Shown here: positions 1 through 64,000 of the stretch, piece after piece | Position numbering within the stretch: the stretch's first letter is position 1 | How the letters are laid out: each line of letters begins with the position of its first letter | From: a virus | Lineage: Duplodnaviria; Caudoviricetes | Length of the DNA: 64,000 bases | Direction: 5' to 3' (one strand) | Virus record (IMG/VR): IMGVR_UViG_3300021431_000010 | Span: 20,114 to 84,113 of that record | Notes under the pieces: generated by a model | Database searches by the model: none | Told to the model about the DNA's origin: nothing | The model's input: only the letters and a program-made list of their open reading frames with translations | Translations under genes and position numbers: made by a program

Positions 1-1350
1 GCGACTATAAGGTTAGTTCCGAGTACCTATTACCTGTCAAATGCATCGTATTTACGAGTTACAAATGCAGATAATATGTATGAAAATACAGACGACACCG
101 ATTATGCTACTGTAACGAACTCTCAAAACGGTACGACATCATACTACATCTATATCAGAGGATTTAACTTCGATGATATTCCGGCAAATGCTACGATCAA
201 TAGCTGGACAGTTAAATTAAAAGCAAGAGAATCTGGTGTAAATACAAACTCATCGTATGCTCCGAAATTATGTCACGGAACTTCGCAGATAACTTCAACA
301 TGTTCTGCGATCACTACGACAGTCGCAGTAAGAGAATTTACTAATGTTGGCGAAGACTGGAATGATATTGTATCGTACGGTGATAACTTTGGTATAAGAA
401 TCAATTGTAGACGTGCGTCTAGAAATACAACAGGCTACGTTTATATTTATGGTGCCGAAATTGAAGTAGACTATACAATTCCAAATCCGGTTGTTATTAC
501 TTCAACACTTACTGGTGATGGAACTATAGATCCGAACGGAACTTATAATACTACAGAAGGAGTAGAGTACGAACTAACAATTACTCCAACTAATAAGTCA
601 GATCCAGTTACAGTTTTACACGATGGAGTAGACGTAACTAATCAATTAGTTGCTCATAGAACAGGCCAGTCTGCTAATTTTACAGCAAATGATAGTACGA
701 CTAGTGGAATCCAAAGTGGCTCATCATATGCTGAGTATTGTGTTGGATATTCTGCAGAAAATCCTAATACTAATGCTGAAGATAGGAATATGTATGCATC
801 GAGTAGTTCTACTGGATATGCATCATATAGCTTTGATTTCAGTTCAATTCCGAGTAATGCAGTTATAGAAGATATTCAGGTTAGATGTTACGGACATAGA
901 GAATCAAATACCATAAGTTCTACCTATGTTTCGCAATGTGTTCTGTATCAAGGTTCTACAGCTATAAGCGAAGAAGTTGATTTTCCTAGTACTAATAGCT
1001 CAATGATTACTGTAACTCCGACCGACATTCCTACAAGATCTGAGTTGGATAATGTGACTTTGAGGCATTATGTTGGTTACTACGGTGGATTAGTTGAAGG
1101 AATTACATTTGTCGTAACATATTCAACTGGAAGCGGTAATGTAGATCACTATACATACAGTTTTACAACAACTGGAGATGCTACAATCGCTGTTACTATT
1201 GGAGCTGTATCCGTTGATATTTTGTATTGGAAAAATAATGGAGCCTGGGTAGAAGTTACTAAAGGCTATAAGAAAGTAAATGGTGTGTGGGTTGAGCAGG
1301 AGATCACATCATTATTTAGTAATGCTCAAAATTACAGGAAAGGAACGTAA
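1..1350 (+). CDS. Tail fibre / receptor-binding-like structural protein (5' end outside window)
   Basis: Frame is open from base 1 (ATIRLVPSTYY...). S/T/N-rich beta protein with an internal repeat (FDDIPANATI / FSSIPSNAVI) and a C-terminal WKNNGAW..KVNGVW motif; lies upstream of lysis genes. Confidence 0.6.
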   Translation, partial: ATIRLVPSTYYLSNASYLRVTNADNMYENTDDTDYATVTNSQNGTTSYYIYIRGFNFDDIPANATINSWTVKLKARESGVNTNSSYAPKLCHGTSQITSTCSAITTTVAVREFTNVGEDWNDIVSYGDNFGIRINCRRASRNTTGYVYIYGAEIEVDYTIPNPVVITSTLTGDGTIDPNGTYNTTEGVEYELTITPTNKSDPVTVLHDGVDVTNQLVAHRTGQSANFTANDSTTSGIQSGSSYAEYCVGYSAENPNTNAEDRNMYASSSSTGYASYSFDFSSIPSNAVIEDIQVRCYGHRESNTISSTYVSQCVLYQGSTAISEEVDFPSTNSSMITVTPTDIPTRSELDNVTLRHYVGYYGGLVEGITFVVTYSTGSGNVDHYTYSFTTTGDATIAVTIGAVSVDILYWKNNGAWVEVTKGYKKVNGVWVEQEITSLFSNAQNYRKGT

Positions 1351-1352
1351 TT

Positions 1353-1922
1353 ATGGCTATAAATAAAGTTATATTCGGTGGTGATACACTGATCGACCTT
1401 ACGTCTGACACCGTTGACGCAGCTCATCTTTTATCTGGTTATAAGGCTCATGACCGTTCTGGTGCGGTAATTACTGGTACATGTGCGTTTGATTCAGATA
1501 CTTCTGATGCAACTGCTACTGCAGATGAGATTTTAGCAACCAAGACTGCTTATGTTGATGGTGAAAAGATCACAGGTACCATGGTTAATAATGGCGCCGT
1601 TACAGGAACAATTAGCACAAAAGCAGGACAGTATACGATTCCTATTGGCTTTCATGATGGATCTGGAAAGGTTGGAATTAGTTCAACTGAACAGAATAAG
1701 ATCATTGCCGGAAATATTAAATCCGGTGTACAGATCTTAGGCGTTACTGGTACTTATACAGGTGAAGCTATTTCAGCTCAAGCTAAATCTGCTACACCTA
1801 CAACATCACAGCAAGTCATTACACCGGATGCAAACTATGACTATTTATCTCAAGTTACTGTCGAAGCGATTCCTTACGTTGAGACAGCTAATACTTATGG
1901 CACTACCGTTACAATCGGTTAG
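1353..1922 (+). CDS. Tail fibre-associated protein
   Basis: MAINKVIFGGDTLIDLTSDTV start and ATADEILATKTAYVDGEKITGT repeat typical of Bacillota phage tail proteins. Confidence 0.6.
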   Translation: MAINKVIFGGDTLIDLTSDTVDAAHLLSGYKAHDRSGAVITGTCAFDSDTSDATATADEILATKTAYVDGEKITGTMVNNGAVTGTISTKAGQYTIPIGFHDGSGKVGISSTEQNKIIAGNIKSGVQILGVTGTYTGEAISAQAKSATPTTSQQVITPDANYDYLSQVTVEAIPYVETANTYGTTVTIG

Positions 1923-1950
1923 TGAAAATTCAAAATAGAGGAGGATTTAA

Positions 1951-2463
1951 ATGGCAAACAGCACGATTACAGGTAAGAGTTTTAGCGAAATGCTTAATGA
2001 AGCTACTTCATTAGATATGCGTGACAAATTCAAAGGCCTGATTTATGAATTTACAGATGACGTCCATGCAATGGCACAGATCGTTTACTTCTATGAAGAA
2101 GACGGAAACACATTCTTATTCAAAGACGCTGAGTTTAAGAAACCGGTTACTGATAACGAATTCTTAGCAATGTACTTAGATGAAGTAGTTCCTGTTACTT
2201 TAGGTAACGGCACATCGATGACGAGATATGAAGATCTGAAAACAGAAACTCTTCAATTTTTAGAGTATAAAGATGCCTCTTTAACTAAGAGATTCTATGA
2301 AGTCGGTAATCATTTCTCAGGTGAAGCATATCAGGATCTTATGGGCTTTGTTCCTGGAGATAGCAAATCTGATTCCGGCGACAGCGCAGTAGTAGGTACA
2401 GCTGTTGTAGGTACAGCTGTTGTTGCTCCAAGTGAATCATCCGATGATACTGAGGAACATTAA
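1951..2463 (+). CDS. Hypothetical virion-associated protein with AVVGT repeat
   Basis: RBS GAGGAGG; C-terminal AVVGTAVVGTAVV repeat. Confidence 0.5.
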   Translation: MANSTITGKSFSEMLNEATSLDMRDKFKGLIYEFTDDVHAMAQIVYFYEEDGNTFLFKDAEFKKPVTDNEFLAMYLDEVVPVTLGNGTSMTRYEDLKTETLQFLEYKDASLTKRFYEVGNHFSGEAYQDLMGFVPGDSKSDSGDSAVVGTAVVGTAVVAPSESSDDTEEH

Positions 2464-2522
2464 TGGCTTACACATGGACTACAGGTGAAACAATCACCGC
2501 TGAAAAACTTAATAATACTGGT
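2461..2522 (+). repeat. 62-bp exact direct repeat (second copy 4549-4610)
   Basis: taatggcttacacatggactacaggtgaaacaatcaccgctgaaaaacttaataatactggt occurs twice. Confidence 0.9.
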
Positions 2523-2807
2523 AATATATTTTTCGTAAATGATACTGTATCTGATGTTGATAACAGCCATACTTTAGATAAAACATTTAGAGAAATAGCA
2601 GATGCATTCAACACTATGGTTGTCGTTATATGCCTTGATGATAGTAATAATGGTACTAAGAATAAATTTCTTGTAAACATGATTATAGATACTGACATTC
2701 AAAGAGTAATTGGTGCCAAAGATGGATATAATGGCATGGCTTATGATTTTTCTGCAGCAGCAGATAATGAGTATCCTGTATTTAATCCAGATGGCGGTCT
2801 AGAGTAA
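2463..2807 (+). CDS. Small structural paralogue 1 (W-x-x-G-[ED]-x-IT-x-EKLN N-terminus)
   Basis: First 20 aa identical to 4551..4895; shares LDKT[FWY]xEI motif. Confidence 0.6.
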   Translation: MAYTWTTGETITAEKLNNTGNIFFVNDTVSDVDNSHTLDKTFREIADAFNTMVVVICLDDSNNGTKNKFLVNMIIDTDIQRVIGAKDGYNGMAYDFSAAADNEYPVFNPDGGLE

Positions 2808-2841
2808 ATAAAAATAATCTTAAAAGAAAGGAGTCGTTACT

Positions 2842-3261
2842 ATGAAATTTGATGTAACATCATTTTTATATTTTGGCATGGCTGTAACGCTTCTTATGGC
2901 TGGTAATACAGCTTCAGGAGTAATGAAAGCTCGTAAAGACGGCTCTTATAATAAACAAGAGCTGATTGATGGCATATGCAGTTACGCTCTTTGGTTGGTT
3001 TCAATTCTCTGTCTTATTGCAGCTTCACAGATATTTGGTGGAGAATTTGAAATCACGATCGGAGAAACAACTTATACATTAGCTCAGGCAGTAGACATCA
3101 CAAAACGTGGTGTCTATTTAGTTTGGGCAGCTAAGTTGATTCAGAATGTATATGAATATGCAGGAATTAAACGTCAAGTTGATCTTGATAAAATTGTCGA
3201 AAATGCCAATAAAATACCAACAGTACAGGAAGCCATTATCGATCTAGAAGGGCAGGGTTAA
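2842..3261 (+). CDS. Putative holin
   Basis: Two to three hydrophobic segments; immediately upstream of endolysin. Confidence 0.6.
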   Translation: MKFDVTSFLYFGMAVTLLMAGNTASGVMKARKDGSYNKQELIDGICSYALWLVSILCLIAASQIFGGEFEITIGETTYTLAQAVDITKRGVYLVWAAKLIQNVYEYAGIKRQVDLDKIVENANKIPTVQEAIIDLEGQG

Positions 3262-3265
3262 AGCT

Positions 3266-4186
3266 ATGGTAGATCTCACATTAGATAAGATCAAATACGG
3301 TGGAGAATACCATTACTACTTCTGGGATCCAGCATTTAATCCTGTAGCAACTATAGAAGATTGTTTACCGGATTGCACTACATTTGTCATTGGTGATTGT
3401 GGTGTTACAGGAACTCCTAGACCGGTTTCTAAAGTTGTTGGCGCTTCGCATTGGCATGAGCATTTAACAAATGACTGGAACTTAATTCCATTCGATCATT
3501 CCAAACTTAAGGTTGGCGATATAATTGAATGGACAGCAGTTCCGCATGTAGGTCGAGTTTTCAAAATAGTGGACGGAACTCCTTGGATTAGGGGTTCTTT
3601 TTATACTGGAGAGAACGGTGTATCTACTTTATCTGATGGATCATATGACACTAGGTCTCGTTTCACTTCTCTTCAGCAGGTATCTGAGTATTTTGAGAAG
3701 AATTATCCTTCAAGAATGTATCATGAATGGCCTTTAGATAAAATGAATAGGAAAGTTGGTGCACAACCTGCTTATATTTTGTCTATGCCAAATAAGATTC
3801 CATCAGTTGAGAGAAATGAAACTGTCGACCAGATCAGAACGACAGATACAAGTCTTAGAATTCGTACAAGTCCTTCATTATCTGGATCGATTGTAGGTCA
3901 TGTAGATACCGGATATTATAATGTCTACGCTATTGAGAATGCTTCTGAAGCAGATAAAAAGTATTACAAAGAACAAAGAGGCGAAGACATTAAATACTGG
4001 TACGAGATTTCTAAAGATAGATGGTGCTCTGATATCACTACAGACTTCCTTCCGAAGAAGACTGATACTGATATTTCAAGAGCATTACAAACAATTACAG
4101 ATGCTGTCACGAATTTAAAGAACGAACGCGATAGTTACAAAGAAGGCATGCAGCAGATTGCTGAAATTGTCAAGAAATTTATATAG
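3266..4186 (+). CDS. Endolysin, CHAP/NlpC-like Cys-His peptidase plus SH3b-like cell wall binding domain
   Basis: LPDCTTFV (Cys), GDIIEW..PHVGRV (His), LRIRTSPSLSG SH3-like motif; lysis context. Confidence 0.7.
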   Translation: MVDLTLDKIKYGGEYHYYFWDPAFNPVATIEDCLPDCTTFVIGDCGVTGTPRPVSKVVGASHWHEHLTNDWNLIPFDHSKLKVGDIIEWTAVPHVGRVFKIVDGTPWIRGSFYTGENGVSTLSDGSYDTRSRFTSLQQVSEYFEKNYPSRMYHEWPLDKMNRKVGAQPAYILSMPNKIPSVERNETVDQIRTTDTSLRIRTSPSLSGSIVGHVDTGYYNVYAIENASEADKKYYKEQRGEDIKYWYEISKDRWCSDITTDFLPKKTDTDISRALQTITDAVTNLKNERDSYKEGMQQIAEIVKKFI

Positions 4187-4204
4187 AAGGAAGAAGATTA
4201 AACC

Positions 4205-4531
4205 ATGGAAAATATTACATTAGGCAATATTAGCGATGCTGCAAAATTCATCATTGCCTTAGTAGGCTCCTTAGCTACGATTTACTACTCTGTGAAGAAA
4301 GCAGTAAACAAGGCTTTGGAGCCTTTAAACAAACGAATCGACGAAGTTGAAATGCAAGGAATTAAGAACTTCTTGGTTCAGGAATTATCTGAAATTAAAC
4401 GAACTGGCCAGCCTCTTGATGAGATCAGTAAGAAACGTTTCTTTGAAGAATACGATCTGTATATTGACAAGAAGCAGAACAGTTATATTAAACATGAAGT
4501 AAAAGACCTTCAAGATAAAGGTCTTCTTTGA
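4205..4531 (+). CDS. Membrane protein of lysis module (holin-like)
   Basis: Single N-terminal TM helix followed by coiled coil; next to endolysin. Confidence 0.5.
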   Translation: MENITLGNISDAAKFIIALVGSLATIYYSVKKAVNKALEPLNKRIDEVEMQGIKNFLVQELSEIKRTGQPLDEISKKRFFEEYDLYIDKKQNSYIKHEVKDLQDKGLL

Positions 4532-4550
4532 TTAATTTGGAGGAAAATTA

Positions 4551-4895
4551 ATGGCTTACACATGGACTACAGGTGAAACAATCACCGCTGAAAAACTTAA
4601 TAATACTGGTGGCGGAGTTCTTATTGTAAATGAAACTATGGACCAAAGCACACTTACAGGAGCTTTAGATAAAACGTGGAAAGAAATTCACGATGCATAT
4701 ATAAACGGTGCGAAAGTTTTATTACATTCCGCGGTTGGTGTTGGATCTGGAAGTGAAACCTACGGTAGTTTACTTAAAATCACTAATGCCGGCAGTAGTA
4801 CAAAACCATTTAGTGTTACTTTCACCAATCAGGAATATGCAACCGCGGCAGAAGACGGATATCCAGACAATGGTGGTAGTGGCGATATTCACTAA
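4551..4895 (+). CDS. Small structural paralogue 2
   Basis: MAYTWTTGETITAEKLNN, GGVLIVNE, LDKTWKEI. Confidence 0.6.
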   Translation: MAYTWTTGETITAEKLNNTGGGVLIVNETMDQSTLTGALDKTWKEIHDAYINGAKVLLHSAVGVGSGSETYGSLLKITNAGSSTKPFSVTFTNQEYATAAEDGYPDNGGSGDIH

Positions 4896-4913
4896 TTAAT
4901 AAAGGAGAATATT

Positions 4914-5285
4914 ATGTACACAAAACAAACTTGGAATGCAGGAGATGTAATCACCGAAGAAAAACTTAATCACATTGAGGATGGCATCTCCAATGCAGGT
5001 GGAGTTCTTATTGTAAATGAAAATTATAATGAAGATATCGGTTCTACCTTAGACAAAACATATAAAGAAATCCGCAATGCTTATGATAGTGGCACTATCG
5101 TAATGATACGTCGTGTTGAGTCCCAATGTTTTGTAACTGGGTTTGTTGCGTCAAAAAATGGTAATGGCTTTATCATCAATGCACACATAATTGGCAACAC
5201 TAATGTAATCAGTTATTCTACAAGCTTTGAGGATGGATATCCAGAACTCACTATTGCTGACGATGGCGGTGGCGGCGTTATGTAA
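4914..5285 (+). CDS. Small structural paralogue 3
   Basis: MYTKQTWNAGDVITEEKLNHIEDG, GGVLIVNE, LDKTYKEI. Confidence 0.6.
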   Translation: MYTKQTWNAGDVITEEKLNHIEDGISNAGGVLIVNENYNEDIGSTLDKTYKEIRNAYDSGTIVMIRRVESQCFVTGFVASKNGNGFIINAHIIGNTNVISYSTSFEDGYPELTIADDGGGGVM

Positions 5286-5301
5286 GAAAGGACACCTATA
5301 A

Positions 5302-6078
5302 ATGTACGAAAAGCAGACATGGAACACAGGTGATGTAATTACTGAAGAGAAACTTAATCATATTGAAGATGGTGTTTCTACAGGTGGTGGAATCTACTCT
5401 GTTGAGAATGTAACATATTTCGATGGGGAAGTGACGACAGCTGACGGCGGAGGGTTCAATGACGGAACTTTTACTACAACAAAACAACTGCCAGAAAGCG
5501 ATTTAAAAGTTATTTTTAACGGAAAAGAATACTTGTTGCCATATCATGATGATGGCATGATGGTTTTCTATGGCGAAGGTGGAGATGACGGCCCATCTTT
5601 TGAGAACTACCCATTAAATATCTCTCTAGATATAAATGGATATTCGCTCTTTACATCGGAAGCCGGAACGCATTCGTTGACGATTAAAGATGAAGATCTG
5701 CAAATAAACAGCGAGTTTAAAGAAAAGATTAATAGCGTAATTATCCCTGTTAATATAAGAAATGATGTAGTATTCAAGATCAACAATGACACGGCTGATT
5801 TTATAGAAGTTAGTGAAGATTTGAATGATGTTATCGCAAGTAATTGGGTATATGTTAATGATTTTGATTTGAATTTATTGCTTTGTGTAAAAGGAAAAAT
5901 TAAAACGGTATTACCTGCGGACGAAGCATCCGTTCCGAGTGGCAAACAATATTTGGCAAATGATTGCCAAGGCTTTTTGGTCTATTATGTAGTACCTCAG
6001 CTCGAAGCGGCACCGACTTTTAAACCAGCTGTCATTGTAAAAGAAGGAACTGCAACTTTTAAAAATAAATTAGATTAA
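5302..6078 (+). CDS. Structural paralogue 4 (same N-terminus, unrelated longer body)
   Basis: MYEKQTWNTGDVITEEKLNHIEDG. Confidence 0.6.
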   Translation: MYEKQTWNTGDVITEEKLNHIEDGVSTGGGIYSVENVTYFDGEVTTADGGGFNDGTFTTTKQLPESDLKVIFNGKEYLLPYHDDGMMVFYGEGGDDGPSFENYPLNISLDINGYSLFTSEAGTHSLTIKDEDLQINSEFKEKINSVIIPVNIRNDVVFKINNDTADFIEVSEDLNDVIASNWVYVNDFDLNLLLCVKGKIKTVLPADEASVPSGKQYLANDCQGFLVYYVVPQLEAAPTFKPAVIVKEGTATFKNKLD

Positions 6079-6114
6079 TTTAAAGCTCCTTCAACTTGAG
6101 GGAGCTGTCTTTTA

Positions 6115-6261
6115 TGGTGTGCTGGTATGTTGCGGCTATCCTTTCTTTGCGGGCAAGTTATTTCTTTTGATTCTTACCATATAGCATGAATGCTCATTTC
6201 TTGGCGTTTGGCACATTCATGTAATCTCCTTTCTATATGACTAAATCTTACCAGCACACCA
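6115..6261 (+). ncRNA. Candidate structured RNA A (13-bp closing stem, anti-SD loops)
   Basis: tggtgtgctggta (6115-6127) pairs with taccagcacacca (6249-6261); internal hairpin catgaatg/cattcatg; loops tcctttctttg and aatctcctttct. Confidence 0.45.
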
Positions 6262-6313
6262 CAAAGGACTTAGTTTCGCAAAGACTATAAAAATCAAAAT
6301 GGAGGAAAAATTA

Positions 6314-6685
6314 ATGGCTTACGAAAAACAGACTTGGAACACAGGCGACGTAATAACTGAAGAGAAACTGAACCATATGGAAGATGGGATTGCTTCGGGT
6401 GGTGTATTAATCCTTACTGAAGATGAAAATGGAACTTTAAATCATACATGGGAAGAAATTAGAAACGCTATCATGAGTGGAATGAGAGTTGGTATGGTAC
6501 GAAATGAAGAAGATTATGAAGGTGTGCAATATAGTTTTGATGCTGTGAATTTTGTATTTTCGTATAATGACACAAGTGTATATAAAGTCTCAATGAATTA
6601 TTTTGGTGAAGGTATTGATTACACCACAGATTCACCAACTGGCTATCCTAAACGAAAGAGTGGCGGCGGCGACGATGATGCCTAA
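6314..6685 (+). CDS. Small structural paralogue 5
   Basis: MAYEKQTWNTGDVITEEKLNHMEDG; RBS GGAGG before ATG 6314. Confidence 0.6.
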   Translation: MAYEKQTWNTGDVITEEKLNHMEDGIASGGVLILTEDENGTLNHTWEEIRNAIMSGMRVGMVRNEEDYEGVQYSFDAVNFVFSYNDTSVYKVSMNYFGEGIDYTTDSPTGYPKRKSGGGDDDA

Positions 6686-6709
6686 TAATTTATAAGAAAG
6701 GAGTCCTAA

Positions 6710-6823
6710 ATGAAACTCTCCGATAATACATATGACATTTTCAAGAATTGGGTCATCCCAATCTTAACGGGTGGTGCTACTCTCATTTTAACAGTAGGAG
6801 ATTCCAAATGTAGAATATGTTAA
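6710..6823 (+). pseudogene. Truncated Dp-1-type holin remnant
   Basis: RBS AGAAAGGAG; MKLSDNTYDIFKNWVIPILTGGATLILTVG resembles the Dp-1 holin N-terminus but stops at 37 aa. Confidence 0.45.
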
Positions 6824-6987
6824 TACTGACCCTCTTGGATAAAGTCAGAGGCTAAATTTAAGCTCTCTCAAAAGAGGGAGCTTATTTTCTTTTATCAAAT
6901 TTGTCGAAAAGTGTTTTAAAGCTCCTTCACTCAGCTGAGGGAGCTGTCTTTTATTTTTCCAGTTCTCTTATGAGGAGGAACTTAATT

Positions 6988-7239
6988 ATGAAAAATAAAG
7001 GAATGCCTAAAATAATTGAGAAAAGTAAGAGAATTAGAGTTTTAAAGAACATTAAAGAAGAGTTCTTAAAATACTGTCCAATTTATACAAATGATATCGG
7101 CATAATAGATTTTATTTGTAGTAATGCATATAGAATAAGAACTAAACGAATAAAAGCTTTAGAATCTTCTTATTCTCAATTAAAAATGGAATATGATAAA
7201 TATCGTAATAAAGTTGAATCAAATTTAAAAGGATCTTAA
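6988..7239 (+). CDS. Hypothetical protein in a promoter-terminator cassette
   Basis: Motif CTCTTATG-AGGAGG upstream; hairpin aaaggatc/ggtccttt plus T-tract downstream. Confidence 0.6.
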   Translation: MKNKGMPKIIEKSKRIRVLKNIKEEFLKYCPIYTNDIGIIDFICSNAYRIRTKRIKALESSYSQLKMEYDKYRNKVESNLKGS

Positions 7240-7261
7240 CAGGTCCTTTTATTTTTGCCGT

Positions 7262-7455
7262 GGTTCGTACATTGTTCATACAGTGATTCAATAAAATGCT
7301 TTATTTATTAGGGTTTTTATGATGCTAATTAATCCCGTACTGATCACCATTTAACTAATTATTATGCGAAAACATGCATAATTACTGATATTTTAAACGG
7401 GGTAGGATGTGGTTAAAAGCCATTAATCTTGCCCCGTTTGTACATTATTCATACA
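7262..7455. repeat. Putative integrase arm-type sites
   Basis: gtacattgttcataca (7267-7282) and gtacattattcataca (7440-7455) are direct repeats; ggttcgtacattgt (7262-7275) recurs inverted at 8549-8562. Confidence 0.55.
7331..7349 (+). other. Putative attP core (tRNA 3'-end-like sequence)
   Basis: AATCCCGTACTGATCACCA resembles a tRNA T-arm/acceptor/CCA end (compare Bacillota tRNA-Glu AATCCCGTACGGGTCACCA); just downstream of integrase. Confidence 0.55.
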
Positions 7456-8522
7456 CTCTTAATTTTGCAAATTTCAGAGTATAACCAGTCAAACGATCTT
7501 TCAGTATAGACTTTCTCAGTCAAATCCTTGATCTTGTGTCCGACGATCCGCTTAATTGCATACTCATTCAGTTGATATTTCTTAGCAGTAGTAACAAAGA
7601 ACTTCCTAGGGTCATGGCACTTATGCTCAGGATTCAGCTGATATTTCTCAATAATGTCCTTAAATGAGGTTCTGTAGCTTTCTATCCTTACTTTTTCGCT
7701 GTAAGAATCGCAAAACAGAAATCCAAAATTTTTCCCGGATGATTTTTTCAGAAAATGTTTTACAAATTCCAGAATACAAGGATGAATAGGTATTTGCCTG
7801 TTTCTTCCGGCATCAGATTTAGATCCTGTCACGATCTTGTTCTCATCAAGAAAGATATTCTCAGCTTTTAGATTAACTAATTCGCCAGGCCTCAAACCGG
7901 TATAGCACTGAATTAGGATCATCTGAACGTCCGGCTCGTCTGAATGACTCCATAAGACTGATATTTCCTCATCTTCGAATAAGATATGGTGAGTTCCTTC
8001 TTCGATCTTAGTGTTCGATCGGATTTCTCTCGCATAGTTCTTTTCAACTACCTCGTTTTCAATAGCATAGTCAAATACCAAATTCAGCAAAGTCTTCACG
8101 TCCTTAGGTCCTCTTACCAGATACGAGAATTTGTCCATCTGAGCACGTATAATTCTAGGCTTTATTTCACGCATAGGCATATCGTGCAGATCTGAGAGAT
8201 TCTTGAATGTTGATTTCAGCAGCCTTAGTCTTCCTTCAGATACTGTATCAGCTTTAAGTTTAATCCATTCCTTGAACAGTTCTGCGAATGTCGTATCCTG
8301 GCTTACATCATATGGATTTTTATGATGCTCCATCAGAGCGTAATAAGCTTCGTTGTACGTCTCGAAGTATCCTTGAGGCTTGAGTATCTTACAGATCGGT
8401 CTTCCTTTTGCTGATATTCCTACAGTGGTCATTACTCGATATGGTTTTCTCAGGTTTCCTCGGATCTTAGTAATCTGTCCGAAGCCGTTTGGCAGCTTCA
8501 TATGGCGTTTGGTTCTTGTCAT
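7449..8522 (-). CDS. int: Tyrosine recombinase / phage integrase
   Basis: KLPNGFGQITK N-terminus, YTGLRPGEL (R), HDPR (HxxR), VGH, VYT catalytic motifs. Confidence 0.92.
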   Translation of the reverse strand: MTRTKRHMKLPNGFGQITKIRGNLRKPYRVMTTVGISAKGRPICKILKPQGYFETYNEAYYALMEHHKNPYDVSQDTTFAELFKEWIKLKADTVSEGRLRLLKSTFKNLSDLHDMPMREIKPRIIRAQMDKFSYLVRGPKDVKTLLNLVFDYAIENEVVEKNYAREIRSNTKIEEGTHHILFEDEEISVLWSHSDEPDVQMILIQCYTGLRPGELVNLKAENIFLDENKIVTGSKSDAGRNRQIPIHPCILEFVKHFLKKSSGKNFGFLFCDSYSEKVRIESYRTSFKDIIEKYQLNPEHKCHDPRKFFVTTAKKYQLNEYAIKRIVGHKIKDLTEKVYTERSFDWLYSEICKIKSV

Positions 8523-8631
8523 GTAAATTTACTCTCCTTTCTCATATGACAATGTACGAACCGATTACATCATACCACATTGTAACCTTCGTGCGAATTA
8601 CAGAGTGTATTATGAAAGAGAGGAAATATTT

Positions 8632-8829
8632 ATGACAGTAAAAGAGCTTAAAGAAAAATTAGAATTACTTAATCCTTATATGGAAGTTTGTATTGATGGA
8701 CTAGCTGGCGACGGAGATGATTGGAGTTATGTAGAGGGTCCAATAACTCATGTTCACGAGCATTATAATGAAAGAACTGATACAACTGTGCTTTATATCG
8801 GATATAATTCTAATGAAGAGTCTAAATAA
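8632..8829 (+). CDS. Small hypothetical (MTVKEL family)
   Basis: RBS; similar N-terminus to 13897 and 20332 ORFs. Confidence 0.65.
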   Translation: MTVKELKEKLELLNPYMEVCIDGLAGDGDDWSYVEGPITHVHEHYNERTDTTVLYIGYNSNEESK

Positions 8830-8873
8830 GACTCTTTTATTTTTCTCTGACTCTTATGAGGAGGAAATTCAAA

Positions 8874-9257
8874 ATGAAAGTATATTGTGTTTTAAAAGAA
8901 GAATCTAATAGAGGAGAATATGAGGATCATGAGCATAATACATATTTGTTATGTGTTGCTGGATCATCGGAAAAAGCTAAAGAATACATAGCAAATTATG
9001 ACATTGAGAAATCTGGACTAGATCATGGTTATTTCGATAACATTAAAGTTTTAATCGATAATAATTATGAAAACAAAAGAAAAATTATATGCCACGAAGA
9101 TAAAGATGGCTATGTATTCGCACGATATTCTGATGAAGAAATAAATGAGAGTATTAAAACATTATTAAATAATGAGTACATGCTTGATGATTCAATTTTC
9201 TATGGATCTGATATTTGGGATGTAATATTATACATTGAAGAATTCGAACTTATATAA
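8874..9257 (+). CDS. Small hypothetical (MKVY family)
   Basis: Start moved to ATG after AGGAGG; paralogous to 9313 and 11773. Confidence 0.7.
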   Translation: MKVYCVLKEESNRGEYEDHEHNTYLLCVAGSSEKAKEYIANYDIEKSGLDHGYFDNIKVLIDNNYENKRKIICHEDKDGYVFARYSDEEINESIKTLLNNEYMLDDSIFYGSDIWDVILYIEEFELI

Positions 9258-9312
9258 AGAGCTTTAACAGGCTCTTTTATTTTTCTCTTACTTTTATGAG
9301 GAGGAAAAAGAT

Positions 9313-9489
9313 ATGAAAATTTATGTTGTAGTAGAAGACTATCCGTCTGATTATAGTGATGATTACGGTGCTTCGGATGCTATCATTGCGTTTAAAACAA
9401 AAGAAAAAGCAGAAGAATACATTGATCATATTAATAACAATGGGATAGTTAAACTATTGCATATTAATGAAGTACTTTTAGAGGATTAA
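9313..9489 (+). CDS. 58-aa hypothetical (MKIYVVVEDY...), not in ORF track
   Basis: Fills one cassette exactly, RBS GAGGAGG. Confidence 0.65.
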   Translation: MKIYVVVEDYPSDYSDDYGASDAIIAFKTKEKAEEYIDHINNNGIVKLLHINEVLLED

Positions 9490-9550
9490 AGAAAGAGTCT
9501 TAACTGACTCTTTTATTTTTCTGATCCTTTAATGAAGGAGGAAATGCAAA

Positions 9551-9688
9551 ATGGGTTTTACTATAGTATTTCAAAATGAAATCACAGATGAAAAGGTTAC
9601 TGTTGATTCTGATGATTTAGAGACTTTTGAAAGATTATGGGATGACAAAGATTGGCATCTCGTCAAAAACAGCATGGAGCCTAAATAA
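9551..9688 (+). CDS. 45-aa hypothetical (MGFTIVFQNE...), not in ORF track
   Basis: Fills one cassette exactly; stop in terminator loop. Confidence 0.6.
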   Translation: MGFTIVFQNEITDEKVTVDSDDLETFERLWDDKDWHLVKNSMEPK

Positions 9689-9730
9689 GGCTCTTTTATT
9701 TTTCCAACTGTATTATGAGGAGGAAAAATT

Positions 9731-10108
9731 ATGAAAATTGAAGAAGTTAAATTTTCGACATTTGCAGAAGCAGAAGCAGTTGTAAATTGCATGCAGAAAA
9801 TAGTTAATGGCGATATTTATTGGGAACATAATGGTGATATGTTTGTTGACTATCTTCCTAGAGGTGTTCGGTTAAATCCGGTCAACGGTGAGTATCATTC
9901 AAAATTGAGTGAATACAGTTATGACGATTTTGCTAAATACTACTATAGAGATGGTGCAGTAATGGCAAACGAGTTTTACGAATTATGCAATCTAGATAAT
10001 ATGATTAATCAGGAATTAGAGCATTACGGCTGGACTGACTTAAGTTCTGTGAATATTACTTTTAACAAAGGTTATATAATTAACCTTCCGGAATTAGAAG
10101 AGCTTTAA
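9731..10108 (+). CDS. Hypothetical, paralogue of the C-terminal domain of 26898..27533
   Basis: FSTFAEAEAV...YGWTDL...GYIINLP versus FESRADAEAV...YGWPSL...GYFLDL. Confidence 0.7.
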   Translation: MKIEEVKFSTFAEAEAVVNCMQKIVNGDIYWEHNGDMFVDYLPRGVRLNPVNGEYHSKLSEYSYDDFAKYYYRDGAVMANEFYELCNLDNMINQELEHYGWTDLSSVNITFNKGYIINLPELEEL

Positions 10109-10155
10109 CTGGCTCTTTTATTTTTCCAATTCTCTTATGAAAGGAGAAAATCGAA

Positions 10156-10431
10156 ATGGAAATTATAGATAATAAAGACTTTTATATTCTTTTTACGCAA
10201 TCAGATAGAGAGATAAAATATTTTAATTATTTATGTAAAAAAGATTATCGTGATAATTTGCTATTTACTTATGCACAAATTGAATATTATCCATCTTTTA
10301 TGCATAATAATCAAATGTATAGAATGCTTGTTGTATCGAAACGCGATTTAAAAAAACTAAAAGAGTATAAGAAAACTTTAATAGAAAGTTATATTAATCA
10401 CATTTTGTATTTTCAAAATAATAGAGCTTAA
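10156..10431 (+). CDS. Hypothetical cassette protein
   Basis: RBS and cassette boundaries. Confidence 0.6.
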   Translation: MEIIDNKDFYILFTQSDREIKYFNYLCKKDYRDNLLFTYAQIEYYPSFMHNNQMYRMLVVSKRDLKKLKEYKKTLIESYINHILYFQNNRA

Positions 10432-10438
10432 CAGGCTC

Positions 10439-10486
10439 TTTTATTTTTCTGTTTGAACGAAGTGAAAACTATATTTCGCAGAAATA
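10439..10486 (+). repeat. About 48-bp repeated spacer (copies near 12106 and 13301)
   Basis: TTTTATTTTTCTGTTTGARCRAAGTGAAAACTRTATTTCGCAGAAATA occurs three times. Confidence 0.85.
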
Positions 10487-10515
10487 TCTCATTCTCTTAT
10501 GAGGAGGAATTTATT

Positions 10516-10788
10516 ATGAAAAAACTTAATAAGTATTTTGAGAATCACGATGATTATGGGTATAGCTCACGAGATGATGGAACTGAGGTTTATGATCATG
10601 ATGTTGCTGATTTTGTTGTAAAACATTTGAAGCCACTTGATAGACTTAATCCATATCGTGTTGCAATAGCCACAATATATGCGCATCCGATGCTTATGGG
10701 TGACTTTGAGATTCCGAAAAAGAAAAACTGGACATTTGACGAATATTTCAAAACTCATGGATTTGGGTATTGGGATAAGAAGGACTAA
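10516..10788 (+). CDS. Hypothetical cassette protein
   Basis: Start corrected to ATG after AGGAGG. Confidence 0.65.
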   Translation: MKKLNKYFENHDDYGYSSRDDGTEVYDHDVADFVVKHLKPLDRLNPYRVAIATIYAHPMLMGDFEIPKKKNWTFDEYFKTHGFGYWDKKD

Positions 10789-10833
10789 TGTCCTCTTTTA
10801 TTTTTCTAGTTCTTTAATGGAAAGGAGATTTTT

Positions 10834-11055
10834 ATGCTTACACATAGAGAAAAAACCGTTAATAATATATTTAATGATTTAGCTGAACCAATTATCGATT
10901 TTAATCCGGATTTCGTATATCCTGCTTTGACGGATGCATACGATGAAGGAAATAAACACGGAATATTTATTGGTACGCTATTTACTACAGCTATATATTT
11001 TATCGGTCGTAAACTTGTAAGAAATAAAGACAAAAAGTCTAAAGAGTCTGAATAA
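10834..11055 (+). CDS. Small membrane protein
   Basis: C-terminal TM segment; ends KESE in terminator. Confidence 0.65.
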   Translation: MLTHREKTVNNIFNDLAEPIIDFNPDFVYPALTDAYDEGNKHGIFIGTLFTTAIYFIGRKLVRNKDKKSKESE

Positions 11056-11099
11056 GGCTCTTTTATTTTTCTGGTTCTCTTATGAGGAGGAATTCAATT

Positions 11100-11270
11100 A
11101 TGAATAAAATGTCACTTGATTTACTGAAGCAAGCAGAGAAAGAGATTAATGGAAAGCTTATAAAGAAAAAGCCCAATCTTGAAGAACTATTTTGGGCTGA
11201 TAAAATAAAGCAATCGGATCCGCACATAAAAAATGTTTCGGTGAAGATCGAGTATGACTATGAGGATTAA
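11100..11270 (+). CDS. Hypothetical cassette protein
   Basis: RBS and cassette boundaries. Confidence 0.6.
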   Translation: MNKMSLDLLKQAEKEINGKLIKKKPNLEELFWADKIKQSDPHIKNVSVKIEYDYED

Positions 11271-11314
11271 TTTCCTCTTTTATTTTTCTTCGTCTATTAT
11301 GAGGAGGAATTCAA

Positions 11315-11728
11315 ATGGAACACGAATTATATTTTGAAGTGCACTATGAGATAAGAAACTTTAAGAAATCGTTCGCTAGGTTTATTCCTGGTTTAGAAAA
11401 GCTTATGAAAGAAGAGCTAATGCAGACACATAATGTTTATGCTAAAATCTGTAATTCTGACGAAGGTTATTCAAAACTTAATAAGAAATGGGACGAACTT
11501 CACCCGAATTATTTTGAAGAAAACAAGGGTAAAGATTGGACAGAACTTACTGAGTACAATGACTATATTAGAACAGAATCAGAGAACAATTATATTGCCT
11601 GGATCAATAAGCAAATGAAAAGGAATATTATGACCTACAAATTAGGCGATGAATTACAACTTATAGGGTGCTTAAAAATGGATCCAAAAGTTGAAATTGA
11701 GTTCTGGATGAGAGAAGCTAAGATTTAA
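11315..11728 (+). CDS. Hypothetical cassette protein
   Basis: RBS and cassette boundaries. Confidence 0.7.
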   Translation: MEHELYFEVHYEIRNFKKSFARFIPGLEKLMKEELMQTHNVYAKICNSDEGYSKLNKKWDELHPNYFEENKGKDWTELTEYNDYIRTESENNYIAWINKQMKRNIMTYKLGDELQLIGCLKMDPKVEIEFWMREAKI

Positions 11729-11772
11729 GCTTCTTTTATTTTTCTCTGACTCTTATGAGGAGGAAATTCAAA

Positions 11773-12087
11773 ATGAATGACACTGTGTATTTAGTATTAG
11801 ATGAAACGGATGTTGATTACGGAGATTATGATGAAAAATACTGTTTAGTGATAAAAGTGTTTAAAACTAGAAAAAGCGCAATTGATTTTATTAAAGAAAT
11901 TGATATCAAAAAGTTTTTAATAGAATCAGATGGTTTTTCAGAAGACGAATGCGAAATATCTGAAGATAAAACAGTATTTTTTAACGGAGTGATAAGACGA
12001 TCAATAAAATGTTGTATCAAATATTCACTTACAGGGGTTGTTGAAGAACATGAATTATATGTTGTTGAAGAGCCTTTGCTTGACTAA
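11773..12087 (+). CDS. Small hypothetical (MKVY family)
   Basis: Upstream 45 bp identical to that of ORF 8874. Confidence 0.7.
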   Translation: MNDTVYLVLDETDVDYGDYDEKYCLVIKVFKTRKSAIDFIKEIDIKKFLIESDGFSEDECEISEDKTVFFNGVIRRSIKCCIKYSLTGVVEEHELYVVEEPLLD

Positions 12088-12183
12088 AGAGTCTGAATAA
12101 GGCTCTTTTATTTTTCTGTTTGAGCAAAGTGAAAACTGTATTTCGCAGAAATAACTTATTCTCTTATGAGGAGGAATTACGTT

Positions 12184-12510
12184 ATGAAATATAATTTATT
12201 TGAAATTATCGGGATTTATGTAGTTGTTAAAAACACTATCGTGTTAGGTTCAACTTTTGTGAAGTCTTATAGAAAAGCTAAGCAAGAGATTGAACGTAAA
12301 CGTTTGATTGAAAAACTAAATAAATCAGATGAGAAATTAAGTAAATTAAGTAACGAAATGAAAAGAAGAGACAAACTAGTTTTAGATATGTATCGAGAAG
12401 GATATTCTCGTCAGGAAATACTTGACCGCTATGGCGAAGATTGGATCGGCAAAGATAGAGTCAAGCGTATTTGTGACGAAGAAGACAATTCTTGGGACGC
12501 TGAAGCTTAG
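12184..12510 (+). CDS. Hypothetical membrane-anchored protein
   Basis: Hydrophobic N-terminus, coiled coil. Confidence 0.65.
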   Translation: MKYNLFEIIGIYVVVKNTIVLGSTFVKSYRKAKQEIERKRLIEKLNKSDEKLSKLSNEMKRRDKLVLDMYREGYSRQEILDRYGEDWIGKDRVKRICDEEDNSWDAEA

Positions 12511-12555
12511 CGTCTCTTTTATTTTTCATACTCTTTAATGAAGGAGGAAAAGAGT

Positions 12556-12858
12556 ATGACAAAGAATTTAAATTATGACGGTTTTGAAAACTATTTAATT
12601 AAAAAGGGGCCTTTATTCAACGGAGTTCAGTATTTATTCAAATTTGATAATGGATATGGAGCATCTGTAGTAAAACACTTTGGCTCATATGGATCCGATG
12701 AGGATCTTTGGGAGCTAGCTGTTGTAGAATACAGAAATCCGGATATTATTGATGATTTTCATCTTGTATATGATACGGACATCACGGACGATGTAGAGGG
12801 CCGGCTAACAGACAACGATGTAGTTAATTTGCTGTCAAAAATTAGAGACTTATCATAG
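12556..12858 (+). CDS. Conserved phage hypothetical (FDNGYGASVV motif)
   Basis: FKFDNGYGASVV...LWELAV motif recognised from other phages. Confidence 0.7.
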   Translation: MTKNLNYDGFENYLIKKGPLFNGVQYLFKFDNGYGASVVKHFGSYGSDEDLWELAVVEYRNPDIIDDFHLVYDTDITDDVEGRLTDNDVVNLLSKIRDLS

Positions 12859-12889
12859 TCTCTTTTATTTTTCGTGTTCTATTACGAGG

Positions 12890-13043
12890 AGAAATAAAAG
12901 AGTTGAACTAATTGGGCCTGCCAGGTTTGAATCCTGGTTACGATGACGATCGTACTCCGTATAGAAATCCTATATGTACGGATAAGCTATCAGCGTCGGT
13001 TTGAATCCGATCCGAAAAGGGGTTAAGGAGCACTGGCTCTTTT
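12890..13043 (+). ncRNA. Non-coding cassette with two T-arm-like hairpins
   Basis: ccagg-tttgaat-cctgg (12921-12937) and tcgg-tttgaat-ccga (12996-13010); closing aaaagagtt/ggctctttt; own promoter motif, no ORF. Confidence 0.55.
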
Positions 13044-13078
13044 ATTTTTCGTGTTCTATTATGAGGAGGAAAATAAAG

Positions 13079-13282
13079 ATGGGTATTTATAGCATTAATC
13101 ATTTCGAGACTAAAAAGGATGCATTAAGATATTATGCAAAAGGTATGCTCGATTTCTCAGCAAAAGCTCTGGAATGTTTGAACAAGGACGAACCAGACTT
13201 TGATGAGTCAAATCGTAATGCCAGATGGGTTGATATTTTTTATAAGCATTATAAAGAAGCCTTGGAACATGAATGGCTATAA
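13079..13282 (+). CDS. Small hypothetical (KKDAL family)
   Basis: Paralogue of 13376 (FETKKDALRYYA / FSCKKDALLYYA). Confidence 0.7.
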   Translation: MGIYSINHFETKKDALRYYAKGMLDFSAKALECLNKDEPDFDESNRNARWVDIFYKHYKEALEHEWL

Positions 13283-13375
13283 AGAGGACTATAAATCCTC
13301 TTTTATTTTTCTGTTTGAACAAAGTGAAAACTGTATTTCGCAGAAATAACTCCGTCTTTTATGAAGGAGGACAAT

Positions 13376-13591
13376 ATGGAGGTTTTAGATTTATCTAATT
13401 TCAGCTGCAAGAAAGATGCTTTATTATACTATGCTGAAGCGATAGAAGATAAAGCCATGGAAGCTTTAACAATACTTGATCAGGAGACTTATTCGACTGA
13501 GCAGGAGTGTTGTGATGAAGCAGAAACGGCAATAAGAGAGCTAAGCATATATGTACGGCATTTTAATCAGGCATGCAAAGAATTAGATTAA
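13376..13591 (+). CDS. Small hypothetical (KKDAL family)
   Basis: See 13079. Confidence 0.7.
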   Translation: MEVLDLSNFSCKKDALLYYAEAIEDKAMEALTILDQETYSTEQECCDEAETAIRELSIYVRHFNQACKELD

Positions 13592-13654
13592 GGACTTACT
13601 AAGTCCTTTTCTTTTCGCGAATATTACCATTCCTATTATGAAGGAGGATTCAAA

Positions 13655-13852
13655 ATGAGCAACAAATTACTAGGCTTAATTACAATTGGATCGCTGTTTA
13701 TAGCTTTTAAAGAAAGGCAAAAAGCTAAACATCTCAAAGCTAAGATGATGGAACTTAGCACAGAGATCGATGGGCTTGAATGTCATTTAAAAGACATCGG
13801 CATCCTGACAGAGAAATCTGTTGTCAAAGAATCAAACGAAGAGTCTGCATAA
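13655..13852 (+). CDS. Small membrane-anchored coiled-coil protein
   Basis: N-terminal hydrophobic helix. Confidence 0.65.
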   Translation: MSNKLLGLITIGSLFIAFKERQKAKHLKAKMMELSTEIDGLECHLKDIGILTEKSVVKESNEESA

Positions 13853-13896
13853 GACTCTTTTGTTTTTCGGCTGCTCTTATGAAGGAGGAAATCAAA

Positions 13897-14088
13897 ATGA
13901 AGAGAGTTAAAGATTTAATTGAAGCACTACAAGAGTATGATCAAGAACTTCCTATCGCTATTTATAACATTAAAAAGGATGAGATTATACCAATTGCAGA
14001 AGTTGGTACTCGCAAAGTAGTAAAAAGAAATGTAGATGGTGAAGAAGTTATATTAGAAAATCATGTAGTAATCAGAGAGTCTATTTAA
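13897..14088 (+). CDS. Small hypothetical (MTVKEL family)
   Basis: Start corrected; MKRVKDLIEALQEYDQELPI. Confidence 0.65.
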   Translation: MKRVKDLIEALQEYDQELPIAIYNIKKDEIIPIAEVGTRKVVKRNVDGEEVILENHVVIRESI

Positions 14089-14162
14089 GACTCTTTTTAT
14101 TTTTACTTGAATTTATTTCGCGTAATTTTCATCTCCTATTATGAAAAGGAGAGGTTTATATA

Positions 14163-14336
14163 ATGAAAAACACTAAAGAAACTAAAAGAGTCAGACTTGG
14201 ACAGAAATTGTTAGCTGATTATTACACAGCTCGGGATTTAAGAAAAGAAGGTTTCGATGATGAAACAATTTGCTTAGTTCTGGGCAGAGATCGTAACTAT
14301 TTAAAGAAAATCATGGCTACTTTTGGTACATGTTAG
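14163..14336 (+). CDS. 57-aa hypothetical, possible HTH; not in ORF track
   Basis: LRKEGFDDETICLVLGRDRNYLKK; fills one cassette. Confidence 0.55.
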   Translation: MKNTKETKRVRLGQKLLADYYTARDLRKEGFDDETICLVLGRDRNYLKKIMATFGTC

Positions 14337-14421
14337 AGACTTATTAAAGTCTCTTTTTCTTTTGCGTATATAGATATTTATTGAACTGCTTGTCGTTGGC
14401 CAATACCCAGGCCACGTTGCC

Positions 14422-14520
14422 AGTCTTAAGCGGAGGCCATTACCCAATCATTTCATGATTTGTTTTGTCCTCAATCATTATTCATACCTCTTTCGAAATA
14501 CGTGGTCTTCGCTTAAGACT
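14422..14520 (+). ncRNA. Candidate structured RNA B
   Basis: agtcttaagcggaggcca / tggtcttcgcttaagact 18-bp stem with two G-U pairs; CU-rich interior. Confidence 0.35.
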
Positions 14521-14584
14521 TATATTTTCAGTATGTAGGTTACCTCTTTTCTTTTTACTATTGGTACATCGGAGGTAAAAGCAT

Positions 14585-14857
14585 ATGATTTCTAACAAAT
14601 TTGTAACAAGTCCTATTATTTTTTGCGAAAAAAGCGTACCAGTTAAAATCGCAGCAAGAGTCTATAAGAAAGACCAAAACTGGATACGAGCTGGATTGAT
14701 ATCCGGATGGCTGCCAATCGGATTTGCTACAAGGAACGGCGAACGTATTACTAACGTAAGCCAAATGGGATCTAAGAAAGGTAGAATCAATTATTATATT
14801 TCACCGAAAAGATTATATGAAGAAACGGGGTATATGTACGATGGGAACAGTAATTAG
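14585..14857 (+). CDS. Putative DNA-binding (excisionase-like HTH) protein
   Basis: VPVKIAARVYKKDQNWIRAGLISGWLPIG...YYISP pattern. Confidence 0.5.
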   Translation: MISNKFVTSPIIFCEKSVPVKIAARVYKKDQNWIRAGLISGWLPIGFATRNGERITNVSQMGSKKGRINYYISPKRLYEETGYMYDGNSN

Positions 14858-15257
14858 ATCTGAAGTATCAAAGAAAAACCAGTATTATATTTCAAAACAT
14901 CGTTACTATGAGCTTAAGCATTTCTGTTTGCAATACCCGGAATTCAAGAAGATTTACGAATCGTTATGCGAAAAAATTCCCGGTGGGGTGATTCGTGTAA
15001 GTTCTAATAGCCATTTGCAAGACGACGAAAGCTTGGATGTACGTCAAAGGTATTTGGACAAGATGGACATGATCGAAAAGTGCGCTTTGGCTACAGATCC
15101 GGTTCTTGGAGTTTATATTTTCAAGGCTGTGACTAAAGGCCTGACTTATTCGTACTTCAGAATGCATGATGGAGTTCCATGCGGAAGAGACATGTTTTAC
15201 CAGATGTATCGTAAATTCTTTTATATTCTGGACAGACAGCAAAAGAAGTTCGTATAA
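14841..15257 (+). CDS. Putative transcriptional regulator (ArpU/RinA-like)
   Basis: ISKHRYYELKHFCLQYP...GRDMFYQMYRKFFYIL C-terminal HTH-like pattern. Confidence 0.5.
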   Translation: MGTVIRSEVSKKNQYYISKHRYYELKHFCLQYPEFKKIYESLCEKIPGGVIRVSSNSHLQDDESLDVRQRYLDKMDMIEKCALATDPVLGVYIFKAVTKGLTYSYFRMHDGVPCGRDMFYQMYRKFFYILDRQQKKFV

Positions 15258-15292
15258 TTTTCTGACTCTATTATGAGAAGGAGAAAAGAATT

Positions 15293-15466
15293 ATGTTTAG
15301 AATTAAAAGACGTGAGGAGATCACTGATATATTTGAGGAAAAGAAACAAAAAGGTTTTACACAAATTAAACCTAGTACGGATATGGATATTGACGAACTT
15401 AGGAAATATGTGTTTAACGAAATAAATTCTTGTCACAAAGAAATCATGAAATCTATGTCTGATTAA
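15293..15466 (+). CDS. 57-aa hypothetical, not in ORF track
   Basis: Promoter motif, RBS and terminator. Confidence 0.55.
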   Translation: MFRIKRREEITDIFEEKKQKGFTQIKPSTDMDIDELRKYVFNEINSCHKEIMKSMSD

Positions 15467-15522
15467 GAGCCTAACAAGCTCTTTTCTTTTTCTGCCTCTT
15501 TTATGAAAAGGAGGTAAAGTTT

Positions 15523-15723
15523 ATGAACGAAAGAAAACTTTATCGTTATGAAGGAGCAGTTACTCAATTTGGGAAAGTTATAGACGATTTGTGGAAGGGA
15601 GGTACTCAAGCAGAATCTGAATCCAGAGCAAAGGCTAATCTTATGTTTCAATATAAGAGAAAGCATAAAATGGACAGATCTGCGAAGATAGAACTTCCTG
15701 GAAATGTTTATATTCTTGAATAA
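15523..15723 (+). CDS. Small hypothetical
   Basis: Cassette boundaries. Confidence 0.65.
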   Translation: MNERKLYRYEGAVTQFGKVIDDLWKGGTQAESESRAKANLMFQYKRKHKMDRSAKIELPGNVYILE

Positions 15724-15776
15724 GAGCCTAACAAGCTCTTTTGTTTTTCAGCTTCTATTACGAGGAGGATTTAACT

Positions 15777-15953
15777 ATGGCTAAGAACATTGAAAGATCT
15801 AGAGAAGTAAGACAATGGGTTAAACTTGGTGTTGAGATCGTATCCCTTGGTGCAATGCTTGACTGTACAGTCAACAATGGGCAAGGTATTAAAACAGCTC
15901 ACACCTGGTTTAAAGATAAGTGGTCTGCTTTGAAAAGAAAATTCAGTAAATAG
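15777..15953 (+). CDS. Small hypothetical
   Basis: Start corrected after GAGGAGG. Confidence 0.6.
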   Translation: MAKNIERSREVRQWVKLGVEIVSLGAMLDCTVNNGQGIKTAHTWFKDKWSALKRKFSK

Positions 15954-16024
15954 TTATCACCAGTAAAGAAGGATCTAACAGGTCCTCTTTATTTTTTCAA
16001 CGACTATTATGGAGGTAAATTACT

Positions 16025-16237
16025 ATGGCAGAAGAAAGAAGAACATTATCTGAAAGAGTTGGTGAATTTATTAAGGAGCATCCTTGGATGACTTTCTTTA
16101 CTGTAACGTCTCTAATTGAGGCGCCTGCAGCAATTATTAAGGCAATCAAGTGGGATGGAAAAGAAACACACGTCACTAACTACTACGGATCAAGTGAATC
16201 TACTGTGTCAAGTGGTTCAACAAATGAGTCTGAATAA
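16025..16237 (+). CDS. Small hypothetical
   Basis: Cassette boundaries; ends NESE. Confidence 0.65.
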   Translation: MAEERRTLSERVGEFIKEHPWMTFFTVTSLIEAPAAIIKAIKWDGKETHVTNYYGSSESTVSSGSTNESE

Positions 16238-16300
16238 GACTCTTTTGTTTTTCGCGGATATTTCGACCTCTATTATGAAAACAAATGGAGGTATGAACAA

Positions 16301-16696
16301 ATGAAGAAAGTTTTCACAATTTTGATGGTTTTATGCGTTTTATTAGGAATGAGCGGATGCTCATCTAGGAAAACATTTAAGACAGAAGATTATGAAGTTT
16401 ATGACATTATTTCAGATCTTGATGAGTTGAAGAAGAGCGCTGAAGAAGACGGCGTAGTAATGGATTATGACATTACTAGAGGATTTGATGGAAAGTACAC
16501 AATAAAGATCGTACTTGAATTTGGCGAACACAAATCTGAATGGAAATCATGTCCGTTCACGATGGATGAATTCAATAATGAATTTGACAATCTTGAACCG
16601 GATGATGTATTCACATTCAAAGTTGATGGAGTCAAATACGATTACGATACTGCAATGTTACTTCTTGAACATTACTCAGGTGGAATGATTGATTAA
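16301..16696 (+). CDS. Lipoprotein
   Basis: MKK + hydrophobic stretch + LLGMSGC lipobox-like sequence. Confidence 0.7.
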   Translation: MKKVFTILMVLCVLLGMSGCSSRKTFKTEDYEVYDIISDLDELKKSAEEDGVVMDYDITRGFDGKYTIKIVLEFGEHKSEWKSCPFTMDEFNNEFDNLEPDDVFTFKVDGVKYDYDTAMLLLEHYSGGMID

Positions 16697-16775
16697 TACG
16701 TTAGAGTCTTAACAGACTCTTTCTTTTTTCGCGTATTTTTCCCCTCCTATTATGAAAAGGAGAGGTTTATAAATT

Positions 16776-16967
16776 ATGGAAAATTTCATTTATATTTTAA
16801 AAACAGTATTTACTGGTATTTGTGTTGAGGTATGTTTAATTGGCTCATTAGAGCAATTAAGGCATGATCCAAGCAGTATTAGCAATATGCTCGTTGTTGG
16901 AATGGCAGTTATTTTCACACTAATATTTGTAAAACATTCTGGAATCAAATGGGGTAGCAGGTCTTAG
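16776..16967 (+). CDS. Small membrane protein
   Basis: Two hydrophobic segments. Confidence 0.6.
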   Translation: MENFIYILKTVFTGICVEVCLIGSLEQLRHDPSSISNMLVVGMAVIFTLIFVKHSGIKWGSRS

Positions 16968-17036
16968 CTACTCTTTTTGTTTTATATTTTCCTTTCGCGT
17001 ATTTTTCATACTCTATAGTGAGGAGAGTAGAGAAAA

Positions 17037-17234
17037 ATGAAGAAATTTATAGGTTTAGTTTTACTGTTTACGGTTAGTGTTATTAGCATGATCGGTTTAG
17101 GAAAGATCGTGGCTTATGATTGGCCGGAAATAGAAGAAGAGTCTATAAAAGCATTAGATTACTTAAACGAAAGGATGGATGACGCCATTGAAGTCATCGA
17201 AGAAAAGATGGTTATGGTCTTTGATAAAGACTAA
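17037..17234 (+). CDS. Small membrane-anchored protein
   Basis: N-terminal TM/signal. Confidence 0.6.
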   Translation: MKKFIGLVLLFTVSVISMIGLGKIVAYDWPEIEEESIKALDYLNERMDDAIEVIEEKMVMVFDKD

Positions 17235-17291
17235 CCAGTCTTTTTTTTCGCGAATTTTTCTACCTCTATTATGACAAGGAGGGTATGTTAA

Positions 17292-17438
17292 ATGATAATG
17301 TTTATTTTTAAATCTTTGATTGTAACAGCTTGCGCTATTGGAGGCTATTGGTTAGCAATGAAAATCAGCGTTGACTATGCAATTAAAGTTTTAACTGAGT
17401 ACGTTCACATGCTTAACGGTGATGAAGAGTCTGAATAA
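17292..17438 (+). CDS. 48-aa membrane peptide, not in ORF track
   Basis: Fills cassette, ends EESE. Confidence 0.55.
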   Translation: MIMFIFKSLIVTACAIGGYWLAMKISVDYAIKVLTEYVHMLNGDEESE

Positions 17439-17489
17439 GGCTCTTTTATTTTTCGCGAAAATTTCCAACTCTTTAATGGAGGTATTATT

Positions 17490-17687
17490 ATGGGTAAAAT
17501 TGATTTTGACAAAATGGCTAGAAAAGGTTTAATGAAGCAGTTTGCTTATCTGTTTATAGGTAGCTTTGGAGCAACATATTTGTTGAACAAAGCATTCCGA
17601 GCAGGTAGCGAATATACTGCTGGATCAATCGGGTCAGAGTTGGAAAGATTACAGTCTAAATCTTCCAATAATGAAGAGTCTGAATAA
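17490..17687 (+). CDS. Small membrane protein
   Basis: Central TM; ends EESE. Confidence 0.6.
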   Translation: MGKIDFDKMARKGLMKQFAYLFIGSFGATYLLNKAFRAGSEYTAGSIGSELERLQSKSSNNEESE

Positions 17688-17766
17688 GGCTCTTTTTTAT
17701 TTTTTCCTCTCGCGTAAATTTCATACTCTCTAATGAGAAAGAGAATAAATAATAGGGAGGAAAATC

Positions 17767-17847
17767 ATGATTAAAACAGTATTTACATTAATTATTTGTT
17801 TAATTTTATGGGTTGGTATGAACGGACTTGAAAGGAGTCATTCATAA
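17767..17847 (+). CDS. 26-aa membrane peptide, not in ORF track
   Basis: RBS GGGAGG; MIKTVFTLIICLILWVGM; terminator follows. Confidence 0.45.
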   Translation: MIKTVFTLIICLILWVGMNGLERSHS

Positions 17848-17888
17848 CGACTCTTTTTTTCTTCAAATTAAATTTAAGGAGGACAGAA

Positions 17889-18260
17889 ATGAAGAATTTA
17901 ATGAAGATTTTTGGATTGGGAATTTTGTTGCTGCTTGATGCAAAACTTATGGAAAAACTCGGAGCATACAGAGAAGAACCAACTATGGACGATTTCTTTA
18001 TCGATGACGAAGATGATGATATTCTCGATGATGAATACGCTCCTGGATACGGAGACGCTGTAACAGCCATCAGTAACAGTGATATGTTTTCTTCGCACAA
18101 GAAAGAAGCAATTGCTCATCTTCCGATCGGATGTATCTCATCTTTTTATAAGGGTGTTATCTCTGCTGCACATTGCGATATGTTCTCAGCTCATAAACGT
18201 GATCTGATTATCGAAATGTCTAAGAGAATTGAAGATTCGCGTAATTTTCAACGCCTATAA
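17889..18260 (+). CDS. Hypothetical with internal repeat (SDMFSSHK / CDMFSAHK)
   Basis: RBS AAGGAGG. Confidence 0.65.
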   Translation: MKNLMKIFGLGILLLLDAKLMEKLGAYREEPTMDDFFIDDEDDDILDDEYAPGYGDAVTAISNSDMFSSHKKEAIAHLPIGCISSFYKGVISAAHCDMFSAHKRDLIIEMSKRIEDSRNFQRL

Positions 18261-18458
18261 TGAGGAGGTGGTTTATATTAAATTGAGGTTTACAAAACAG
18301 CTAATTCAGGCACGAGCCTTTTATATAGATAAAAGAACAAAAGGAGGTGCCATTGGTTAGCCTGCGGAGCATACCTCTCTATTCTCAAACCGCAGCTAAG
18401 GAGAGAGTCTATCATAGGCTCTTCTCCTTTATTTTTTATTAGAAATCGAGGAGCAATA

Positions 18459-18878
18459 ATGAAAGAAGTAATAAGTGAAATGAAAAAAGAAATTCAAGAA
18501 CAATTAAAGTACGATATTGCAAAAGGTAAGATTTGGGGTTTAAGACTTGTTAAAACTCCTATCGAGGCAATCAAGACCAATTGCTATGGACTGATATTTG
18601 AAGAATCAAGAGAAATAGTTGGTTTTGATGAAGAAAAGTTCTATTTAAAAACTAGGTATAGAGAACCGACTTACATTCCTGGTACGTTTGATGGTAAGAA
18701 TTATGCTGTACCAGACTATTCACTTCCCACTGATATTTATAGTGATGCAGAAGCTTATTATTCTGCGTTTAATTACTATGACGGCGATATTCTTAGAGCA
18801 GTCTGTAAAATACCGGCAGCTGTAAATCCTAAGGATTCTATTAAGATAACCGAATACGAGGTTATAAGGAGTTATTGA
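18459..18878 (+). CDS. Hypothetical protein
   Basis: RBS GAGGAG. Confidence 0.65.
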   Translation: MKEVISEMKKEIQEQLKYDIAKGKIWGLRLVKTPIEAIKTNCYGLIFEESREIVGFDEEKFYLKTRYREPTYIPGTFDGKNYAVPDYSLPTDIYSDAEAYYSAFNYYDGDILRAVCKIPAAVNPKDSIKITEYEVIRSY

Positions 18879-19099
18879 TCATGGATGCTATTCATTTAAT
18901 TATATTTTTCTCTGTTGCAATTGGACTAATTGTAGGAATTATCGGAGCAAATATTCTGACATATAGGAATATTGACGCCATTCTTGGTATTAGCACTGCA
19001 GATCCGGAGAAAGATCAGTACAATTTTGTTATTTTATGTCCGTTGGATGAATTACATAAGAAACGGTATCTGATTGTTCAAGTCAAGGAAACAAAGTAA
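18875..19099 (+). CDS. Small membrane protein
   Basis: N-terminal TM. Confidence 0.6.
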   Translation: MIMDAIHLIIFFSVAIGLIVGIIGANILTYRNIDAILGISTADPEKDQYNFVILCPLDELHKKRYLIVQVKETK

Positions 19100-19299
19100 T
19101 TCGCGAAAATCCCAGATCCTATAATGAGAAAGGTATGGTAAATTTATGATTTATATTTTAGTAGCATTAATTGCCGGTATCGGTATCGGAACAATAATTG
19201 GAGCTTATTTTCACGAATACATTATTCACGAAGAAGAATATTATGTAGTCGAGGAGGATTAAACTCCTTTTATTTTTTTTCTTTGCAAAGGAGAGTAGA

Positions 19300-20247
19300 A
19301 TGCAATCTTATTATTTAGCGATTCGTCATGGTGATATTTCTGCGGTATACAACAAAGGAGAGTTTGTTAACGCATATGTAACTAAATGCGGTGAATCTAA
19401 AGAGTATAAAAACGAGGACGACTTTTTAGATTATTTGGACTATTTAGGAATCACTATCAATGATGTAAAGGAGGGTACAGGTATGAAAGAAAATTACATC
19501 TACACTAGCAGTAACTATGACGATTTTGTTTTCAGAACAGCCAACAGAGACGTTGATATTCAGCACATCAATAAGATTGCTGAGAATATGAAAGTCAATG
19601 GATGGCAGGGTGCTCCTATCGAAGTTTCTTTGACTGACGATAAGAAATTTCAGATCGAGGATGGTCAGCATCGTTTTATGGCTTGCAAAAAGTCAAATAC
19701 TCCGGTCAAATTTATGGTCGTTAAAAAGATGTCCATCTATGATGTGGCAACTAAGAACTCCATGAAGAAAGGCTGGAAGGGATCCGACTATATTAAGGCA
19801 TACTCTGAAGACGGCAATTTTAACTACAAGCGTTTGAAGAATTTACAGGACGAATTTCCGAAAGTAAGTTTGTCTGATATTCTTGACGTTGTAGTTGGAA
19901 AGCATACTCAGAATAACCTTAAGAAAGGTTACATCCATATTAACGATGAGCAGTATTACAAGGCCAGAGAGGTCTTAAAATCGCTCACAATCATGAACGA
20001 ATCTTTGAAGTTGATTGGCGTAAAAACCATGTCAAGCTATAAGAAGATTCTGGTTGATCTCTTATTGAATGATGTTATTGATCCTCAAAGAATGATTGAT
20101 AAGCTTGATAAACATGGTAGAATGCTTCTTCCACCATCGGCTACAAAAGATCAAGCCATTCAGTATCTTGAGGCGTTATATAACTATCACCAGAGAGATA
20201 AAACTACAGTCATGTTCAGAGAACAGTTAAAGGGTAGGCGTAAATAA
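19300..20247 (+). CDS. ParB/Srx-like domain protein
   Basis: NRDVD...PIEV...IEDGQHRFMA motif. Confidence 0.7.
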   Translation: MQSYYLAIRHGDISAVYNKGEFVNAYVTKCGESKEYKNEDDFLDYLDYLGITINDVKEGTGMKENYIYTSSNYDDFVFRTANRDVDIQHINKIAENMKVNGWQGAPIEVSLTDDKKFQIEDGQHRFMACKKSNTPVKFMVVKKMSIYDVATKNSMKKGWKGSDYIKAYSEDGNFNYKRLKNLQDEFPKVSLSDILDVVVGKHTQNNLKKGYIHINDEQYYKAREVLKSLTIMNESLKLIGVKTMSSYKKILVDLLLNDVIDPQRMIDKLDKHGRMLLPPSATKDQAIQYLEALYNYHQRDKTTVMFREQLKGRRK

Positions 20248-20331
20248 GCGTCTACTCTTTTTCTTTTCGGTAAACAGGTTACAGTTTTTAAAGATATTTT
20301 AATAAAGTAAAAAATATAAGGAGAGCAGAAA

Positions 20332-20511
20332 ATGACAGTCGGTGAACTGATTGCAAAGCTTGAAAAGCTTGATAAAAATCTTCCAGTTGTAGTGTACGCT
20401 GGAGAACTTGCATGCGATGAAATTATTGGAGAGTATGGGCTTAAAATAGCAAACTCTGTGCATCTTGATTGCAATGATTTAGGAACTAAATATGTTCTTA
20501 TAGAAGAATAA
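20332..20511 (+). CDS. 59-aa hypothetical (MTVGELIAKLEKL), not in ORF track
   Basis: RBS AAGGAG; MTVKEL family. Confidence 0.6.
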   Translation: MTVGELIAKLEKLDKNLPVVVYAGELACDEIIGEYGLKIANSVHLDCNDLGTKYVLIEE

Positions 20512-20748
20512 ATGAAAACCATAGCGATAATCGATATGCCTAAAGGCATACCTAAAAGATGTATTGATTGTAAGTATTTTGACTATTCACATTATTGCCA
20601 ATTAAATGGGCATGAAATGACTTTAAATGAGTTTGATGATATTTCAACGGTAAAAAGGCCAAAATGGTGCCCGTTAAAACCAATACCAAAAAGAGAAAAA
20701 GCAAATAAAGGAACCTCTGGTGAGTTTAAAACAATAGACGAGAAATAG
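20512..20748 (+). CDS. Cys-containing small protein
   Basis: IDMPK..CxxC..C..RPKWCPL phage motif. Confidence 0.6.
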   Translation: MKTIAIIDMPKGIPKRCIDCKYFDYSHYCQLNGHEMTLNEFDDISTVKRPKWCPLKPIPKREKANKGTSGEFKTIDEK

Positions 20749-20749
20749 A

Positions 20750-20968
20750 ATGAAAGCAACAGGAATAAAAAATAGACTATCGTTAAAACACTTAATCGAA
20801 ACATTAAGAATGGAACACGAAATTGAGATAAGAAATGAAGACAATTATAGATTATTTAATTGTCCAAGTAATTCACAAGCATTAGAGCCTTATTTGAATA
20901 GAGAAGTTATTGAATGGTTTGCATATGGAAGTTGCAAAATAGTTGTTTCAATAGGAGAAAAAGAATGA
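20750..20968 (+). CDS. Small hypothetical
   Basis: Bounded by junction repeats; ends GEKE. Confidence 0.6.
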   Translation: MKATGIKNRLSLKHLIETLRMEHEIEIRNEDNYRLFNCPSNSQALEPYLNREVIEWFAYGSCKIVVSIGEKE

Positions 20969-21147
20969 AAGAAGCATTAGAGGTAATAGGAGCAGTTGTA
21001 GTTACAATATTCATACTAGGTATACCAATATTGTCATTTGCGTCATTCGTATATGATTGGCCTGGTTTTATTAAATTGTATCTTATTGGATTTTCGGCGG
21101 TTGATTTTTTATTCGTATTAAATAAGTTAATTGGAGAAACGGAATGA
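20965..21147 (+). CDS. Small membrane protein
   Basis: Two TM segments; ends GETE. Confidence 0.6.
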   Translation: MKEALEVIGAVVVTIFILGIPILSFASFVYDWPGFIKLYLIGFSAVDFLFVLNKLIGETE

Positions 21148-21521
21148 CAAAAAACTTAAATGAATATACCATTGAAGAATTTCGTGAAATGGAATTGTTT
21201 GGTAGAGATTGTTTATTTAATAACGTTGTGATTGTACCTATGGACGAACTGCACTATAGCGGTTATAGATGTATGAAATTTATCTTGTGCCATCATGGAG
21301 ATATAGTTGGTGCTGTTGGCGGATGGTGTGATGTTGTGCATCCGAATGGCATGGGCAATCATGGTCCATCCTATGATTGGTCTGTAACTCCAAATATAGG
21401 CCTTTCGATTGATTGTTTAGTAGGAAGTGGATGTGTTCGTTTAATGATGAACGGATTTTATAAGTGCTCTGATTTTATCGGCTCTGATTTTATTTTTTAT
21501 AAGGTAGGAGAAACAGAATGA
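21144..21521 (+). CDS. Hypothetical protein
   Basis: Ends GETE at junction. Confidence 0.65.
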   Translation: MTKNLNEYTIEEFREMELFGRDCLFNNVVIVPMDELHYSGYRCMKFILCHHGDIVGAVGGWCDVVHPNGMGNHGPSYDWSVTPNIGLSIDCLVGSGCVRLMMNGFYKCSDFIGSDFIFYKVGETE

Positions 21522-21676
21522 ATAAAAAAATAATCACTTTAGATGTCCGTGATACTGAATTAGTTAATATTCTCAATATTTTATATCGGAACAATTATGA
21601 ATATGTGATAGTGCATAAACCAAGAGATGCAAGACCAATTTATAAAATTGAGGCACATGCAGGAGAAGCAGAATGA
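21518..21676 (+). CDS. 52-aa hypothetical, not in ORF track
   Basis: Runs junction to junction; ends GEAE. Confidence 0.55.
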   Translation: MNKKIITLDVRDTELVNILNILYRNNYEYVIVHKPRDARPIYKIEAHAGEAE

Positions 21677-21679
21677 ATA

Positions 21680-21826
21680 TCTTCGGTGGCGGAATAGGTA
21701 GACGCTAATCTGGGAATGGGTTATCCACTCAACGTTCAAAGCGCGTGGATAAATGAAAGCCTGTACAGTTCAATTCTGTACTAGATGTGCGCACATCATG
21801 TAAGGTGCAAATCCTTGCCCGAAGAG
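21680..21826 (+). ncRNA. tRNA-like RNA (Leu-type D arm) with about 67-nt expanded anticodon loop
   Basis: Acceptor TCTTCGG/CCGAAGA, D arm TGGCGGAATAGGTAGACGC, T arm GTAAGG-TGCAAAT-CCTTGC; no normal anticodon loop, no encoded CCA. Confidence 0.6.
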
Positions 21827-21867
21827 AATAAAGGAGAAACAGAATTAAGATTAAAGGAGAGAAAAAG

Positions 21868-22104
21868 ATGACACTAGAAGAGTATAACAAAATGTATACC
21901 AAAATCAGTGAATATGAAGCAATATCAAATAAGCTTTCGTCAATTTATGAGGCCATTGAGATTGTTAATGGCGAATATAGTACTGCCGACACTAATCGAG
22001 CATTAGGAAGTGTTATTATGAGAACACCAAAATTACAGGATGTTCTAAAAGATGCTTTAACTAAAATGAAATCTGATCTGGAAAAAGAACTTGAAGAGCT
22101 TTAA
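21868..22104 (+). CDS. Small hypothetical
   Basis: RBS AAAGGAG. Confidence 0.6.
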   Translation: MTLEEYNKMYTKISEYEAISNKLSSIYEAIEIVNGEYSTADTNRALGSVIMRTPKLQDVLKDALTKMKSDLEKELEEL

Positions 22105-22116
22105 AGAAGAAACAGA

Positions 22117-22236
22117 ATGAGTTATCAATTCAATTTGTTTTACGTAAATGGCAAGTACTATTTATATATTCTAATAGAGAAAGACAGTGAAGTTTATGTT
22201 GATATCAGAGAATATAGCTTAGGAGAAACAGAATGA
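22117..22236 (+). CDS. 39-aa hypothetical, not in ORF track
   Basis: Runs junction to junction; ends GETE. Confidence 0.45.
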   Translation: MSYQFNLFYVNGKYYLYILIEKDSEVYVDIREYSLGETE

Positions 22237-22493
22237 ACAAAGAATTAAAACCATGCCCATTCTGTGGGGCGGAGGTTGAACTTGAAAAGATACCACTTTG
22301 GCATGGAAGTCATGGCTATCATGGATGTTATGAATATAGAATTCGATGTAAAAAATGTGGTGCACAACCAAGTTATCCGAAGAATGATACAGTATATCGG
22401 TCTGAGGATGAAGCAATAAAAAATGTGGTTAAAGCATGGAACAGAAGATCACAGGAGAAACGGAATGAACATATTCAAAAGGATATTTTGTAA
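22233..22493 (+). CDS. Lar-family restriction alleviation-like zinc finger
   Basis: ELKPCPFCG...CKKCG...AWNRR. Confidence 0.75.
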   Translation: MNKELKPCPFCGAEVELEKIPLWHGSHGYHGCYEYRIRCKKCGAQPSYPKNDTVYRSEDEAIKNVVKAWNRRSQEKRNEHIQKDIL

Positions 22494-22656
22494 GCATAAA
22501 AATCTATATTGGGTGCGAAATATATATGGTGATGAAATAAACGATATTAGTTCGAGGCATATATATAGAAGCATATGGCGGTGCAAAGACTGCGGAAGAA
22601 CATTTTACAAAGAAATTTTGGTGAAACAGAATGAAAACAGTATGGAAACATTTTAA
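22465..22656 (+). CDS. Small zinc-ribbon protein
   Basis: IFCKH...WRCKDCG. Confidence 0.6.
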   Translation: MNIFKRIFCKHKNLYWVRNIYGDEINDISSRHIYRSIWRCKDCGRTFYKEILVKQNENSMETF

Positions 22657-23182
22657 AACAATATGCACGCATAAATTAGTAGTTTTTAAAGAATGTGCTG
22701 CTTGTGGAATACCTTGGCAAGGAATTACACATGATTTGTCAAAATTCAGTTTAACTGAGTTTATGCCTTCTGCAAGATATTATCAAGGAAACAAATCGCC
22801 GATTGAAGCTGAAAAAGCCTCCATAGGATATTCGGTAGCATGGTTACATCATAAAGGTCACAACAAACACCATTGGGAATGGTGGACGGATTTTTCAGAT
22901 GACGGAAAAATAATTGCCAATAAAATACCGCTTAAGTACGTAATTGAGATGGTATGCGACTGGATTGGAGCCGGAAAAACATATAGCAAGGAAAAATGGA
23001 CTGAAGATGAACCATTAAATTATTACATTAAAGTTCGTGGTGGAAGATATTTTCATCCTGAAACGGAAAAGCTTATTCTCGATCTTCTTAATGTAATAAA
23101 AGACTTCGGATTAGAACGTTTTCACAAAAAGTGTAGGATGTTACTGAAACATGAAAAACAGAATGATAGCAAACATTATTAA
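22631..23182 (+). CDS. HD-like His-rich protein (DUF5662-like)
   Basis: HDLSKFS..EF, AWLHHKGHNKHHWEWW, EMVCDW. Confidence 0.7.
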   Translation: MKTVWKHFKTICTHKLVVFKECAACGIPWQGITHDLSKFSLTEFMPSARYYQGNKSPIEAEKASIGYSVAWLHHKGHNKHHWEWWTDFSDDGKIIANKIPLKYVIEMVCDWIGAGKTYSKEKWTEDEPLNYYIKVRGGRYFHPETEKLILDLLNVIKDFGLERFHKKCRMLLKHEKQNDSKHY

Positions 23183-23450
23183 AGTAATCATGTGCCACTT
23201 TGTTGGTGATTACTTCATGCAGACAGAATACATGGCAAGGGAAAAGGGTAAAGATTGGTATGTCCTGTTTGCTCATTGCGTTTGTTATTGCGTTCCGTTT
23301 GCGATGGTGTATGGATGTGATTTAAACATATGGCTATTGCTTATATTGCATTTTGTGGCTGATGTAGCAAAGGCAAGATACCACAAAATGTCGATATGGG
23401 AAGACCAAATATTTCATTTGTTGGTTGCTTTTCTGCTTTATGTACTTTAA
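23163..23450 (+). CDS. DUF3307-like membrane protein
   Basis: HFVGDYFMQ, LHFVAD, DQIFH. Confidence 0.7.
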   Translation: MIANIIKVIMCHFVGDYFMQTEYMAREKGKDWYVLFAHCVCYCVPFAMVYGCDLNIWLLLILHFVADVAKARYHKMSIWEDQIFHLLVAFLLYVL

Positions 23451-23461
23451 GGAGAAACAGA

Positions 23462-24112
23462 ATGATTAAAGTTGAAAATATAGACGTTTGGGGTTTTGAA
23501 CATGCTATCAGAGGTATGAGAAATCCTCTTAATAGCTGGGCAAAGAGCGATTCGCTTATGTTCGGAACTGCAACTATATATGCGGACGATAAAATTATAG
23601 CTGAAATGATTGGCCCAAATGATCTGGAGCTTATGAGAAAACTTTATGCTGCTGGTCCGGAGCATAGAAAGTATCTTAGGCAGATATTTGTCTCAATGGA
23701 TATTACTGCACCACTTTATTGGTGGAAAGAGTTCGACACATACAAGGTCGGGACGGTTTCAAACAGCTGCAGTACAATGCATAAGATTCATGCTAAAGAG
23801 TTTACCTTAGATGATTTCAGTGTAGAACACTTAACTGAAGGAAATCTTGAAGGCTTTAAAAGCAATCTGAACTGTTTGAATACAGCAAGACAGAATTTCA
23901 TAGAAACAAAAGATAAAATTTGGTGGTGGCAAATGATCCAAATACTTCCATCATCATATAACCAGAGAAGAACGATCACGATGAATTACGAAAATGTAAT
24001 GACAATAATTAAACAGAGGACTGGTCACAAGTTAGACGAATGGAACGAGCTCGTTGATATTCTCTACGACCTTCCATATGTAAGAGAAATAAGGAGCATT
24101 GCAAATGACTAG
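23462..24112 (+). CDS. Conserved phage protein, possibly ThyX-fold
   Basis: HRKYLRQI..DITAPLYWWKEFDTY..SCSTMH..LPSSYNQ..HKLDEW; lacks canonical RHRxxS. Confidence 0.45.
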   Translation: MIKVENIDVWGFEHAIRGMRNPLNSWAKSDSLMFGTATIYADDKIIAEMIGPNDLELMRKLYAAGPEHRKYLRQIFVSMDITAPLYWWKEFDTYKVGTVSNSCSTMHKIHAKEFTLDDFSVEHLTEGNLEGFKSNLNCLNTARQNFIETKDKIWWWQMIQILPSSYNQRRTITMNYENVMTIIKQRTGHKLDEWNELVDILYDLPYVREIRSIAND

Positions 24113-24428
24113 AAAAGATCCTTATGATATTATCCATATTCGCGGAATGGAATATTCGATAAAGAAAATTCAAAAACTTCATGATAAAGATACGGCTAAG
24201 CCTCCAAAAATGATGGAAGGTTTGGATCTTGTATGGTTTTGTCCTTCATGCAACGAGTTTCATAGCATTGATCCGCTTACAGGAATAAAGGATAAATACT
24301 GTTCTCATTGCGGACAAAGAATTAAATGGCCAAGAGCAAAGAAAAAAGAAGTAACTAAGCCAGTCGTAAAGAAAGGAGATTCCAAGAATGTTCAACAAAC
24401 AGAAAGACGAGATAAAAACGACAATTAA
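24105..24428 (+). CDS. Zinc-ribbon protein
   Basis: CPSC...YCSHCGQRIKW. Confidence 0.65.
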   Translation: MTRKDPYDIIHIRGMEYSIKKIQKLHDKDTAKPPKMMEGLDLVWFCPSCNEFHSIDPLTGIKDKYCSHCGQRIKWPRAKKKEVTKPVVKKGDSKNVQQTERRDKNDN

Positions 24429-24570
24429 GGAAGAAGTTTCAGAAATAGTTAATAGCGGTAAAGTTTTATCTATCGGAATTATGGTTCTTTGTAGTCTTAC
24501 TGTTGGTTATATTTTAGGATCGGTTACTACTGGAGCAATGGATCGAGTTTTACTTGCTGCTAATCGCTGA
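24388..24570 (+). CDS. Small membrane protein
   Basis: RBS and TM segment. Confidence 0.55.
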   Translation: MFNKQKDEIKTTIKEEVSEIVNSGKVLSIGIMVLCSLTVGYILGSVTTGAMDRVLLAANR

Positions 24571-24603
24571 TATTTCAGTTCCTATAATGAAAGGAGATTA
24601 TAC

Positions 24604-25005
24604 ATGAACGAAAAAACGAGAAAAAATCTGGAAGATACAATGAATGATTGTTTAGACAGAGCGTATGCTTGTGAAGCTGATTCGGAGGATTATGTAAAAT
24701 ACATTTCAAAAGCAACATCGATTGCGAACGTTCTTAACGAAGAACAGAAAATTCAAAGTGAAAAAGAAGTTGAGCTCAAAAAAGTTGAGCAGGGCGGAGA
24801 AATCACTAAGAAGGATGTGTTCTTAGCTGGAGCGCCAATCTTAACGTTGTTATTGGATTTAGGTTTACGAAATACGATATTTACGAGTCAGATGAAAAGA
24901 ATTACGGACTTTGAACTACACAATACGTATACAACTTCTGGAGGACGTTGGATCACAAGTTCGTTACGTGATATTTTCAACTTCAATGGTAGAAGAGGAC
25001 GATAA
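24604..25005 (+). CDS. Hypothetical protein
   Basis: Promoter motif, RBS and terminator. Confidence 0.65.
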   Translation: MNEKTRKNLEDTMNDCLDRAYACEADSEDYVKYISKATSIANVLNEEQKIQSEKEVELKKVEQGGEITKKDVFLAGAPILTLLLDLGLRNTIFTSQMKRITDFELHNTYTTSGGRWITSSLRDIFNFNGRRGR

Positions 25006-25072
25006 AAAAGTCCTCTTTTATTTTCGCTGAAATCGCATCCTCTTTAATGACAAAGGAGGTATTTAATAATTT

Positions 25073-25234
25073 ATGATCACATTATTTGGAATTATAGCTT
25101 TTCTTTCATTAATTATGTTTGCAGTAGCAATATGTATAATATTTGGAGGTGTTACTGGATTAATGATAGTGGGAGATTTAGTTGTATTTTTCTTTATATG
25201 TGGTTTCTTATTGAAACTTTTATTTGGAAGATAG
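25073..25234 (+). CDS. 53-aa hydrophobic membrane peptide, not in ORF track
   Basis: Promoter motif and AAGGAGG; two TM segments. Confidence 0.55.
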   Translation: MITLFGIIAFLSLIMFAVAICIIFGGVTGLMIVGDLVVFFFICGFLLKLLFGR

Positions 25235-25294
25235 AGAGCATCGATGAGGATGCTCTTTGTTTTTTCATGACCTATTATGAAAGGAGATTTATAT

Positions 25295-25519
25295 ATGGAA
25301 ATTAAAAATGAGGAAAAGAATGAATTAACATTAACTGAGAAGCACGATCAAGAAGTTGATATGCAATTGAAAGAGGCTAAAAGAATTGGTAAAGATGTTC
25401 TTATTGGCAGTTTCACAGCAGCTTCAGTTTCATGGTTAGGCTATCAGTTTCTACGTTATTTTAAATCATTCGTAAACGTTTTAAGCCAGTATAAGAATCA
25501 AAAGAAAGAGTCTGAATAA
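25295..25519 (+). CDS. Small membrane protein
   Basis: TM segment; ends KESE. Confidence 0.6.
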   Translation: MEIKNEEKNELTLTEKHDQEVDMQLKEAKRIGKDVLIGSFTAASVSWLGYQFLRYFKSFVNVLSQYKNQKKESE

Positions 25520-25548
25520 GACTCTTTTTGCTTTGCAAAGGAGAAAAA

Positions 25549-26400
25549 ATGAATACAGGTATTGTTTGGGATTTAGCAGGAAGATTAGTAAATATTACTA
25601 GAAAACATACTCCAGAAATTCTGGCAGGTCTCGGAATTGGAGGTTTTATCACAACAAGCGTTTTAGCTGCAAAGGCTGCTCCGAAAGCTGCAGAGAAGAT
25701 CGAAGAAGCAAAAGAAGAGCTTCAGGTTGAGGAACTTACTCCAGTTCAGACAGTTAAAACTGTATGGAAAGATTATATTCCGGCAGTAGCAACTGGTATA
25801 ACATCTACTTTATGTATTGTTGGTTCTGTCAATACAAGTCTTAAGAGAAATGCAGCACTCGCAACTGCATATGAAATGTCTAGAACAATGATGGATGAGT
25901 ATCGAGCAAAGACAATTGATATTGTCGGAGAGAAGAAAGAGCAAAAGATCAGAACTGCGATTGCACAGGATCACGTCGAAAAAAATCCACCTATGGATGA
26001 TGATATTAATGTCATTAATCCTGAAGATAGTAAAACACTTAAAATCTTAGTTCAAGATGAATTAAGTGGATTCTATAAGCTTGTTAACAATTTAGACGAA
26101 GTCAGATATGCAATAGGAAGAGGCTATGATAAGCAAGAAAAATCATTCGATGAAAGTATGAGTGAATACGAGTGGTATTGCATTCTAGAACCTCGTATTA
26201 CTGATATTTTAACTGAAACACAGATTCATAGAGCTCAAAATTCTTATTGGAGTTCAGCAACTCCATATGAAGGATTTAGCTGTGAAATTGATGAAAACAG
26301 TCTGAAGACAATAACCACTGGCAAATGGAAAGGGTATCCATGTTATTCAATAACTTATGGAAGTTATCCAAAGTACCAGGATTATTGGAGAACCTACTGA
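25549..26400 (+). CDS. Membrane-anchored phage protein (DUF6353-like), paralogue A
   Basis: KHTPEILAGLG...KRNAALATAY. Confidence 0.65.
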   Translation: MNTGIVWDLAGRLVNITRKHTPEILAGLGIGGFITTSVLAAKAAPKAAEKIEEAKEELQVEELTPVQTVKTVWKDYIPAVATGITSTLCIVGSVNTSLKRNAALATAYEMSRTMMDEYRAKTIDIVGEKKEQKIRTAIAQDHVEKNPPMDDDINVINPEDSKTLKILVQDELSGFYKLVNNLDEVRYAIGRGYDKQEKSFDESMSEYEWYCILEPRITDILTETQIHRAQNSYWSSATPYEGFSCEIDENSLKTITTGKWKGYPCYSITYGSYPKYQDYWRTY

Positions 26401-26512
26401 CTCCAAGAATTGGATCGGTGGTTTGAAAAACACTACTGGTGGTGAATGATATTTAGCTCGCGTATTTTTCATCACCTATTATGACATACATATAAATATA
26501 AGGAGGTATACT

Positions 26513-26815
26513 ATGTCAGAAGAAATCAAAAACGAAACTATGGAAGTTACACCAGCTGTTATTGGCAGCGAAGAAGAAGTTACTTGTGAAGAATCCAAGA
26601 GGGATTATCTGAAGGACGGACTTGCATTAGGTATTGCAGCACTTGCATTAGATGGAGCATTCCATGTAGGCAAGTTTGTAGTTACTAAGGCAATTGTTCC
26701 TGTCTGGAATAAGGCTACAAATGGATTGAAGAACATGAAGGCTTCTCGCGAAGCTAAGAAAGCTGAGAAGGCTGCACAGAAATCGGAAGATTCTGTTGAA
26801 CAGAAAACCGAATAA
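26513..26815 (+). CDS. Hypothetical membrane-associated protein
   Basis: Promoter motif, AAGGAGG. Confidence 0.65.
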   Translation: MSEEIKNETMEVTPAVIGSEEEVTCEESKRDYLKDGLALGIAALALDGAFHVGKFVVTKAIVPVWNKATNGLKNMKASREAKKAEKAAQKSEDSVEQKTE

Positions 26816-26897
26816 GGTTTATCTATGTCGAAAAGAGGACATCGCATGATGTCTTCTTTTTTCTTTGCGCGAAAGGAGAGTAGAAAGGAACGGTATT

Positions 26898-27533
26898 ATG
26901 CCAGACAACATTACGAGAACATCATTAGATCAGAATATTAAATCAGAAAAACCTGAACGCGAAAAGCAGGCATCAGTAGTTGCGACGCCAGCAAAACCTA
27001 AAAAGAAAAGTCTTTGGCAGGAAATTAAAGAGCAGTTCATTGCTGAAGATGGAAAGACAGTTACTGAATATATTGCAAAAGATGTTGTTGTTCCTTTAGT
27101 AAAAGGAATGATTCAGTCTGTTGTAAATACGGCTGTCGATATGATGCTTTATGGCGGAGGAGGAAATCCAAATTATAGGAATAATGTATCCGGATATAGG
27201 TCGAATAATGTTTCCTATAAGCCATATTATGATCAGAGAAATAGCAGCAATAACAACAGCTACTATTCGAAGCCTAGAACCAATTATGGATACGAGTACA
27301 ACGAGATTGTCTTCGAATCCAGAGCAGATGCTGAAGCAGTATTCTATCGAATGATGGAAATTATTAATGCATATGGTGTTGTAAGAGTTGCAGATTACTT
27401 AGAAATCTCAGGAAGAGAAAGTAATTACACAGATAATAACTACGGTTGGCCAAGTTTGGACGGTGTTCAGATCCGAAGAGCTCGTGATGGTGGATATTTC
27501 TTAGACTTGCAAAGACCAATGCCTATAGATTAG
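26898..27533 (+). CDS. Conserved phage hypothetical
   Basis: FESRADAEAV...YGVVRVADY...YGW domain. Confidence 0.7.
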   Translation: MPDNITRTSLDQNIKSEKPEREKQASVVATPAKPKKKSLWQEIKEQFIAEDGKTVTEYIAKDVVVPLVKGMIQSVVNTAVDMMLYGGGGNPNYRNNVSGYRSNNVSYKPYYDQRNSSNNNSYYSKPRTNYGYEYNEIVFESRADAEAVFYRMMEIINAYGVVRVADYLEISGRESNYTDNNYGWPSLDGVQIRRARDGGYFLDLQRPMPID

Positions 27534-27546
27534 AAAGGAACGGCAA

Positions 27547-28506
27547 ATGAACCAAATTGTTGATAGTGTTGTTTCTGTAGTTAAAAAACATTTACCAGAG
27601 ATCCTTGTTACTTTAGGGGTCTCTGGCGTTGTCGCAGGAACAGTTGTGGCGTGCAAAGAAACAAAACAGATCGATCCGATCTTAGAAGAACATAAAGAAC
27701 AGATCGATACAATCAAAGAAAAATCTGATCAGGGTTATATTTATGATCCTGAAATGGATGCAAAAATCGAATATACGGAAAAAGACAGAAGAAAAGATGT
27801 AACTGTAACATATTTTAAAACCGGATTTAGGCTTGTTAAATTATATTTACCTGCAGGATTATTAATCGGCGGTTCTATTGGATGCATTCTCGGATCTCAT
27901 AGTATTATGGTTAAACGTAATGCAAGTCTCGGTGCAGCATATGTTGGATTATCCGAAACGTTCAAGAGTTACCGTAATAACATTGTAGAAAAATACGGTG
28001 AAAATGCGGATCTCGAGGCAAGATACAACATTAAAGCTAAGAAGGTCAAAGGAAAAGACGGTGAAGAAGATTCTGTCGAATACAAGATGACAGATAAGAC
28101 TGATATTTCAGATAGAGACTTCACAAGGTTCTTTGATATGGATAGCTGTTTCTGGGATAAGAGTGTCAATATGAATCTTATGCAGATTAATACTGCTAAG
28201 AGGAATATTCGTCGAAAGCTTAAGAGAAGAAGGTCTCACAGGGTTTCATTTAATGAAATTTGTGCAGAACTTGACTTAAGACCTGATCTCGAAAAGGGTG
28301 ACGTTATCGGTGCTGTTTTCAGACCAGGAGAGAAAGCAAATCTGGATGAATTCGGTGATCCTGCAGACTTTGATATTTTGGTATATGTATTAACTCCAAA
28401 TGGAGAAAGAGTTAAGAAACCAGTTGATACAGCAATTATGGATGGTGACACACTCAATCCAGTAATGTTGTTAGATTTTGTAGGACTTGAACCATTAGTT
28501 TATTAA
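27547..28506 (+). CDS. Membrane-anchored phage protein (DUF6353-like), paralogue B
   Basis: KHLPEILVTLG...KRNASLGAAY. Confidence 0.65.
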   Translation: MNQIVDSVVSVVKKHLPEILVTLGVSGVVAGTVVACKETKQIDPILEEHKEQIDTIKEKSDQGYIYDPEMDAKIEYTEKDRRKDVTVTYFKTGFRLVKLYLPAGLLIGGSIGCILGSHSIMVKRNASLGAAYVGLSETFKSYRNNIVEKYGENADLEARYNIKAKKVKGKDGEEDSVEYKMTDKTDISDRDFTRFFDMDSCFWDKSVNMNLMQINTAKRNIRRKLKRRRSHRVSFNEICAELDLRPDLEKGDVIGAVFRPGEKANLDEFGDPADFDILVYVLTPNGERVKKPVDTAIMDGDTLNPVMLLDFVGLEPLVY

Positions 28507-28531
28507 AAGATATTTGAAAGGAGAGTAGAAA

Positions 28532-29185
28532 ATGAAGAAACTTGCAGTACTTGTTTCATTCGTTGCTGGAGCAGCAATTGGAGCAGTTGCGGTACATTTC
28601 ATTGAAAATGATATTTTTGAAAAGAAAAAAGACGAGTTTTATGAGGCTGAAGTAAAACCCGCTAGAGACGAATACAGAAATAAATCAAAAGAGCTTGATG
28701 ATCTTAAAAAAGAGTTAACTGACAAAAACAGAATTCTCAAAGAAAAGATGCTTGATACTTATCAAGATTTAAATGAGAATCTTGGTTATATAACCGATCA
28801 AGCCGTTGAAAAAGCTACAGAAATTAAAGAGTCTATCGAAGAAAAGGTAGACTCTTCTGTTTTAGCAGCTAAGAATCTTATTAATGATTTTCGAGGAACT
28901 GTTGTAAACACAGTGGCTAATAGCAATAGTGCATACTTTATATCTGGCGACGATTACGAGGACCATGAAGACTATGCAAAGATTTCACTTGTTTACCATG
29001 CAAACGGAATTGTTATAGATAAGGACTTCAATCCTGTAATCAATCCTGAAGATATTTTAGGCGAGGAAAATTACAAACAGTTATCTAAGTTATTAGAAGA
29101 TCGAGTAGATATTGCGTGGATTAGAAACGATGATATTTCGTCAGATTTTGAAATTCAACTAGCGGATTACGACTTCAACGACTAA
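28532..29185 (+). CDS. Membrane-anchored acidic protein
   Basis: FVAGAAIGA TM segment, coiled coil. Confidence 0.65.
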   Translation: MKKLAVLVSFVAGAAIGAVAVHFIENDIFEKKKDEFYEAEVKPARDEYRNKSKELDDLKKELTDKNRILKEKMLDTYQDLNENLGYITDQAVEKATEIKESIEEKVDSSVLAAKNLINDFRGTVVNTVANSNSAYFISGDDYEDHEDYAKISLVYHANGIVIDKDFNPVINPEDILGEENYKQLSKLLEDRVDIAWIRNDDISSDFEIQLADYDFND

Positions 29186-29203
29186 TAGTCGAAAGGGGGT
29201 CAG

Positions 29204-29779
29204 ATGATACATAGTAAGGAAATAGATAAAGTAAATAATGAATATTTTGAATGGATGTATCATCTAGTTTGCAGTACCGAACGTAAAAACAAAATCTCAT
29301 ATAGAAAACTATTATATTTTCTGCATTCTTCAACATTTGTTCCAACAATAGACATGGATGATAACCGTAGAATTGATGGAATAGATTTCAGATACAGATT
29401 TGGATACGAATATGGATATCCTGATGCTGTCATAGAAGAATGTTTAAACACAAGAGACTGCAGTATTTTGGAAATGATGATCGCTCTATCTTATAAAGTT
29501 GAAGAAGAAATAACAGCTAATTACAGATTTGGTAATCGTACAGGACAATGGTTCTGGTCGATGATAGTATCACTCGGATTAAATGGAATGGAAGACAAAT
29601 CATTTGATAGAGAGTATTGCGCAAATGTAATTACTAATTTCTTAGCTCATCGGTACGATTACAACGGAAAGGGCGGTCTTTTTACGTTAGAGCATCCACA
29701 TAGAGACATGAGAGAAGTTGATATTTGGTGTCAGTTCATGTGGTTTTTAGATGAAAATCTTAAGGAGGAATGGAATTGA
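29204..29779 (+). CDS. Conserved phage hypothetical
   Basis: DDNRRIDG, CSILEMMIAL, GGLF...IWCQ motifs. Confidence 0.7.
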   Translation: MIHSKEIDKVNNEYFEWMYHLVCSTERKNKISYRKLLYFLHSSTFVPTIDMDDNRRIDGIDFRYRFGYEYGYPDAVIEECLNTRDCSILEMMIALSYKVEEEITANYRFGNRTGQWFWSMIVSLGLNGMEDKSFDREYCANVITNFLAHRYDYNGKGGLFTLEHPHRDMREVDIWCQFMWFLDENLKEEWN

Positions 29780-30042
29780 AAAAAGTAACTATGCCCGAAA
29801 TTAAAATGCCAGTTGCTGATGTAAATACACACGAGTTTACATTGCAAGCATTAAGCACGATTTCAAATATGTTTGATATTCAGGCAAGCATTAATCATGG
29901 ATTCGTGAAGAGTGTTAATAGTTTAAATCGTAGTAATTTTATTTTGACATGCTGCCTTGGTGTAACTGTTTATTTAATTTATGAAATTAATAAGGATGTA
30001 GAAGAACTTAAATCAGAAGTAAACGAACTTAAGAATCATTAA
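29770..30042 (+). CDS. Small membrane protein
   Basis: RBS AAGGAGG; TM plus coiled coil. Confidence 0.6.
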   Translation: MELKKVTMPEIKMPVADVNTHEFTLQALSTISNMFDIQASINHGFVKSVNSLNRSNFILTCCLGVTVYLIYEINKDVEELKSEVNELKNH

Positions 30043-30059
30043 GAAAGGAGAGGAATCGA

Positions 30060-33000
30060 ATGATAGATTTCTTAGTGATATCTACAAAGGTTACAAAAGG
30101 GACCATAGAGATCTATCCAAAATTTAAAATACAGAAAAGCTCTGATCTAATGATTCGTGGTCGAGACTTCTATGCAATTTGGGATGAAGAAGCTGGGGTC
30201 TGGTCGGAAGATGAACAAGATGCTGTAAGACTCATAGACAAAGAATTGACAAATTACTATCAGAAAAATAAGAATCAGTTTGATGGTAATGTCAAGATTA
30301 TGTATATGTGGGATGCATCTACCGGAATGATTGATAATTTTCATAAGTATTGTCAAAAGCAGATGAGAGACAACTATCATATGCTTGACGAGAAATTGAT
30401 ATTCTCCAATGATCCGGTAAATAAAAAGGATTACGCCTCAAAAAGGTTGAACTATCCGCTTCAACCAGGCCCTATTCCAAATTATGAAAAGATAATGTCA
30501 ACATTATATGATCCAGAAGAACGAGAAAAACTTGAATGGGCTATTGGATCGATCATATCCGGAGATTCAAAAGAAGTACAGAAGTTCATTGTACTTTATG
30601 GTGCTCCAGGATCTGGTAAGTCAACAGTATTGAATATTATTCAGAAACTATTCGATGGATATTATTCGGTATTTGATGCAAAGGCTCTTGGTTCATCAAA
30701 TAACTCGTTCGCACTTGAGGCATTTAGAACAAATCCTTTGGTTGCAATTCAGCATGATGGTGACTTATCTAAAATTGAAGATAATACGAGATTAAATAGT
30801 TTGGTTTCTCATGAGTACATGACAGTAAACGAAAAATTTAAAGCGACTTATACAAACAGGTTTAAGTCGTTTTTATTTATGGGAACAAATAAACCGGTAA
30901 AAATTACCGATGCTAAATCAGGTATTATCCGAAGACTTATTGATGTAGTTCCATCTGGTAATAAGTTAAGTTTAAGTGAGTATAGAAAACTTACAAAAGG
31001 CATCGACTTTGAACTTGGCGGAATTGCATCTCATTGTAAGGAAGTATATCTCGAAGATCCTGAAAAATACGAAGATTATATTCCAAGACGTATGATGGTT
31101 GCATCAAACGATTTCTATAACTTCGTGTTAGATTCTTACTTTATATTTAAGGAAGAAGACGGAGTAAGCCTTAAAACAGCCTGGGAGATGTATAAAACAT
31201 ATTGTGATGAAGCAAAGGTGTCTTATCCATTACCGAAAAGGATATTTAAGGAAGAACTTAGAGATTATTTTGAGTCATTTGACGACACACATTTGAGCAC
31301 AGATGGAAAACGTTCTAGAAACTATTATTACGGTTTCAAGACGTCTAAATTTGAATCAGCATCTGATACAAAGAAGCCAAAGAAAAAGACTGATCACGAA
31401 CTCATTGAGTTTAAAAAGCAGCCTTCTTACTTTGATAATCTTTGTAAAGAGTGTCCTGCTCAATATGCGAATACTAATGAAACGCCTACATATTCGTGGG
31501 CAAAAGTAAAGACGTCGTTAAAAGACATAAATACTTCAGAGCTTCATTATGTAAAAGTTCCTGAAAATCACATAGTTATCGATTTTGATATTCCAGATAA
31601 AAACGGTGAAAAAGATTTCAAAGCGAATCTAATAGAGGCAAGTAAATGGCCAAAGACTTATGCAGAATTAAGTAAGTCAGGAAAAGGAATTCACCTCCAT
31701 TATATTTGGACAGGTGGAGATCCGAATTTACTTAGCCGGATATTTGATGATCGAATAGAAGTCAAGGTATTTACAGGTAATTCGTCATTAAGACGAAAAC
31801 TTACAGAGTGTAATGATTTGCCAATTGCTGAACTTAATTCTGGTTTGCCATTGAAAGGAGATAACAAAGTGGTCAATTTTGAGGGAATTGCTAACGCTAA
31901 ATCACTTAAGACCATCATAAAGAGATGCTTAAATAAAGAATACGATAAGATGCCTAGCACGAAGCAGAACGTCGACTTTATTTATAAGATCTTAGAAGAT
32001 GCTTATAACTCAGATCTGAAATATGATGTGACAGATTTAGCAAACGATATTCGTGTATTTGCGACAAATAGTACTCACAATTCAGATTATTGTTTAAAAC
32101 TGGTAAATAAAATGCATTTCTGTTCAGAGGATCCTTCCGATAATGTCGAAAGCTTAGAAGACAGAGTGATATTTTATGATGTTGAAGTATTCCCTAATCT
32201 GTTTTTAGTCAACTGGAAATGGGAAGGCGATGACAAACCAGTTATTAGATTAATAAATCCTGGAATGAAAGAAATTGAGGAACTTTGTTCACATAAATTA
32301 ATCGGATTTAACTGTCGTAGGTATGATAACCATATTCTTTATGCAAGAATGATGGGCTATAACAACGAAGCGATATTCGAATTATCCAAGAGTTTGATCA
32401 ACGAAGGACGTGGATATTTTAGTGAGGCGTACAATCTGTCTTATACCGATGTCTACGATTTCTGTACGAAGAAACAATCTCTTAAAAAATGGGAGATCGA
32501 ATTACAAAAAGAGCATCCTGAATTAAATATTATTCATGATGAACTTGGTCTGCCATGGGATAAACCTGTTCCAGAAGATCTCTGGGATAGAGTAGCAGAG
32601 TATTGTGATAACGATGTTATAGCAACCGAGGCAGTCTTTAATGAAAACCAGGGAGATTGGATGGCTAGGCAGATTCAGGTTGAATTAGCTAAAAACCTCC
32701 ATGGTATTACAAATGTAACAGTTAACGACACAACTAACACCTTATCCGCAAAAATTATATTTGGTAATAACCGTTCACCTCAGGCAGTATTCAATTATAG
32801 AGACTTATCAAAACCGGTTTCATATAAAAGATATTCTGAATATAGGGAAAAGTTCGGTGAAGATTATGTATTCAGGGTCTTTGATGCAGATGGATTACCT
32901 TGTTATAAGACTTATGATGGCAAATCTGAATTACCAGATGGATATTCAATACTTCCGTTCTTTCCTGGATACAAGTTTGAGTTTATTAAGCAGCTTGTAA

Positions 33001-34232
33001 AGAGGAAAGATTCTGACGGATTGGATATTGAGGATGATAAAGGTGTGTTAAAGTTTTCACCGCATTCAACGTATCTCGGAGAAGAAATTGGTGAAGGCGG
33101 TCGTGTATTTTCTAATCCAGGTATGTGGAATGATATTTGGGATGGAGATGTCTCAAGTATGCATCCACATAGTGTAATTTATGAGTGCTTGTTTGGTCCT
33201 GAATATACGAAAGTATTCCAGGATATTGTTGATGCTAGAGTTGCTATTAAGCATAAAGACTTTGCAGCAGCTGAAAAGATGCTAAATGGAGTTATGACAC
33301 CGTATCTTAAAGATGAATATGCAAAATCTCTTGCTCAGGCTTTAAAGATCGTTATTAACTCTATTTACGGTTTAACAAGTGCAAAATTCGCAAACACATT
33401 CAAGGATCCGCGAAACGTAGACAACATCGTCGCAAAACGTGGAGCTTTGTTTATGACATTGTTGAAACAGCAAGTTGAAAAATGGGGTTATACTGTTGCA
33501 CATATTAAAACAGACTCCATTAAGATTCCGAATGCTACTAAGGAAATTCAGGATTTCGTCATTCGTTTCGGAAAGGAATATGGATATTCATTCGAAACAG
33601 AAGCAGAGTTCTCTAAATTCTGTCTTGTAAACGATGCAGTTTACATCGCGAAATTTAAAGAGCCTTTAATTGACAAGAATACTGGTAAAGAAACTTGGTG
33701 GACTGCAACCGGTAAGCAATTTGCTGTTCCATATGTATTCAAAAAGTTGTTCTCTAAGGAGCCGATCGTATTTGACGATATGTGCGAAACATTTGCGGTT
33801 ACGACATCTTTATATTTGGATATGAATGAAGAACTACCGGATGTATCGCAACTCGAAGAGAGGCTCAAGAAGATCGATAAAGATATTAAGAAGTATGATG
33901 GTCCTCTGTTTAGTAAACTTTCTGATGAAAAAGAAGAACTAATTAAAAAGATTGCAGAAGGGCATAACTACAAATATATCGGAAAAATCGGTTTGTTCAC
34001 TCCTATCCAGAAAGGATTCGGAGGAGGATCTCTTGTAAGAGAATCGAATCTTAAAGGACAACTTAAATATGATTCAGCATCAGGAGCTAAAGGCTATAGA
34101 TGGCTCCAATCGGAAACGGTAAAGACTCTCAAATTAGAAAGCCATATCGATCGTTCCTTTTATGATGCTCAAATTGATACCGCGATTGAAACAATATCGC
34201 AATACGGTGATTTTGAATGGTTTGCTTCTTAG
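30060..34232 (+). CDS. Fused SF3/D5-type helicase, AEP primase and family B-like DNA polymerase
   Basis: Walker A GAPGSGKST; primase IDFD...SKSGKGIHLHY; exonuclease FYDVEVF, GFNCRRYD, YCDND; polymerase DVSSMHP, KIVINSIYG, KTDS. Confidence 0.85.
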   Translation: MIDFLVISTKVTKGTIEIYPKFKIQKSSDLMIRGRDFYAIWDEEAGVWSEDEQDAVRLIDKELTNYYQKNKNQFDGNVKIMYMWDASTGMIDNFHKYCQKQMRDNYHMLDEKLIFSNDPVNKKDYASKRLNYPLQPGPIPNYEKIMSTLYDPEEREKLEWAIGSIISGDSKEVQKFIVLYGAPGSGKSTVLNIIQKLFDGYYSVFDAKALGSSNNSFALEAFRTNPLVAIQHDGDLSKIEDNTRLNSLVSHEYMTVNEKFKATYTNRFKSFLFMGTNKPVKITDAKSGIIRRLIDVVPSGNKLSLSEYRKLTKGIDFELGGIASHCKEVYLEDPEKYEDYIPRRMMVASNDFYNFVLDSYFIFKEEDGVSLKTAWEMYKTYCDEAKVSYPLPKRIFKEELRDYFESFDDTHLSTDGKRSRNYYYGFKTSKFESASDTKKPKKKTDHELIEFKKQPSYFDNLCKECPAQYANTNETPTYSWAKVKTSLKDINTSELHYVKVPENHIVIDFDIPDKNGEKDFKANLIEASKWPKTYAELSKSGKGIHLHYIWTGGDPNLLSRIFDDRIEVKVFTGNSSLRRKLTECNDLPIAELNSGLPLKGDNKVVNFEGIANAKSLKTIIKRCLNKEYDKMPSTKQNVDFIYKILEDAYNSDLKYDVTDLANDIRVFATNSTHNSDYCLKLVNKMHFCSEDPSDNVESLEDRVIFYDVEVFPNLFLVNWKWEGDDKPVIRLINPGMKEIEELCSHKLIGFNCRRYDNHILYARMMGYNNEAIFELSKSLINEGRGYFSEAYNLSYTDVYDFCTKKQSLKKWEIELQKEHPELNIIHDELGLPWDKPVPEDLWDRVAEYCDNDVIATEAVFNENQGDWMARQIQVELAKNLHGITNVTVNDTTNTLSAKIIFGNNRSPQAVFNYRDLSKPVSYKRYSEYREKFGEDYVFRVFDADGLPCYKTYDGKSELPDGYSILPFFPGYKFEFIKQLVKRKDSDGLDIEDDKGVLKFSPHSTYLGEEIGEGGRVFSNPGMWNDIWDGDVSSMHPHSVIYECLFGPEYTKVFQDIVDARVAIKHKDFAAAEKMLNGVMTPYLKDEYAKSLAQALKIVINSIYGLTSAKFANTFKDPRNVDNIVAKRGALFMTLLKQQVEKWGYTVAHIKTDSIKIPNATKEIQDFVIRFGKEYGYSFETEAEFSKFCLVNDAVYIAKFKEPLIDKNTGKETWWTATGKQFAVPYVFKKLFSKEPIVFDDMCETFAVTTSLYLDMNEELPDVSQLEERLKKIDKDIKKYDGPLFSKLSDEKEELIKKIAEGHNYKYIGKIGLFTPIQKGFGGGSLVRESNLKGQLKYDSASGAKGYRWLQSETVKTLKLESHIDRSFYDAQIDTAIETISQYGDFEWFAS

Positions 34233-34247
34233 CAGCCATTTGAAATA

Positions 34248-34356
34248 AAGGAGTTTGGAGCTGAACTTAACATATTAACTGCTTTTGATCCTCCTATGAT
34301 ACTAAAAGAGTAATATAGACTACTATTCCTATCCCCCGTGACTCTCCAAACTCCTT
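34248..34356 (+). ncRNA. Candidate structured RNA C
   Basis: aaggagtttggag / ctccaaactcctt perfect 13-bp stem; interior tcctcct. Confidence 0.35.
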
Positions 34357-34443
34357 GATATTTTGGTAAAGACGTCTTCTTACTTAGAAGGCGTTTTTAT
34401 ATTTATTCAAAACTTATTTACAAAGAAAGGAAGAAAATTAAAA

Positions 34444-34941
34444 ATGAGTAAAGTAAGTATTGACACTAATGGAAAACTGTTAATTGAAGATGCGCGTATT
34501 CTGTACCGTAATTTTGGTGGTAGAGAAACCGATTACAACCGCGAAGGTGATCGTAACTTCAATGTCATCATTGATGATCCTGAAGTAGCACATAGAATGC
34601 AGAACGATGGCTGGAACGTTAAGTTCAGAGCTCCTAGAGATCCTCAGGATCCTGGTGTCTATCACATCAAGGTTAATGTCAAATTCTCAAGTGCAAGGCC
34701 TCCGAAAATTTACCAGCACACACAGGCTGGCGTTGTTGAGTTAACAGAAATGACTGCTGGCCAGCTTGATCAGGCTGATATTTTAAGCTCTGATATGCTC
34801 ATCAGTCCGTTCCATTGGAATAAAAATGGTTCTTCTGGTATTTCAGCATATCTGGATACTCTTCATGTCGTTCTTAGAGAAGATCCATTCTTCAATAAAT
34901 ACGCCAACTTATACCCAAACGCCAATAAAATGGAGGGTTAA
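34444..34941 (+). CDS. Putative single-stranded DNA-binding protein
   Basis: RILYRNFGG...GDRNF...GISAYL pattern; directly after the polymerase. Confidence 0.6.
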   Translation: MSKVSIDTNGKLLIEDARILYRNFGGRETDYNREGDRNFNVIIDDPEVAHRMQNDGWNVKFRAPRDPQDPGVYHIKVNVKFSSARPPKIYQHTQAGVVELTEMTAGQLDQADILSSDMLISPFHWNKNGSSGISAYLDTLHVVLREDPFFNKYANLYPNANKMEG

Positions 34942-34946
34942 GATCT

Positions 34947-35243
34947 ATGACGCTTCCTTTAGATCATCCTTTTTCAGAGTTCAACAACTATTTGTATATG
35001 GAATCAGGAACGCCTAAGCTTCCTATTTATATTTGGAAAAAGGGAAACAAAGGAATTCTAGTAGAGCTTCACCTCAATGATAAGGAAAATGGCCCGCGAG
35101 GCAGGATATTCTCTATGAAATTCTACGATGAGTATAACTTCGATCTAGAAAAGTGTCTAGGTGATGTCATCAGACCAACACTAGACGAATTATATTCTGG
35201 TCTAGCAGATAGTATCAGAAGGAGGTTGAACCAAGATGCTTGA
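34947..35243 (+). CDS. Hypothetical protein
   Basis: RBS GGAGG. Confidence 0.6.
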   Translation: MTLPLDHPFSEFNNYLYMESGTPKLPIYIWKKGNKGILVELHLNDKENGPRGRIFSMKFYDEYNFDLEKCLGDVIRPTLDELYSGLADSIRRRLNQDA

Positions 35244-35439
35244 TTTTACCGGGAGTAGAGACAAATTCGTTTTCTTTCAGTACTGCAAGTTCTGTGAACA
35301 TAAGAATAAAGCAGAAAATGAAGAACCTTGCGATTATTGTTTAGAGAATCCTGTAAATAAAGATAGTCATAGACCCATTAAGTTCAAAGACAATGGGTCT
35401 TTGGCTGCCTATTTAAAAAAGAAGTCAAAAGGAGAATAA
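35236..35439 (+). CDS. Cys-rich small protein
   Basis: YCKFCEH...EPCDYCL. Confidence 0.65.
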   Translation: MLDFTGSRDKFVFFQYCKFCEHKNKAENEEPCDYCLENPVNKDSHRPIKFKDNGSLAAYLKKKSKGE

Positions 35440-35441
35440 CA

Positions 35442-35720
35442 ATGGACGATTACAAAGAATCAAAAGATATTCACACAAGAGCTTTTAATGCTCTCGAAAG
35501 ATATTTCTTCCCTCAGTTGTCAGGATCAAGTAAAAGAAAACTTGAACGTCAGAACACGATCCACCTTAGAGGTATTTGCCCTAACTGTGGCAAAACAAAT
35601 ATGCGTTTTTATAAGCGCATCTATACAAAAAGCGGGTCCAATATGGCCAATCGCTGGTTCTGTAAAGGTTGCGGCAAAGCCTTCAAACGTGAGGATTTAG
35701 AGTATGTTAAGTTCGTTTAA
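35442..35720 (+). CDS. Zinc-ribbon protein
   Basis: CPNCG...CKGCG. Confidence 0.6.
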   Translation: MDDYKESKDIHTRAFNALERYFFPQLSGSSKRKLERQNTIHLRGICPNCGKTNMRFYKRIYTKSGSNMANRWFCKGCGKAFKREDLEYVKFV

Positions 35721-35997
35721 TAAGGATTTTTATGCTTTCATTCCGATATGGATGCAGAACAAGCTCGATATGAAAATTCTTCTTTACGGTAAAGAGGGAT
35801 GGTTCTCAAGAGCTTGGGATACATATAGGAAAAAATGTCTCACTTTCTCGAAAGATGATCCTGAAGACCCTGATGTTTTCTTCGCGAAGGCAGAAGGAAA
35901 TAAGGTCGAGCTAGTCGCAAGCGACGATGACGGAGTGATATTTTCAGAAAGTGATGAATATTCTTCATATGCGAAGGAGGATTTAAAGTGTGACTAA
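35704..35997 (+). CDS. Hypothetical protein
   Basis: ORF in operon. Confidence 0.55.
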   Translation: MLSSFNKDFYAFIPIWMQNKLDMKILLYGKEGWFSRAWDTYRKKCLTFSKDDPEDPDVFFAKAEGNKVELVASDDDGVIFSESDEYSSYAKEDLKCD

Positions 35998-36268
35998 AAT
36001 TTGGAATTGGATCAAGAGCAAATTCAGTAGAGCAAAGAATACTGAACCGGTTGAAGAGAAGAAAGAAGAAGTTCCTTTATATTTAGCCTGCAATGGAATG
36101 TACATAGCAGTGATCGAAAGCATTGAACGCCAGATCGAACAAGTTAAGATCGATTATGCTCTCGGTACGATCAGTAAAGATATTTATGATCAGCACTTCG
36201 AAAACTTCCAAAAGAGAGTAAAAGAGCTATCGGCAAACTACGCTAAAGAACTTTTATATTCTGCATAA
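35990..36268 (+). CDS. Hypothetical protein
   Basis: AAGGAGG and GTG start. Confidence 0.6.
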   Translation: MTKIWNWIKSKFSRAKNTEPVEEKKEEVPLYLACNGMYIAVIESIERQIEQVKIDYALGTISKDIYDQHFENFQKRVKELSANYAKELLYSA

Positions 36269-36277
36269 GGAGAGACT

Positions 36278-37657
36278 ATGGGATTAGGTTTATATGATTA
36301 CCAATTAGATGCCATTGATCATATGAAAAATGGCTGTATACTCTGTGGAGGAGTTGGATCAGGTAAATCTAGAACAGCTCTTGGCTATTACTTTAAAGAG
36401 AACGGTGGTGATATCGTAGGTAACGATCATACGTCGAATTGTAATATCACCATGAAAGACCTGTACATAATTACCACTGCTCGAAAACGAGATTCAAAAG
36501 ACTGGGAGTCAGATATGGCTCCTTTTCTTTTGGTTCCGAGTACACAGACTGTAGATAAATACGGAAATGTACATTACAGCAAGAATGATGTTTACAACCA
36601 TATAGTTGTCATAGACAGCTGGAACAACATTCAGAAGTATAAGGACGTTAGAGACGCGTTCTTTATCTTCGATGAGCAAAGAGTTGTGGGAAAAGGGGTA
36701 TGGGTTAAGTCTTTTCTTAAAATGGCTAAAAACAACGACTGGATATTACTAAGCGCCACACCTGGTGACACTTGGTCAGATTATATTCCAGTGTTTATAG
36801 CAAATGGCTTCTATCGTAATTTCACAGAATTTAATAATGAGCATGTTGTCTGGAGCAGATTTACAAACTTCCCAAAGGTTGACAGATATGTTGGGACGTT
36901 AAAGTTAAACCGCTTAAGAAACGAGATTCTCGTCGATATGGATTTCCACAGACATACAACCCGTCATTATGAAATCATAGAGTGTGATTATGATAGGCTG
37001 TTGTACAAGTCATTACTAAAAGATCGTTGGGATCCATATGACAAATGCCCAATTGAAAACGGTTCTAAATTGTACTATTTGCAGCGTAAAGTAAGCAACA
37101 TTTCCGATGACAGACAGGCTAAATTACTCGAAATAATGGAGACTCATCCACGAGTAATTATCTTCTATAACTTCGACTATGAGTTGGATATTCTCAGAAG
37201 CGTTTTTAAGGCCTCTGGCGTGCCGTATACCGAATGGAACGGACACAAACACGAAGATATTCCTTCTACGAAAAAGTGGGCTTATTTGGTCCAATATACG
37301 TCTGGAAACGAGGCCTGGAATTGCATTGTAACAGATACAATTGTGTTTTATTCGCAGAATCCAAGCTATCGAGTCCTTGAACAAGCGTCTGGACGTATCG
37401 ACAGACTAAATACACCATTTAATGACTTATATTATTACAGACTTAAGTCAAATAGTCCGATCGACACCAGAATGAACATTGCGCTGAAAAACAAAAAGAA
37501 CTTCAATTCAAGAGACTTAGTCAGAAAGTACAACCAAAAGTACTTCTCGAATGTCAATGAACCGGAGCCAAACGAAGACAGCCAAAAAGATATTTCAAAA
37601 CCACAGTCATCAGAAGAATACCTAAAGCAGAAATATGAACAGTTAAAACTATTTTAA
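36278..37657 (+). CDS. Superfamily 2 (SNF2-like) helicase
   Basis: GGVGSGKS, FIFDEQ, LSATPG, EQASGRIDR. Confidence 0.85.
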   Translation: MGLGLYDYQLDAIDHMKNGCILCGGVGSGKSRTALGYYFKENGGDIVGNDHTSNCNITMKDLYIITTARKRDSKDWESDMAPFLLVPSTQTVDKYGNVHYSKNDVYNHIVVIDSWNNIQKYKDVRDAFFIFDEQRVVGKGVWVKSFLKMAKNNDWILLSATPGDTWSDYIPVFIANGFYRNFTEFNNEHVVWSRFTNFPKVDRYVGTLKLNRLRNEILVDMDFHRHTTRHYEIIECDYDRLLYKSLLKDRWDPYDKCPIENGSKLYYLQRKVSNISDDRQAKLLEIMETHPRVIIFYNFDYELDILRSVFKASGVPYTEWNGHKHEDIPSTKKWAYLVQYTSGNEAWNCIVTDTIVFYSQNPSYRVLEQASGRIDRLNTPFNDLYYYRLKSNSPIDTRMNIALKNKKNFNSRDLVRKYNQKYFSNVNEPEPNEDSQKDISKPQSSEEYLKQKYEQLKLF

Positions 37658-37674
37658 GGGGAACCAATAAATAT

Positions 37675-38169
37675 ATGGCCAGACATTTCTATTACTACAT
37701 ACATAAAACGGAAGATCCTGAGTCTGAAGTGATATTTCATGGCAAATGCGGAGATGTAGCAAAACGTTATGGAGTTACATCGAATCAGCTTGATGGTAAG
37801 GTACGAAGCGGTAATTGCCTTCTGAATGATATTCACTTTATTGAAAGAGTAGATCTAAACGAGTCAAGGCAAGGAAAACGTAAGAACTATGCCGGACTCA
37901 ACTATCCGAAGAAACGTAGTAAGTTTGAAGAAACCGTAGATACTGTTGAGAAGATGCTTAATATTTACGGAAACACAATTATTTACAAAGATTTAGACAA
38001 AATTCAGCAACGTTTAGAAAAAGATGGATATTCTATCAAGGTTAAATACGAGCCAGAACGAAGAATTAAGCATAAGGCTCTTAGTTCAGGTAATGGCAAC
38101 GTGGAAATCTATAACGAATGTTGGATTTTGGAATTAGTGCGAAGGGAGAGAATTAATAATGATTACTAA
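37675..38169 (+). CDS. Hypothetical, possible DNA-binding
   Basis: DVAKRYGVTSNQL HTH-like segment. Confidence 0.55.
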   Translation: MARHFYYYIHKTEDPESEVIFHGKCGDVAKRYGVTSNQLDGKVRSGNCLLNDIHFIERVDLNESRQGKRKNYAGLNYPKKRSKFEETVDTVEKMLNIYGNTIIYKDLDKIQQRLEKDGYSIKVKYEPERRIKHKALSSGNGNVEIYNECWILELVRRERINNDY

Positions 38170-38407
38170 TGTTTTACTTGCGATTATTGCTATTGAAGTC
38201 GGTGCTCTTGTTTACTTGCTGTATCAGCCTATTGATATTCCGGATAACACAGAATCAAACGAGAAAGCAGATTCCAAATTAAACAGAATCCTCCAGTTTG
38301 AAGATAGAATCTACGACATGGTTGTTGATATGAAAAGTAAAGTAACTCAGTTATCTGAGAAAAAGAAGAGCAGAAGAGCAAAGTCGGAGGACAATAAGAA
38401 TGTTTAA
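38159..38407 (+). CDS. Membrane-anchored protein
   Basis: N-terminal TM. Confidence 0.6.
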   Translation: MITNVLLAIIAIEVGALVYLLYQPIDIPDNTESNEKADSKLNRILQFEDRIYDMVVDMKSKVTQLSEKKKSRRAKSEDNKNV

Positions 38408-38768
38408 TATTTTATTAAGTATATTTTTACTGTTAGGTTTCTTTTTTACTTGGGCTGCTATTGGTACAGTCATTTTAAAAGTTGATCAGATCGCTAAAGC
38501 TTTAGATAGCAATTTTAAAAGTGTTGCTGATTCATTCGACAGACTACTAAATATTCTTAAACAAGAGCCAGCTCTCCATGCAGCATTATTACAGGCATTA
38601 ACAGATCTTGGTACTAGTTTAAATAGTATTAAAGAACAGCTGTCATACATCGATCTGTCTTCCATGTTAAACACAATGAAACCAAGAAAAAATCTAAAAA
38701 GAAAAACAGAAAAAGAAGTAAAGGAGAATTTATCTAATGGCGAAAGCGAAGAAGGACTTGAGGATTAG
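38400..38768 (+). CDS. Membrane-anchored protein
   Basis: N-terminal TM. Confidence 0.6.
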   Translation: MFNILLSIFLLLGFFFTWAAIGTVILKVDQIAKALDSNFKSVADSFDRLLNILKQEPALHAALLQALTDLGTSLNSIKEQLSYIDLSSMLNTMKPRKNLKRKTEKEVKENLSNGESEEGLED

Positions 38769-39477
38769 CTCACCTGAGTTTTTGTACGTCGATACCGATG
38801 GATATTACGACAAGAATGGCAAATTTCATCCTTTTCCAGATAGTAATCATGATTTTTCTATGACTGCAAGAGCTTTAAATGATTACCATGGTAAAGTCGT
38901 AAATGATTTACGCTCAATTGTAAAAAAGATATTTACTCCAAAGCCATTATCTGAGCTGTATCGTGTCGTTTATGGCGGTGATCGTACCATTCTGATCGAT
39001 AACAAAACCGGTGATCGTCTCGAAATGGTCACTCGTGAAAAGAAGGAATACAATAACCTCTACAAAGCTGTTCTATACCTTCTTCTTAAGTATCGTGGTG
39101 TTTACGGTTCTGAGATAGAAAGATATTTGTTTAAAACACCTTGGACTTATATTGGTTTAATGGAGTATCTCCTTGAGTTTGGCTATCGAAACAGTTATAC
39201 ACATGAAGATGTCATGAAACTTCATGAACTAGTTGAAGCAGAAGAAGATCCAGAAGTTGGTTTCCTTTATATTCTCGCTTATGATCGATTCCGTTATACG
39301 AAAAAAGAGATCGATGAACTGGTTAAAAACGCTACCTGCTCAGAAAAGACATCTACTAAGCGCCGTAAATGCAAAAAATCTTATGAGAAGAAGCTTAAAG
39401 AATGCCAGATCAAACGCGGAAAAGCATTAGCCAAGACTAGAGATGATTTGGAAGATGATGATGAACTTAATTGGTAA
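38737..39477 (+). CDS. Hypothetical protein
   Basis: 246-aa ORF with RBS. Confidence 0.65.
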   Translation: MAKAKKDLRISSPEFLYVDTDGYYDKNGKFHPFPDSNHDFSMTARALNDYHGKVVNDLRSIVKKIFTPKPLSELYRVVYGGDRTILIDNKTGDRLEMVTREKKEYNNLYKAVLYLLLKYRGVYGSEIERYLFKTPWTYIGLMEYLLEFGYRNSYTHEDVMKLHELVEAEEDPEVGFLYILAYDRFRYTKKEIDELVKNATCSEKTSTKRRKCKKSYEKKLKECQIKRGKALAKTRDDLEDDDELNW

Positions 39478-39775
39478 CATAGTTTGGTTCTTTATGTCGC
39501 TTACCGTGATTGTGATGTTTCTCTGTGTTACTGTCGTAGGTTTAGCAGTGTTAGACTACGCGCTTGACTCAGATATTAAAGGGGCTCTAGTCAAATGGCT
39601 AGGGCCTCGTCACTTTCTGAAGCGTGTCAGATTGAAACTATTGCAAATCGGTAAGAAGGTAGACACTTCTTCTAATAAAGATATTTGGGCAGACAATGTT
39701 CATTATGTAATTGATCCTGATTACGATAAGGAAATTCACGATCTTGTTCAGCAAATCGAAGGTAATAGTAAATGA
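39443..39775 (+). CDS. Membrane protein (start uncertain)
   Basis: Hydrophobic N-terminus. Confidence 0.55.
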   Translation: MIWKMMMNLIGNIVWFFMSLTVIVMFLCVTVVGLAVLDYALDSDIKGALVKWLGPRHFLKRVRLKLLQIGKKVDTSSNKDIWADNVHYVIDPDYDKEIHDLVQQIEGNSK

Positions 39776-39999
39776 GTGATCAGTATTATTACATCTGCGA
39801 TGCCAAGAGAAAGATAAAAGATGGTGCTTGTACAGGTGAGAGCTGCAAGTATTTAAACGATGGTAACTGTGAGCGTACCAAAGATATTCAGTACGCCAAG
39901 AACAAGTTCGATCGAAAGAACTTTGAGTTTGTCTGTCATCAGTCACAAGGTGACCTTGATATTTACTCTGAGAAGAACAAGAAAGGAGAGTACATCTAA
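39772..39999 (+). CDS. Cys-rich small protein
   Basis: Four Cys in N-terminal half. Confidence 0.55.
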   Translation: MSDQYYYICDAKRKIKDGACTGESCKYLNDGNCERTKDIQYAKNKFDRKNFEFVCHQSQGDLDIYSEKNKKGEYI

Positions 40000-40190
40000 T
40001 GGGACCAGATTATGAAGATCTGATGGACTTTGCGAAGTGGGTTGCCCGCTGGATATTTGATCCGCAATTTGAAGAAGGCGGTCAAGGGGCATTTTCAGAA
40101 CTTGCTTGTCGTAAATTGTACAAGCTAGGAATAGTAACTAAGACAGACGATAATTGGATCTTCCTAGATGAAGACGACGCTGAAGCCTAA
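39999..40190 (+). CDS. Small hypothetical
   Basis: RBS GAAAGGAG; ELACRKLYKLG. Confidence 0.6.
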   Translation: MGPDYEDLMDFAKWVARWIFDPQFEEGGQGAFSELACRKLYKLGIVTKTDDNWIFLDEDDAEA

Positions 40191-40213
40191 TTATATTTTG
40201 GAGACTGTCTGAG

Positions 40214-40459
40214 ATGGAAAATGTAAAGAATAGTGACTGCTTGAAAGATTCTAGATGTGACGATCATGGAACGTTCAGAACTACTGACTATGAGTTAGCA
40301 ACTGAATTTGTCAAGATCTTAATAATGTCTGGATATTTGGTAACAATCGATGAGCCTAGTAGGCTTACTGATGAGTTTGTAATCACATATGCATTTAATA
40401 AGGAGGAAATGCATTTAATAAGGAGGAAAGAAAATGAAAGTATTAACTGCAACAGCTGA
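40214..40459 (+). CDS. Small hypothetical
   Basis: ORF in operon. Confidence 0.5.
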   Translation: MENVKNSDCLKDSRCDDHGTFRTTDYELATEFVKILIMSGYLVTIDEPSRLTDEFVITYAFNKEEMHLIRRKENESINCNS

Positions 40460-40619
40460 AGACATGGAAAGGAATTTCAAGAAAGGTTATGTCAAGGCCC
40501 TTTGGGAAGAAGGAAAGAAACCTTCTGAGATCGCTGGAAGAGTAGGACTTTCTGTAAGTACTGTTCGTGCTTGGATGAAAAAATTCCAGTCTGAAGGCAA
40601 GATTCCAACTGTTGAGTAA
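40434..40619 (+). CDS. HTH DNA-binding protein
   Basis: GKKPSEIAGRVGLSVSTVRAW. Confidence 0.75.
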   Translation: MKVLTATAEDMERNFKKGYVKALWEEGKKPSEIAGRVGLSVSTVRAWMKKFQSEGKIPTVE

Positions 40620-40703
40620 TAAGCAAGCCCTGGATATTTCTGGGGCTTTTCTTTTTTTTATCTGTACGCGTAAAATTCCGGGCCTCTTATGGAGGTAAAA
40701 ATC

Positions 40704-40895
40704 ATGAGCAAAATCGCTGAAAGAATTACGAAGTTTATTACTAGAGAAACTGGTATAGCATTCAAGATGGGACAGATTAAGGCGTATAGAGATGTTGGAT
40801 ATTCTTATGCAACTATCGCGCAGAAAATGAACATCGCTGAATCGTCTGTACGAGCTTTGGATAGGAAGATTAATGAAATGGAAATCGATAAGTAA
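40704..40895 (+). CDS. HTH protein similar to the RNA polymerase N-terminal HTH
   Basis: GYSYATIAQKMNIAESSVRAL; own promoter motif at about 40665. Confidence 0.7.
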   Translation: MSKIAERITKFITRETGIAFKMGQIKAYRDVGYSYATIAQKMNIAESSVRALDRKINEMEIDK

Positions 40896-40952
40896 ATGAT
40901 ATTTTGGGAGGTCTTAACGGGCCTCTTCTTTTTGCCAAGAAAGGAGATTTAT

Positions 40953-41207
40953 GTGCTAAGTGGAACGGAAATTTTAGAAATAATGAGAGTACTGGATATT
41001 AGATCGATTGACGTGCAGAACGAAACTGGTATAACTATGCAAACACTAAGAAATATTATTAATGGAAATCATAAGACAAGCAAGGTTGTTTGGTATGCAT
41101 TAATTAGCTATTTTCAGAAGGTTTATACTAGTAAATATTACGAAAATGTAGAGTTTAGAGAGTCCAATTATGGCTCAAAAGTTCTGCAAAAATTGGAAAA
41201 TTTATAG
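40953..41207 (+). CDS. XRE-like HTH protein
   Basis: DVQNETGITMQTLRNIING; GTG start after AAGGAG. Confidence 0.55.
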   Translation: MLSGTEILEIMRVLDIRSIDVQNETGITMQTLRNIINGNHKTSKVVWYALISYFQKVYTSKYYENVEFRESNYGSKVLQKLENL

Positions 41208-41560
41208 CACAAATCCTTACACAAAAATTGTGCAAAACACAAAAATTTTTGGAAAAATCGAAAAAATTGAAAAAAGTGGCAAAAATCGATGCAAAATATT
41301 TTGCGTCAAAATGGTCAATTTCACAAAATTTTTGTGATTTTACACAAAAATAAAAAATTTTTGTGTAACGAAAAAGCCTTTAAAATAAGGCTTTTAGAGC
41401 ATTTTTCACAAAAACACAAAAATATTTATTAATTAATGCGAAAAAAAATAATAAATTATTATATAAGTTAAAGAAAATTTTTGTGTTTTTGTGCAGAGAC
41501 ATTTTTAGACTGATTTTGGTCCTCGATTTTGAGGGCCTTTTTAGTTTATTCTCTGCACAG
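41208..41560. repeat. AT-rich non-coding region with CACAAAA/TTTTGTG direct and inverted repeats (putative origin)
   Basis: About 10 copies of cacaaa(a) or its complement in 350 bp. Confidence 0.55.
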
Positions 41561-41730
41561 ATCAATCCACTGGTAATGGATATTTTCACACCGAATTTTT
41601 AGTTCGCGGAAATTCCATGCCCTGTTATGAAGGAGAAATGATAAAACGCCGACTTTTTATAAGTTTGTGTCGGTTTGCGTCGTTTCCCTTTTCTTTTTGT
41701 TTTTGTCAGGTTTAAAGGAGAGTGAACTAT

Positions 41731-42051
41731 ATGGCAAAGAAGAATGGAATCCGTATGGATATTCTTGAGCGAAACTTTCAACGTGATTTGATCAAAGAAA
41801 TTAAACAACGTTTCAAAGGTAGTTTCGTAATCAAGTTAGATCCAAGACTGATTCAAGGTGTACCAGACTTGTTGGTTCTGTTTGGAAAGCATTGGGCAGC
41901 ATTAGAAGTAAAACGTTCAGCTCATGCTACTCATCGTCCAAACCAGGATTACAGAGTCAAGCTGATGAACGATATGTCTTTTGCGAGATTCGTTTATCCA
42001 GAGAATAAGGAGAGTGTTTTGAATGAAATGGAATCCGCATTCCGCGATTGA
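41731..42051 (+). CDS. VRR-NUC / PD-(D/E)XK nuclease
   Basis: ERNFQ, GVPDLLV, LEVK, RPNQ. Confidence 0.8.
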   Translation: MAKKNGIRMDILERNFQRDLIKEIKQRFKGSFVIKLDPRLIQGVPDLLVLFGKHWAALEVKRSAHATHRPNQDYRVKLMNDMSFARFVYPENKESVLNEMESAFRD

Positions 42052-42604
42052 GGGAACTCATGCTTTTTTGAGTGCTTCAAGTTATCACTGGCTGAACTAT
42101 ACAGATGACAAATTGATATCTGTATTTAAGGCAAAGCTAGCGGCACAAAAAGGCACTGAGCTTCATGATTTTGCATCTAGATGTATTAAACTTCGTCAAA
42201 GGCTTCCGAAGTCTAATAAGGCTTTAAATGCTTTTGTGAACGATGCTATCGGATACGGTATGGATTCTGAGATTCCTTTATATTATTCGGCGAACTGCTA
42301 TGGAACTGCAGACGCTATTTACTTTGGCAAGCAGCGCGGTTCAGAAAGAATGATATTACGAATCCATGATTTGAAGACTGGTGACATACCAGCCAAGATC
42401 GACCAGTTATTGGTCTATGCGTCTTTGTTCTGTTTGGAGTATGGATTTAAGCCTGGTGAGATTGACATGGAATTGAGGATTTATCAAGGGAATGAAGTTC
42501 TCTTCTATAATCCGAAGCCTGAAGAAATCTTACCGATTATGGATTTAATCATTCGCTTCAGTAAGATCCTTGACGACATCAAAGCTAGGGAAGGAGTGAA
42601 TTGA
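42023..42604 (+). CDS. PD-(D/E)XK exonuclease (Cas4/RecB-like)
   Basis: HAFLSAS, GTELH, GTADAI, IHDLKTG, QLLVYA. Confidence 0.75.
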   Translation: MKWNPHSAIEGTHAFLSASSYHWLNYTDDKLISVFKAKLAAQKGTELHDFASRCIKLRQRLPKSNKALNAFVNDAIGYGMDSEIPLYYSANCYGTADAIYFGKQRGSERMILRIHDLKTGDIPAKIDQLLVYASLFCLEYGFKPGEIDMELRIYQGNEVLFYNPKPEEILPIMDLIIRFSKILDDIKAREGVN

Positions 42605-45597
42605 TATTTATGACTTATGAGAAACCGTCGTTAGACGATTTTTTAATGCATTACGGTATTGACCATATTAAAGGAACTCCTGGATCTGGCAGATATCCTT
42701 GGGGTTCTGGAGATACACCATTCCAGCATTCTGGAGATTTTCTTTCGTTCGTAACTCAGCTGAGGAAAGAAAAGCCAACATACACAGATAATGAAGAATA
42801 CATTATAAAGAATGGTGAAAAGATTAAGAATCCTGATTATGGTAAAACATTCAAAGGCGAAACCGCTGTAGCAAAGATATTAAAGATGAGCACTACAGAA
42901 TATAGGCACGCTATTACTCTTGCATCTAATCTTGATAAGATGGACAAGATTAATCGTGCTGAAGCTTTATGGAATACATACGATGAAAATGGAAAACATA
43001 AGTATGGATATTCTGAGATTGCTCGTAAAATGGGTTTGCCTAATGAATCATCTGTTAGATCACTTTTAGAGCCTTCTAGAAGAGCAAACATTGAGATATC
43101 CTTGAAGACTGCAGACTTCTTAAAAGATCGTCTTAATGAACTTTCTAAGTCCGATCCAAAAGCTATGATTGATATTGGTCCTGGTGTTGAGACTGAACTC
43201 AATATCACTAGAACTAAGCTCGATGATGCTGTTTATATTTTGGAAGGAGAAGGTTATAAGACATTTGGTGGAAGAGTTCCTAATATTACTGATCCATCTG
43301 GTGCAAGACAAACAACAATGAATGTTATTGCTACACCAGATGCGAATTGGAAAGATTTTTACGAGTATAGTCATATCAAAGGTATTAAAGATTATGAAGC
43401 TATTAACAATGGAATTGATGGATTTAAAAAGAAATTTGAATTCCCTGAGTCCATGGATTCTAGCAGATTGATGATTAGATATGCTGAAGATGGTGGTAAA
43501 GAAAAAGATGGTCTTGTTGAACTTAGAAGAAACGTAGATGATCTTTCTCTTGGTGAAAAGAATTATGCTCAGGTACGAATCCTTGTTGATGGAACTAAAT
43601 ATATTAAAGGCATGGCAGCTTATGCTATTGATCAAGATTCATTTCCACCTGGTGTTGATGTGATATTTAACACTAATAAGCATAAGGATGTTGCTAAACT
43701 TGATGTTTTAAAAGATGTTAAGAGAGACAAAATTACTGGTGAAATTGATAGAGATAATCCATTCGGTTCTTTGATTAAAGATAAAGAACAGGGTGGTCAA
43801 AGCTATTATACCGGTAAAGATGGTAAACAACATCTTAGTCTTATCAATAAAAGAGCTGATGAAGGTGACTGGGATAACTGGAAAGACACACTTTCGGCAC
43901 AGTTCTTATCGAAGCAAACAGTTCAGTTAGCAAAGAGACAGTTGAATTTAGCTGTTCTTGAAAAACAAGAAGAGTTAAAAGATATTATGAGTCTTGAAAA
44001 TAATACACTTAAAAAGTATTACTTAGATTCATTTGCTAGTGACTGCGATTCTTCAGCTGTTCATTTGACAGCAGCAGCTTTACCAAGACAGAAGTTCCAG
44101 GTTATTTTACCTATTCCGTCAATGAAAGATAATGAAATCTATGCACCTAACTATAAAGATGGTGAACAGGTAGCATTAGTTCGTTATCCACATGGTGGCC
44201 AATTCGAAATTCCAATTCTGACTGTTAATAATAAACAGAAAGATGGCGTTGCAATGATTGGCAAGAACTCAAGAGATGCTGTCGGTATTAATGCTTCTGT
44301 TGCAGAAAAGCTTTCTGGAGCTGACTTTGATGGCGATACTGTTATGGTTATCCCAACAAACAGCACTATTAGAATCAAGAATAATAACGGAAAGTCTTTG
44401 AAAGGCTTAGAAGGTTTCGAACCAAAAGAGGTTTATGGCTGCGATCCTAGTAAGACTTATGAAGATAAGAATGGTAATAAGCATTACTTTAATAAAGCAG
44501 GTTTGGAATTCAAGGTAATGAAGAACACTCAGAATGAAATGGGTCGTATTTCAAACCTTATTACAGACATGACTATTAAAGGCGCTACAGAAGATGAATT
44601 AGCAAAAGCAGTTCGTCATTCAATGGTTGTTATTGATGCAGAAAAGCATAAACTTGATTACCAGTCAAGCTACGCTCAGAATGAGATTGAACGTCTTAAA
44701 AAGAAGTATCAAGCTCATTTGGATGAAGATGGAAAAGAAGCATATGGCGCGTCAACTCTTATTTCAATGGCTAAGTCTCAGAAAGATGTAGTTAGAAGAA
44801 GAGGCCAGCCTCGAGTTAATATTAAAGGTCGTCCTGATTATGATCCATCTAAGCCAGAAGGTGCATTATTATATAAAGAAGATCCTAAAGCTAGGTACAC
44901 TATAGAGAAGGTTAATAAAAAGACTGGGGAAGTAAAGGTAATAGAAAAAACTCGTAAGCAGCCAAGCACAAAAATGGCTGAAACAGATGATGCTAGAACA
45001 TTGATCTCAGATAGAAATTCTCCAATGGAACAACTTTATGCCTCCTATGCCAATACAATGAAAAGTATGGCTAACCAGGCTAGAAAGCTTAGTTATGAAA
45101 CAAAAGGATCTGAATATAGTAGTAATGCAGCAAAGAAATACGCTAACGAGGTACGAGAACTAGAGAATCAGTTAGATCTGTCTACTAAGAATAAACCTAG
45201 AGAAAGACAGGCTCAAGTTATTGCTACTGTATCATTTAAAGCAAAGGTTCAAAGTAATCCAGACATTAAGAAGGAAGACAAGAAGAAACTTAGACAGATA
45301 GAGCTTACCAAGGCACGGTCTAGGGTAGGGGCCCAGAGGAATGAAATTACCATTACCGATGAAATATGGGAGGCTATCCAGGCTGGAGCAGTGCATGCGA
45401 ACACTTTAAGAAAAGTTTTAGACCATACGGACACGGATAAGTTAAGGGAGAGAGCTACTCCGAGTTCAAGAAAAACAATGACTGACGCCATGAAGAGTAG
45501 AGCAAAAGCTATGGCACAAAGTGGAAAAACAAATGCAGAAATTGCGGCAGCTCTTGGAGTTTCTTCTAGTACAATTGCTAAAGCTATTAAAGAATGA
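42601..45597 (+). CDS. Single-chain two-barrel RNA polymerase (YonO/QDE-1-like)
   Basis: RYPH, LSGADFDGD (44317-44337), GRISNLITD, HSMVVIDAEK; HTH motifs near both termini. Confidence 0.8.
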   Translation: MIFMTYEKPSLDDFLMHYGIDHIKGTPGSGRYPWGSGDTPFQHSGDFLSFVTQLRKEKPTYTDNEEYIIKNGEKIKNPDYGKTFKGETAVAKILKMSTTEYRHAITLASNLDKMDKINRAEALWNTYDENGKHKYGYSEIARKMGLPNESSVRSLLEPSRRANIEISLKTADFLKDRLNELSKSDPKAMIDIGPGVETELNITRTKLDDAVYILEGEGYKTFGGRVPNITDPSGARQTTMNVIATPDANWKDFYEYSHIKGIKDYEAINNGIDGFKKKFEFPESMDSSRLMIRYAEDGGKEKDGLVELRRNVDDLSLGEKNYAQVRILVDGTKYIKGMAAYAIDQDSFPPGVDVIFNTNKHKDVAKLDVLKDVKRDKITGEIDRDNPFGSLIKDKEQGGQSYYTGKDGKQHLSLINKRADEGDWDNWKDTLSAQFLSKQTVQLAKRQLNLAVLEKQEELKDIMSLENNTLKKYYLDSFASDCDSSAVHLTAAALPRQKFQVILPIPSMKDNEIYAPNYKDGEQVALVRYPHGGQFEIPILTVNNKQKDGVAMIGKNSRDAVGINASVAEKLSGADFDGDTVMVIPTNSTIRIKNNNGKSLKGLEGFEPKEVYGCDPSKTYEDKNGNKHYFNKAGLEFKVMKNTQNEMGRISNLITDMTIKGATEDELAKAVRHSMVVIDAEKHKLDYQSSYAQNEIERLKKKYQAHLDEDGKEAYGASTLISMAKSQKDVVRRRGQPRVNIKGRPDYDPSKPEGALLYKEDPKARYTIEKVNKKTGEVKVIEKTRKQPSTKMAETDDARTLISDRNSPMEQLYASYANTMKSMANQARKLSYETKGSEYSSNAAKKYANEVRELENQLDLSTKNKPRERQAQVIATVSFKAKVQSNPDIKKEDKKKLRQIELTKARSRVGAQRNEITITDEIWEAIQAGAVHANTLRKVLDHTDTDKLRERATPSSRKTMTDAMKSRAKAMAQSGKTNAEIAAALGVSSSTIAKAIKE

Positions 45598-45624
45598 GTG
45601 GAAGGAGAATAAAAAGAATCAAGG

Positions 45625-45927
45625 ATGAATGCCGAAGAAATTAAAAAAGAAAACAGTTTGATCGAGAATAATGCGAAGTTTGCATTAACAACTGTTGACA
45701 ATCCATATGATCCATTCACTCAATTCAGTGATTGGTTAATCTATGACAATTTAAAAGGTTACTGTTCGAGTAGTTATTTAGCAAGGATCGCAAAAACTTC
45801 TGAACAATTAAGCGATGAACTAAACAATGAAGAAATTGAACGAGCTATAGACGAGATCATTGCAAACGATTTCCTTGGAATTTATAGAAAAGCCATAAAT
45901 AAAAATTATAAATCGTTTGTTGGTTAA
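45625..45927 (+). CDS. Conserved phage hypothetical
   Basis: LTTVDNPYDPFTQF...YLARI. Confidence 0.7.
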   Translation: MNAEEIKKENSLIENNAKFALTTVDNPYDPFTQFSDWLIYDNLKGYCSSSYLARIAKTSEQLSDELNNEEIERAIDEIIANDFLGIYRKAINKNYKSFVG

Positions 45928-45954
45928 ACGTTTGTATCATTCTTTCTTTTTTGA

Positions 45955-46030
45955 GGCATAGGGAGGGGGTCATAAAAACCCCACCCCCTATTGCATCGCG
46001 GCGGTCTCAAAAAATTCTCCGGCGGGATTT
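45955..46030. other. GC-rich segment, candidate cos/packaging site
   Basis: ggggg/ccccc inverted tracts, then cgcggcggtct-caaaaaattctccgg, upstream of HNH and terminase. Confidence 0.4.
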
Positions 46031-46073
46031 TTTGCTGATATTTTCGGAAACCCAATCGCTTTTCCATGGTACT

Positions 46074-46202
46074 CTTTAGCGTTATTTACGAGGTATTAAG
46101 TACCGTGTTAGGGCTCTACTCTCCTTTCGCACGAGGTGTCTTCGTTTTTGTGACTTGGCATCTACTCTCCAAGTATTTAATGCCTCATAAATGACACTAA
46201 AG
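46074..46202 (+). ncRNA. Candidate structured RNA D with anti-RBS loops
   Basis: 30-bp imperfect stem 46074-46103/46173-46202; loop tctactctcctttcgc is the exact reverse complement of 26869-26884. Confidence 0.55.
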
Positions 46203-46246
46203 TATATTGAAACTATTACAGAACTGATAGGAAAGGAAGTGAGATC

Positions 46247-46603
46247 ATGGCTAAAAAGCGTGTAGTCGTAGAAGAAACTATACCAAAACTACGTCCAGCT
46301 GAGACAGAAGAGGGTCGTGAGAACCAGCTTATAGCTCTTGCAGCAGATGAAGTGGAGTATAGGATCCGTAATCATACAGCATCATCACAAGAATTGGTCC
46401 ACTTTCTCAGATTGGGATCAACAAAAAGCAAATTAGAGCTGGAGAAGCTTAGAAAAGAAAACGAATTGCTTGTTGCTAAAACTCAAGCACTACAATCTGC
46501 AAAACATTCCGAAGAACTCTTCGCTGCAGCTATGCAAGCATTCGGAATTTATACTGGAAATTCATCTAGTGATGAGGACAACGAAGATGTTGAACTATTC
46601 TAG
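46247..46603 (+). CDS. Putative terminase small subunit
   Basis: First late-operon gene, helical/coiled coil, before HNH and TerL. Confidence 0.45.
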   Translation: MAKKRVVVEETIPKLRPAETEEGRENQLIALAADEVEYRIRNHTASSQELVHFLRLGSTKSKLELEKLRKENELLVAKTQALQSAKHSEELFAAAMQAFGIYTGNSSSDEDNEDVELF

Positions 46604-47012
46604 ATGTTATTCAGAATTAATTAAACTAAAAAGTTTTCAGGAAAGATTAGAATACTTACTTCTTCATGGGAGTGTTGCTAAAGAAACGTTTGGGTACGAG
46701 AGATATTTGAATCAGTTACTTTACCATTGTCCTGAATGGAAAAGTGTTAAGAGAAAGATTATTCTTAGAGACAATGGCTGTGATTTAGGATGTGAAGGAT
46801 ACGAGATCTATAAAAATGCAATTATTCATCACATTAATCCGATCACTGTTGAGGATATTTTACAAAGAAGTCAAATGGTATTTGATCCTGAAAACTTGAT
46901 CACCACAAAATTAGATACACATAATTTAATACACTATGGAAGTGAGAACGATATTTTCACTAAGTCTTTTGTGGACCGTTCTCCTAATGATACCTGTCTT
47001 TGGAGGAGGTAG
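46587..47012 (+). CDS. HNH endonuclease (packaging-associated)
   Basis: RDNGCDLG...IHHINP...NLI...HNLIH. Confidence 0.8.
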   Translation: MLNYSRCYSELIKLKSFQERLEYLLLHGSVAKETFGYERYLNQLLYHCPEWKSVKRKIILRDNGCDLGCEGYEIYKNAIIHHINPITVEDILQRSQMVFDPENLITTKLDTHNLIHYGSENDIFTKSFVDRSPNDTCLWRR

Positions 47013-47015
47013 ATT

Positions 47016-47375
47016 ATGGATCAAAGTATTTTAGATTCGATTAAAGATGTAATCGGAATTGATCGAAGAAATACGGACTTTGATAGAGATTTAATAATTG
47101 CTATTAATGCAGTACTATTTATTGTCTACCAGGAAGGCTTATCTGATGAAGCTCACACAATCAAAGACAATACATCTAAGTGGTCCGATATTTTAATTAA
47201 AGGTCAGCCGATAAATTTAAGAACTCTCATTACTTGGGCAGGATTAAAAACTAAATCTATTTTTGATCCGCCGACTTCATCCACTTTAGCAACAGCTTTA
47301 AAAGAAACTATTGATGAATTGGAGTGGAGAGGTTTTATTACACAAAATTATGTTGGAGAGATAGGGGAGATCTAA
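47016..47375 (+). CDS. Putative head-tail connector protein
   Basis: SILDSIK..FD..IIAIN..FDPP..ELEWR pattern. Confidence 0.5.
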   Translation: MDQSILDSIKDVIGIDRRNTDFDRDLIIAINAVLFIVYQEGLSDEAHTIKDNTSKWSDILIKGQPINLRTLITWAGLKTKSIFDPPTSSTLATALKETIDELEWRGFITQNYVGEIGEI

Positions 47376-47378
47376 CCA

Positions 47379-49142
47379 ATGCCGTTATCTAATACTGCCG
47401 TACCGATATATTACGGTAGATTTAGAGATTCCGTAATGAGAGGAGAGACAAAAATTAATAAGTACATCGCTATGGAGATGAACCGTATCGATGATCTTAT
47501 TAGTAATCCAGGAGTCTACTATGATCCTGATGCAATGAATGGCTTTGTTGCTTTTTGCGAGAATGAATTAACTCTTACAAATGGCGGCGATGTTAAAATG
47601 CTTGAGACATTTAAGCTTTGGTCAGAACAGATTTTTGGATGGTATTACTTTGTTGAACGTAGTGTATGGGTTCCAGATCCTAACGGACGAGGAGGTCACT
47701 ATGTTAGCAAATATTTTAAGAAACGCCTAATTACAAAACAATATTTAATTATTGCCAGAGGTGCTGCAAAATCTATGTATGCAGCTTTTCTTCAGGCATA
47801 TTTTCTGATCTGTGATCGTAGTGCTAATGGTCAAACAGTTACAGCTCCAACTATGGCTCAAGCTGATGAAGTGCTATCTCCGATCCGAACGGCTATTAAT
47901 CGATCTAGAGGCCCTATGTTCAAGTTCATGACCTACGGATCTTTACAAAACACAACCGGTAATAGGGCTGATAGAGTAAAGCTTGCTTCTACTAAGAAAG
48001 GTATTCAGAATTTTATTACTGGATCTACGATTGAAGTAAAACCTATGAGCCGTGATAAGCTTCAGGGTTATCGTGTTAAGATCGCAACAGTCGATGAATG
48101 GCTCTCTGGAGATACAAGGGAAGACGTCATTGGTGCTATTGAGCAATCTTGTACTAAGGAGCAAGGTGGTATTGAAGAAGTAAACGACTATTTGATTGTT
48201 GCCACTTCTTCGGAAGGTACAGTTCGAAATGGCCCAGGTGATACTATCAAAATGGAGCTAATTGACATACTTAAAGGAGATTACATCAACCCGAGAGTAT
48301 CGATCTGGTATTACAGATTGGATTCTGTTGAAGAGGTTGATGATCCTGCTATGTGGGTTAAAGCGAATCCGAATCTTGGTATTACAGTAAGTTATGAAAC
48401 ATACCAGTTGGATAAAGAACGAGCTGAGAAATCTCCATCAAATAGAAACGATATTCTGGCTAAGAGATTTGGAATCCCTTTGGAAGGTTATACATATTAC
48501 TTTCCATACGAGGAAACCTTGCCACATCATTTTAGATCATTTGATAAAATGCAGTGTTCTCTTGGAGCAGATATGTCTCAGGGTGATGACTTCTGTGCGT
48601 TTACATTTTTGTTTCCACTTAGAGGTGACGCCTTTGGCGTAAAGACTAGAAACTATATAAGCTCATTTACTTACGATAAATTACCGTCAGCGCTTAAGAG
48701 TAAATACGATGATTTTGTCAAAGAAGGCAGTCTGATGATCATGGATGGAACAATTTTAGACATGATGGAAGTCTATGATGACTTAGATAGATTCATAGAT
48801 GTTCATGGCTACGATGTTAACTGTTTTGGATTTGACCCGTATAATGCAAAAGAATTTGTTGAGCGTTGGGAAACAGAGCATGGACCATTTGGAGTTGAAA
48901 AAGTTATTCAGGGTGCTAGAACAGAATCAGTCCCATTAGGAGAATTAAAGAAGCTTTCTGAACAGAGGCTTCTTTTATTTGATGAATTAATCATGAACTT
49001 TGCAATGGGTAATTGTATTACTTTGGAAGATACTAATGGAAACCGGAAGTTATATAAGAAACGTTCCGATCAGAAAATAGACTGCGTAGCAGCAATGCTT
49101 GACGCTTTTGTTGCGTTTAAACATAACAAAGATAGTTTTTAG
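47379..49142 (+). CDS. terL: Terminase large subunit
   Basis: IARGAAKS Walker A, VDEW Walker B, GADMSQGDD nuclease, KIDCVAA. Confidence 0.9.
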   Translation: MPLSNTAVPIYYGRFRDSVMRGETKINKYIAMEMNRIDDLISNPGVYYDPDAMNGFVAFCENELTLTNGGDVKMLETFKLWSEQIFGWYYFVERSVWVPDPNGRGGHYVSKYFKKRLITKQYLIIARGAAKSMYAAFLQAYFLICDRSANGQTVTAPTMAQADEVLSPIRTAINRSRGPMFKFMTYGSLQNTTGNRADRVKLASTKKGIQNFITGSTIEVKPMSRDKLQGYRVKIATVDEWLSGDTREDVIGAIEQSCTKEQGGIEEVNDYLIVATSSEGTVRNGPGDTIKMELIDILKGDYINPRVSIWYYRLDSVEEVDDPAMWVKANPNLGITVSYETYQLDKERAEKSPSNRNDILAKRFGIPLEGYTYYFPYEETLPHHFRSFDKMQCSLGADMSQGDDFCAFTFLFPLRGDAFGVKTRNYISSFTYDKLPSALKSKYDDFVKEGSLMIMDGTILDMMEVYDDLDRFIDVHGYDVNCFGFDPYNAKEFVERWETEHGPFGVEKVIQGARTESVPLGELKKLSEQRLLLFDELIMNFAMGNCITLEDTNGNRKLYKKRSDQKIDCVAAMLDAFVAFKHNKDSF

Positions 49143-49152
49143 GAGGCCATTT

Positions 49153-49596
49153 ATGGGTTATAAGTTATATAGGTCTGAAGAATTAGCTCATGCTGCTAAA
49201 GGATCTAGTTGGTCAAATCATAAATATATAAATAAATTTTTTAAGAATGGTAAATGGGTCTATGTATATAATCCTGTAAAAAATAGTCCTATGTCTAATG
49301 CTAGCCAGAACCAGTATCGGAAAACCGATGAATACTATAAAGGTGAAAATGGAAAGATGGTCCATTATACCGTTAAGACAAGAAACGGTAAAAACTGGTT
49401 AAGCTCATCAATTCAAGTTAGATCAGGAAATGATGTAACTGTTTATAAGGATAAGGGACGAATTGCACAAGGAATTGAAAAATCAGCTTCTAAAGGAAAA
49501 AGTTTTATTGAAAAACTTGCTAAGAAGAGAAGAAAAACAAAATCTAAGGATAATAGCCGTATTAAGGTAACAAGTCATAATACAACATTAGGGTAA
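49153..49596 (+). CDS. Basic protein with N-terminal ELAH tag
   Basis: EELAHAAKGSSWSNHKY. Confidence 0.7.
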   Translation: MGYKLYRSEELAHAAKGSSWSNHKYINKFFKNGKWVYVYNPVKNSPMSNASQNQYRKTDEYYKGENGKMVHYTVKTRNGKNWLSSSIQVRSGNDVTVYKDKGRIAQGIEKSASKGKSFIEKLAKKRRKTKSKDNSRIKVTSHNTTLG

Positions 49597-49605
49597 TGAA
49601 TTCTT

Positions 49606-50598
49606 ATGAATGAGTTTATCAGGTCTCCGAAAAGCAGTAAGTCAAAACTTTTAGCGAATATTAATAGAGGACTGAAATTAACTGCAAACGGTAAAGGATT
49701 AAAAGAGTTAAATATTTTAATCAATTGGAAAAACTCTATTCAATTAATGCTAAATCAAGTTTCAGAGGATAATCCTGCTAAATTATCCGATCTTAAGCGA
49801 AAACAATTTCCAATGAGTATGAATGACGATATGCAGCGAGTTAATCCTTATCTGAAAGATGATCAAGCGTTTACTATTAATTGTGCTTATTGTTCAGCGG
49901 CATATGATCTTCGAAGAAGAGGCTTTGATGTAGAAGCAGACGATTATCATAATAATGCAGATATTGATTCTAGTATTAATAGCATATTCGAGATCTATTC
50001 TTGGTGGACTCATAAAAACGCTATTCCATTTTATAGCAATAAAGAATTGAAACAGAAGCGTTTTGACGAATTGTATCCAGGATATAGGTATATGAGTGCT
50101 TCTGATTATTCTTGTTCTGATATAGAAGCAGAACTAATTAGTCAGGGTAACAACGCAAGAGGACAGATTAGTTTAATGTGGACTTTTGGTGGCGCTCATT
50201 CGTTAATTTATGAAGTATTAAATGGAAAAGTAATTTTAAGAGACTGCCAGCATAGTAAGATCAGGCATTTAAGTGAATACTATGGTTATTTAGACAGACT
50301 ATATTATTTTCGTACAGATAACGAAGAGCCTACTGAACGTATTTTAAAATGTGTGAAGAATAAACTATTCGACACAACTTGCCCAAAGGATAATGACTAT
50401 GCGTTACTATCGTTAGACTGTTTAGCTAGTCAGTTTAGACTAAACAATTTTGCAGTTACAAGGTACAAAACTTTTATAAAGGTCCATCTTAAGCAGAACA
50501 GTTTATGCTATCTGTTGATTTATCAAAATGGATCTATTAAATACATAAACGCCATTGAACACGAAAGGAAGAGTTCATGGAAGAATACAAGGAAATAA
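49606..50598 (+). CDS. Papain-fold (Cys-His-Asp) toxin/deamidase-like protein
   Basis: NCAYCSAAYDLRRRG, GGAHSL, RDCQ. Confidence 0.6.
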   Translation: MNEFIRSPKSSKSKLLANINRGLKLTANGKGLKELNILINWKNSIQLMLNQVSEDNPAKLSDLKRKQFPMSMNDDMQRVNPYLKDDQAFTINCAYCSAAYDLRRRGFDVEADDYHNNADIDSSINSIFEIYSWWTHKNAIPFYSNKELKQKRFDELYPGYRYMSASDYSCSDIEAELISQGNNARGQISLMWTFGGAHSLIYEVLNGKVILRDCQHSKIRHLSEYYGYLDRLYYFRTDNEEPTERILKCVKNKLFDTTCPKDNDYALLSLDCLASQFRLNNFAVTRYKTFIKVHLKQNSLCYLLIYQNGSIKYINAIEHERKSSWKNTRK

Positions 50599-50816
50599 TT
50601 AATAATTCATTTCCGTCATACATAATTGACTCTGCTTATGACTATGGTGATATTTTAGTATTTAATTTAATACCAAATGATTATGTAAACAAGCATCAAG
50701 ATGAAGGTCCTTTAAATAGGAGTTTTTCTATTAACAAAGTAACAAAGGAAATCAAAGCATTCTTTCCGTTTGATATTCCTTTAGAACAGTATAAAACCGG
50801 AAAGAAAATCATTTGA
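50577..50816 (+). CDS. Small protein, candidate immunity partner
   Basis: Overlaps the end of the papain-fold gene. Confidence 0.45.
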   Translation: MEEYKEIINNSFPSYIIDSAYDYGDILVFNLIPNDYVNKHQDEGPLNRSFSINKVTKEIKAFFPFDIPLEQYKTGKKII

Positions 50817-50832
50817 GGAGAGGTAATTATTT

Positions 50833-51498
50833 ATGGCATATGAATTGTATCATTCCGCAAAAGGATCTGGCTGGAAGAACCATAAGTATGTTTCCAAGAA
50901 AACTATTAACGGTAAAGTACGGTATTTTTATGGAAATAACGGTGCATCTAAGTCTAAAGAAGGCTATTCCGATTTTGGTGATTGGTTTGGCTCAGATGAA
51001 GCTGACGAATTAACAAAGTCTGGTCTTAGACTTGCTTTTGCTAAAAATAGTTATGAAGACGCATTAAAAAGTAAAAAAACTGCTCTTGGAGAAACTAGCA
51101 CTTTAAAAGCCAAATACACTTTGGCTAAGAAAGATTACGACAAAAAGAAAGCTGCGTATGATAAGACGCCAATGGGCCAGATTGAACAGGTAGGAACAGA
51201 AGCTGCAAAAGCAGTAAAAAAGGGTGCTTCCTGGGTAAAAAAGCAAGCAAAGAAAGCAGTAGCTACATATAAGCGTAAAAAAGCTGGTGCTAATGTTGAT
51301 GTAACTAGTCCTGTAAAAACACCAAAACCAATGCCGAGTGCTAAGAGGGCTAAACCTAGAACAGAGAAAAAATACGGTACTGTGTTTAATCGAATAAAAA
51401 ATGCTAATAAGCATGACCTAGCAAATGCGTATTCAAAGTCTCAGAAAGCTGCTAAAAAAGCAGTAAATGATTATTTTAATAAAAAATATGGCGAATAA
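50833..51498 (+). CDS. Basic protein with ELYH tag
   Basis: YELYHSAKGSGWKNHKY. Confidence 0.7.
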   Translation: MAYELYHSAKGSGWKNHKYVSKKTINGKVRYFYGNNGASKSKEGYSDFGDWFGSDEADELTKSGLRLAFAKNSYEDALKSKKTALGETSTLKAKYTLAKKDYDKKKAAYDKTPMGQIEQVGTEAAKAVKKGASWVKKQAKKAVATYKRKKAGANVDVTSPVKTPKPMPSAKRAKPRTEKKYGTVFNRIKNANKHDLANAYSKSQKAAKKAVNDYFNKKYGE

Positions 51499-51519
51499 GT
51501 AGTTTTACGGAGGTATGCT

Positions 51520-52029
51520 ATGCAGAATTATTATATGACTGCTTATGGCGGATACGAACTTTACCATTCTGGAATTAAAGGAATGAAGTGGGGGATTCGA
51601 CGTTATCAGAATGAAGACGGTTCTCTGACTGAAGAAGGTAAAAAACGTTACGCCAAATTAACAGGCAAAATTGAAAAACAACAGAGAAAAATTGAGAAAT
51701 GGCAGGCCAAGGTTGATAGGCAATCTGGAAAATATTTAAGAGCTGAGAAGAAAAGAGCTAAAGCAGCAAAACTTAAAAATCGTGCTTTAAATTCATGGTT
51801 TATGAGTGATGCTAAGAGAGCTAAATTAAGTTTGAAAGCTGATCGGCTTAATGCAAAAGCAGATAAAATGCAGAATAGTACTCTTAAGAATGCTGCCAAG
51901 ATTAGACGTGCTCAGTCTTTGATTAATAAGTATTCTCGCAAGATTGCTAAGTTTGCTCCAGATTCAGTATACGCCGGATCTCAGTTTATTAACGGCCAGT
52001 ATCAGAAGAAATTATCAGATATCAGATAG
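51520..52029 (+). CDS. Basic protein with ELYHxGIxGMKWG motif
   Basis: ELYHSGIKGMKWGIRRYQNEDGSLT. Confidence 0.75.
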   Translation: MQNYYMTAYGGYELYHSGIKGMKWGIRRYQNEDGSLTEEGKKRYAKLTGKIEKQQRKIEKWQAKVDRQSGKYLRAEKKRAKAAKLKNRALNSWFMSDAKRAKLSLKADRLNAKADKMQNSTLKNAAKIRRAQSLINKYSRKIAKFAPDSVYAGSQFINGQYQKKLSDIR

Positions 52030-52041
52030 GAGAATTTCAAA

Positions 52042-52506
52042 ATGGCAGAATATGAACTCTATCATCATGGTATACAAGGTATGAAATGGGGCATTCGTCG
52101 TTACCAGAATGAAGACGGTACTTATACAGAAGCTGGTAAAAAAAGACGTGCCAAGACAGAAAAAGAAAAAGCAACTGCTGATACGTATATCGATCTTTAC
52201 GGCGGAAAAGCTAATGCATCAAGGGCAGTAGCCACGAAAGGTGCGGTTGGTTCATCGGCTTTAGGAATGTTGGCATCTGCTTTTGGCGGATTATCACCGA
52301 TATTAGCTAACGCTGCATATATGGCGTCACCAGTTGCTATCGAAGGTTTAGCGACTGCTCTTGGAGCAGCAGCTGGACTTGTTCCGGCAGCGGTTTGTTT
52401 AGCTGGATCAGCATATATAGGACATAAAACTTCAGTAACGTTAGCAAATATTAAAGATTCTGAAAAAGGTCATGATTCAGTTGTCCTGAACAAGAATAAA
52501 AAATGA
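52042..52506 (+). CDS. ELYHHGI-motif protein with hydrophobic hairpin
   Basis: ELYHHGIQGMKWGIRRYQNEDG followed by Ala/Gly-rich TM-like segments. Confidence 0.75.
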   Translation: MAEYELYHHGIQGMKWGIRRYQNEDGTYTEAGKKRRAKTEKEKATADTYIDLYGGKANASRAVATKGAVGSSALGMLASAFGGLSPILANAAYMASPVAIEGLATALGAAAGLVPAAVCLAGSAYIGHKTSVTLANIKDSEKGHDSVVLNKNKK

Positions 52507-52526
52507 TTGAATAAGGAGGACCTAAA

Positions 52527-53405
52527 ATGGAGTATTATTTAACAAATGACGAGTTATACCATCATGGGATCCTCGGAATGAAATGGGGTGTAAGACGATA
52601 TCAGAATGCTGATGGGACTCTTACCGCAGAAGGCAAAAGACGTTATCGTCTTGATGAAAACGGTAAATACGTTAAACGTACTCGAGCAGAGCGTAAGGAA
52701 TACGATCGAAAAGTAAAGGCCGCTCAAGCTGCTGCAAAAGCTAAAAAGAATAAATCACCAAGAGAAAAGCCTATTAATGAATTAACTGATAAACAGCTTC
52801 AGAAGTATATCGAGCGTATGCGAAATGAGGAAACTGCAGCAAAACTCAGAAATAGTGTGAACCAGTTGGATCCAAAACCTCTTTCAAAAGGTGAACAGTT
52901 TGCAAAGCTTATGATGGATAAGGTTGTTATGCCTATGGCTCAGGATGCAGGTAAAAAGCTTATTGACGCAATGGTTCAAAATATGAATAAATCTGAACCA
53001 GATAAATATGAACAAGCTAAAAAAGAGGCAGAGTATTGGAAAAATATTAATACTGCAAAACAGCAAAAAGATCAATATGATCGAAACGTTGCAAATGACA
53101 GTAATAAAGACAAAAACAAAAAAGAAGGATCCGATAATAAAAAAAGTAATAAAGCTAAAGATTTTATTAAAAGCTTTATGCTAGATGATGACGATGAACC
53201 TTCTTCGTCTGGACCAAAAGCAGAGTTTGTCAAAGGATCTGAAAAAACAAAAAAGAAAGTAAAACCAAATTCGAATGATGCAAAAGGTCCTGAAGTTGTT
53301 GATGCTGAATTCAAAGTTAAGAATGAAGAATGGGTCAACGATTTTGTAGCTGGTTTTTATCAAACACCATTGCCTCAATTACCGTATGATCCAAATAGAA
53401 AATAG
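52527..53405 (+). CDS. ELYHHGI-motif protein
   Basis: ELYHHGILGMKWGVRRYQNADG. Confidence 0.75.
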   Translation: MEYYLTNDELYHHGILGMKWGVRRYQNADGTLTAEGKRRYRLDENGKYVKRTRAERKEYDRKVKAAQAAAKAKKNKSPREKPINELTDKQLQKYIERMRNEETAAKLRNSVNQLDPKPLSKGEQFAKLMMDKVVMPMAQDAGKKLIDAMVQNMNKSEPDKYEQAKKEAEYWKNINTAKQQKDQYDRNVANDSNKDKNKKEGSDNKKSNKAKDFIKSFMLDDDDEPSSSGPKAEFVKGSEKTKKKVKPNSNDAKGPEVVDAEFKVKNEEWVNDFVAGFYQTPLPQLPYDPNRK

Positions 53406-53416
53406 AAATAATCAAA

Positions 53417-53800
53417 ATGGAGAGATTTGTATTCTATAATCCAAATCCAAAAGGCATAAAAGTTGGTGATTGTGTTATTCGAGGATTATCTAAATTACTA
53501 GATTTATCTTGGGATAAGACATATACCGAAGTTATGCTAAAAGGATTTGAGATGAAAGATATGCCGTCAGCTAATAATGTATGGGGATCGTATCTTAAAT
53601 CAAAAGGGTATATGAGATTTAATATTTCAAATACCTGTCCAGATTGTTACACAGTAAAACAGTTCTGTGAGGATAATCCAAACGGAACTTTTCTTTTGGC
53701 CACAGGAGAGCATGTAGTGGCTGTAAAAGATGGTTTTTACTATGATGCATGGGATTCCGGAGATGAAGTTCCTATTTATTATTGGAGAAAGGAGAGATAA
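53417..53800 (+). CDS. Conserved hypothetical, possible Cys peptidase fold
   Basis: NPNP..GDCVIR...HVVAV...YYDAWDSG. Confidence 0.6.
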   Translation: MERFVFYNPNPKGIKVGDCVIRGLSKLLDLSWDKTYTEVMLKGFEMKDMPSANNVWGSYLKSKGYMRFNISNTCPDCYTVKQFCEDNPNGTFLLATGEHVVAVKDGFYYDAWDSGDEVPIYYWRKER

Positions 53801-53803
53801 AAA

Positions 53804-54226
53804 ATGGCTTATTATAATCCAAATTATACTCAGCCAACACCTAATGCCTATGGCAGTACTAACTTAAATACTAGTGGTTTCCAACCGTATAATTCTGTTC
53901 CACCAACTATCGTTTTTGTAAGCGGAGAAGCAGGAGCAAACAACTATCCGGTTGCGGCAGGAAATACCGTGTATTTAATGGACTTGAATTCCAATCAATT
54001 TTGGATCAAATCAACAGCTGCTAATGGCACTCCTCAACCTTTAAGGTCATTCTCATTCACTGAGACAACACCAAAAGTTGAGGCTGTTAGTTCTGAAAGT
54101 TACTTTGTAACTAAGAAGGAACTTGATGACCTAAAAACATACTTGGATAATCAATTTCAAGGAATTAGAAATCAGCTTTATAAAGCTAAGAAAGGACCTT
54201 TAAATGATAAATCCGATGTTAAATAA
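53804..54226 (+). CDS. Conserved hypothetical
   Basis: VSGEAGANNYPVAAGNTVYLMD. Confidence 0.65.
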   Translation: MAYYNPNYTQPTPNAYGSTNLNTSGFQPYNSVPPTIVFVSGEAGANNYPVAAGNTVYLMDLNSNQFWIKSTAANGTPQPLRSFSFTETTPKVEAVSSESYFVTKKELDDLKTYLDNQFQGIRNQLYKAKKGPLNDKSDVK

Positions 54227-54401
54227 TTTAGGCCAGTTGATGAAGAATTTTAATGATTTTGCTCAGCAATATCAAAGTCAGAATCAGAATATGACCCCGC
54301 AGCAAAAGGTGCAGGAGCTTCTTAATTCTGGCCAGATGACTCAGCAAGAGTTTAATCAGCTTAGAGAAATCGCAAATCTTATTACTGGGCGAAATTATTA
54401 G
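54204..54401 (+). CDS. Q/N-rich small protein
   Basis: PQQKVQELLNSGQMTQQEFNQL. Confidence 0.65.
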   Translation: MINPMLNNLGQLMKNFNDFAQQYQSQNQNMTPQQKVQELLNSGQMTQQEFNQLREIANLITGRNY

Positions 54402-54433
54402 AAGATATTTATTAAGGAGGTAAATTTCGCACT

Positions 54434-55111
54434 ATGGCGCTTACTGATTACGGTTCTGGTTTATCTGCAGCAGATGTTGCAGCTGTAACTGGCGGTAACA
54501 ACGGAAATGGTTTTGGATTTAATGGTGATGGAGCTTGGTGGCTTTTAGTATTATTCCTGTTCATGATGAACGGAAATACTTTTGGTCGCGGAGGATATGG
54601 AGATGGCGGTATGCAAAAAGGTTTTGATCAGCAGGCAGTTATGAGTGGTATTAATGGTCTCACTTCTGCTGTTTCTGCCGGATTTGCTAATGCCGAAGTT
54701 TCACGTTGCAATGGCAATATGAATACTCTTCAGGCTTTAAATGGTATTACGTCTAATCTTGCTGATATTAAATACACTGTTGCTACAGAGAATTGTGCTG
54801 ATAGAAACGCATTAACCGATGCTCTTAGAGATGTCATTGCATCTAACACAGCTAATACTCAGGCTATTCTTGATAAGATGTGCCAGCAGGAAATCGAAGC
54901 GAAGAACGAAACAATTGCTCAGCTTAGGACTCAGCTTAATATGCAGGCTCTTGCAGCATCTCAGAATGCTCAGACAGCTCAGATTTTAGCTAATAATGCT
55001 GCTCAGACTCAGGCTTTAGAGCAGTATTTAAATCCTACACCGATCCCTGCTTACACTGTACCAAATCCAAATTGCTGTAATTCTGGCTGGGGCAACTGCG
55101 GCTGCAATTAG
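54434..55111 (+). CDS. Gly/Asn-rich membrane protein with coiled coil and Cys-rich tail
   Basis: GAWWLLVLFLF, TQAILDKMCQ, NCCNSGWGNCGCN. Confidence 0.7.
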   Translation: MALTDYGSGLSAADVAAVTGGNNGNGFGFNGDGAWWLLVLFLFMMNGNTFGRGGYGDGGMQKGFDQQAVMSGINGLTSAVSAGFANAEVSRCNGNMNTLQALNGITSNLADIKYTVATENCADRNALTDALRDVIASNTANTQAILDKMCQQEIEAKNETIAQLRTQLNMQALAASQNAQTAQILANNAAQTQALEQYLNPTPIPAYTVPNPNCCNSGWGNCGCN

Positions 55112-55121
55112 GAGGTGGCAT

Positions 55122-55586
55122 ATGGCTGAATACAGTGCAAATGCCACGCAGACAGTAGCTCAAGGGGGCGTTGTAGTTTTTACAGACGCACCAGTGCCAT
55201 GCGCTAGAGGATTTGTCCGGCATAGAGATGGCTCTGGAAATTTTTTATTGAGCGGATGGATTCCGAATAGATGTGGCTGCTGTTGCAAGAAACAAGAAGC
55301 CAAGTATTTAGTTGACTTTGGCGCTAATATTGCCATTCCTGAAGGTGGAACAGTTGAACCAATTTCCTTAGCTTTATCTATCGATGGTTCAATTATTCCG
55401 GCTAGTGAAATGGTAGTTACACCAACGGAAGCTAATGCGTATTTCAATGTTAGTAGAGCTATTAATGTTGAAGTATGGAATGGCTGCTGTGAAAACGTTT
55501 CTGTTGTGAACACTAGTTCACAGTCTATTCTTGTAGAGAACGCAAATATTATTCTTACAAGACCTGATCTTGTAGTTAGCCGATAA
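55122..55586 (+). CDS. Beta-sandwich (BclA-C/C1q-like) protein
   Basis: Beta-rich, YLVDFGANI...ENANIILTR; Cys cluster. Confidence 0.5.
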   Translation: MAEYSANATQTVAQGGVVVFTDAPVPCARGFVRHRDGSGNFLLSGWIPNRCGCCCKKQEAKYLVDFGANIAIPEGGTVEPISLALSIDGSIIPASEMVVTPTEANAYFNVSRAINVEVWNGCCENVSVVNTSSQSILVENANIILTRPDLVVSR

Positions 55587-55600
55587 GGAGGAGTGGAACA

Positions 55601-56011
55601 ATGGATGAATCATTAGAAAAGCTCAGCAAACTTGTCGGAAAAGAGCTTGATAGAATTACTGCAAAGAATGATCTTACACCTGCTGAATTAGAAATGGCAA
55701 CGAAAGCAGTTTGCCTTTTAGAAAAAATCAAAATGGTGGAAGAACATGATTTAGATGCTTCATATTCTATGAATAATATGAGATCTAATAGGTATTATGG
55801 ACGATATAACAGTATGAATAACGGAAATTCATATCACGATTATTATCCAGATAGATCTTATGATTATTCAATGGATAGAGGCTATAGCGGTCATAGTGTA
55901 AAAGATAGAATGATTGCTCAACTTGAGAGCAACATGATGGATGGAGCCAAAAGTGAAAGCGAGAGACGAGTAATTGAGTCTCTTATTAGTCAATTAGGTT
56001 CTACAAACTAA
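55601..56011 (+). CDS. Hypothetical with YS-rich linker
   Basis: RBS AAGGAGG. Confidence 0.65.
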   Translation: MDESLEKLSKLVGKELDRITAKNDLTPAELEMATKAVCLLEKIKMVEEHDLDASYSMNNMRSNRYYGRYNSMNNGNSYHDYYPDRSYDYSMDRGYSGHSVKDRMIAQLESNMMDGAKSESERRVIESLISQLGSTN

Positions 56012-56038
56012 AAGTAAAAAGAGGAGGTAAAGCCCTAA

Positions 56039-57367
56039 ATGCCAAAATTCGGCGATAGGCTAATCCATGCATGGAATGCCTTCATGAATAGGGATCCGAC
56101 TCCTGAACCTTATATGTATGACTATGGTCAGGTTTCCTATTCATCATATAATCCATATAGGCATAGATTATCTCGTGGAAACGAGAGGACCATAGTCACG
56201 TCTATTTACAATCGTATTGCTTTAGATGTAGCGCAGATTAGATTCGAGCATGTAAAACTTGATGCTAACGGCTATTTTGTAAGCAAAATGGATTCAAGTT
56301 TAAATGATTGCTTATCTATTTCAGCAAATAAAGATCAGACTGGAAGGGCCTTTATTCAGGATGTCGTTATGTCGATGTTTGATGAAGGCACAATAGCAAT
56401 TGTACCAATTGATACATCAATAGATCCTGATAAGGGGTCTTTTGATATACTCTCTTTACGTGTCGGGAAGATCGTTGGATGGTCTCCCGACAATGTAAAG
56501 GTCAATGTTTACAACGATCGGACTGGAGGCCATGAAGAATTATGGTTCGCTAAGAAGAACGTTGCTATCATTGAAAATCCGCTTTATTCAATAATGAACG
56601 AACCAAACTCAACGTTGCAGCGATTAATTCGTACTTTAACGTTGATGGATGTCGTTGATGAACAAAGCGGCTCTGGCAAACTGGATATGATTATTCAGTT
56701 GCCTTACTTAGTTAAAACTGAAACAAAAAGGCAGCAAGCGGAACAGCGTCGAAAAGATATTGAAATGCAGCTTACCGGAAGTAAATACGGCATAGCATAT
56801 GTTGACGCTACTGAAAAGATCACTCAGCTGAATCGTCCTTTGGAAAACAATCTTTTATCACGTATTGAATACTTGACAAACATCTTATACGGGCAGTTAG
56901 GGATCACTACGGCAATATTAGATGGCACAGCAGACGAACAGACGATGATTAACTATTATTCGCGAACTATTGAGCCTATTGTTTCGGCTATTGCAGACGA
57001 GATGAAACGAAAGTTTCTGACAAAGACCGCGATTACACAACATCAGTCAATAGCGTTCTTTAGAGATCCATTCAAGCTTGTCCCGACATCTAAACTTGCT
57101 GAGTTAGCAGATAAGTTCACAAGAAACGAAATCATGACTTCTAACGAGTTTAGACAGATTGTTGGCTTATTGCCTTCTGCAGATCCTAGAGCTAATGAAC
57201 TTAGAAATAAGAACATTAACCAGGCAAGCGGTGAGCAGTTCCCAGACATGACAAATGAAGAAGGAATAGGTGATGAATTCTCTGAACAGCCTCAGGTGGA
57301 TCAAACAGAACAAGAAGAACCGATTGAGGAAAAGAGCTTGAGTGAATTAACGGTGTCTGAAATTTAG
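56039..57367 (+). CDS. Portal protein
   Basis: IYNRIALDVA, ENPLYSIMNEPNSTLQRL, RNEIMTSNEFRQ; position before capsid. Confidence 0.85.
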   Translation: MPKFGDRLIHAWNAFMNRDPTPEPYMYDYGQVSYSSYNPYRHRLSRGNERTIVTSIYNRIALDVAQIRFEHVKLDANGYFVSKMDSSLNDCLSISANKDQTGRAFIQDVVMSMFDEGTIAIVPIDTSIDPDKGSFDILSLRVGKIVGWSPDNVKVNVYNDRTGGHEELWFAKKNVAIIENPLYSIMNEPNSTLQRLIRTLTLMDVVDEQSGSGKLDMIIQLPYLVKTETKRQQAEQRRKDIEMQLTGSKYGIAYVDATEKITQLNRPLENNLLSRIEYLTNILYGQLGITTAILDGTADEQTMINYYSRTIEPIVSAIADEMKRKFLTKTAITQHQSIAFFRDPFKLVPTSKLAELADKFTRNEIMTSNEFRQIVGLLPSADPRANELRNKNINQASGEQFPDMTNEEGIGDEFSEQPQVDQTEQEEPIEEKSLSELTVSEI

Positions 57368-57389
57368 TGAAGGAGTTGAAAAATTCAAA

Positions 57390-59216
57390 ATGGCTAAGAA
57401 AAAATACGATTTTTGGGGATGGGCCACTAGAAACGATTTAAAATGCTCCGATGGAAGAACAATTCGTCACAACGCTTTTAAAGATTGTGATGGGTTGACA
57501 GTTCCACTTGTTTGGAATCACCAGCATAATGATCCGGATAACATTTTGGGCCATGCGCTTCTAAAGAACACTGATGAAGGTGTTAAAGCATATGGCTTTT
57601 TTAATGAACTTCCGAAATCACAAAGAATTAAAGCAATTTTACAGCATGGTGACATTGCGAGTTTGTCCATTTTCGCTAATGGGTTAAAGCAAACTGCTGA
57701 AGGCGATGTAGTGCATGGAGTTATTAGAGAAGTAAGCTTAGTTCTTGCTGGTGCAAATCCGGGAGCTTCAATCGAGTATGTCATGGCTCACAGTGCTGAC
57801 GAAGATCCTGTAGCTGTTGGCGCTGAAATTTATACTGGTGAAGATTTGTTTGTTGAGCATAGCGATAAATCTGATGAAATCGAAATTGTCGATGATCCTG
57901 AAGAAGTTGAAGAAAAATCAGAAGAAGAGGCAAAAGAAGAACCTAAAGAAGAGCTTGCTCATGCTGACGATCCACAAGCTAAATCAAATGAAGATGGAGA
58001 GGAAAAAGAAATGGCAGACAAAAAAGAAGATATGACTGTTCAGGATGTCCTGGATTCAATGACTCCGGAGCAGAGAAAAGTTACTGAATACCTTGTTGGC
58101 GAAGCTTTAGCTTCTGCTGGCGCTGAAGATGAAGAAGAGGATGAAGAAATGAAGCATAATGCATTTGACAATGATGAAGTCATCGAAAACGATGGCATGA
58201 CCGAAGAAATTTTTACAGCTTTACAGGATGCAAAGAGATACGGTTCAGTTAAGGAATCTTTATTAGCTCATGGCTTGAACAGCGATGAAGTTCTTGTTCA
58301 CAGTGTAGAACATCTTGACTACTTGGCACCTGAATACAGAAATGTTTCAAACGATATTCCGTTTGTAAACACCATTCCTAATGGATGGATTTCCGTAATC
58401 AACAACGGTGTTCATAAGACTCCGTTTGCTAAGATCAAGATGATGCACGCTGACATTTCTCCGGCTACTGCTAGAGCTAAAGGTTATGTCAAGGGTACTA
58501 AGAAGGTTGAAGAAGTCTTCAAGCTGTTAAAGAGAAAAGTTGATCCGACGACTATTTATAAGCTCCAGAGCTTTGACCGTGATGATGTTATTGATATTAC
58601 TGATATCGATATGATCGCATGGGTTAAGAAAGAAATGCGCATTAAGCTGGATGAAGAAAGGGCACGTGCTTATATTTTCGGTGATGGCAGATCTACTACT
58701 GATCCTGATAAGATCAATGAACAAAACATTATCCCAGTTGTTAAGGATACAGAAGAAAATCTTTATGCAATGGCATATACCGTTACACCAGCAGAAGGTG
58801 AAACATTAGCTCATGCTGTTACTAATCAGATGGTTAAGTCTCTTGATGACTATGAGGGTTCTGGTAACATCACTGCATTCGTTAGAACTGATATCGTTTC
58901 TGACATTCTGTTAATGGAAGACAAGATTGGCCAGAGACTTTACAAGGGCATGAACGAAGTTGCTTCTGCTATGTCTGTTGACCGTGTTGTTAAGGTTCCG
59001 ACTAGCGTTATGCCAGAAGATGTTTACGCTGTTGCTCTCGATCTGAACGACTACAATGTTGGTATGAACAAGGGCGGTGAGGTATCTCTGTTCGACGATT
59101 TCGATATCGACTACAACAAGATGAAGTATTTGATTGAAACTCGTTGCTCTGGTGCTTTAGTACTTCCTCATTCTGCTATCGTTCTGAAAGCAGCTGACGG
59201 TACAAACGAAGGTTAG
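57390..59216 (+). CDS. Prohead protease - major capsid protein fusion (HK97-type)
   Basis: N-terminal VPLVWNHQH...LSI...EVSLV..GANPGA protease, acidic linker, capsid body. Confidence 0.85.
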   Translation: MAKKKYDFWGWATRNDLKCSDGRTIRHNAFKDCDGLTVPLVWNHQHNDPDNILGHALLKNTDEGVKAYGFFNELPKSQRIKAILQHGDIASLSIFANGLKQTAEGDVVHGVIREVSLVLAGANPGASIEYVMAHSADEDPVAVGAEIYTGEDLFVEHSDKSDEIEIVDDPEEVEEKSEEEAKEEPKEELAHADDPQAKSNEDGEEKEMADKKEDMTVQDVLDSMTPEQRKVTEYLVGEALASAGAEDEEEDEEMKHNAFDNDEVIENDGMTEEIFTALQDAKRYGSVKESLLAHGLNSDEVLVHSVEHLDYLAPEYRNVSNDIPFVNTIPNGWISVINNGVHKTPFAKIKMMHADISPATARAKGYVKGTKKVEEVFKLLKRKVDPTTIYKLQSFDRDDVIDITDIDMIAWVKKEMRIKLDEERARAYIFGDGRSTTDPDKINEQNIIPVVKDTEENLYAMAYTVTPAEGETLAHAVTNQMVKSLDDYEGSGNITAFVRTDIVSDILLMEDKIGQRLYKGMNEVASAMSVDRVVKVPTSVMPEDVYAVALDLNDYNVGMNKGGEVSLFDDFDIDYNKMKYLIETRCSGALVLPHSAIVLKAADGTNEG

Positions 59217-59250
59217 TCAACGATTATTCGATAGAAAGGAATAATTCAAA

Positions 59251-59577
59251 ATGGCGAAATGGTATGGGCAAATAGGCTTTGCAGTTACTGAAGAGACAGC
59301 TCCTGATGTTTGGACGGAGCATATTATTGAACGTTCTTACTATGGAGATGTTCTGAGAAATTACAAAACTTCTGGAGTTTCAACTGAAATTAACGAAGGC
59401 TTTAACATTTCAAACCAAATAAGCTTTATTGCCGATCCATACGCTAGAGAAAATTTCTATCGAATGAAATACGTTACATTTATGGGTACTAGATGGAAGA
59501 TTAATGATATCGAAGTTCAGTATCCTAGATTAATTATGTCGTTAGGAGGTTTGTGGAATGGCGAGAAACCGAACTGA
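59251..59577 (+). CDS. Head closure / stopper protein
   Basis: Size, position, ISFIADPYA..YPRLI. Confidence 0.6.
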   Translation: MAKWYGQIGFAVTEETAPDVWTEHIIERSYYGDVLRNYKTSGVSTEINEGFNISNQISFIADPYARENFYRMKYVTFMGTRWKINDIEVQYPRLIMSLGGLWNGEKPN

Positions 59578-59869
59578 ACTTTCCCCAATTCTTAGGGAAA
59601 TTTTAGGTAATAAGAACGTTTATTTTCAATCTCCAGCGCAGCATTTACTTAAGTATCCGTGTATAGTTTATGAAAGAGCTTCGCGTGATATTGATTATGC
59701 TGATGACACCTCATATAAAGGTTTAAATCAGTATACTATTACATTAATTGATAGAAATCCGGACAACGACGATTATGTGGACAAATTATTGGAGCTTCCA
59801 TACTGTTCATATGATCGCCGTTTTGTTTCGGATAATCTTTATCATGATGTGTTTAACTTATATTTTTAA
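59558..59869 (+). CDS. Tail terminator-like protein
   Basis: VYFQ..LKYPCIVY; position. Confidence 0.6.
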   Translation: MARNRTELSPILREILGNKNVYFQSPAQHLLKYPCIVYERASRDIDYADDTSYKGLNQYTITLIDRNPDNDDYVDKLLELPYCSYDRRFVSDNLYHDVFNLYF

Positions 59870-59881
59870 TGGAGGAATAAA

Positions 59882-60562
59882 ATGGCCAAATTAGTTTGGG
59901 ATCAGATTGGCGAAAAAGTATACGAAACTGGTGCTCGTAATGCAGTTCTCTATCTGATTGACAGCAGCAATGTTTATTCTAAGGGCGTCGCTTGGAATGG
60001 TCTTTTAGGCTTTGACGAAAATCCTTCAGGTGCAGAACCAACCAAATTGTGGGCAGATGATATTAACTACATCACTATGTTCTCAGCTGAAGAATACGGC
60101 GGCACAATTAGAGCTTACACTTATCCTGATGAATTTGAAGCATGCGATGGTTCTGCATCACTTCTTGCTAACGATGCAAAGGGTGTTGTTATCGGCCAGC
60201 AGGCTCGTCAGCCGTTTGGCTTCTGTTATAGGACAATTGTCGGTAATGATACTCAGGGTGATAACTATGGTTATAAACTGCACATTGTTTATGGCTGTAA
60301 GGCATCTCCTTCCGCAAAGACTCATGACACTGTAAACGACTCACCGTCAGCAGTTGAAATGTCTTGGGAAGTTTCTTGTACACCAGTTCCAGTAACTGGA
60401 TTCAAACCGACTTGCACTCTTGAGGTTGATTCTACTAAGCTGACTGCTGAAAAGATGAAAGCATTAGAGGATGTTCTTTACGGAACTGACGGTGCTTCTG
60501 GTAGCGAAGGAACTACAGCTAGACTTCCTTTACCAGACGAGATTAAGACAATTTTAGCTTAA
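59882..60562 (+). CDS. Major tail protein
   Basis: LVWDQ.GEK.YETG, GVAWNG, AYTYPDEF. Confidence 0.8.
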   Translation: MAKLVWDQIGEKVYETGARNAVLYLIDSSNVYSKGVAWNGLLGFDENPSGAEPTKLWADDINYITMFSAEEYGGTIRAYTYPDEFEACDGSASLLANDAKGVVIGQQARQPFGFCYRTIVGNDTQGDNYGYKLHIVYGCKASPSAKTHDTVNDSPSAVEMSWEVSCTPVPVTGFKPTCTLEVDSTKLTAEKMKALEDVLYGTDGASGSEGTTARLPLPDEIKTILA

Positions 60563-60634
60563 TAGCAAATAATCAAAATGGAGAAGGGCTGTTTAGTTTT
60601 CTATTCAGCCCTTTATTTATGAAAGGAGAGAACA

Positions 60635-61078
60635 ATGTATAAAAAGACAGTCACTTATACAGATTTTAATGGAGTAGAAAGAACAGAGGATTTTTACTTC
60701 AATTTTACGAAAGCTGAATTAATGGATATGCAGTTTTCGAAAGATGGTGGTTTATTAGAAACCATTAAAAAGATTATTAAAGCCAAAGATACAAACGCTC
60801 TAATTGCCTTGTTTAAAGAAACAGTTATTAAAGCGTACGGTGTCAAGAGCGAAGATGGCAGACGCTTTATTAAGAATGATCAGATTCGTGAAGATTTTAT
60901 GTCAACTGAGGCATATTCTGACATTTATCTCGAATTAGCCACAGATTCCAACGCTGCTGCAGATTTTATTAATAAAGTGTTACCAGCAGGCCTTGCTGAT
61001 CAAGCGAATGAGCTTATCGCAAAAGGCGAAGTTGATGAAGAAACTAAGCAATTATTAAACAAAATTAAATCTGAATAA
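60635..61078 (+). CDS. Tail assembly chaperone
   Basis: YTDFNGVERTEDFYFN; after major tail gene. Confidence 0.65.
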   Translation: MYKKTVTYTDFNGVERTEDFYFNFTKAELMDMQFSKDGGLLETIKKIIKAKDTNALIALFKETVIKAYGVKSEDGRRFIKNDQIREDFMSTEAYSDIYLELATDSNAAADFINKVLPAGLADQANELIAKGEVDEETKQLLNKIKSE

Positions 61079-61080
61079 TC

Positions 61081-61629
61081 ATGCTTAAAATAACTATTCC
61101 AAAAGGGGAATGGTTTGACGAGCAAAGACAAGAATTCATAAATATTGATCGTGAAATTTGTCTTTCGCTTGAGCATTCTTTAGTTTCTTTATCAAAGTGG
61201 GAGTCCAAATGGAAGAAGCCATATCTTTCATTGGAAGATAAAACAAAAGAAGAAAAAATAGATTACATTCGTTGTATGACTTTAACTCAGAATGTAGATC
61301 CGATTATATATTACTGTATTCCTCCGATTGAAATGGCAAAGATTGACGCATATATAAATGATTCAATGACTGCCACGACATTTAGCGATGTTGATAAGAA
61401 TAAACCAAGAGGAAAAGAGGTAATCACTGCAGAGATTATTTACTATTGGATGGTCAGCTATAACATTCCATTTGAATGTCAAAAATGGCATTTAAGTAGA
61501 TTGATGACTTTAATCCGAGTATGCGCAGTTAAGAACGCTCCTGCTAAAAACATGTCTAACAAAGAGATTTACAATCGAAACAAGGCATTAAATAAGGCAA
61601 GAAGAGCAAAGTTACATAGTAAAGGATAA
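61081..61629 (+). CDS. Tail assembly protein
   Basis: LEHSLVSLSKWESKW; position. Confidence 0.55.
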   Translation: MLKITIPKGEWFDEQRQEFINIDREICLSLEHSLVSLSKWESKWKKPYLSLEDKTKEEKIDYIRCMTLTQNVDPIIYYCIPPIEMAKIDAYINDSMTATTFSDVDKNKPRGKEVITAEIIYYWMVSYNIPFECQKWHLSRLMTLIRVCAVKNAPAKNMSNKEIYNRNKALNKARRAKLHSKG

Positions 61630-61646
61630 TCGATGGGAGTGGTGGA

Positions 61647-62021
61647 ATGTTTAAAGTATCATCAAAAGGAAAATTTGAAAAGGCTAAAGACTATTTAAAG
61701 AAAATGCAGAAGCCTATAAATATTCAAACTCTTGAAAGATATGGCGACGAAGGTGTTGCTGCTTTGATGGAAGCCACTCCTATTGACACTGGTTTAACAA
61801 TGGCATCCTGGTATTACAGGATTGTTGAAGAACAGGGAAGAATCAAAATAGAGTTTTGTAATTCTCATATCGAAAAAGATGTTCCTATTGCCATTATTCT
61901 GCAATATGGCCACGGAACAGGAACTGGTGGATGGGTGGAAGGTAGAGACTATATTAATCCGGCAATTGCACCGGTATTTGATAGGCTTACCGATCAAGCA
62001 TGGAAGGAGATTGGTCAATGA
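61647..62021 (+). CDS. HK97 gp10-like neck/tail protein
   Basis: ATPIDTG..SW, LQYGHGT..G, YINPA. Confidence 0.6.
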   Translation: MFKVSSKGKFEKAKDYLKKMQKPINIQTLERYGDEGVAALMEATPIDTGLTMASWYYRIVEEQGRIKIEFCNSHIEKDVPIAIILQYGHGTGTGGWVEGRDYINPAIAPVFDRLTDQAWKEIGQ

Positions 62022-64000
62022 GCAGAACTATAGATGAACGAGTTGTAACTCTACAGTTTGATAATGCTGAATTTGAAAAGAATGTAAAGACTTCCATGTC
62101 CTCATTAGACAAACTTGAAAAGAGTTTGAAGTTTAAAGATGCGGATGAGGGTTTTAAAAGAGTAAACGCTGCTGCAGAAAAAACAAATTTTAGCCCATTA
62201 ATTAAAGCTCAGGTAACTGTTACCGAGGGCTTTTCTAAAATGGAACGAGTAGCAATAAATGTTCTTAGTAGTATCGCAATTCGAGCTGAACAGGCTGGCG
62301 AAAGACTTGTAAAGTCGTTAACCATTGACAATATTTCTAGTGGATGGGATAAGTATAACGACAAAATTGCTTCAGTTCAGACATTAGTGAACTCAACTGG
62401 TAAATCGATTGATGAAATAAACGATTCACTAGATAAATTAATGTGGTTCTCAGATGAAACTTCTTATAGTTTCAATGATATGACCAAGTCGTTGGCACAA
62501 CTGACATCTTCTGGTGGTAAAGTTGAAAACTTAATGCCGATGATTATGGGTATTGCCAATGCAACCGCGTTTGCAGGTAAATCCACAAACGAATTTTCTA
62601 GAGCAATTTATAATTTAAATCAGTCTTATGGCGCAGGTTCATTGAAATACATGGACTGGAAGTCTTTGGAACTTGCCGGCGTAGCGACAAAAGATTTAAA
62701 GCAGGCTTTTATAGACACTGCTATTGAACTTGGCAGATTAAACGAATTTGGTCAAACATCAAAAGGAACACTTGTAGAACTTGGAAATTTTGGTGAAACA
62801 TTAAAAGAAGGATGGGCCGATACTTCGGTTATGGAACAGACTTTTGGAAAGTTTTATCAGTATACCGAAATGGCTTATCAAATGATCCAAGAAGGTCAAG
62901 CTGAAAGTGCTTCTGATGCTTATGCTAAGTTGTCTAAGATTTATGATGATATTTATATAAAGGCCGCAAGATCTGCTCAGGAAGCAAAAACTTTTGGAGA
63001 AGCAGTTGAGGCAACTAAGGACGCTGTTTCAACTAAATGGATGAAATCGTTTGATACGATTTTTGGAAATTACGACCAAGCAAAAGAAACTTGGACAAAT
63101 TTAGCAAACGATTTTTGGGAAATATTTGCTTCTAGCGGTGATGCAAGAAATAATATTCTTTCTGGGGCATTTAATGATGATTACACTCAGTTAAAGGGTT
63201 TATTTAAAAGAGCAGGTGCCGATTTTAATAGTTTTAATAAAGAATTTGAGACATATTTAAAAGATAGCGGGTATGATATTGCTGGTTTAATTAAAGAATA
63301 TGGAACATTAGGTAATGCAATATCACATAATGCCGATATTATGCAAATTGAGTCCGAAAGATATAACAATTTGGGCGGAATGCTTAAAAGATATATTAGT
63401 TGGACAAAACTTAACTTAACCGAATACTCAAGTAGTGTTAAAGATGTTGAAGCTATTACAGAACATTTACAAACATTATTCGATAATGTATGGCTTGGAA
63501 CGTATGGTAATGGAGAAGAGCGAGTAAGAAAACTAACTGAAGCGAATCTTGATTACGCTACAACACAGAAACTAATTAACAAACTTGCAGAAGATGGCCA
63601 TAGAGCTGGATATAAGCTTTTGGCAGATGATATTGCTCATTTGTCAGATGAAGAGCTTAAAAATATGGGTATTACTCGTGAGCAAGCTTATGTTCTTTCT
63701 GAAGCTTTGCAAGATGTTTCTGACGAAGCAAAAAGTGCTCAAGAGGATCTTGGCAATCTTCTTACCAAAATGGGAAGACGTTCTGGTCAAGTTCTTCTTT
63801 CACAAACAATTACCAATATTACCGGAAGCATTATAGCTCTTCAAACGGCAGCTAGAGAAGCCTGGGCTACTGTATTCGAAGATATTAATTTTAGTGATAT
63901 TATTTACAACGCTTTGGAGCGTTTAGAAAGCTTCACAGCAGGAATAAAAACAGCAATAGAAGAATCCGAAACATTAAGAAAGATATTTGAAGGCGTATTC
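62018..64000 (+). CDS. Tape measure protein (truncated by window end; not in ORF track)
   Basis: ATG 62018, MSRTIDERVVTLQFDNAEFEKNV..., helical composition, frame appears open to the window end. Confidence 0.85.
   Translation, partial: MSRTIDERVVTLQFDNAEFEKNVKTSMSSLDKLEKSLKFKDADEGFKRVNAAAEKTNFSPLIKAQVTVTEGFSKMERVAINVLSSIAIRAEQAGERLVKSLTIDNISSGWDKYNDKIASVQTLVNSTGKSIDEINDSLDKLMWFSDETSYSFNDMTKSLAQLTSSGGKVENLMPMIMGIANATAFAGKSTNEFSRAIYNLNQSYGAGSLKYMDWKSLELAGVATKDLKQAFIDTAIELGRLNEFGQTSKGTLVELGNFGETLKEGWADTSVMEQTFGKFYQYTEMAYQMIQEGQAESASDAYAKLSKIYDDIYIKAARSAQEAKTFGEAVEATKDAVSTKWMKSFDTIFGNYDQAKETWTNLANDFWEIFASSGDARNNILSGAFNDDYTQLKGLFKRAGADFNSFNKEFETYLKDSGYDIAGLIKEYGTLGNAISHNADIMQIESERYNNLGGMLKRYISWTKLNLTEYSSSVKDVEAITEHLQTLFDNVWLGTYGNGEERVRKLTEANLDYATTQKLINKLAEDGHRAGYKLLADDIAHLSDEELKNMGITREQAYVLSEALQDVSDEAKSAQEDLGNLLTKMGRRSGQVLLSQTITNITGSIIALQTAAREAWATVFEDINFSDIIYNALERLESFTAGIKTAIEESETLRKIFEGVF

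What the first reader, a model, noticed from the sequence alone, without database searches (positions are those of the whole stretch)
42601..45597. Phage-encoded single-chain RNA polymerase matched to a 38-copy early promoter
Seen: a 998-aa ORF with RYPH, GADFDGD, GRISN and HSxxxDxxK motifs and HTH motifs at both ends. Seen: a fixed-spacing motif TC(GCG|TTT)WAWWWWWC-N5-CTHTWAYG before most genes from 6.9 to 26.5 kb, at 40665, and at 41603 upstream of the operon containing the polymerase. Established: DxDGD with RxP is the two-barrel polymerase active site, and SPbeta YonO is a single-chain phage DNA-dependent RNAP. Inference: the TATTAT-like box directly abuts the SD, so a host sigma-A start would fall within or after the SD. 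The motif therefore looks like a promoter for the phage enzyme, with the HTHs acting as built-in sigma-like readers. YonO transcribes late genes, whereas this one would be early.
Basis: partly seen in the sequence, partly recalled or inferred. Interest (0 to 1): 0.88.

Follow-up and report, generated by a model that had tools for sequence, protein, structure and literature searches.

The report
Phage two-barrel RNA polymerase with promoters
This gut phage carries a single-chain relative of the cell's RNA polymerase core with DNA-binding modules fused to it, plus 37 copies of a compact promoter-like signal that travels with this enzyme across very different hosts; the enzyme family was already predicted by computer, but I found no bench test of it.

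Summary
Both observations hold. The ORF (998 codons from TTG 42601; 995 from ATG 42610) matches PHROG 4291 end to end. Its model folds like QDE-1 and Thermus phage gp64. It has HTH modules at both ends. The motif occurs 37 times, always on the + strand. It usually sits 0-3 nt before a Shine-Dalgarno sequence and just after an intrinsic terminator.

The enzyme family is not new. Two papers describe the Lactococcus 1706 / Faecalibacterium FP_oengus / actinophage "HTH putative RNA polymerase". Profile comparison with YonO found no similarity, so YonO is an analogue, not a family mate.

The promoter pairing gained support:
- The same 26-nt architecture, with the same spacing, occurs in FP_oengus, 1706 and Streptomyces phage Scap1.
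- It lies 921-1069 bp upstream of the polymerase gene in 18 of 20 evaluable relatives.
- Of 50 IMG/VR records picked by the motif alone, 41 encode the polymerase, including 21 of 22 near-complete ones. The exception ends where the gene should lie.
- Sigma-70-type sites are depleted, and the phage has no sigma region 2.

No transcription start site or enzyme activity has been shown. I found no paper describing this promoter. Earlier agents of this scan reached the same reading on other DNA.

The parts
42601..45597 (+). Single-chain two-barrel RNA polymerase gene (998 codons from TTG 42601; 995 from ATG 42610)
   Evidence: (PHROG 4291, E 0, residues 11-997)
42634..42741 (+). Conserved N-terminal leader (residues 12-47, HYG...SGRYPWGSG...QHSGDF); low model confidence, function unknown
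   Evidence: invariant H17, G19, S29-R31, G35-G37, Q42; pLDDT below 50 for residues 1-38; the only such tag in the genome
42838..42984 (+). N-terminal HTH-like module 1 (residues 80-128)
   Evidence: hhalign against module 2: probability 92.6%; against the C-terminal HTH: 81%; helices 87-93 and 98-124
42985..43158 (+). N-terminal HTH-like module 2 (residues 129-186)
   Evidence: hhalign against the C-terminal HTH: probability 95%; helices 137-144, 149-155, 158-184
44083..44370 (+). Barrel carrying RYPH (44182-44193) and GADFDGD (44317-44337), the catalytic Mg loop
   Evidence: Pfam RdRP match to residues 565-704
44542..44652 (+). Two conserved helices with GRISN (44542-44556) and HSMVVIDAEKHK (44617-44652); role not assigned
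   Evidence: helices 643-659 and 664-683
45469..45594 (+). C-terminal HTH of sigma region 4 / LuxR type (residues 957-998)
   Evidence: Sigma70_r4_2 matches 33 of 38 family members
6947..6972 (+). Promoter-like motif, TCTTT form
   Evidence: PWM 37.4
8833..8858 (+). Promoter-like motif, TCTTT form
   Evidence: PWM 33.8
9273..9298 (+). Promoter-like motif, TCTTT form
   Evidence: PWM 33.4
9509..9534 (+). Promoter-like motif, TCTTT form
   Evidence: PWM 32.9
9692..9717 (+). Promoter-like motif, TCTTT form
   Evidence: PWM 27.6
10114..10139 (+). Promoter-like motif, TCTTT form
   Evidence: PWM 36.7
10476..10501 (+). Promoter-like motif, TCGCA form, behind a 27-nt conserved insert
   Evidence: PWM 12.1
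10794..10819 (+). Promoter-like motif, TCTTT form
   Evidence: PWM 34.5
11059..11084 (+). Promoter-like motif, TCTTT form
   Evidence: PWM 36.1
11276..11301 (+). Promoter-like motif, TCTTT form
   Evidence: PWM 36.5
11732..11757 (+). Promoter-like motif, TCTTT form
   Evidence: PWM 33.8
12143..12168 (+). Promoter-like motif, TCGCA form, behind the conserved insert
   Evidence: PWM 7.7
12515..12540 (+). Promoter-like motif, TCTTT form
   Evidence: PWM 32.7
12861..12886 (+). Promoter-like motif, TCTTT form (ends TACG)
   Evidence: PWM 32.2
13038..13063 (+). Promoter-like motif, TCTTT form
   Evidence: PWM 35.3
13338..13363 (+). Promoter-like motif, TCGCA form, behind the conserved insert
   Evidence: PWM 7.2
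13615..13640 (+). Promoter-like motif, TCGCG form
   Evidence: PWM 26.9
13856..13881 (+). Promoter-like motif, TCTTT form
   Evidence: PWM 22.3
14118..14143 (+). Promoter-like motif, TCGCG form
   Evidence: PWM 34.9
15250..15275 (+). Promoter-like motif, TCGTA form
   Evidence: PWM 25.8
15480..15505 (+). Promoter-like motif, TCTTT form
   Evidence: PWM 28.2
15737..15762 (+). Promoter-like motif, TCTTT form
   Evidence: PWM 25.3
15986..16011 (+). Promoter-like motif, TCTTT form
   Evidence: PWM 24.0
16252..16277 (+). Promoter-like motif, TCGCG form
   Evidence: PWM 26.2
16729..16754 (+). Promoter-like motif, TCGCG form
   Evidence: PWM 38.3
16995..17020 (+). Promoter-like motif, TCGCG form
   Evidence: PWM 26.7
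17248..17273 (+). Promoter-like motif, TCGCG form
   Evidence: PWM 34.5
17453..17478 (+). Promoter-like motif, TCGCG form
   Evidence: PWM 26.5
17710..17735 (+). Promoter-like motif, TCGCG form
   Evidence: PWM 29.4
18237..18262 (+). Promoter-like motif, TCGCG form
   Evidence: PWM 32.4
19101..19126 (+). Promoter-like motif, TCGCG form; heads the operon with the ParB-like gene
   Evidence: PWM 11.5
24564..24589 (+). Promoter-like motif, TCGCT form
   Evidence: PWM 23.4
25024..25049 (+). Promoter-like motif, TCGCT form
   Evidence: PWM 8.8
25254..25279 (+). Promoter-like motif, TCTTT form
   Evidence: PWM 18.8
26458..26483 (+). Promoter-like motif, TCGCG form; heads the replication block
   Evidence: PWM 33.6
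40666..40691 (+). Promoter-like motif, ACGCG form, after terminator 40625-40648; heads a 68-aa HTH ORF
   Evidence: PWM 17.0
41604..41629 (+). Promoter-like motif heading the endonuclease-exonuclease-polymerase operon, after terminator 41518-41537
   Evidence: PWM 11.5; the position is conserved in 18 of 20 relatives and in FP_oengus
6859..26483 (+). Array of one-gene cassettes, each terminator hairpin + motif + Shine-Dalgarno + small ORF
   Evidence: 48 terminator-like sites (38 on +) against 8.0 +/- 2.9 in shuffles; of 10 ORFs from the array and its downstream edge scanned, 6 had no PHROG match, 3 matched families of unknown function and 1 was ParB-like
41722..42604 (+). Endonuclease (41722-42051) and Cas4-like exonuclease (42023-42604), directly upstream of the polymerase
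   Evidence: phrog_93 E 4.4e-14; phrog_3953 E 1e-71; same order in FP_oengus, Scap1 and ReqiPoco6
7449..8522 (-). Integrase, the only large gene on the - strand; the phage is probably temperate
   Evidence: phrog_1 E 1.9e-40

Best explanation
The ORF encodes a single-chain two-barrel, DNA-dependent RNA polymerase of the Lactococcus 1706 / FP_oengus / actinophage family. The 26-nt motif is its own promoter.

The motif has four parts:
- an upstream box (TCGCG, or TCTTT where the preceding terminator's U-tract overlaps it);
- an A/T-rich stretch ending in an invariant C13;
- five free bases;
- the core C19-T-n-T-W-A-T-G26-A27.

I infer that transcription starts at or next to G26/A27, so each mRNA begins with its Shine-Dalgarno sequence. 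Each of about 35 small early genes is then made as its own short transcript, ended by a hairpin terminator. A copy at 41604 drives the nuclease-nuclease-polymerase operon, which would make expression self-reinforcing. That transcript may run on into the packaging and structural genes.

The fused HTH modules (two N-terminal, one C-terminal of sigma region 4 type) would replace a sigma factor by reading the upstream box.

Shown: fold, catalytic residues, HTH homology, motif statistics and its co-occurrence with the enzyme. Inferred: template type, start site, HTH-DNA contacts and independence from host polymerase.
For: Enzyme:
- Full-length match to PHROG 4291.
- AlphaFold2 model with pLDDT 79.
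- Foldseek matches: QDE-1 E 5e-8, P23-45 gp64 E 9e-6, RDR2 E 7e-5.
- RxP and DxDGD invariant in 38 of 38 aligned sequences.

HTHs:
- Pfam matches at the C-terminus.
- Sigma70_r4_2 matches in 33 of 38 relatives.
- The N-terminal modules are homologous to the C-terminal HTH.

Motif in this phage:
- 37 copies, all on the + strand.
- C2, C13, T20, T22 and G26 are present in 37 of 37 copies; A27 in 33 of 37.
- In 34 of 37 copies a Shine-Dalgarno-like purine run (from AGGAGG down to the 4-nt AAGG or GAGG that my loose pattern accepts) begins 0-3 nt after G26.

Not host-type:
- Sigma-70-like sites number 61, 39 and 37, against 81.4, 68.5 and 62.4 in shuffles.
- No Sigma70_r2 anywhere in the genome.

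Travels with the enzyme, with identical spacing:
- FP_oengus: 13 on +, 1 on -.
- 1706: 12 on +, 2 on -, 1.1 expected.
- Scap1, a 61% GC Streptomyces phage: TCGCAAGTTTTAC-N5-CTATAGTGAGA.
- 921-1069 bp upstream of the polymerase in 15 of 20 evaluable IMG/VR loci by the strict pattern, 18 of 20 by a relaxed one.

Reverse test:
- 41 of 50 records chosen by the motif alone encode the polymerase, including 21 of 22 that are at least 90% complete.
- The base rate among GenBank phage records is 250 of 50,697.
- The exception, G008, has the family's DNA polymerase and a motif 592 bp from the contig end, pointing off the contig.

Start-site hint: in FP_oengus a tRNA-like gene begins at the first base after the motif.

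Precedent: the two-barrel polymerases of Thermus phage P23-45 each have their own promoter motif, and the motif is present only in relatives that carry the enzyme (PMC10770324, passages).
Against: - No transcription start site, enzyme activity or rifampicin test exists for any member that I could find.
- Co-occurrence could partly reflect shared descent, because all motif-bearing records belong to one phage group. All 5 polymerase-less records that I tested carry the group's DNA polymerase.
- Two of 20 relatives (L019, L024) showed no motif upstream of the polymerase.
- MT835495 has only 2 copies of the core. G004 and G005 have 1 forward match each, with more on the reverse strand.
- The TCTTT form of the upstream box doubles as a terminator U-tract, so that half may be conserved for termination.
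- The phage has an integrase. A prophage cannot rely on virion-delivered enzyme, so some host-read promoter must exist. I did not find it.
- One RNA-library contig (X15, 24564-24983) includes a whole motif copy, which does not fit a start at G26. It could equally be read-through or DNA in the library.
- The Pfam RdRP score is below its cut-off (21.2 against 23.8 bits).
Confidence: 0.68

Rival explanations
1. The motif is a promoter read by the host RNA polymerase holoenzyme, with sigma-A or an alternative host sigma and perhaps a small phage HTH protein. The two-barrel enzyme would then do something else.
For: - The core contains a -10-like TATTAT or TATAAT.
- The two boxes are about 17 bp apart, as in sigma-70 promoters (reading).
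- The phage is temperate, so it needs some host-read promoters.
- Two small ORFs with sigma region 4-like HTHs lie at 40434-40619 and 40689-40895.
Against: - There is no -35 match and no TG extension.
- Sigma-70-type sites are depleted, not enriched.
- A start 7 nt after the -10-like box would cut off the strongly conserved Shine-Dalgarno sequence.
- The same motif is kept in phages of Faecalibacterium, Lactococcus and Streptomyces, whose housekeeping promoters differ.
Confidence: 0.12
2. The motif is an operator-type binding site for a phage regulator, similar to the one-orientation 'stoperators' of cluster A mycobacteriophages (recalled, no call). It would not be a promoter.
For: Many copies, one orientation, placed in short gaps before genes. 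The phage has an integrase and small HTH proteins.
Against: - Nearly every copy follows a terminator (48 found against 8 expected), so the downstream genes need a new start signal there.
- The motif is also present in 1706, whose source paper's title, as cited, calls it virulent.
- The motif stays the same while the polymerase has diverged to 40-57% identity, which is unlike repressor specificities (general knowledge).
Confidence: 0.07
3. The repeat is mainly a mobile terminator-promoter cassette or an RNA-level signal (processing or translation). It would be conserved because it spreads by recombination, with no special tie to the polymerase.
For: - DNA contigs of other runs join within or next to motif and terminator repeats: 9521>10492 and 12864>13306; 15257>16994 is out of register.
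- T4-type phages have composite promoter-terminator repeats (PeSLs) that shuffle genes (PMC2839356 and PMC4122927; search listing and abstract starts only).
Against: - Spread by recombination does not explain the invariant positions separated by five free bases.
- It does not explain conservation across phyla, where the flanking DNA is unalignable.
- It does not explain the fixed copy about 1 kb upstream of the polymerase gene.
- The two ideas are compatible: a promoter can also be a recombination site.
Confidence: 0.06
4. The protein is not the phage transcriptase. It could be an RNA-dependent polymerase, as its database name says, or a primer-making or otherwise specialised enzyme.
For: - The closest solved folds are RNA-silencing polymerases, QDE-1 and RDR2.
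- Records name it 'RNA-dependent RNA polymerase'.
Against: - QDE-1 itself uses DNA templates (PMC9508822, abstract).
- The phage relatives with this fold that have been studied are DNA-dependent transcriptases: YonO (PMC5467207) and P23-45 gp64 (PMC10770324).
- The HTH DNA-binding modules and the travelling promoter-like motif fit DNA-directed initiation.
Confidence: 0.05

Closest known systems
Lactococcus phage 1706 orf75 / Faecalibacterium phage FP_oengus AUV56548 / actinophage 'HTH DNA-binding' protein (PHROG 4291)
   Same: - Full-length homology at 36-47% identity.
- DxDGD motif and HTHs at both ends, as described in bioRxiv 10.1101/842583 (passages).
- Listed as one of five YonO-like families in PMC2919709 (passages).
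- Same gene neighbourhood, after a Cas4-like exonuclease and before the packaging genes.
   Different: This phage has far more motif copies (37) than the relatives I scanned (1 to 13). It fuses about half of them to the preceding terminator. The papers I read do not mention a promoter: the word occurs 0 times in 10.1101/842583.
Thermus phage P23-45 gp64 (non-virion) and gp96 (virion) two-barrel RNA polymerases
   Same: - Single-chain phage two-barrel enzymes.
- gp64 (8f72) is the best-matching phage structure, E 9e-6.
- Each has its own promoter motif upstream of early genes, found only in relatives that carry the enzyme (PMC10770324, passages).
   Different: No detectable sequence similarity (one search found no PDB sequence match). 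The passages I read do not mention fused HTH modules in gp64. The promoter sequences differ. Activity and start sites are shown for P23-45 but not here.
YonO of Bacillus prophage SPbeta
   Same: A single-chain two-barrel phage RNA polymerase with DxDGD. It is a proven DNA-dependent transcriptase of phage genes (PMC5467207, abstract and passages).
   Different: - No profile similarity (hhalign probability 0.4%).
- YonO starts at one site upstream of yonK and transcribes the late operon; its promoter is unknown.
- The motif here is not enriched in SPbeta.
- YonO has 839 residues. I did not scan it for HTH modules.
Neurospora QDE-1 and plant RDR2
   Same: Best structural matches overall (E 5e-8 to 3e-4). 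There is a weak Pfam RdRP match over the DxDGD region.
   Different: About 10% identity, TM-scores 0.2-0.3, eukaryotic RNA-silencing role, no HTH modules among the matched parts.
Composite promoter-terminator repeats (PeSLs) of T4-type phages
   Same: A repeated stem-loop terminator plus early promoter flanking small variable genes. Possible role in cassette shuffling (PMC2839356 and PMC4122927, listing and abstract starts only; joints).
   Different: As I recall (no call), PeSL promoters are read by host sigma-70 holoenzyme. Here the promoter half has no sigma-70 features and tracks a phage polymerase.
T7-type promoters (recalled, no call)
   Same: A compact promoter that runs up to the start site, with a purine-rich first transcribed stretch that doubles as ribosome-binding sequence.
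   Different: T7 RNA polymerase has an unrelated fold and no HTH modules.

Membership tests
PHROG 4291 / 1706-orf75-type HTH-flanked two-barrel RNA polymerase | End-to-end profile match | tested here: met
   E 0, 1086 bits, residues 11-997 on profile positions 8-906 of 909
PHROG 4291 / 1706-orf75-type HTH-flanked two-barrel RNA polymerase | DxDGD loop with RxP about 45 residues upstream | tested here: met
   R528, P530, D575, D577 and D579 invariant in 38 of 38 sequences
PHROG 4291 / 1706-orf75-type HTH-flanked two-barrel RNA polymerase | HTH modules at both termini | tested here: met
   C-terminal Pfam HTH_28; N-terminal modules homologous to it (probabilities 95% and 81%)
PHROG 4291 / 1706-orf75-type HTH-flanked two-barrel RNA polymerase | Position after the Cas4-like exonuclease, before the genome end or packaging genes | tested here: met
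Two-barrel (double-psi beta-barrel) RNA polymerase superfamily | Fold similarity to solved members | tested here: met
   QDE-1 E 5e-8, gp64 E 9e-6, RDR2, and short matches to the cellular beta-prime barrel (probability 0.99). TM-scores are low, 0.2-0.36.
Two-barrel (double-psi beta-barrel) RNA polymerase superfamily | Second barrel with its conserved acidic and basic residues | tested here: inconclusive
   A beta-rich block at residues 220-417 holds invariant R326, D330, K336, D353 and K360, but I made no residue-level superposition.
Two-barrel (double-psi beta-barrel) RNA polymerase superfamily | Template-dependent RNA synthesis | not testable with these tools
   Needs purified protein
YonO family in the narrow sense | Detectable sequence or profile similarity to YonO | tested here: not met
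   hhalign of A1 against YonO: probability 0.4%, 24 columns
Pfam RdRP (PF05183) | Score at or above the gathering cut-off | tested here: not met
   21.2 bits against 23.8; 15 of 38 relatives match at E <= 0.001
Phage-polymerase-specific promoter | Over-represented, one strand, in gaps directly upstream of genes | tested here: met
   20 exact against 0 expected; 37 on +; at score >= 8, 35 on + against 1 on -
Phage-polymerase-specific promoter | Present where the enzyme is, whatever the host | tested here: met
   reverse test 41 of 50 and 21 of 22
Phage-polymerase-specific promoter | Primary 5' ends at the motif, resistant to rifampicin and dependent on the enzyme | not testable with these tools
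   Only assembled contigs of RNA libraries were available
Sigma-70 / sigma-A promoter | -35 and -10 hexamers 16-18 bp apart, start about 7 nt after the -10 | tested here: not met
   Consensus sites are fewer than in shuffles. Only 1 motif copy (17453) is picked up by that scan (17462-17491). The start-site geometry would remove the Shine-Dalgarno sequence.
PeSL-type composite promoter-terminator cassette | Repeated stem-loop terminator joined to a promoter, flanking small variable ORFs | tested here: met
PeSL-type composite promoter-terminator cassette | Recombination between repeats reshuffles the genes | tested here: inconclusive
   Joints within or next to repeats in DNA contigs of runs X3 and X4. 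These are metagenome contigs, so they may be assembly effects.

The most novel reading that the evidence does not exclude
The polymerase is packed into the virion, needs no sigma factor, and reads a bipartite 26-nt promoter through its own fused HTH modules. It starts each mRNA at the first base of the ribosome-binding site. With about 37 promoters plus read-through from its own operon, it would transcribe nearly the whole phage genome without the host polymerase. Such a host-independent transcription kit would help explain how one phage lineage spans Actinobacteria and Firmicutes.
Probability: 0.3. Interest if true: 0.8.

Novelty: new member of a known kind. Interest (0 to 1): 0.6.

Why it matters
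How minimal two-barrel RNA polymerases find promoters without a sigma factor is an open question. The YonO paper states that its promoter, and whether it needs helper factors, are unknown (PMC5467207).

This family offers what YonO lacks:
- A sharply defined promoter-like consensus, with 37 copies in one genome and recognisable copies in phages of three host groups.
- Candidate reader domains on the same polypeptide.

The family is large. At least 8000 protein clusters at 90% identity were scored (a capped search), and 250 GenBank phage records hold it. Several culturable hosts are available. The idea can therefore be tested directly with one purified protein and one 60-bp template.

If it holds, it would also give a compact, possibly portable, polymerase-promoter pair for Gram-positive bacteria.

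Tried and rejected
- PDB sequence search with the protein gave only chance coiled-coil matches.
- Megablast of 8 kb around the gene against GenBank phages found nothing.
- ARAGORN found no tRNA in the window. Rfam at E <= 1 gave only two chance matches in 6-27 kb. The tRNA-arm-like strings after motif 12861 therefore remain unexplained.
- N-terminal leader (residues 8-62) against shorter proteins gave 10 hits. The three I read were pieces or fusions of this same gene or its upstream exonuclease (P0124, P0126, P0131). I found no independent carrier of the tag, so there is no support from this for a 'cargo leader'. The tag occurs once in this genome.
- Virion packaging rests only on a GenBank note: ReqiPoco6 gp106 is called 'structural protein, similar to 1706_gp75 structural protein'. 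The two source papers are not held. A review mentioning 1706 says nothing on it.
- RNA libraries. The X15 and X12 contigs are short (201-630 nt) and mostly lie within one cassette, while DNA runs give multi-kb contigs. Contigs cannot show starts or ends, X12 is probably DNA, and one X15 contig spans a motif. I do not count this as evidence.
- The endonuclease query on five polymerase-less records gave nothing, which shows nothing.
- Paper search was too loose and returned only unrelated papers.
- I found no paper describing a promoter for this family. This rests on searches and on the passages read.
- Supplements are closed. Figure S1 of 10.1101/842583 and Supplementary Data 4 of PMC10770324 (a survey of viral two-barrel polymerases) could bear on the prior-description claim.
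- No sigma region 2 gene in the phage, so I dropped the phage-sigma idea.

Full report
**Setting.** The window is bases 20114-84113 of an 84,113-bp IMG/VR virus record with 127-bp direct terminal repeats. Nearly all genes are on the + strand. Along the window the order is:
- tail and lysis end of the structural block (1-6.7 kb);
- an integrase on the - strand (7449-8522);
- an array of small ORFs (8.8-26.5 kb);
- a replication block, with a 1390-aa primase-polymerase at 30060-34232 and a helicase at 36278-37657;
- endonuclease, Cas4-like exonuclease and the 998-codon ORF;
- HNH endonuclease, large terminase and head genes.

This order matches Faecalibacterium phage FP_oengus, Lactococcus phage 1706, Streptomyces phage Scap1 and Rhodococcus phage ReqiPoco6. 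DNA runs labelled bovine or animal gut hold the early region.

**The ORF.** It is open from TTG 42601 to 45597. An identical database protein starts at ATG 42610 and has 995 aa.
- PHROG 4291 ('RNA-dependent RNA polymerase') matches end to end, E 0.
- Pfam gives a sub-threshold RdRP match over residues 565-704 and C-terminal HTH matches.
- An AlphaFold2 model built on the alignment has pLDDT 79 and pTM 0.63.
- Foldseek against the PDB ranks QDE-1 first (E 5e-8). Next come Thermus phage gp64 and gp62 (E 9e-6 and 3e-5), then plant RDR2. The crAss-like virion polymerase is weak (E 0.04). Short matches to the cellular beta-prime barrel also appear. TM-scores are low (0.2-0.36), so the shared part is the catalytic core.
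- Pfam does not see the N-terminal HTHs. Internal profile comparison shows residues 129-186 are homologous to the C-terminal HTH (probability 95%), and residues 80-128 are a duplicate of 129-186 (probability 92.6%).

**Already known.** Ruprich-Robert and Thuriaux (PMC2919709, passages) list the 1706 protein as one of five distantly related YonO-like families. A preprint (10.1101/842583, passages) describes exactly this protein in FP_oengus, the 1706-like phages and an actinophage supercluster. It reports:
- an HHpred match to PF05183;
- the DxDGD loop;
- HTHs at both ends;
- the protein as a 'signature genetic element' of the group.

The gene itself is therefore a new member of a described family.

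The family is large. A capped search scored 8000 clusters, and 250 of 50,697 GenBank phage records hold it.

A direct test against YonO found no similarity (hhalign probability 0.4%). YonO is a functional analogue, not a family mate.

**The motif.** A weight matrix finds 38 sites on the + strand in the whole genome. I dropped one, inside the polymerase-primase ORF, which leaves 37.
- Column counts: C2, C13, T20, T22 and G26 in 37 of 37 copies; C19 and A24 in 36; T25 in 35; A27 in 33. Five unconstrained bases lie between C13 and C19.
- Positions 3-5 fall into two forms. The T-rich form (TCTTT, 18 copies) lies mostly at 6.9-13 kb. The G-form (TCGCG and near variants, 19 copies) lies mostly at 13.6-26.5 kb and at 40666 and 41604.
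- In the T-rich form the box is also the U-tract of the preceding terminator hairpin.
- Terminator-like sites number 48 (38 on +) against 8.0 +/- 2.9 expected in 6-26 kb. They number 20 against 9.8 in 26-46 kb, and 12 against 11.0 in 44-64 kb.
- The early region is thus a string of one-gene cassettes: hairpin, motif, Shine-Dalgarno sequence, small ORF.
- Of 10 ORFs scanned from the array and its downstream edge, 6 have no PHROG match, 3 match families of unknown function and 1 is ParB-like.

**Why not the host polymerase.**
- The motif has a -10-like TATTAT but no -35 partner and no TG extension.
- Sigma-70-type hexamer pairs are fewer than in shuffles in all three 20-kb scans: 61 against 81.4, 39 against 68.5, 37 against 62.4.
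- In 34 of 37 copies a Shine-Dalgarno-like purine run (from AGGAGG down to 4-nt AAGG or GAGG) begins 0-3 nt after G26. A start 7 nt after a -10 box would remove it.
- The genome has no sigma region 2.

**Does the motif follow the enzyme?**

Forward test:
- FP_oengus (49% GC) has 13 + strand matches, and 1 on -, to CGCG-N15-HTWAYG. The spacing is identical and the consensus is ACGCGAAAAAWWCAG-N4-CTTTATGG. One copy lies 907 bp upstream of its polymerase gene.
- 1706 has 12 + strand core matches (2 on -, 1.1 expected), reading TTTAC-N5-CTATAGTAG.
- Scap1 (61% GC) has TCGCAAGTTTTAC-AGCCT-CTATAGTGAGA and a second near copy.
- Of the 23 IMG/VR loci found with the protein, 20 have at least 1.1 kb upstream. 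15 show the core 921-1069 bp upstream of the polymerase, and 18 do with a relaxed pattern. L019 and L024 show none.
- Weaker cases: MT835495 has 2 copies. G004 and G005 have 1 forward match each, with more on the reverse strand.

Reverse test:
- Of the first 50 distinct records, 41 encode the polymerase, including 21 of 22 that are at least 90% complete.
- I examined five of the nine records without it, and all five encode the group's primase-polymerase.
- The one near-complete exception, G008, has a motif 592 bp from its end that points off the contig. Its polymerase gene is expected about there.
- I found no complete genome that keeps the motif without the gene.
- Because all these phages are kin, co-occurrence is not independent proof. 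Conservation of a 26-nt signal at 40-57% protein identity, and across host phyla, does argue for a reader that travels with the phage.

**Start site and programme (inferred).**
- The invariant G26, the purine at 27 and the abutting Shine-Dalgarno sequence suggest a start at G26/A27.
- In FP_oengus a tRNA-like gene called by ARAGORN begins at the base right after the motif, which fits.
- The copy at 41604 follows a terminator (41518-41537). It heads a 92-nt leader, then the endonuclease, exonuclease and polymerase genes.
- Downstream terminator-like sites are no more than chance, so this transcript may continue into the late genes. The 'early only' contrast with YonO is therefore not secure.
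- A GenBank note calls the ReqiPoco6 homologue a structural protein 'similar to 1706_gp75 structural protein'. That hints the enzyme is in the virion. I could not read the source papers.
- Because the phage has an integrase, induction from a prophage would still need a host-read promoter. I did not identify one.

**Comparison.** The nearest characterised system is Thermus phage P23-45. Its two single-chain two-barrel polymerases each have their own promoter motif, found only in relatives that carry the enzyme (PMC10770324, passages). For YonO only one start site is known and the promoter is undefined (PMC5467207). The cassette layout resembles the composite promoter-terminator repeats (PeSLs) of T4-type phages (listings only). 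Joints at the repeats in other DNA runs hint at the same kind of shuffling.

**Verdict.**
The enzyme identity and the enzyme-motif pairing hold up in every computational test I could run. The HTH-reader mechanism, the start site and the timing remain inference.
- The enzyme family is already in print. I found no published description of its promoter.
- Earlier agents of this scan reached the same reading on other genomes. I called that index only after forming mine.

Noticed in passing
window 9509-10501, 12861-13306, 15250-16995: DNA contigs from other runs (X3, X4) skip from one terminator or motif repeat to another. 9521>10492 lies inside two motif copies, and 12864>13306 joins a motif to a terminator U-tract. 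15257>16994 joins position 8 of one copy to the base before another, out of register. Early gene cassettes seem to be gained and lost by recombination at the repeats (tables 5 and 5c). Assembly artefacts are not excluded.
   Followed up: partly
window 41630-41721: The 92-nt leader between motif 41604 and the first gene of the polymerase operon holds a Shine-Dalgarno sequence plus a 25-codon hydrophobic mini-ORF. It also holds a hairpin (CGCCGAC...GTCGG) followed by a long T-rich run. This could be an attenuator controlling polymerase expression.
   Followed up: no
window 45928-46246: The 319-nt gap after the small ORF downstream of the polymerase contains a G/C-rich palindrome (GGGAGGGGGT...ACCCCACCCCCT) and two weak terminator-like sites. 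In 1706, Scap1 and ReqiPoco6 the physical genome end lies just after this gene pair, and ReqiPoco6 has an annotated cos overhang. This gap may hold the packaging end.
   Followed up: partly
window 10436-10475, 12103-12142, 13298-13337: Three cassettes carry the same conserved insert (CTGTTTGAAC/GA/CAAGTGAAAACTG/ATATT) between the terminator U-tract and a TCGCA-form motif. Its purpose is unknown.
   Followed up: no
window 12887-13037: Motif 12861 (ending TACG) is followed by about 150 nt with two GGTTTGAATCC strings that resemble tRNA T-arms. ARAGORN and Rfam found nothing there.
   Followed up: partly
window 1-64000: Sigma-70-type hexamer pairs are depleted relative to dinucleotide shuffles across the three overlapping 20-kb scans of 6-64 kb, by roughly 2 to 4 standard deviations.
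   Followed up: no
window 40434-40619 and 40689-40895: Two small ORFs (61 and 68 aa) with sigma region 4-like HTHs flank motif 40666. They are candidate regulators of the late or polymerase operon.
   Followed up: no
G009, G013, G014, G016, G018, G038, G039, G045, G046, G054 (IMG/VR records): In these relatives the polymerase match breaks near residues 750-790 and resumes within a single open frame of 990-1050 aa. This suggests an inserted segment there.
   Followed up: no
L027 2935-3006 (FP_oengus): A tRNA-like gene with an abnormal anticodon loop starts at the first base after a motif copy.
   Followed up: partly

What the first reader, a model, noticed from the sequence alone, without database searches (positions are those of the whole stretch)
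46074..46202. Late-leader RNA whose loop is antisense to RBS regions of early/middle genes
Seen: a 30-bp imperfect stem (three G-U pairs, two mismatches on +) encloses ctctactctcctttcgc and a second tctactctcc. The loop is the exact reverse complement of 26869-26884 (16 nt), 28516-28529 (14 nt), 19287-19299 (13 nt), 17021-17032 (12 nt), 39981-39992 (12 nt) and the integrase RBS (8530-8541, 12 nt). At 26869 the matched sequence is an extra element just upstream of the likely SD, as expected for a maintained target. The late RBSs I checked (53787, 60621) lack the GTA(GA) extension. Inference: a trans-acting sRNA made with the late operon silences translation of early genes and integrase. Caveats: SD cores are intrinsically alike, and the - strand could encode a 17-aa peptide (MPSHKNEDTSCERRVEP).
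Basis: partly seen in the sequence, partly recalled or inferred. Interest (0 to 1): 0.8.

Follow-up and report, generated by a model that had tools for sequence, protein, structure and literature searches.

The report
Phage late-leader RNA with anti-RBS loop
This stretch is one copy of a widespread, uncatalogued folded phage RNA that sits ahead of the DNA-packaging genes and holds out the same eight bases the ribosome uses to dock on messages, so it probably acts on ribosome-binding sites, but its proposed specific early-gene targets are not convincingly supported.

Summary
The stem is real: -47.3 kcal/mol, z -6.6, and 14 of 30 pairs covary among 6 close relatives.

The element is not private to this phage. 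It lies 68 nt right of a cohesive-end (cos) site, after the gene for a YonO-type RNA polymerase and before terS-HNH-terL. Right of the same cos box, 62 of 71 unique related contigs have a 23-41-position inverted repeat. All 62 enclose a CUCC-type motif, and 45 carry exact CUCCUUUC. G-U outnumbers A-C 159:36, which points to a sense-strand RNA. Rfam has no such family.

The conserved loop, UUUUCUCCUUUCAG, is a generic anti-RBS and contains the 16S 3'-tail octamer.

Extended matches to own RBSs beat flank-shuffled controls in 3 of 7 lineages only. A foreign loop matches this phage's RBSs equally well. The loops do not covary with the terS or upstream-gene RBS.

The element can lie 0.9-1.6 kb from cos or 0.5-5.8 kb from terS. 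That argues against a cosB role or simple cis masking.

My best reading is a late-made, generic RBS-pairing RNA, possibly processed by RNase III. The function is untested.

Earlier scan notes on other DNA (e1-3504167, e1-5853137) describe the same kind of element.

The parts
42601..45597 (+). YonO-type single-subunit RNA polymerase gene (998 aa) with a C-terminal HTH. It is the last large gene before cos.
   Evidence: PHROG 4291 'RNA-dependent RNA polymerase' at 1086 bits. Pfam RdRP PF05183 E 1.4e-4 (21.2 bits, below the 23.8-bit cut-off) plus weak HTH/sigma-70 r4 hits at residues 957-997. DFDGD at residues 575-579. A homologue lies directly left of the cos box in 23 of 23 related loci with at least 3300 nt on that side.
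45625..45927 (+). Conserved 100-aa protein of unknown function between the polymerase gene and cos.
   Evidence: PHROG 4303, E 5.5e-31. No Pfam or NCBIfam hit. Found left of the cos box in related loci.
45961..45988 (+). Conserved G-run/C-run hairpin immediately left of the cohesive end (a right-end cos subsite).
   Evidence: The same hairpin is followed by ..TTGCAT at the end of 8 of 18 related contigs read, and at the right end of the Arthrobacter phage Darby record.
45997..46005 (.). Probable 9-nt cohesive end (CGCGGCGGT).
   Evidence: Related contigs end just before it and others start just after it. The Darby record ends ...CTGCAT + CGCCGGCCT and starts with the cos box.
46006..46030 (+). 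Conserved left-end cos box (CTCAAAAAATTCTCCGGCGGGATTT).
   Evidence: The box pattern gave 115 matching stretches in viral contigs. It lies within 25 nt of the contig end in 30 of the 75 loci that keep at least 300 nt to its right.
46074..46202 (+). The structured RNA element. It has a 30-position closing helix (46074-46103 with 46173-46202) around a 69-nt apical domain.
   Evidence: Covariation: 14 of 30 pairs change on both sides, 94.4% of cells are paired, and 0 of 500 shuffles do as well.
46113..46129 (+). Loop motif 1. It contains CUCCUUUC (46121-46128), identical to the 3' tail of Gram-positive 16S rRNA (that identity is recalled, not from a call).
   Evidence: CTCCTTTC occurs only 3 times on the + strand of the 64-kb window: here, in the second element, and at the minus-strand integrase RBS.
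46161..46170 (+). Loop motif 2 (UCUACUCUCC), predicted unpaired, 2 nt before the 3' arm.
   Evidence: P(unpaired) 1.00. It reads UUUCUCUCC in L025 and L027.
46247..46603 (+). Probable small terminase subunit, assigned by position. First gene after the element.
   Evidence: PHROG 4259 (unknown function), E 1.7e-33. No Pfam or NCBIfam hit. A homologue lies right of the cos box in 68 of 70 loci.
46470..47012 (+). HNH endonuclease ORF. The family match covers residues 44-178, so the true start is probably near 46600.
   Evidence: PHROG 4321, E 5.7e-56.
47379..49142 (+). Large terminase subunit.
   Evidence: Pfam TerL_nuclease, E 1.4e-32.
6115..6261 (+). Second, smaller element of the same design: a 13-bp closing stem with loops CUAUCCUUUCUUUG and AAUCUCCUUUCUAUA. 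It lies after a terminator in the late region.
Evidence: Fold of 6100-6290 gives -53 kcal/mol, z -3.5. It holds one of the 3 + strand CTCCTTTC sites.

Best explanation
The 129-nt stretch is one copy of a widespread, uncatalogued structured RNA domain. It is carried on the sense strand in the untranslated leader of the late (packaging and structural) operon of cos-HNH siphophages. These belong to the group that includes Lactococcus phage 1706, Faecalibacterium FP_oengus and Arthrobacter phages such as Darby. All of them place a YonO-type RNA polymerase gene just before cos.

A 22-41-bp closing helix holds out an apical domain. That length is enough for RNase III. In the apical domain a pyrimidine loop, consensus UUUUCUCCUUUCAG, is single-stranded. 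The invariant octamer equals the 16S rRNA 3' tail, so it is complementary to the consensus ribosome-binding site GAAAGGAG followed by an A-rich spacer.

Most likely the RNA is made with late transcripts, is perhaps cut out or stabilised through its long helix, and pairs with Shine-Dalgarno regions of messages. That would make it a generic anti-RBS riboregulator rather than a gene-specific antisense RNA.

Shown here:
- structure selected at the RNA level;
- a strand-specific motif;
- conservation across lineages from Firmicutes-type to Actinobacteria phages;
- freedom of position between cos and terS.

Inferred:
- transcription with the late operon;
- processing;
- pairing with RBSs;
- any effect on translation.
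For: Structure:
- z -6.6.
- 14 of 30 pairs have compensatory changes in 6 relatives, with 0 of 500 shuffles as good.

Family:
- Of 71 unique cos-box loci, 62 have an inverted repeat of at least 23 positions within 420 nt, against 3 of 213 dinucleotide shuffles.
- All 62 enclose a CUCC-type motif, 45 carry exact CTCCTTTC, and 0 carry GAAAGGAG.

RNA strand:
- The repeats were found by scoring Watson-Crick pairs only. Their mismatches are G-U 159 to A-C 36.
- Taking one element per cluster (40 clusters) gives 107:24. G-U exceeds A-C in 29 clusters and the reverse holds in 2.

Loop:
- Consensus UUUU-CUCCUUUC-AG from 34 unique contexts, mean P(unpaired) 0.76.
- Sense-strand CTCCTTTC is almost unique to the element in each of 9 related genomes or records and occurs 3 times in the window.
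- The U-run upstream of CUCC differs from 16S (recalled tail CACCUCC). It would pair with the A-rich spacer of RBSs, which favours mRNA pairing over pure 16S mimicry.

Position:
- The element is 0.86-1.67 kb from cos in L093, L107, L140 and L153, and 0.56-5.8 kb before terS in L087, L114, L117 and L127. Its action therefore does not depend on either neighbour.

Cultured members:
- Darby and Lactococcus phage 1706.

Other:
- No sigma-70-type promoter was found in 45500-46400.
- Rfam has no match.
- An RNA-library contig from a roughly 90% relative spans 46095-46267. It has low depth, unknown strand, and DNA carry-over is not excluded.
Against: - No transcript end, strand or abundance was seen. 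The only RNA-library evidence is one low-depth contig from a relative.
- No conserved target was found. Loop against own terS RBS: 6.33 vs 6.11 nt for non-own, permutation p 0.087, duplex energy p 0.40. Loop against the RBS of the gene upstream of cos: 7.16 vs 7.13, p 0.48.
- An 8-nt seed that fits most RBSs, late ones included (10-nt matches at 53787 and 60621), gives no obvious selectivity. It would need high RNA abundance to matter.
- An invariant octamer is equally what a protein-binding site would look like.
- RNase III cleavage is inferred from helix length alone.
- 9 of the 71 loci lack a long repeat within 420 nt. When 13 loci were searched more widely, 4 of those 9 had the element near terS (L093, L107, L140, L153). 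L091, L143, L126 and L120 showed none. Neither did L132, which has only a covariance-model hit.
Confidence: 0.4

Rival explanations
1. This is a trans-acting late sRNA whose loop, through the extension beyond the SD core, specifically silences early genes and the integrase.
For: - Exact matches of 16, 14, 13, 12, 12 and 12 nt to own RBSs.
- Flank-shuffled loops do as well in 1 of 500 trials.
- Two distant lineages also show extended own matches: G001 (17, 15, 14, 14, 13) and Darby (15 and 13 nt).
- The Darby matches are to gp34 and gp38, which appear to follow their own promoter-like TATAAT boxes in the sequence upstream of the two starts.
- TACUCUCC is kept in the window's subgroup (L025-L030).
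Against: - 4 of 7 lineages show nothing above control (G002, G005, G006, W02).
- The foreign W02 loop gets 15-nt matches in the window and in G001.
- RBS-against-RBS similarity in this phage is as high as the loop matches.
- Two of the targets share one repeated junction.
- The closest relative's 6.4-kb early fragment, L002, has 0 GGAGAGTA among 19 GGAG.
- Duplex energies for early and late RBSs do not differ (p 0.97).
- The flanks are not conserved family-wide.
Confidence: 0.12
2. An operon-level cis element. The long helix would be an RNase III processing or stabilising site, or an RNA that modifies the transcribing polymerase (put- or EAR-like). The pyrimidine loop would be a protein-recognition site rather than an antisense seed.
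For: - It always lies on the sense strand between cos and the packaging genes, at a variable distance from both.
- Helix length of 22-41 bp is kept across lineages.
- The loop is invariant although neighbouring SDs vary.
- A second copy lies inside the late region after a terminator.
- In SPbeta, YonO starts the late operon upstream of an unannotated non-coding RNA (passages of PMC5467207), and 1.68 kb lies unannotated between yonN and yonK.
Against: - A processing or antitermination site has no evident need for the exact 16S-tail octamer plus a U-run that mirrors RBS spacers.
- No Rfam antitermination or leader family matches.
- No partner protein can be named.
Confidence: 0.25
3. A cis translational operator. 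The loop would mask the RBS of the next gene, usually terS, to throttle small-terminase synthesis.
For: - The median distance from the 3' arm to the next start is 52 nt across 49 unique loci, and the next ORF is usually terS-like.
- Many terS RBSs read GAAAGGAG.
Against: - There is no covariation between the loop and the own terS RBS (p 0.087 for match length, 0.40 for energy).
- Many terS RBSs are GAGAGGAGG or GAAAGGAAG while the loop stays CUCCUUUC.
- In 4 loci terS lies 0.56-5.8 kb downstream with other genes between.
Confidence: 0.08
4. A decoy that mimics the 16S rRNA 3' tail for a protein or nuclease that recognises the anti-SD region, for example a host defence toxin or a ribosome factor.
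For: - Exact identity of the octamer with the Gram-positive 16S tail (recalled).
- Invariance across hosts from two phyla.
- The motif is displayed single-stranded on a very stable scaffold.
Against: - The base before CUCC is U in 25 of 34 contexts and C in 1 of 34, unlike 16S (CCUCC).
- No candidate binding protein was identified.
- The idea rests purely on sequence resemblance.
Confidence: 0.07
5. A DNA-level packaging signal (a cosB-like small-terminase binding site) formed by the inverted repeat.
For: - In this window it lies 68-197 nt right of the cohesive end and before terS, which is the position of lambda cosB (recalled).
Against: - The strand-asymmetric mismatch spectrum (G-U 159 to A-C 36; 29 clusters against 2) is not expected for duplex DNA.
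- The arms differ completely between lineages yet stay complementary.
- The element lies 0.86-1.67 kb from cos in 4 loci, while the conserved cos box stays at the end.
Confidence: 0.03

Closest known systems
c4 antisense RNA of phages P1/P7 (Rfam RF01695; properties recalled, no paper read here)
   Same: Phage-encoded. It is embedded in the leader of the operon it belongs to and processed out of that transcript. Its exposed loops pair with an RBS region to block translation.
   Different: No Rfam hit here. The closing helix is far longer. The loop is a generic anti-SD octamer rather than a gene-specific sequence. No cognate target was found. The host range is Firmicutes- and Actinobacteria-type phages.
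C/U-rich-loop sRNAs of Gram-positive bacteria that target SD sequences (RsaE/RoxS, 6C, LhrC, streptococcal csRNAs; recalled)
   Same: Single-stranded pyrimidine or C-rich loops on hairpins that pair with G-rich SD regions of several mRNAs.
   Different: Those are chromosomal genes with their own promoter and terminator and carry UCCC/CCCC motifs. This element sits inside a phage leader, is framed by a 22-41-bp helix with no terminator after the 3' arm, and carries CUCCUUUC. The only Rfam trace (LhrC, 18.4 bits against a threshold of 110, at 45908-46034) lies outside the element and is noise.
RNase III processing helices: phage T7 and SP82 intercistronic sites, and the rRNA leader-trailer helix (recalled; PMC10250234 seen only in a search listing)
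   Same: A long double-stranded RNA helix inside a polycistronic transcript, framing an internal RNA. The pre-16S helix also frames an RNA that ends in the same octamer.
   Different: Cleavage was not tested. T7 sites have no conserved anti-SD loop. The enclosed RNA here is only 40-145 nt.
Late-operon leader of SPbeta, transcribed by YonO (PMC5467207, passages read)
   Same: A YonO-type polymerase gene upstream. The late operon starts with non-coding RNA. 1.68 kb lies unannotated between yonN and yonK and is rich in UCCUU-type motifs.
   Different: No exact CTCCTTTC was found there. Long enclosing stems were not searched for. The only Rfam hit there is DUF3800-VIII. SPbeta packages by headful from a site between yonR and yonP (passages of bioRxiv 10.1101/2021.11.22.469490).
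Lambda cosB (recalled)
   Same: Its position between the cohesive end and the small-terminase gene in this window.
   Different: The signals here are at the RNA level, and adjacency to cos is not conserved.
phi29 pRNA (recalled)
   Same: An RNA encoded at the left genome end next to the packaging genes, built from a long 5'/3' helix and a loop-bearing apical domain.
   Different: There is no pair of mutually complementary loops: 0 of 62 elements contain GAAAGGAG. The phage type is different (cos-HNH-terminase).

Membership tests
Any Rfam 15 family | Covariance-model score at or above the family's gathering threshold | tested here: not met
   0 matches in the whole window at gathering thresholds. 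In 45900-46300 at E up to 10 there were only 6 chance-level hits, all far below threshold.
c4-type phage antisense RNA (RF01695) | Loops complementary to a defined target in the same operon, covarying with it | tested here: not met
   No covariation with the own terS RBS (p 0.087 and 0.40) or with the RBS of the gene before cos (p 0.48). No RF01695 hit.
Trans-acting anti-SD sRNA (RsaE, 6C or csRNA type) | Exposed pyrimidine-rich loop complementary to SD sequences | tested here: met
   CUCC-type motif in 62 of 62 elements, mean P(unpaired) 0.76.
Trans-acting anti-SD sRNA (RsaE, 6C or csRNA type) | Discrete small transcript with its own promoter and terminator | tested here: inconclusive
   No sigma-70-type promoter in 45500-46400 and no terminator after the 3' arm. 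A weak terminator-like hairpin lies inside the element at 46131-46145. RNA ends could not be read from contigs.
RNase III substrate | About two turns or more of nearly uninterrupted double-stranded RNA | tested here: met
   Helices of 22-39 positions in 12 hand-collected relatives and 23-41 in 62 others.
RNase III substrate | Cleavage by RNase III | not testable with these tools
   This needs in vitro cleavage, or RNA ends compared between wild-type and rnc hosts.
cosB-like terminase binding site | Fixed adjacency to the nicking site and recognition as duplex DNA | tested here: not met
   The element is 0.86-1.67 kb from cos in 4 of 13 loci examined. G-U to A-C asymmetry is 159:36.
phi29-type pRNA | Two loops with intermolecular complementarity | tested here: not met
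   0 of 62 elements contain the complement GAAAGGAG, and 8 of 62 contain any GGAG.
Intrinsic terminator | Hairpin followed directly by a U-run | tested here: not met
   No terminator-like site at the 3' arm. An RNA-library contig from a relative runs from inside the element into terS (weak).
Small protein-coding gene (minus-strand 17 aa, or plus-strand 42 aa at 46066-46194) | Conserved start codon and reading frame in relatives | tested here: not met
   The minus-strand ATG is absent in L025 and L027. The plus-strand ATG at 46066 is absent in L025 (sequences). Compensatory stem changes dominate instead.

The most novel reading that the evidence does not exclude
These phages make, together with their late genes, an abundant and very stable RNA that displays the ribosome's own mRNA-docking tail. 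It would compete with 30S subunits for Shine-Dalgarno sites, or soak up a host factor or nuclease aimed at that tail. Either way, an RNA mimic of the ribosome would reprogramme translation late in infection. The device would be conserved from Lactococcus and gut Firmicutes phages to Arthrobacter phages and linked to YonO-type polymerases.
Probability: 0.15. Interest if true: 0.85.

Novelty: new variant of a known kind. Interest (0 to 1): 0.62.

Why it matters
If the reading holds, a whole supergroup of phages shares an RNA device at the head of the late operon. That supergroup is already noted for shared ancestry across Actinobacteria and Firmicutes and for a YonO-type polymerase (bioRxiv 10.1101/842583; passages read).

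The business end of the device is the 16S anti-SD octamer. It would add a phage-encoded, generic RBS-directed RNA to the known ways phages switch from early to late protein synthesis.

It would also give a concrete, testable function to the 'non-coding RNA' that starts YonO-driven late transcription. Cultured members (Lactococcus phage 1706, Arthrobacter phage Darby) make it directly testable.

Even if the function turns out to be processing or stability, this is a new, strongly supported RNA motif absent from Rfam 15.

Tried and rejected
- **DNA similarity to named phages.** Distant blastn of 45600-46700 found no match.
- **Covariance model from the window's subgroup (R1).** In 97 sources it found only 14 plus-strand hits: close relatives plus L132, L153 (two hits), L010/L157 and L013. 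It also hit the minus strand of the same palindromic sites. It is too sequence-bound for the whole family, so family statistics were made with a Watson-Crick-only inverted-repeat finder instead.
- **cis masking of the terS RBS.** No covariation.
- **A conserved target at the RBS of the gene before cos.** None found.
- **cosB role.** Rejected on mismatch asymmetry and variable distance.
- **Peptide-coding readings on either strand.** Rejected because the starts are not conserved.
- **Promoter search.** No sigma-70-type site. I could not define the polymerase's promoter or the transcript start.
- **RNA runs.** Three metatranscriptomic runs (X1-X3) from one study held small shares (0.16, 0.05, 0.00). 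Laid as contigs, they give only scattered low-depth pieces. Most of 45504-46094 and 46268-46844 has no cover, which proves nothing. No strand, start or end can be read.
- **SPbeta comparison.** There is an analogous long leader, but no exact CTCCTTTC was found in it, I did not search it for long stems, and the packaging site lies elsewhere.
- **Literature.** Five full-text searches turned up no description of this RNA. In bioRxiv 10.1101/842583 the words cohesive, non-coding and hairpin have 0 occurrences. PMC8040213 lists thousands of candidate microbiome RNAs, and its main text has 0 occurrences of terminase, prophage or Shine-Dalgarno. Its supplementary tables, which I could not open, might contain this motif.
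- **NCBIfam.** It gave nothing for five neighbouring proteins.
Full report
**1. What is at the coordinates**

Positions 46074-46202 contain a 30-position inverted repeat, 46074-46103 with 46173-46202. It has 25 Watson-Crick pairs, 3 G-U pairs and 2 A-C mismatches when read on the + strand. It surrounds 69 nt.
- As + strand RNA it folds at -47.3 kcal/mol, against a shuffle mean of -24 (z -6.62, 0 of 200 shuffles as good).
- The - strand folds less well: -34.6, z -3.70.
- TCTACTCTCC occurs at 46115 and 46161.
The integrase RBS on the - strand shares 12 nt with the loop.
- The 17-aa minus-strand ORF exists.

**2. Genomic setting**

The window is part of an 84,113-bp virus record. Upstream of the element:
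- 42601-45597 encodes a 998-aa protein that matches PHROG 4291 ('RNA-dependent RNA polymerase', 1086 bits).
- It matches Pfam RdRP weakly and has a C-terminal HTH. It carries DFDGD at residues 575-579.
- This is the YonO-type two-barrel polymerase described for this phage supergroup in bioRxiv 10.1101/842583 (passages read).
- For SPbeta, the polymerase is reported to transcribe the late genes starting upstream of 'an unannotated non-coding RNA', with the promoter unknown (PMC5467207, passages read).

Downstream of the element come:
- a probable small terminase (PHROG 4259, assigned by position);
- an HNH endonuclease (PHROG 4321);
- a connector protein;
- TerL.

**3. A cos site lies just to the left**

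- Of 18 related contigs read past the polymerase gene, 8 end at the same homologous point: a G-run/C-run hairpin followed by ..TTGCAT.
- Nine of 32 contigs found with the terS protein start at a conserved box, CTCAAAAAATTCTCCGG.GG.
- Contigs that read through have 9 nt between the two ends.
- The deposited ends of Arthrobacter phage Darby show the same arrangement. The right end is ...CTGCAT + CGCCGGCCT, and the left end starts with the box.
- In the window the overhang is 45997-46005 and the left end starts at 46006. The element therefore begins 68 nt inside the left end.

**4. The element is a family**

Twelve hand-collected relatives all have a 22-39-position closing helix of quite different sequence around a CUCC-bearing interior.

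I then scanned viral contigs for the cos box. There were 115 matching stretches, of which I analysed the 80 that were listed.
- 75 had at least 300 nt to the right of the box, and 71 of these were unique.
- 62 of the 71 have an inverted repeat of at least 23 positions within 420 nt, scored on Watson-Crick pairs only. Only 3 of 213 dinucleotide shuffles reach that.
- All 62 enclose a CUCC-type motif. 45 have exact CTCCTTTC, none has the complement GAAAGGAG, and 8 have any GGAG.
- The minimal form is a 30-41-bp helix capped by about 40 nt.
- Among 6 close relatives, 14 of 30 stem pairs change on both sides and 94.4% of cells pair. None of 500 shuffles, and no slid register, comes near.
- The element is also present in cultured phages: Darby and Lactococcus phage 1706, which has three CUCC loops.
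- Rfam 15 has no matching family.

**5. RNA, not DNA**

The repeats were found with a strand-symmetric score, so the kind of mismatch they contain is informative.
- G-U on the sense strand occurs 159 times and A-C 36 times.
- Taking one element per sequence cluster (40 clusters) gives 107 against 24. G-U exceeds A-C in 29 clusters and the reverse holds in 2.
- The arms differ wholly between lineages but stay complementary.
- This pattern fits selection on a sense-strand RNA fold, not on a duplex protein site.

**6. The conserved loop**

From 34 unique contexts the consensus is UUUU-CUCCUUUC-A-G. The base before CUCC is U in 25 contexts and C in 1. The mean unpaired probability is 0.76, and the loop lies closer to the 3' arm (median 21 nt) than to the 5' arm (median 40 nt).

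The octamer equals the 3' tail of Gram-positive 16S rRNA (recalled). The U-run does not match 16S, but it would pair with the A-rich spacer that follows SD sequences.

On the sense strand the octamer is almost unique to the element:
- 3 sites in this window: this element, a second smaller element at 6115-6261, and the minus-strand integrase RBS;
- 1-2 sites in each of G001-G006, G008, Darby and MT835495.1. The 7 sites in G007 are mostly a coding repeat.

**7.

For:
- Flank-shuffled versions of the window's loop do as well in 1 of 500 trials.
- Two distant lineages also show long own matches. G001 has 17, 15, 14, 14 and 13 nt.
- Darby has 15 and 13 nt, to gp34 and gp38, which appear to follow their own promoter-like TATAAT boxes.

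Against:
- Four of seven lineages show nothing (G002, G005, G006, W02).
- The W02 loop finds 15-nt matches in the RBS sets of this window and of G001, but only 11 nt in its own genome.
- Real RBSs of this phage resemble one another as much as the loop resembles them. 21% of 91 RBS-derived pseudo-loops reach a top match of 14 or more.
- The GGAG+AGTAGA form (4 copies) is tied with GGAG+AAACAG.
- The sites at 19287 and 26869 share one repeated junction.
- The second copy differs in L025 and L027.
- L002, the closest early-region fragment, has no GGAGAGTA among 19 GGAG.
- Early and late RBSs do not differ in duplex energy (p 0.97), though exact matches are slightly longer for early genes (p 0.03).

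I conclude that lineage-specific extended pairing is possible but not established. The family-wide property is a generic anti-RBS seed.

**8. Where it may act**

- The loops do not covary with the RBS of the next gene: own 6.33 against non-own 6.11 nt, p 0.087, energy p 0.40, over 49 unique loci.
- They do not covary with the RBS of the conserved small gene before cos either: 7.16 against 7.13, p 0.48, over 19 loci.
- The element's position is free. It lies 0.86-1.67 kb from cos in L093, L107, L140 (the same contig as L028) and L153.
- It lies next to cos but 0.56-5.8 kb before terS in L087, L114, L117 and L127.
- In L153 it is adjacent to neither (ORFs).
- The gene module itself is constant. 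The polymerase gene is found in 23 of 23 loci with enough left flank, and terS in 68 of 70 with enough right flank.
- These facts argue against a cosB role and against simple masking of the terS RBS.
- What remains is either a diffusible RNA or an operon-level cis function such as processing, stability or polymerase modification.

**9. Expression**

- No sigma-70-type promoter is predicted in 45500-46400. A weak terminator-like hairpin sits inside the element at 46131-46145, and none follows the 3' arm.
- Three metatranscriptomic runs from one study hold small shares of the region.
- One 176-nt contig from a roughly 90% relative spans 46095-46267, that is, from inside the element into terS.
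- Depth is low, the strand is unknown, and DNA carry-over cannot be excluded.

**10. Verdict**

The element is a member of a widespread, strongly supported sense-strand RNA motif, and I found no published description of it in the searches listed.

My best mechanistic reading is an RBS-pairing RNA made with late transcripts and framed by an RNase-III-length helix (0.4). The main rival is an operon-level processing or polymerase-acting element whose loop binds a protein (0.25).

Earlier notes of this scan on other genomes (e1-3504167, e1-5853137) describe the same kind of element. I saw them after my analysis. They are unchecked leads, not independent evidence.

Noticed in passing
window 45961-46030: A cos site: a conserved G-run/C-run hairpin, a 9-nt overhang (45997-46005) and a left-end box. 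Many related contigs end or start exactly here. The ends of the Arthrobacter phage Darby record match the arrangement.
   Followed up: yes
window 6115-6261: A second, smaller stem-enclosed RNA with two UCCUUUC loops. It lies after a terminator and before the gene at 6299-6685 (z -3.5). It has the same design as the 46074 element.
   Followed up: partly
window 46131-46145: A terminator-like hairpin plus a U-run inside the element (ACGAGG..CUUCGU, then UUUUU). It is conserved in L025 and L027 but not in distant members. It could give a short alternative transcript.
   Followed up: no
L028/L140 and L029, about 40-930; also L093, L107, L153: One or more extra ORFs lie between the cos box and the element. 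In L029 it is about 290 aa and was not identified here. In L087, L114, L117 and L127 extra genes lie between the element and terS instead.
   Followed up: partly
L086 (SPBc2 NC_001884.1) 19154-20834, minus strand: 1.68 kb is unannotated between yonN and yonK, where YonO starts late transcription. It holds many UCCUU-type pyrimidine motifs and one Rfam hit (DUF3800-VIII, 47.5 bits, at 19410-19475).
   Followed up: partly
L004 and L015, first ~900 nt after the polymerase gene; also L008: In place of cos there is an array of about 10 spaced copies of ATTGATATT(T/C), which looks iteron-like. The polymerase gene has a different downstream neighbourhood in these contigs.
   Followed up: no
L075 (G006) about 210-330: A second very long hairpin, about 33 bp, lies between the anti-RBS element and the next gene.
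   Followed up: no
L058 (Darby) 1-604: A 604-nt leader before gene 1 folds at -254 kcal/mol (fold of nt 1-610) into several long hairpins. Only the last of them carries CUCCUUUC.
   Followed up: no
window 45625-45927: A conserved 100-aa protein (PHROG 4303, no known function) lies between the polymerase gene and cos in related loci. It may be worth a structure prediction.
   Followed up: no
L083 (G007) 1985-3057: Six sense-strand CTCCTTTC sites are spaced at about 174 nt. They are a coding repeat (ACTCCTTTCTGGG) inside a long ORF, not RNA elements.
   Followed up: partly

Follow-up and report, generated by a model that had tools for sequence, protein, structure and literature searches.

The window, the whole stretch of 64,000 nucleotides of viral DNA analysed here, carries an RNA polymerase gene, the terminase and portal genes, a block of small genes between the latter two, and a gene for a protease-capsid fusion. 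The features are as follows.

42601..45597, + strand: YonO-like single-subunit RNA polymerase (RNAP) with a C-terminal HTH (phrog_4291, 1086 bits; PF05183, 21.2 bits, cut-off 23.8; DFDGD motif).
47379..49142, + strand: large terminase subunit (terL), the upstream border of the putative cargo gene block; homologues in 80/80 tag-bearing viral loci.
49153..49596, + strand: basic protein of 147 aa (pI 10.2) with a diverged 'type A' tag at 49174-49278, EELAHAAKGSSWSNHKY...GKWVYVY.
49606..50598, + strand: papain-fold (Gln_amidase-like) protein, untagged (PF15644, E 4.8e-4, 21.6 bits, cut-off 24.1).
50833..51498, + strand: basic protein of 221 aa (pI 10.0) with a type A tag at 50836-50940.
51520..52029, + strand: basic protein of 169 aa (pI 10.3) with a DUF7211 tag at 51550-51657 (PF23847).
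52042..52506, + strand: protein of 154 aa with a DUF7211 tag at 52048-52155 (PF23847, 30.9 bits).
52527..53405, + strand: protein of 292 aa with a DUF7211 tag at 52545-52652 (PF23847, 39.0 bits, and 42 bits in a second search).
56039..57367, + strand: portal protein (PF04860, 69.9 bits); its N-terminal RLIHAW fits the site pattern described below.
57390..57791, + strand: predicted prohead serine protease domain, residues 1-134 of the fusion (PF04586, TIGR01543, phrog_3270).
57792..58301, + strand: linker (residues 135-304), scaffold-like and acidic (pI 4.1), with candidate cleavage sites after His134, 157, 191, 256, 294 and 304.
58302..59216, + strand: HK97-fold major capsid protein domain, residues 305-608 and the stop codon (PF05065, TIGR01554, structure alignment).

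Five small proteins encoded between terL and the portal gene share an N-terminal tag, and the likeness is confirmed as real and far beyond chance. An earlier reading made from the sequence only had described five otherwise dissimilar proteins that start with an L-x-H peptide. All the quoted peptides are located in the five tagged ORFs listed above, and outside the tag the best pairwise BLASTP E-value among the five proteins is 0.01. The full tag extends beyond L-x-H to about 35 residues and reads ELYHxGIxGMKWGxRRYQNxDGxLTxxGKxRY. In the 52042 protein, a long Ala/Gly-rich hydrophobic stretch lies downstream of the tag. The ORF at 49153 starts with an ATG preceded by a GGAGG site, and its protein gave no Pfam or PHROG match. 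The next gene, that of the untagged papain-fold protein, is in the same frame; read-through into it is ruled out by the tandem stops TAA TGA. This protein is a possible effector, and the lack of a tag on a member of the block was counted against a packaging reading.

Membership of DUF7211 was judged by the gathering score of the PF23847 HMM (27 bits), a model of 25 positions. According to this test, the 52042 and 52527 proteins belong to the family and the 51520 protein is borderline (26.7 bits in one search, 29.0 in another). The 49153 and 50833 proteins show no PF23847 match at E up to 1 and lie outside DUF7211; their type A tags are a diverged form of the tag that is missed by Pfam. An iterative search of viral loci with the type A tag found one locus only, with two ORFs. 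The Pfam entry has no assigned function and matches three of the five tags. Two tags and the RNAP are beyond its model, and the junction site and the head-module linkage described below are not in the entry name.

The tag is widespread. A tag profile matched 26,579 clusters at 50% identity (E up to 0.001). Tags are found in the cultured phages FP_oengus, P092, Lactococcus 1706, ReqiPepy6, Nithya, Argan and TaidaOne, and also in Rhodococcus, Gordonia, Arthrobacter and Streptomyces phages. The survey of carrier domains in relatives that the sequence-only reading had called for turned up GNAT acetyltransferases, a papain-fold domain, an 'RNA ligase' and, on few carriers, CW_7. PF15644, the papain-fold family of the 49606 gene, is present in 2/73 multi-tag proteins. 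A tblastn search with a 45-aa tag query reached 12 phage records only and was too insensitive for co-occurrence, so profile searches of fetched loci were used. These loci were sampled as the best matches to the query, and one phage lineage is therefore over-represented. Among them, the fusion occurs in 67/80 tag-bearing viral loci, the remaining 13 being only 4-12 kb long. The protease is present in 38/43 tag-bearing genome loci of at least 15 kb. Among 220 tag positions in viral loci, 119 are between terL and the portal gene and 77 are upstream of terL. By these counts, the tags travel with the protease-capsid head module. A megablast search of the head region against phage records gave no match.

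The N-terminal domain of the fusion is a distant relative of the HK97-family prohead serine protease (Peptidase_S78). Its scores are below the curated cut-offs of PF04586 (20.0 bits, cut-off 21; profile positions 36-154 of 165) and TIGR01543 (25.6 bits, cut-off 59). Two PHROG families annotated as 'head maturation protease', phrog_3270 (E 1e-179) and phrog_3244, match the domain. Across 38 sequences, His44, His46, His109 and Ser116 do not vary, and candidate catalytic residues are among them. The AF2 model has pLDDT of about 90 across residues 4-133, and residues 135-214 of the linker that follows are disordered in the model. The linker is acidic, whereas the putative cargo proteins are basic.

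The capsid domain scores above the HMM cut-offs (PF05065, 31.1 bits against 24.2; TIGR01554, 30.5 against 27.5). Structure alignment (VIA) gave Z of 16-18 to the GTA, HK97, T5 and D3 capsids (1ohg_A: Z 17.1, rmsd 3.7, 247 residues aligned), and encapsulin shells are among the fold matches. In the alignment of HK97 residues 104..383 onto model residues 296..605 (Z 16.5, rmsd 5.5, 265 aligned), as with the other capsids, the mature N-termini can be placed: those of HK97 (104), T5 (161), D3 (115) and phiXacJX1 (107) fall at model residues 293-300. In the model, these predicted mature starts adjoin His294 and His304. No PDB sequence matched the fusion at E up to 0.01, and thus no solved relative displays the mature N-terminus.

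Six sites of the form hydrophobic-x-His followed by a small residue had been noticed in the linker, and it had been proposed that they are the sites of the prohead protease. They correspond to His134, 157, 191, 256, 294 and 304 of the 608-aa fusion (57390-59216). The motifs and their enrichment, like conservation, head-module linkage, linker disorder and acidity and the predicted mature N-terminus, were computed here, with the site pattern scored as [LIVMF]-x-H-[SAGN]. The pattern fits 13/17 His of the fusion against 32/403 in the remaining 128 ORFs called in the 84-kb genome (Fisher p = 7.6e-11). Residues 132-310 hold six sites among seven His; 0/10,000 shuffles reached six, and the shuffle mean was 0.35. 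Beyond the linker, four matches lie within the protease domain and three within the capsid domain, the latter three not being conserved in relatives. In 63 fusion homologues, 456/940 His fit the pattern, compared with 267/3436 in the remaining ORFs of those loci that are 150 aa or longer. In the linkers of 38 non-redundant homologues the count is 152/202, against a shuffle mean of 10.0 and maximum of 22. The conserved linker columns are those of His134, 157, 256 and 294 and one further His column (at E272 of the window protein). The conserved matches His55, 86, 109 and perhaps 134 lie inside the folded protease domain or at its border and may be kept for catalysis or structure.

The same pattern recurs in relatives in which the tag is repeated 2-5 times inside single proteins. 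The junction set consisted of 131 proteins representing 50%-identity clusters, with 171 internal tags. About 10 residues upstream of the internal tag copies the consensus is phi-K-H-S-D, which agrees with the consensus of the capsid-linker sites. A His lies 3-28 residues upstream of 152/171 internal tags. Strict sites number 90 in 4,599 junction residues and 29 in 61,971 other residues, so they are 42-fold denser at the junctions; 84/171 internal tags are without a strict upstream site. In orf7 of Lactococcus phage 1706, a type A-like module is located downstream of two phi-x-H-S sites. By comparison, phi-x-His-small behaves like a processing site: it is conserved and enriched in the linker, is positioned at the predicted mature capsid start and recurs at the junctions of multi-tag proteins.

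The tag's own His fits this proposal less well. The residue after it is H/Y/W/F in 273/289 copies, whereas the linker and junction sites have a small residue there. The phi-x-H ends a variable N-terminal stretch, and the conserved bulk of the tag sits downstream of its His. This bulk would therefore remain on the cargo, unlike the T4 leader, and a leader of that kind is not the obvious reading. When the protease domain, the late linker with the capsid domain and the tag were co-folded (score 0.01, mark 0.32), the result spoke neither for nor against binding.

The RNAP and the portal protein had also been thought to carry the signal. The RNAP is assigned to the YonO-like/crAss gp66-like two-barrel enzymes by its DFDGD catalytic motif (DxDGD) and phrog_4291, with PF05183 below the cut-off. 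The N-terminal motif described for it is located at about 42634-42741 (DDFLMHYGI...SGRYPWGSGDTPFQH, followed by SGDF) and reads DDFLMHYGI...GRYPWG; it is kept in 12/12 aligned homologues. Against PF23847 the RNAP reaches 18.2 bits at model positions 3-13 only, below the cut-off, and is outside DUF7211. The RNAP has a related phi-x-H-Y-G motif, but only about 13 columns are common with the tag (hhalign E 0.0019, probability 14%). As a portable tag the motif is not supported: 10 matches were found among shorter proteins, and 7/7 fetched are N-terminal pieces of RNAPs. One of these seven pieces runs on from the upstream gene. At the portal N-terminus the RLIHAW string is present, but His is found in only 25/48 distinct portal N-termini, the others having N, R, K or S. 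This rules it out as a conserved site.

Packaging of the tagged proteins and of the RNAP finds some support in Lactococcus phage 1706. Its deposited record labels two gene products 'structural protein': orf7, which has three tags, and orf75, the homologue of the RNAP. These are the depositors' labels only, the virion location of the 1706 homologues being database annotation, and the label of orf75 has been copied to gp106 of ReqiPoco6.

Phage T4 offers the closest analogy. Its internal head proteins carry a capsid targeting sequence (CTS), and its prohead protease gp21 has Glu at P1. The CTS was reportedly described by Mullaney and Black in 1996. By analogy with CTS and gp21, and from the sequence comparisons above, we presume that the window encodes a head-cargo tag and a prohead protease that cuts after His, and we give this reading a probability of about 0.6. 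The five tagged proteins would be internal head proteins. The tag, in its DUF7211 and diverged forms, would be a short basic linear motif without a fold of its own, marking proteins that are to enter the procapsid, whose building block is the protease-scaffold-capsid fusion. There, the HK97-type serine protease of the fusion would cut after His in phi-x-H-(S/A/G/N). It would chop its own acidic linker into short peptides and release a capsid protein of about 304 residues starting at Gly295 or Ser305. In relatives, polyprotein modules would be separated between His and Ser of phi-K-H-S-D, some 10 residues before each tag. Packaging probably extends to the RNAP, which has the related phi-x-H-Y-G motif at its N-terminus; after ejection together with the DNA, it would transcribe the early genes. 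Cleavage after His, the protease as its agent, the tag as loading signal and ejection are the steps that we infer.

Three other explanations were weighed. The first, which we consider unlikely, also makes the tagged proteins internal to the head: the tag would be a handle that binds DNA or the portal, entry would be with the DNA or portal in the manner of SPP1 gp7-type proteins, the tag His would serve binding, and the protease would have no part in loading. The tag and its carriers are strongly basic, the genes are located between terL and the portal gene, the P1' residue of the tag is unlike that of the linker sites, and the tag modelled alone has pLDDT 58 and no confident fold, all of which agree with such a handle. 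It leaves unexplained, however, the phi-K-H-S-D before internal tags and the consensus common to the junction and capsid-linker sites; moreover, the invariant tag positions are His, Gly and Trp rather than basic residues.

Less probable still is that the five genes arose by tandem duplication and encode an assembly- or lysis-associated factor absent from the virion, alike by common descent and carrying no signal. Up to seven such genes stand in a row (in ReqiPepy6), a few carriers have CW_7 cell-wall-binding repeats, and the depositors of ReqiPoco6 recorded amino-terminal similarity only. Against this, the protein bodies are unrelated, the tag is found on unrelated enzymes and is repeated within single proteins, and 1706 orf7 was deposited as a structural protein. 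The notion that phi-x-H-small is a structural or metal-binding feature of the capsid precursor family, with any maturation cleavage elsewhere, has the invariant matches within or beside the folded protease domain and the lack of a His-cutting prohead protease in our literature searches in its favour, but is very improbable, since most sites are in the disordered, poorly conserved linker, 22/51 His in poorly conserved linker columns still fit, the pattern recurs at polyprotein junctions of unrelated proteins, and the sites flank the start point of mature HK97-type capsid proteins.

The reading of a cargo tag and a His-cutting protease can be compared with known systems. Like T4, the window would have an N-terminal peptide common to otherwise unrelated internal head proteins, sites with a hydrophobic P3, any P2 and a fixed P1, and a scaffold chopped small; these likenesses are predicted here. 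Unlike in T4, the residue at P1 would be His and not Glu. Most of the roughly 35 residues of the tag come after its His, and the HK97-type protease domain forms one polypeptide with the capsid protein. These phages are siphovirus-like and infect Gram-positive hosts, the system being known from sequence alone. The prohead protease of SPN3US, gp245, cuts each propeptide several times, at A-x-E and preferably before Ser (P1'). The P3-x-P1 layout, the Ser at P1' and the several cuts of this phiKZ/SPN3US enzyme correspond to what is predicted here, and ejection proteins are among its substrates, as proposed here. Its propeptides, however, are long (20-254 residues) with no single shared tag, the P1 and P3 residues differ, and the protease is encoded by a separate gene of a jumbo phage.

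The virion RNAPs of N4 and crAss-like phages and the YonO-like RNAPs are a further parallel. They resemble the RNAP of the window in being single-subunit and of the DxDGD type, encoded beside late or structural genes and expected to be injected to begin early transcription; packaging here is supported by the database label of the 1706 homologue and the tag-like N-terminus. The polyvalent proteins of phages and conjugative elements, which Iyer et al. are said to have described in 2017, are strings of effector domains delivered with the DNA. They likewise consist of unrelated effector domains, and GNAT and papain-fold domains occur in the relatives studied here. They differ from the present case, where each module has the same tag and a His junction site and where the window has separate genes. 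Encapsulin cargo-loading peptides are short, usually C-terminal, and bind to the inside of an HK97-fold shell with no protease. The proposal likewise has a short cargo peptide and the interior of an HK97-fold shell, but the tag is N-terminal or internal and of other sequence, and a protease is proposed.

A wider joint reading is tentative, and we hold it doubtful as a whole. A large siphovirus-like lineage of Gram-positive hosts, spanning gut Clostridia phages, Lactococcus 1706-like phages and many actinobacteriophages, would use a portable 35-residue tag to load arbitrary effectors and its own RNAP into the head. The tag would dock as a slow or pseudo-substrate on the protease domain of every capsid subunit, the protease would have a specificity after His not described before, and the injected RNAP would read 15 repeated early-gene cassettes (6953-26484).

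In the literature searched, no paper contains 'DUF7211', 'GMKWG' occurs in one unrelated paper only, and no description of the tag was found. To our knowledge, no prohead protease is known to cut after His. If the reading of a cargo tag and a His-cutting protease is true, it would explain what a very large uncharacterised family does (26,579 clusters), account for the odd gene block between terminase and portal in this phage supercluster, and predict that an HK97-type prohead protease follows a new rule by cutting after His. It predicts that the injected proteins are acetyltransferases, a papain-fold enzyme, an RNA-ligase-like enzyme and an RNA polymerase. The tag would then offer a ready means of bringing foreign proteins into the heads of phages of Gram-positive bacteria, as the T4 sequence does for T4.

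The window spans positions 20114-84113 of an 84,113 bp virus record, which has direct terminal repeats and is rated complete; the record's plus strand carries 123 of the 129 called ORFs. The only large minus-strand ORF (357 aa) lies at 7449-8522 of the window. The head module is arranged as follows.

42601-45597, plus strand: YonO-like RNA polymerase (RNAP) with a C-terminal HTH (phrog_4291, 1086 bits; DFDGD motif)
47016-47375: connector protein (PF24829)
47379-49142, plus strand: terL
between terL and portal: small genes, about 7 kb
56039-57367, plus strand: portal (PF04860)
57390-59216, plus strand: prohead protease-capsid fusion, 608 residues (phrog_3270, E 1e-179; PF05065; TIGR01554)

Homologues were found in 244 phage records for the fusion and 250 for the RNAP. 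Arthrobacter (95 records), Gordonia (55), Streptomyces (54) and Lactococcus (13) are the most frequent host genera, with the same numbers for both proteins; Faecalibacterium, Rhodococcus, Curtobacterium and Microbacterium are represented as well. A preprint (10.1101/842583) describes a supercluster common to Actinobacteria and Firmicutes phages with the RNAP-like HTH protein as its signature, and the capsid-protease fusion is noted for Arthrobacter clusters AM and AU in PMC5513430.

Five proteins between terL and portal had been proposed, from the sequence alone, to share an N-terminal L-x-H tag, and every peptide quoted is found at its position. The shared element is confirmed, and its true extent is longer, a 35-residue motif (ELYHxGIxGMKWGxRRYQNxDGxLTxxGKxRY). 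Pfam DUF7211 is matched by three of the five copies. A diverged form, type A (ELxHxAKGSxWxNHKY...GKxxYxY), is found on the proteins at 49153 and 50833; Pfam and PHROGs gave no match for it. No copy beyond these five was found in the genome. All five proteins have a basic pI (9.4-10.3), and beyond the tag they are unrelated (best pairwise E-value 0.01). A structure prediction for the isolated tag, using 39 aligned sequences, gave a mean pLDDT of 58, below 50 over YHHGILGM, and no confident structure; the tag behaves like a linear motif.

A long hydrophobic stretch rich in Ala and Gly (residues ~60-125) marks the tagged protein at 52042-52506. Tagged proteins of relatives have comparable hydrophobic tails, which suggests that they insert into a membrane following ejection. 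Tagged gene 49153 and the neighbouring gene at 49606, which encodes a Gln_amidase-like papain-fold protein (together 49153-50598), share one frame, with two consecutive stop codons (TAA TGA) and three sense codons between them. Further towards the portal, at 53804-55586, lie small genes without any family match; the product of 54434-55111 is Gly-rich with a Cys-rich C-terminus, and that of 55122-55586 has a CGCCC cluster.

The prohead protease site had been proposed to be a hydrophobic residue, any residue and His, followed by a small residue. In the fusion, [LIVMF]-x-H-[SAGN] describes 13 of 17 His residues, compared with 32 of 403 in the remaining genome (Fisher p = 7.6e-11). Within residues 132-310, 6 of 7 fit, which was reached in 0 of 10,000 shuffles. 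Tag-bearing viral loci supplied 63 fusion homologues, in which 456 of 940 His fit; in the remaining long ORFs of those loci, 267 of 3436 do. The enrichment is a property of the whole fusion family. In the linkers of 38 sequences less than 90% identical, 152 of 202 His fit (shuffles: mean 10.0, sd 3.1, maximum 22). The conserved site columns correspond to His134 (invariant), 157, 256, the column at E272, 294 and 304 of the window fusion, and in poorly conserved linker columns 22 of 51 His nonetheless fit. The linker consensus is (E/D)-x-(L/M/V/I)-(K/S/E/A)-H-(S/A/N/G)-(D/A/E).

The AF2 model of the fusion contains a confident protease domain (residues 4-133), a disordered region (135-214), two helical stretches (217-244 and 272-302) and the capsid fold from about residue 330 onward. 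The linker is acidic (pI 4.1; 58 D/E against 14 K/R). In structural alignments (for example 2fs3_A, Z 16.5, rmsd 5.5, 265 aligned), the mature N-termini of cleaved capsids (HK97 104, T5 161, D3 115, phiXacJX1 107) fall at model residues 293-300, adjoining LLAH294|G and VLVH304|S. Not every match need be a cleavage site: His55, 86 and 109 lie within the folded protease and His134 at the domain edge, and these may be conserved for other reasons. Three matches in the capsid domain of the window fusion are not conserved in relatives.

The same kind of site recurs in polyproteins. The tag profile matched 26,579 proteins (50%-identity representatives) at E <=0.001 and 12,263 at E <=1e-10. The tag occurs 2-5 times in each of the best 150 matches, the longest of which has 1,569 residues. 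In 251 collected proteins there are 262 internal tags, 222 of them with a second His within 30 residues upstream, most commonly at 10-11 residues, and the junction consensus is (L/I/A/V/M)-(K/R)-H-S-(D/E)-(I/L). In a recount on 131 representatives of 50%-identity clusters, the upstream His was present at 152 of 171 internal tags and the strict site at 87. The 4,599 junction residues contain 90 strict sites and the other 61,971 residues contain 29, a 42-fold difference in density, in proteins that are multi-tag by selection as top-scoring matches. Judged by consensus, the junction and linker sites are of the same kind. P0064 can be seen to be a head-to-tail fusion of two tagged genes; therefore, the tag belongs to the module downstream of it. 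Among 73 multi-tag proteins, most modules had no Pfam match; besides the tag, Pfam recognised GNAT acetyltransferases (4, 2 and 1 members), Gln_amidase (lying inside 2 of the 73), CW_7 (1) and several families seen once each.

N-terminal strings of this kind had also been pointed out in the RNAP and the portal. In the portal, RLIHAW is part of a helix that is conserved (R-L-x-x-A-W-N-A-F), but 23 of 48 distinct portal N-termini have N, R, K or S in place of the His, and RLIHAW was not counted as a cleavage site. The RNAP shares a short His-centred element rather than the whole tag. All 12 aligned RNAP N-termini have phi-x-H-(Y/S)-G and then SGRYP(W/Y)GSG...P-x-Q; the part that resembles the tag is 13 columns long and surrounds the His (hhalign E 0.0019, probability 14%), and DUF7211 scores 18.2 bits, under the cut-off. 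A search for this motif outside RNAPs found no other carrier among the seven of ten hits examined. In 9 of the 12 sequences there is a further His element, P-F/Y-Q-H-S-G-D-F (window 42700-42741, residues ~34-47). It resembles the junction site and could mark the end of a ~44-residue propeptide.

Elsewhere on the plus strand (6953-26484), 15 cassette copies precede small early genes (chance expectation 2.47; maximum 6 in 100 shuffles). Each comprises a short hairpin and T-run followed by the conserved ATTTTTC-N7-CT-N-TTATGA, which abuts the ribosome-binding site. They are candidate terminator and phage-promoter units that the phage RNAP might read. Another N-terminal motif, YTKQTWxxGDVITEEKLNHIEDG, is common to several small proteins encoded downstream of the tail genes (window 2463-6685, and 18550-18915 of the whole record).

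The tag is linked to head genes among relatives. The 80 best tag-bearing viral loci all contain terL, and 67 contain the protease domain of the fusion; the other 13 are only 4.3-11.9 kb long. Their 220 tags include 119 in the terL-portal interval, 77 upstream of terL and 8 downstream of portal. In 43 bacterial or MAG genome loci of >=15 kb (mostly Clostridia), protease was found in 38, terL in 41, portal in 38 and RNAP in 32. At least four of the five loci without protease come from this same type of phage, their head module being degraded or lying out of range: three have the RNAP and one more has terL only; the fifth, L158, has none of the marker genes. Since the loci are best matches, both samples are biased to this lineage. 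Some N-termini in L158 resemble those of the small genes at 53804-55586.

Tags are found on proteins of cultured relatives, including acetyltransferases and an 'RNA ligase': FP_oengus gp69; P092 gp07 and gp08; ReqiPepy6 gp015-gp021, seven consecutive genes between terL and portal; Gordonia Nithya genes 18 and 19, with an internal copy in gene 16 ('RNA ligase'); Arthrobacter Argan genes 6, 8 and 9 (acetyltransferase); and Streptomyces TaidaOne genes 7, 9, 10 (acetyltransferase, two tags) and 11. The His pattern is also present in the fusions of these phages (6/12, 9/14, 9/24, 8/15, 8/22 and 7/21 His). The annotated start of TaidaOne gene 7 (2624-3130 of its locus) falls inside the tag, the protein opening with MKWGVRR, and the true start is probably further upstream. 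Four actinophage relatives (L088, L093, L094 and L095, the last being TaidaOne) have an extra gene between portal and fusion with another His-centred N-terminal motif, phi-x-H-E-Y-D-P-x-K-A-x-E-Y-Y; the window has no counterpart there. The depositors of ReqiPoco6 had marked these genes 'similar at amino terminus', so the resemblance was noticed earlier, with no function given. Literature searches found no published description of this tag and His-site system.

Outside support for packaging comes from the database annotation of Lactococcus phage 1706, whose structural labels reportedly stem from mass spectrometry of virion proteins. Its orf7 (462 aa), deposited as 'structural protein', has two DUF7211-like tags and a type A module with SLAH|S and VILH|S in front of it. 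The RNAP homologue orf75 is also deposited as 'structural protein' (EU081845), a label taken over by similarity for ReqiPoco6 gp106.

The proposed site has the layout of known prohead protease sites. The measured cuts reported for SPN3US gp245 lie at A-x-E, with the same P3-x-P1 layout and Ser at P1'. T4 gp21, which cuts at L/I-x-E, also matches in the P3-x-P1 layout.

The shared tag and the His sites are real, statistically very strong and extend over a large phage lineage. Their interpretation as head cargo and His cleavage is plausible, backed in part by database annotation, with the mechanistic steps inferred. Most likely, the procapsid would be assembled from the fusion with protease domains and acidic linkers pointing inwards, and the basic tagged proteins would be brought in via the tag. 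The protease would then cleave after His at phi-x-H|small, removing itself and the linker as peptides of 10-65 residues and releasing the capsid domain. The tag's own L-Y-H-(H/Y)-G may be cleaved, may be a slow substrate or may serve only for docking. In relatives the same cuts would part the polyprotein modules, and the cargo would be retained in the head and exit with the DNA.
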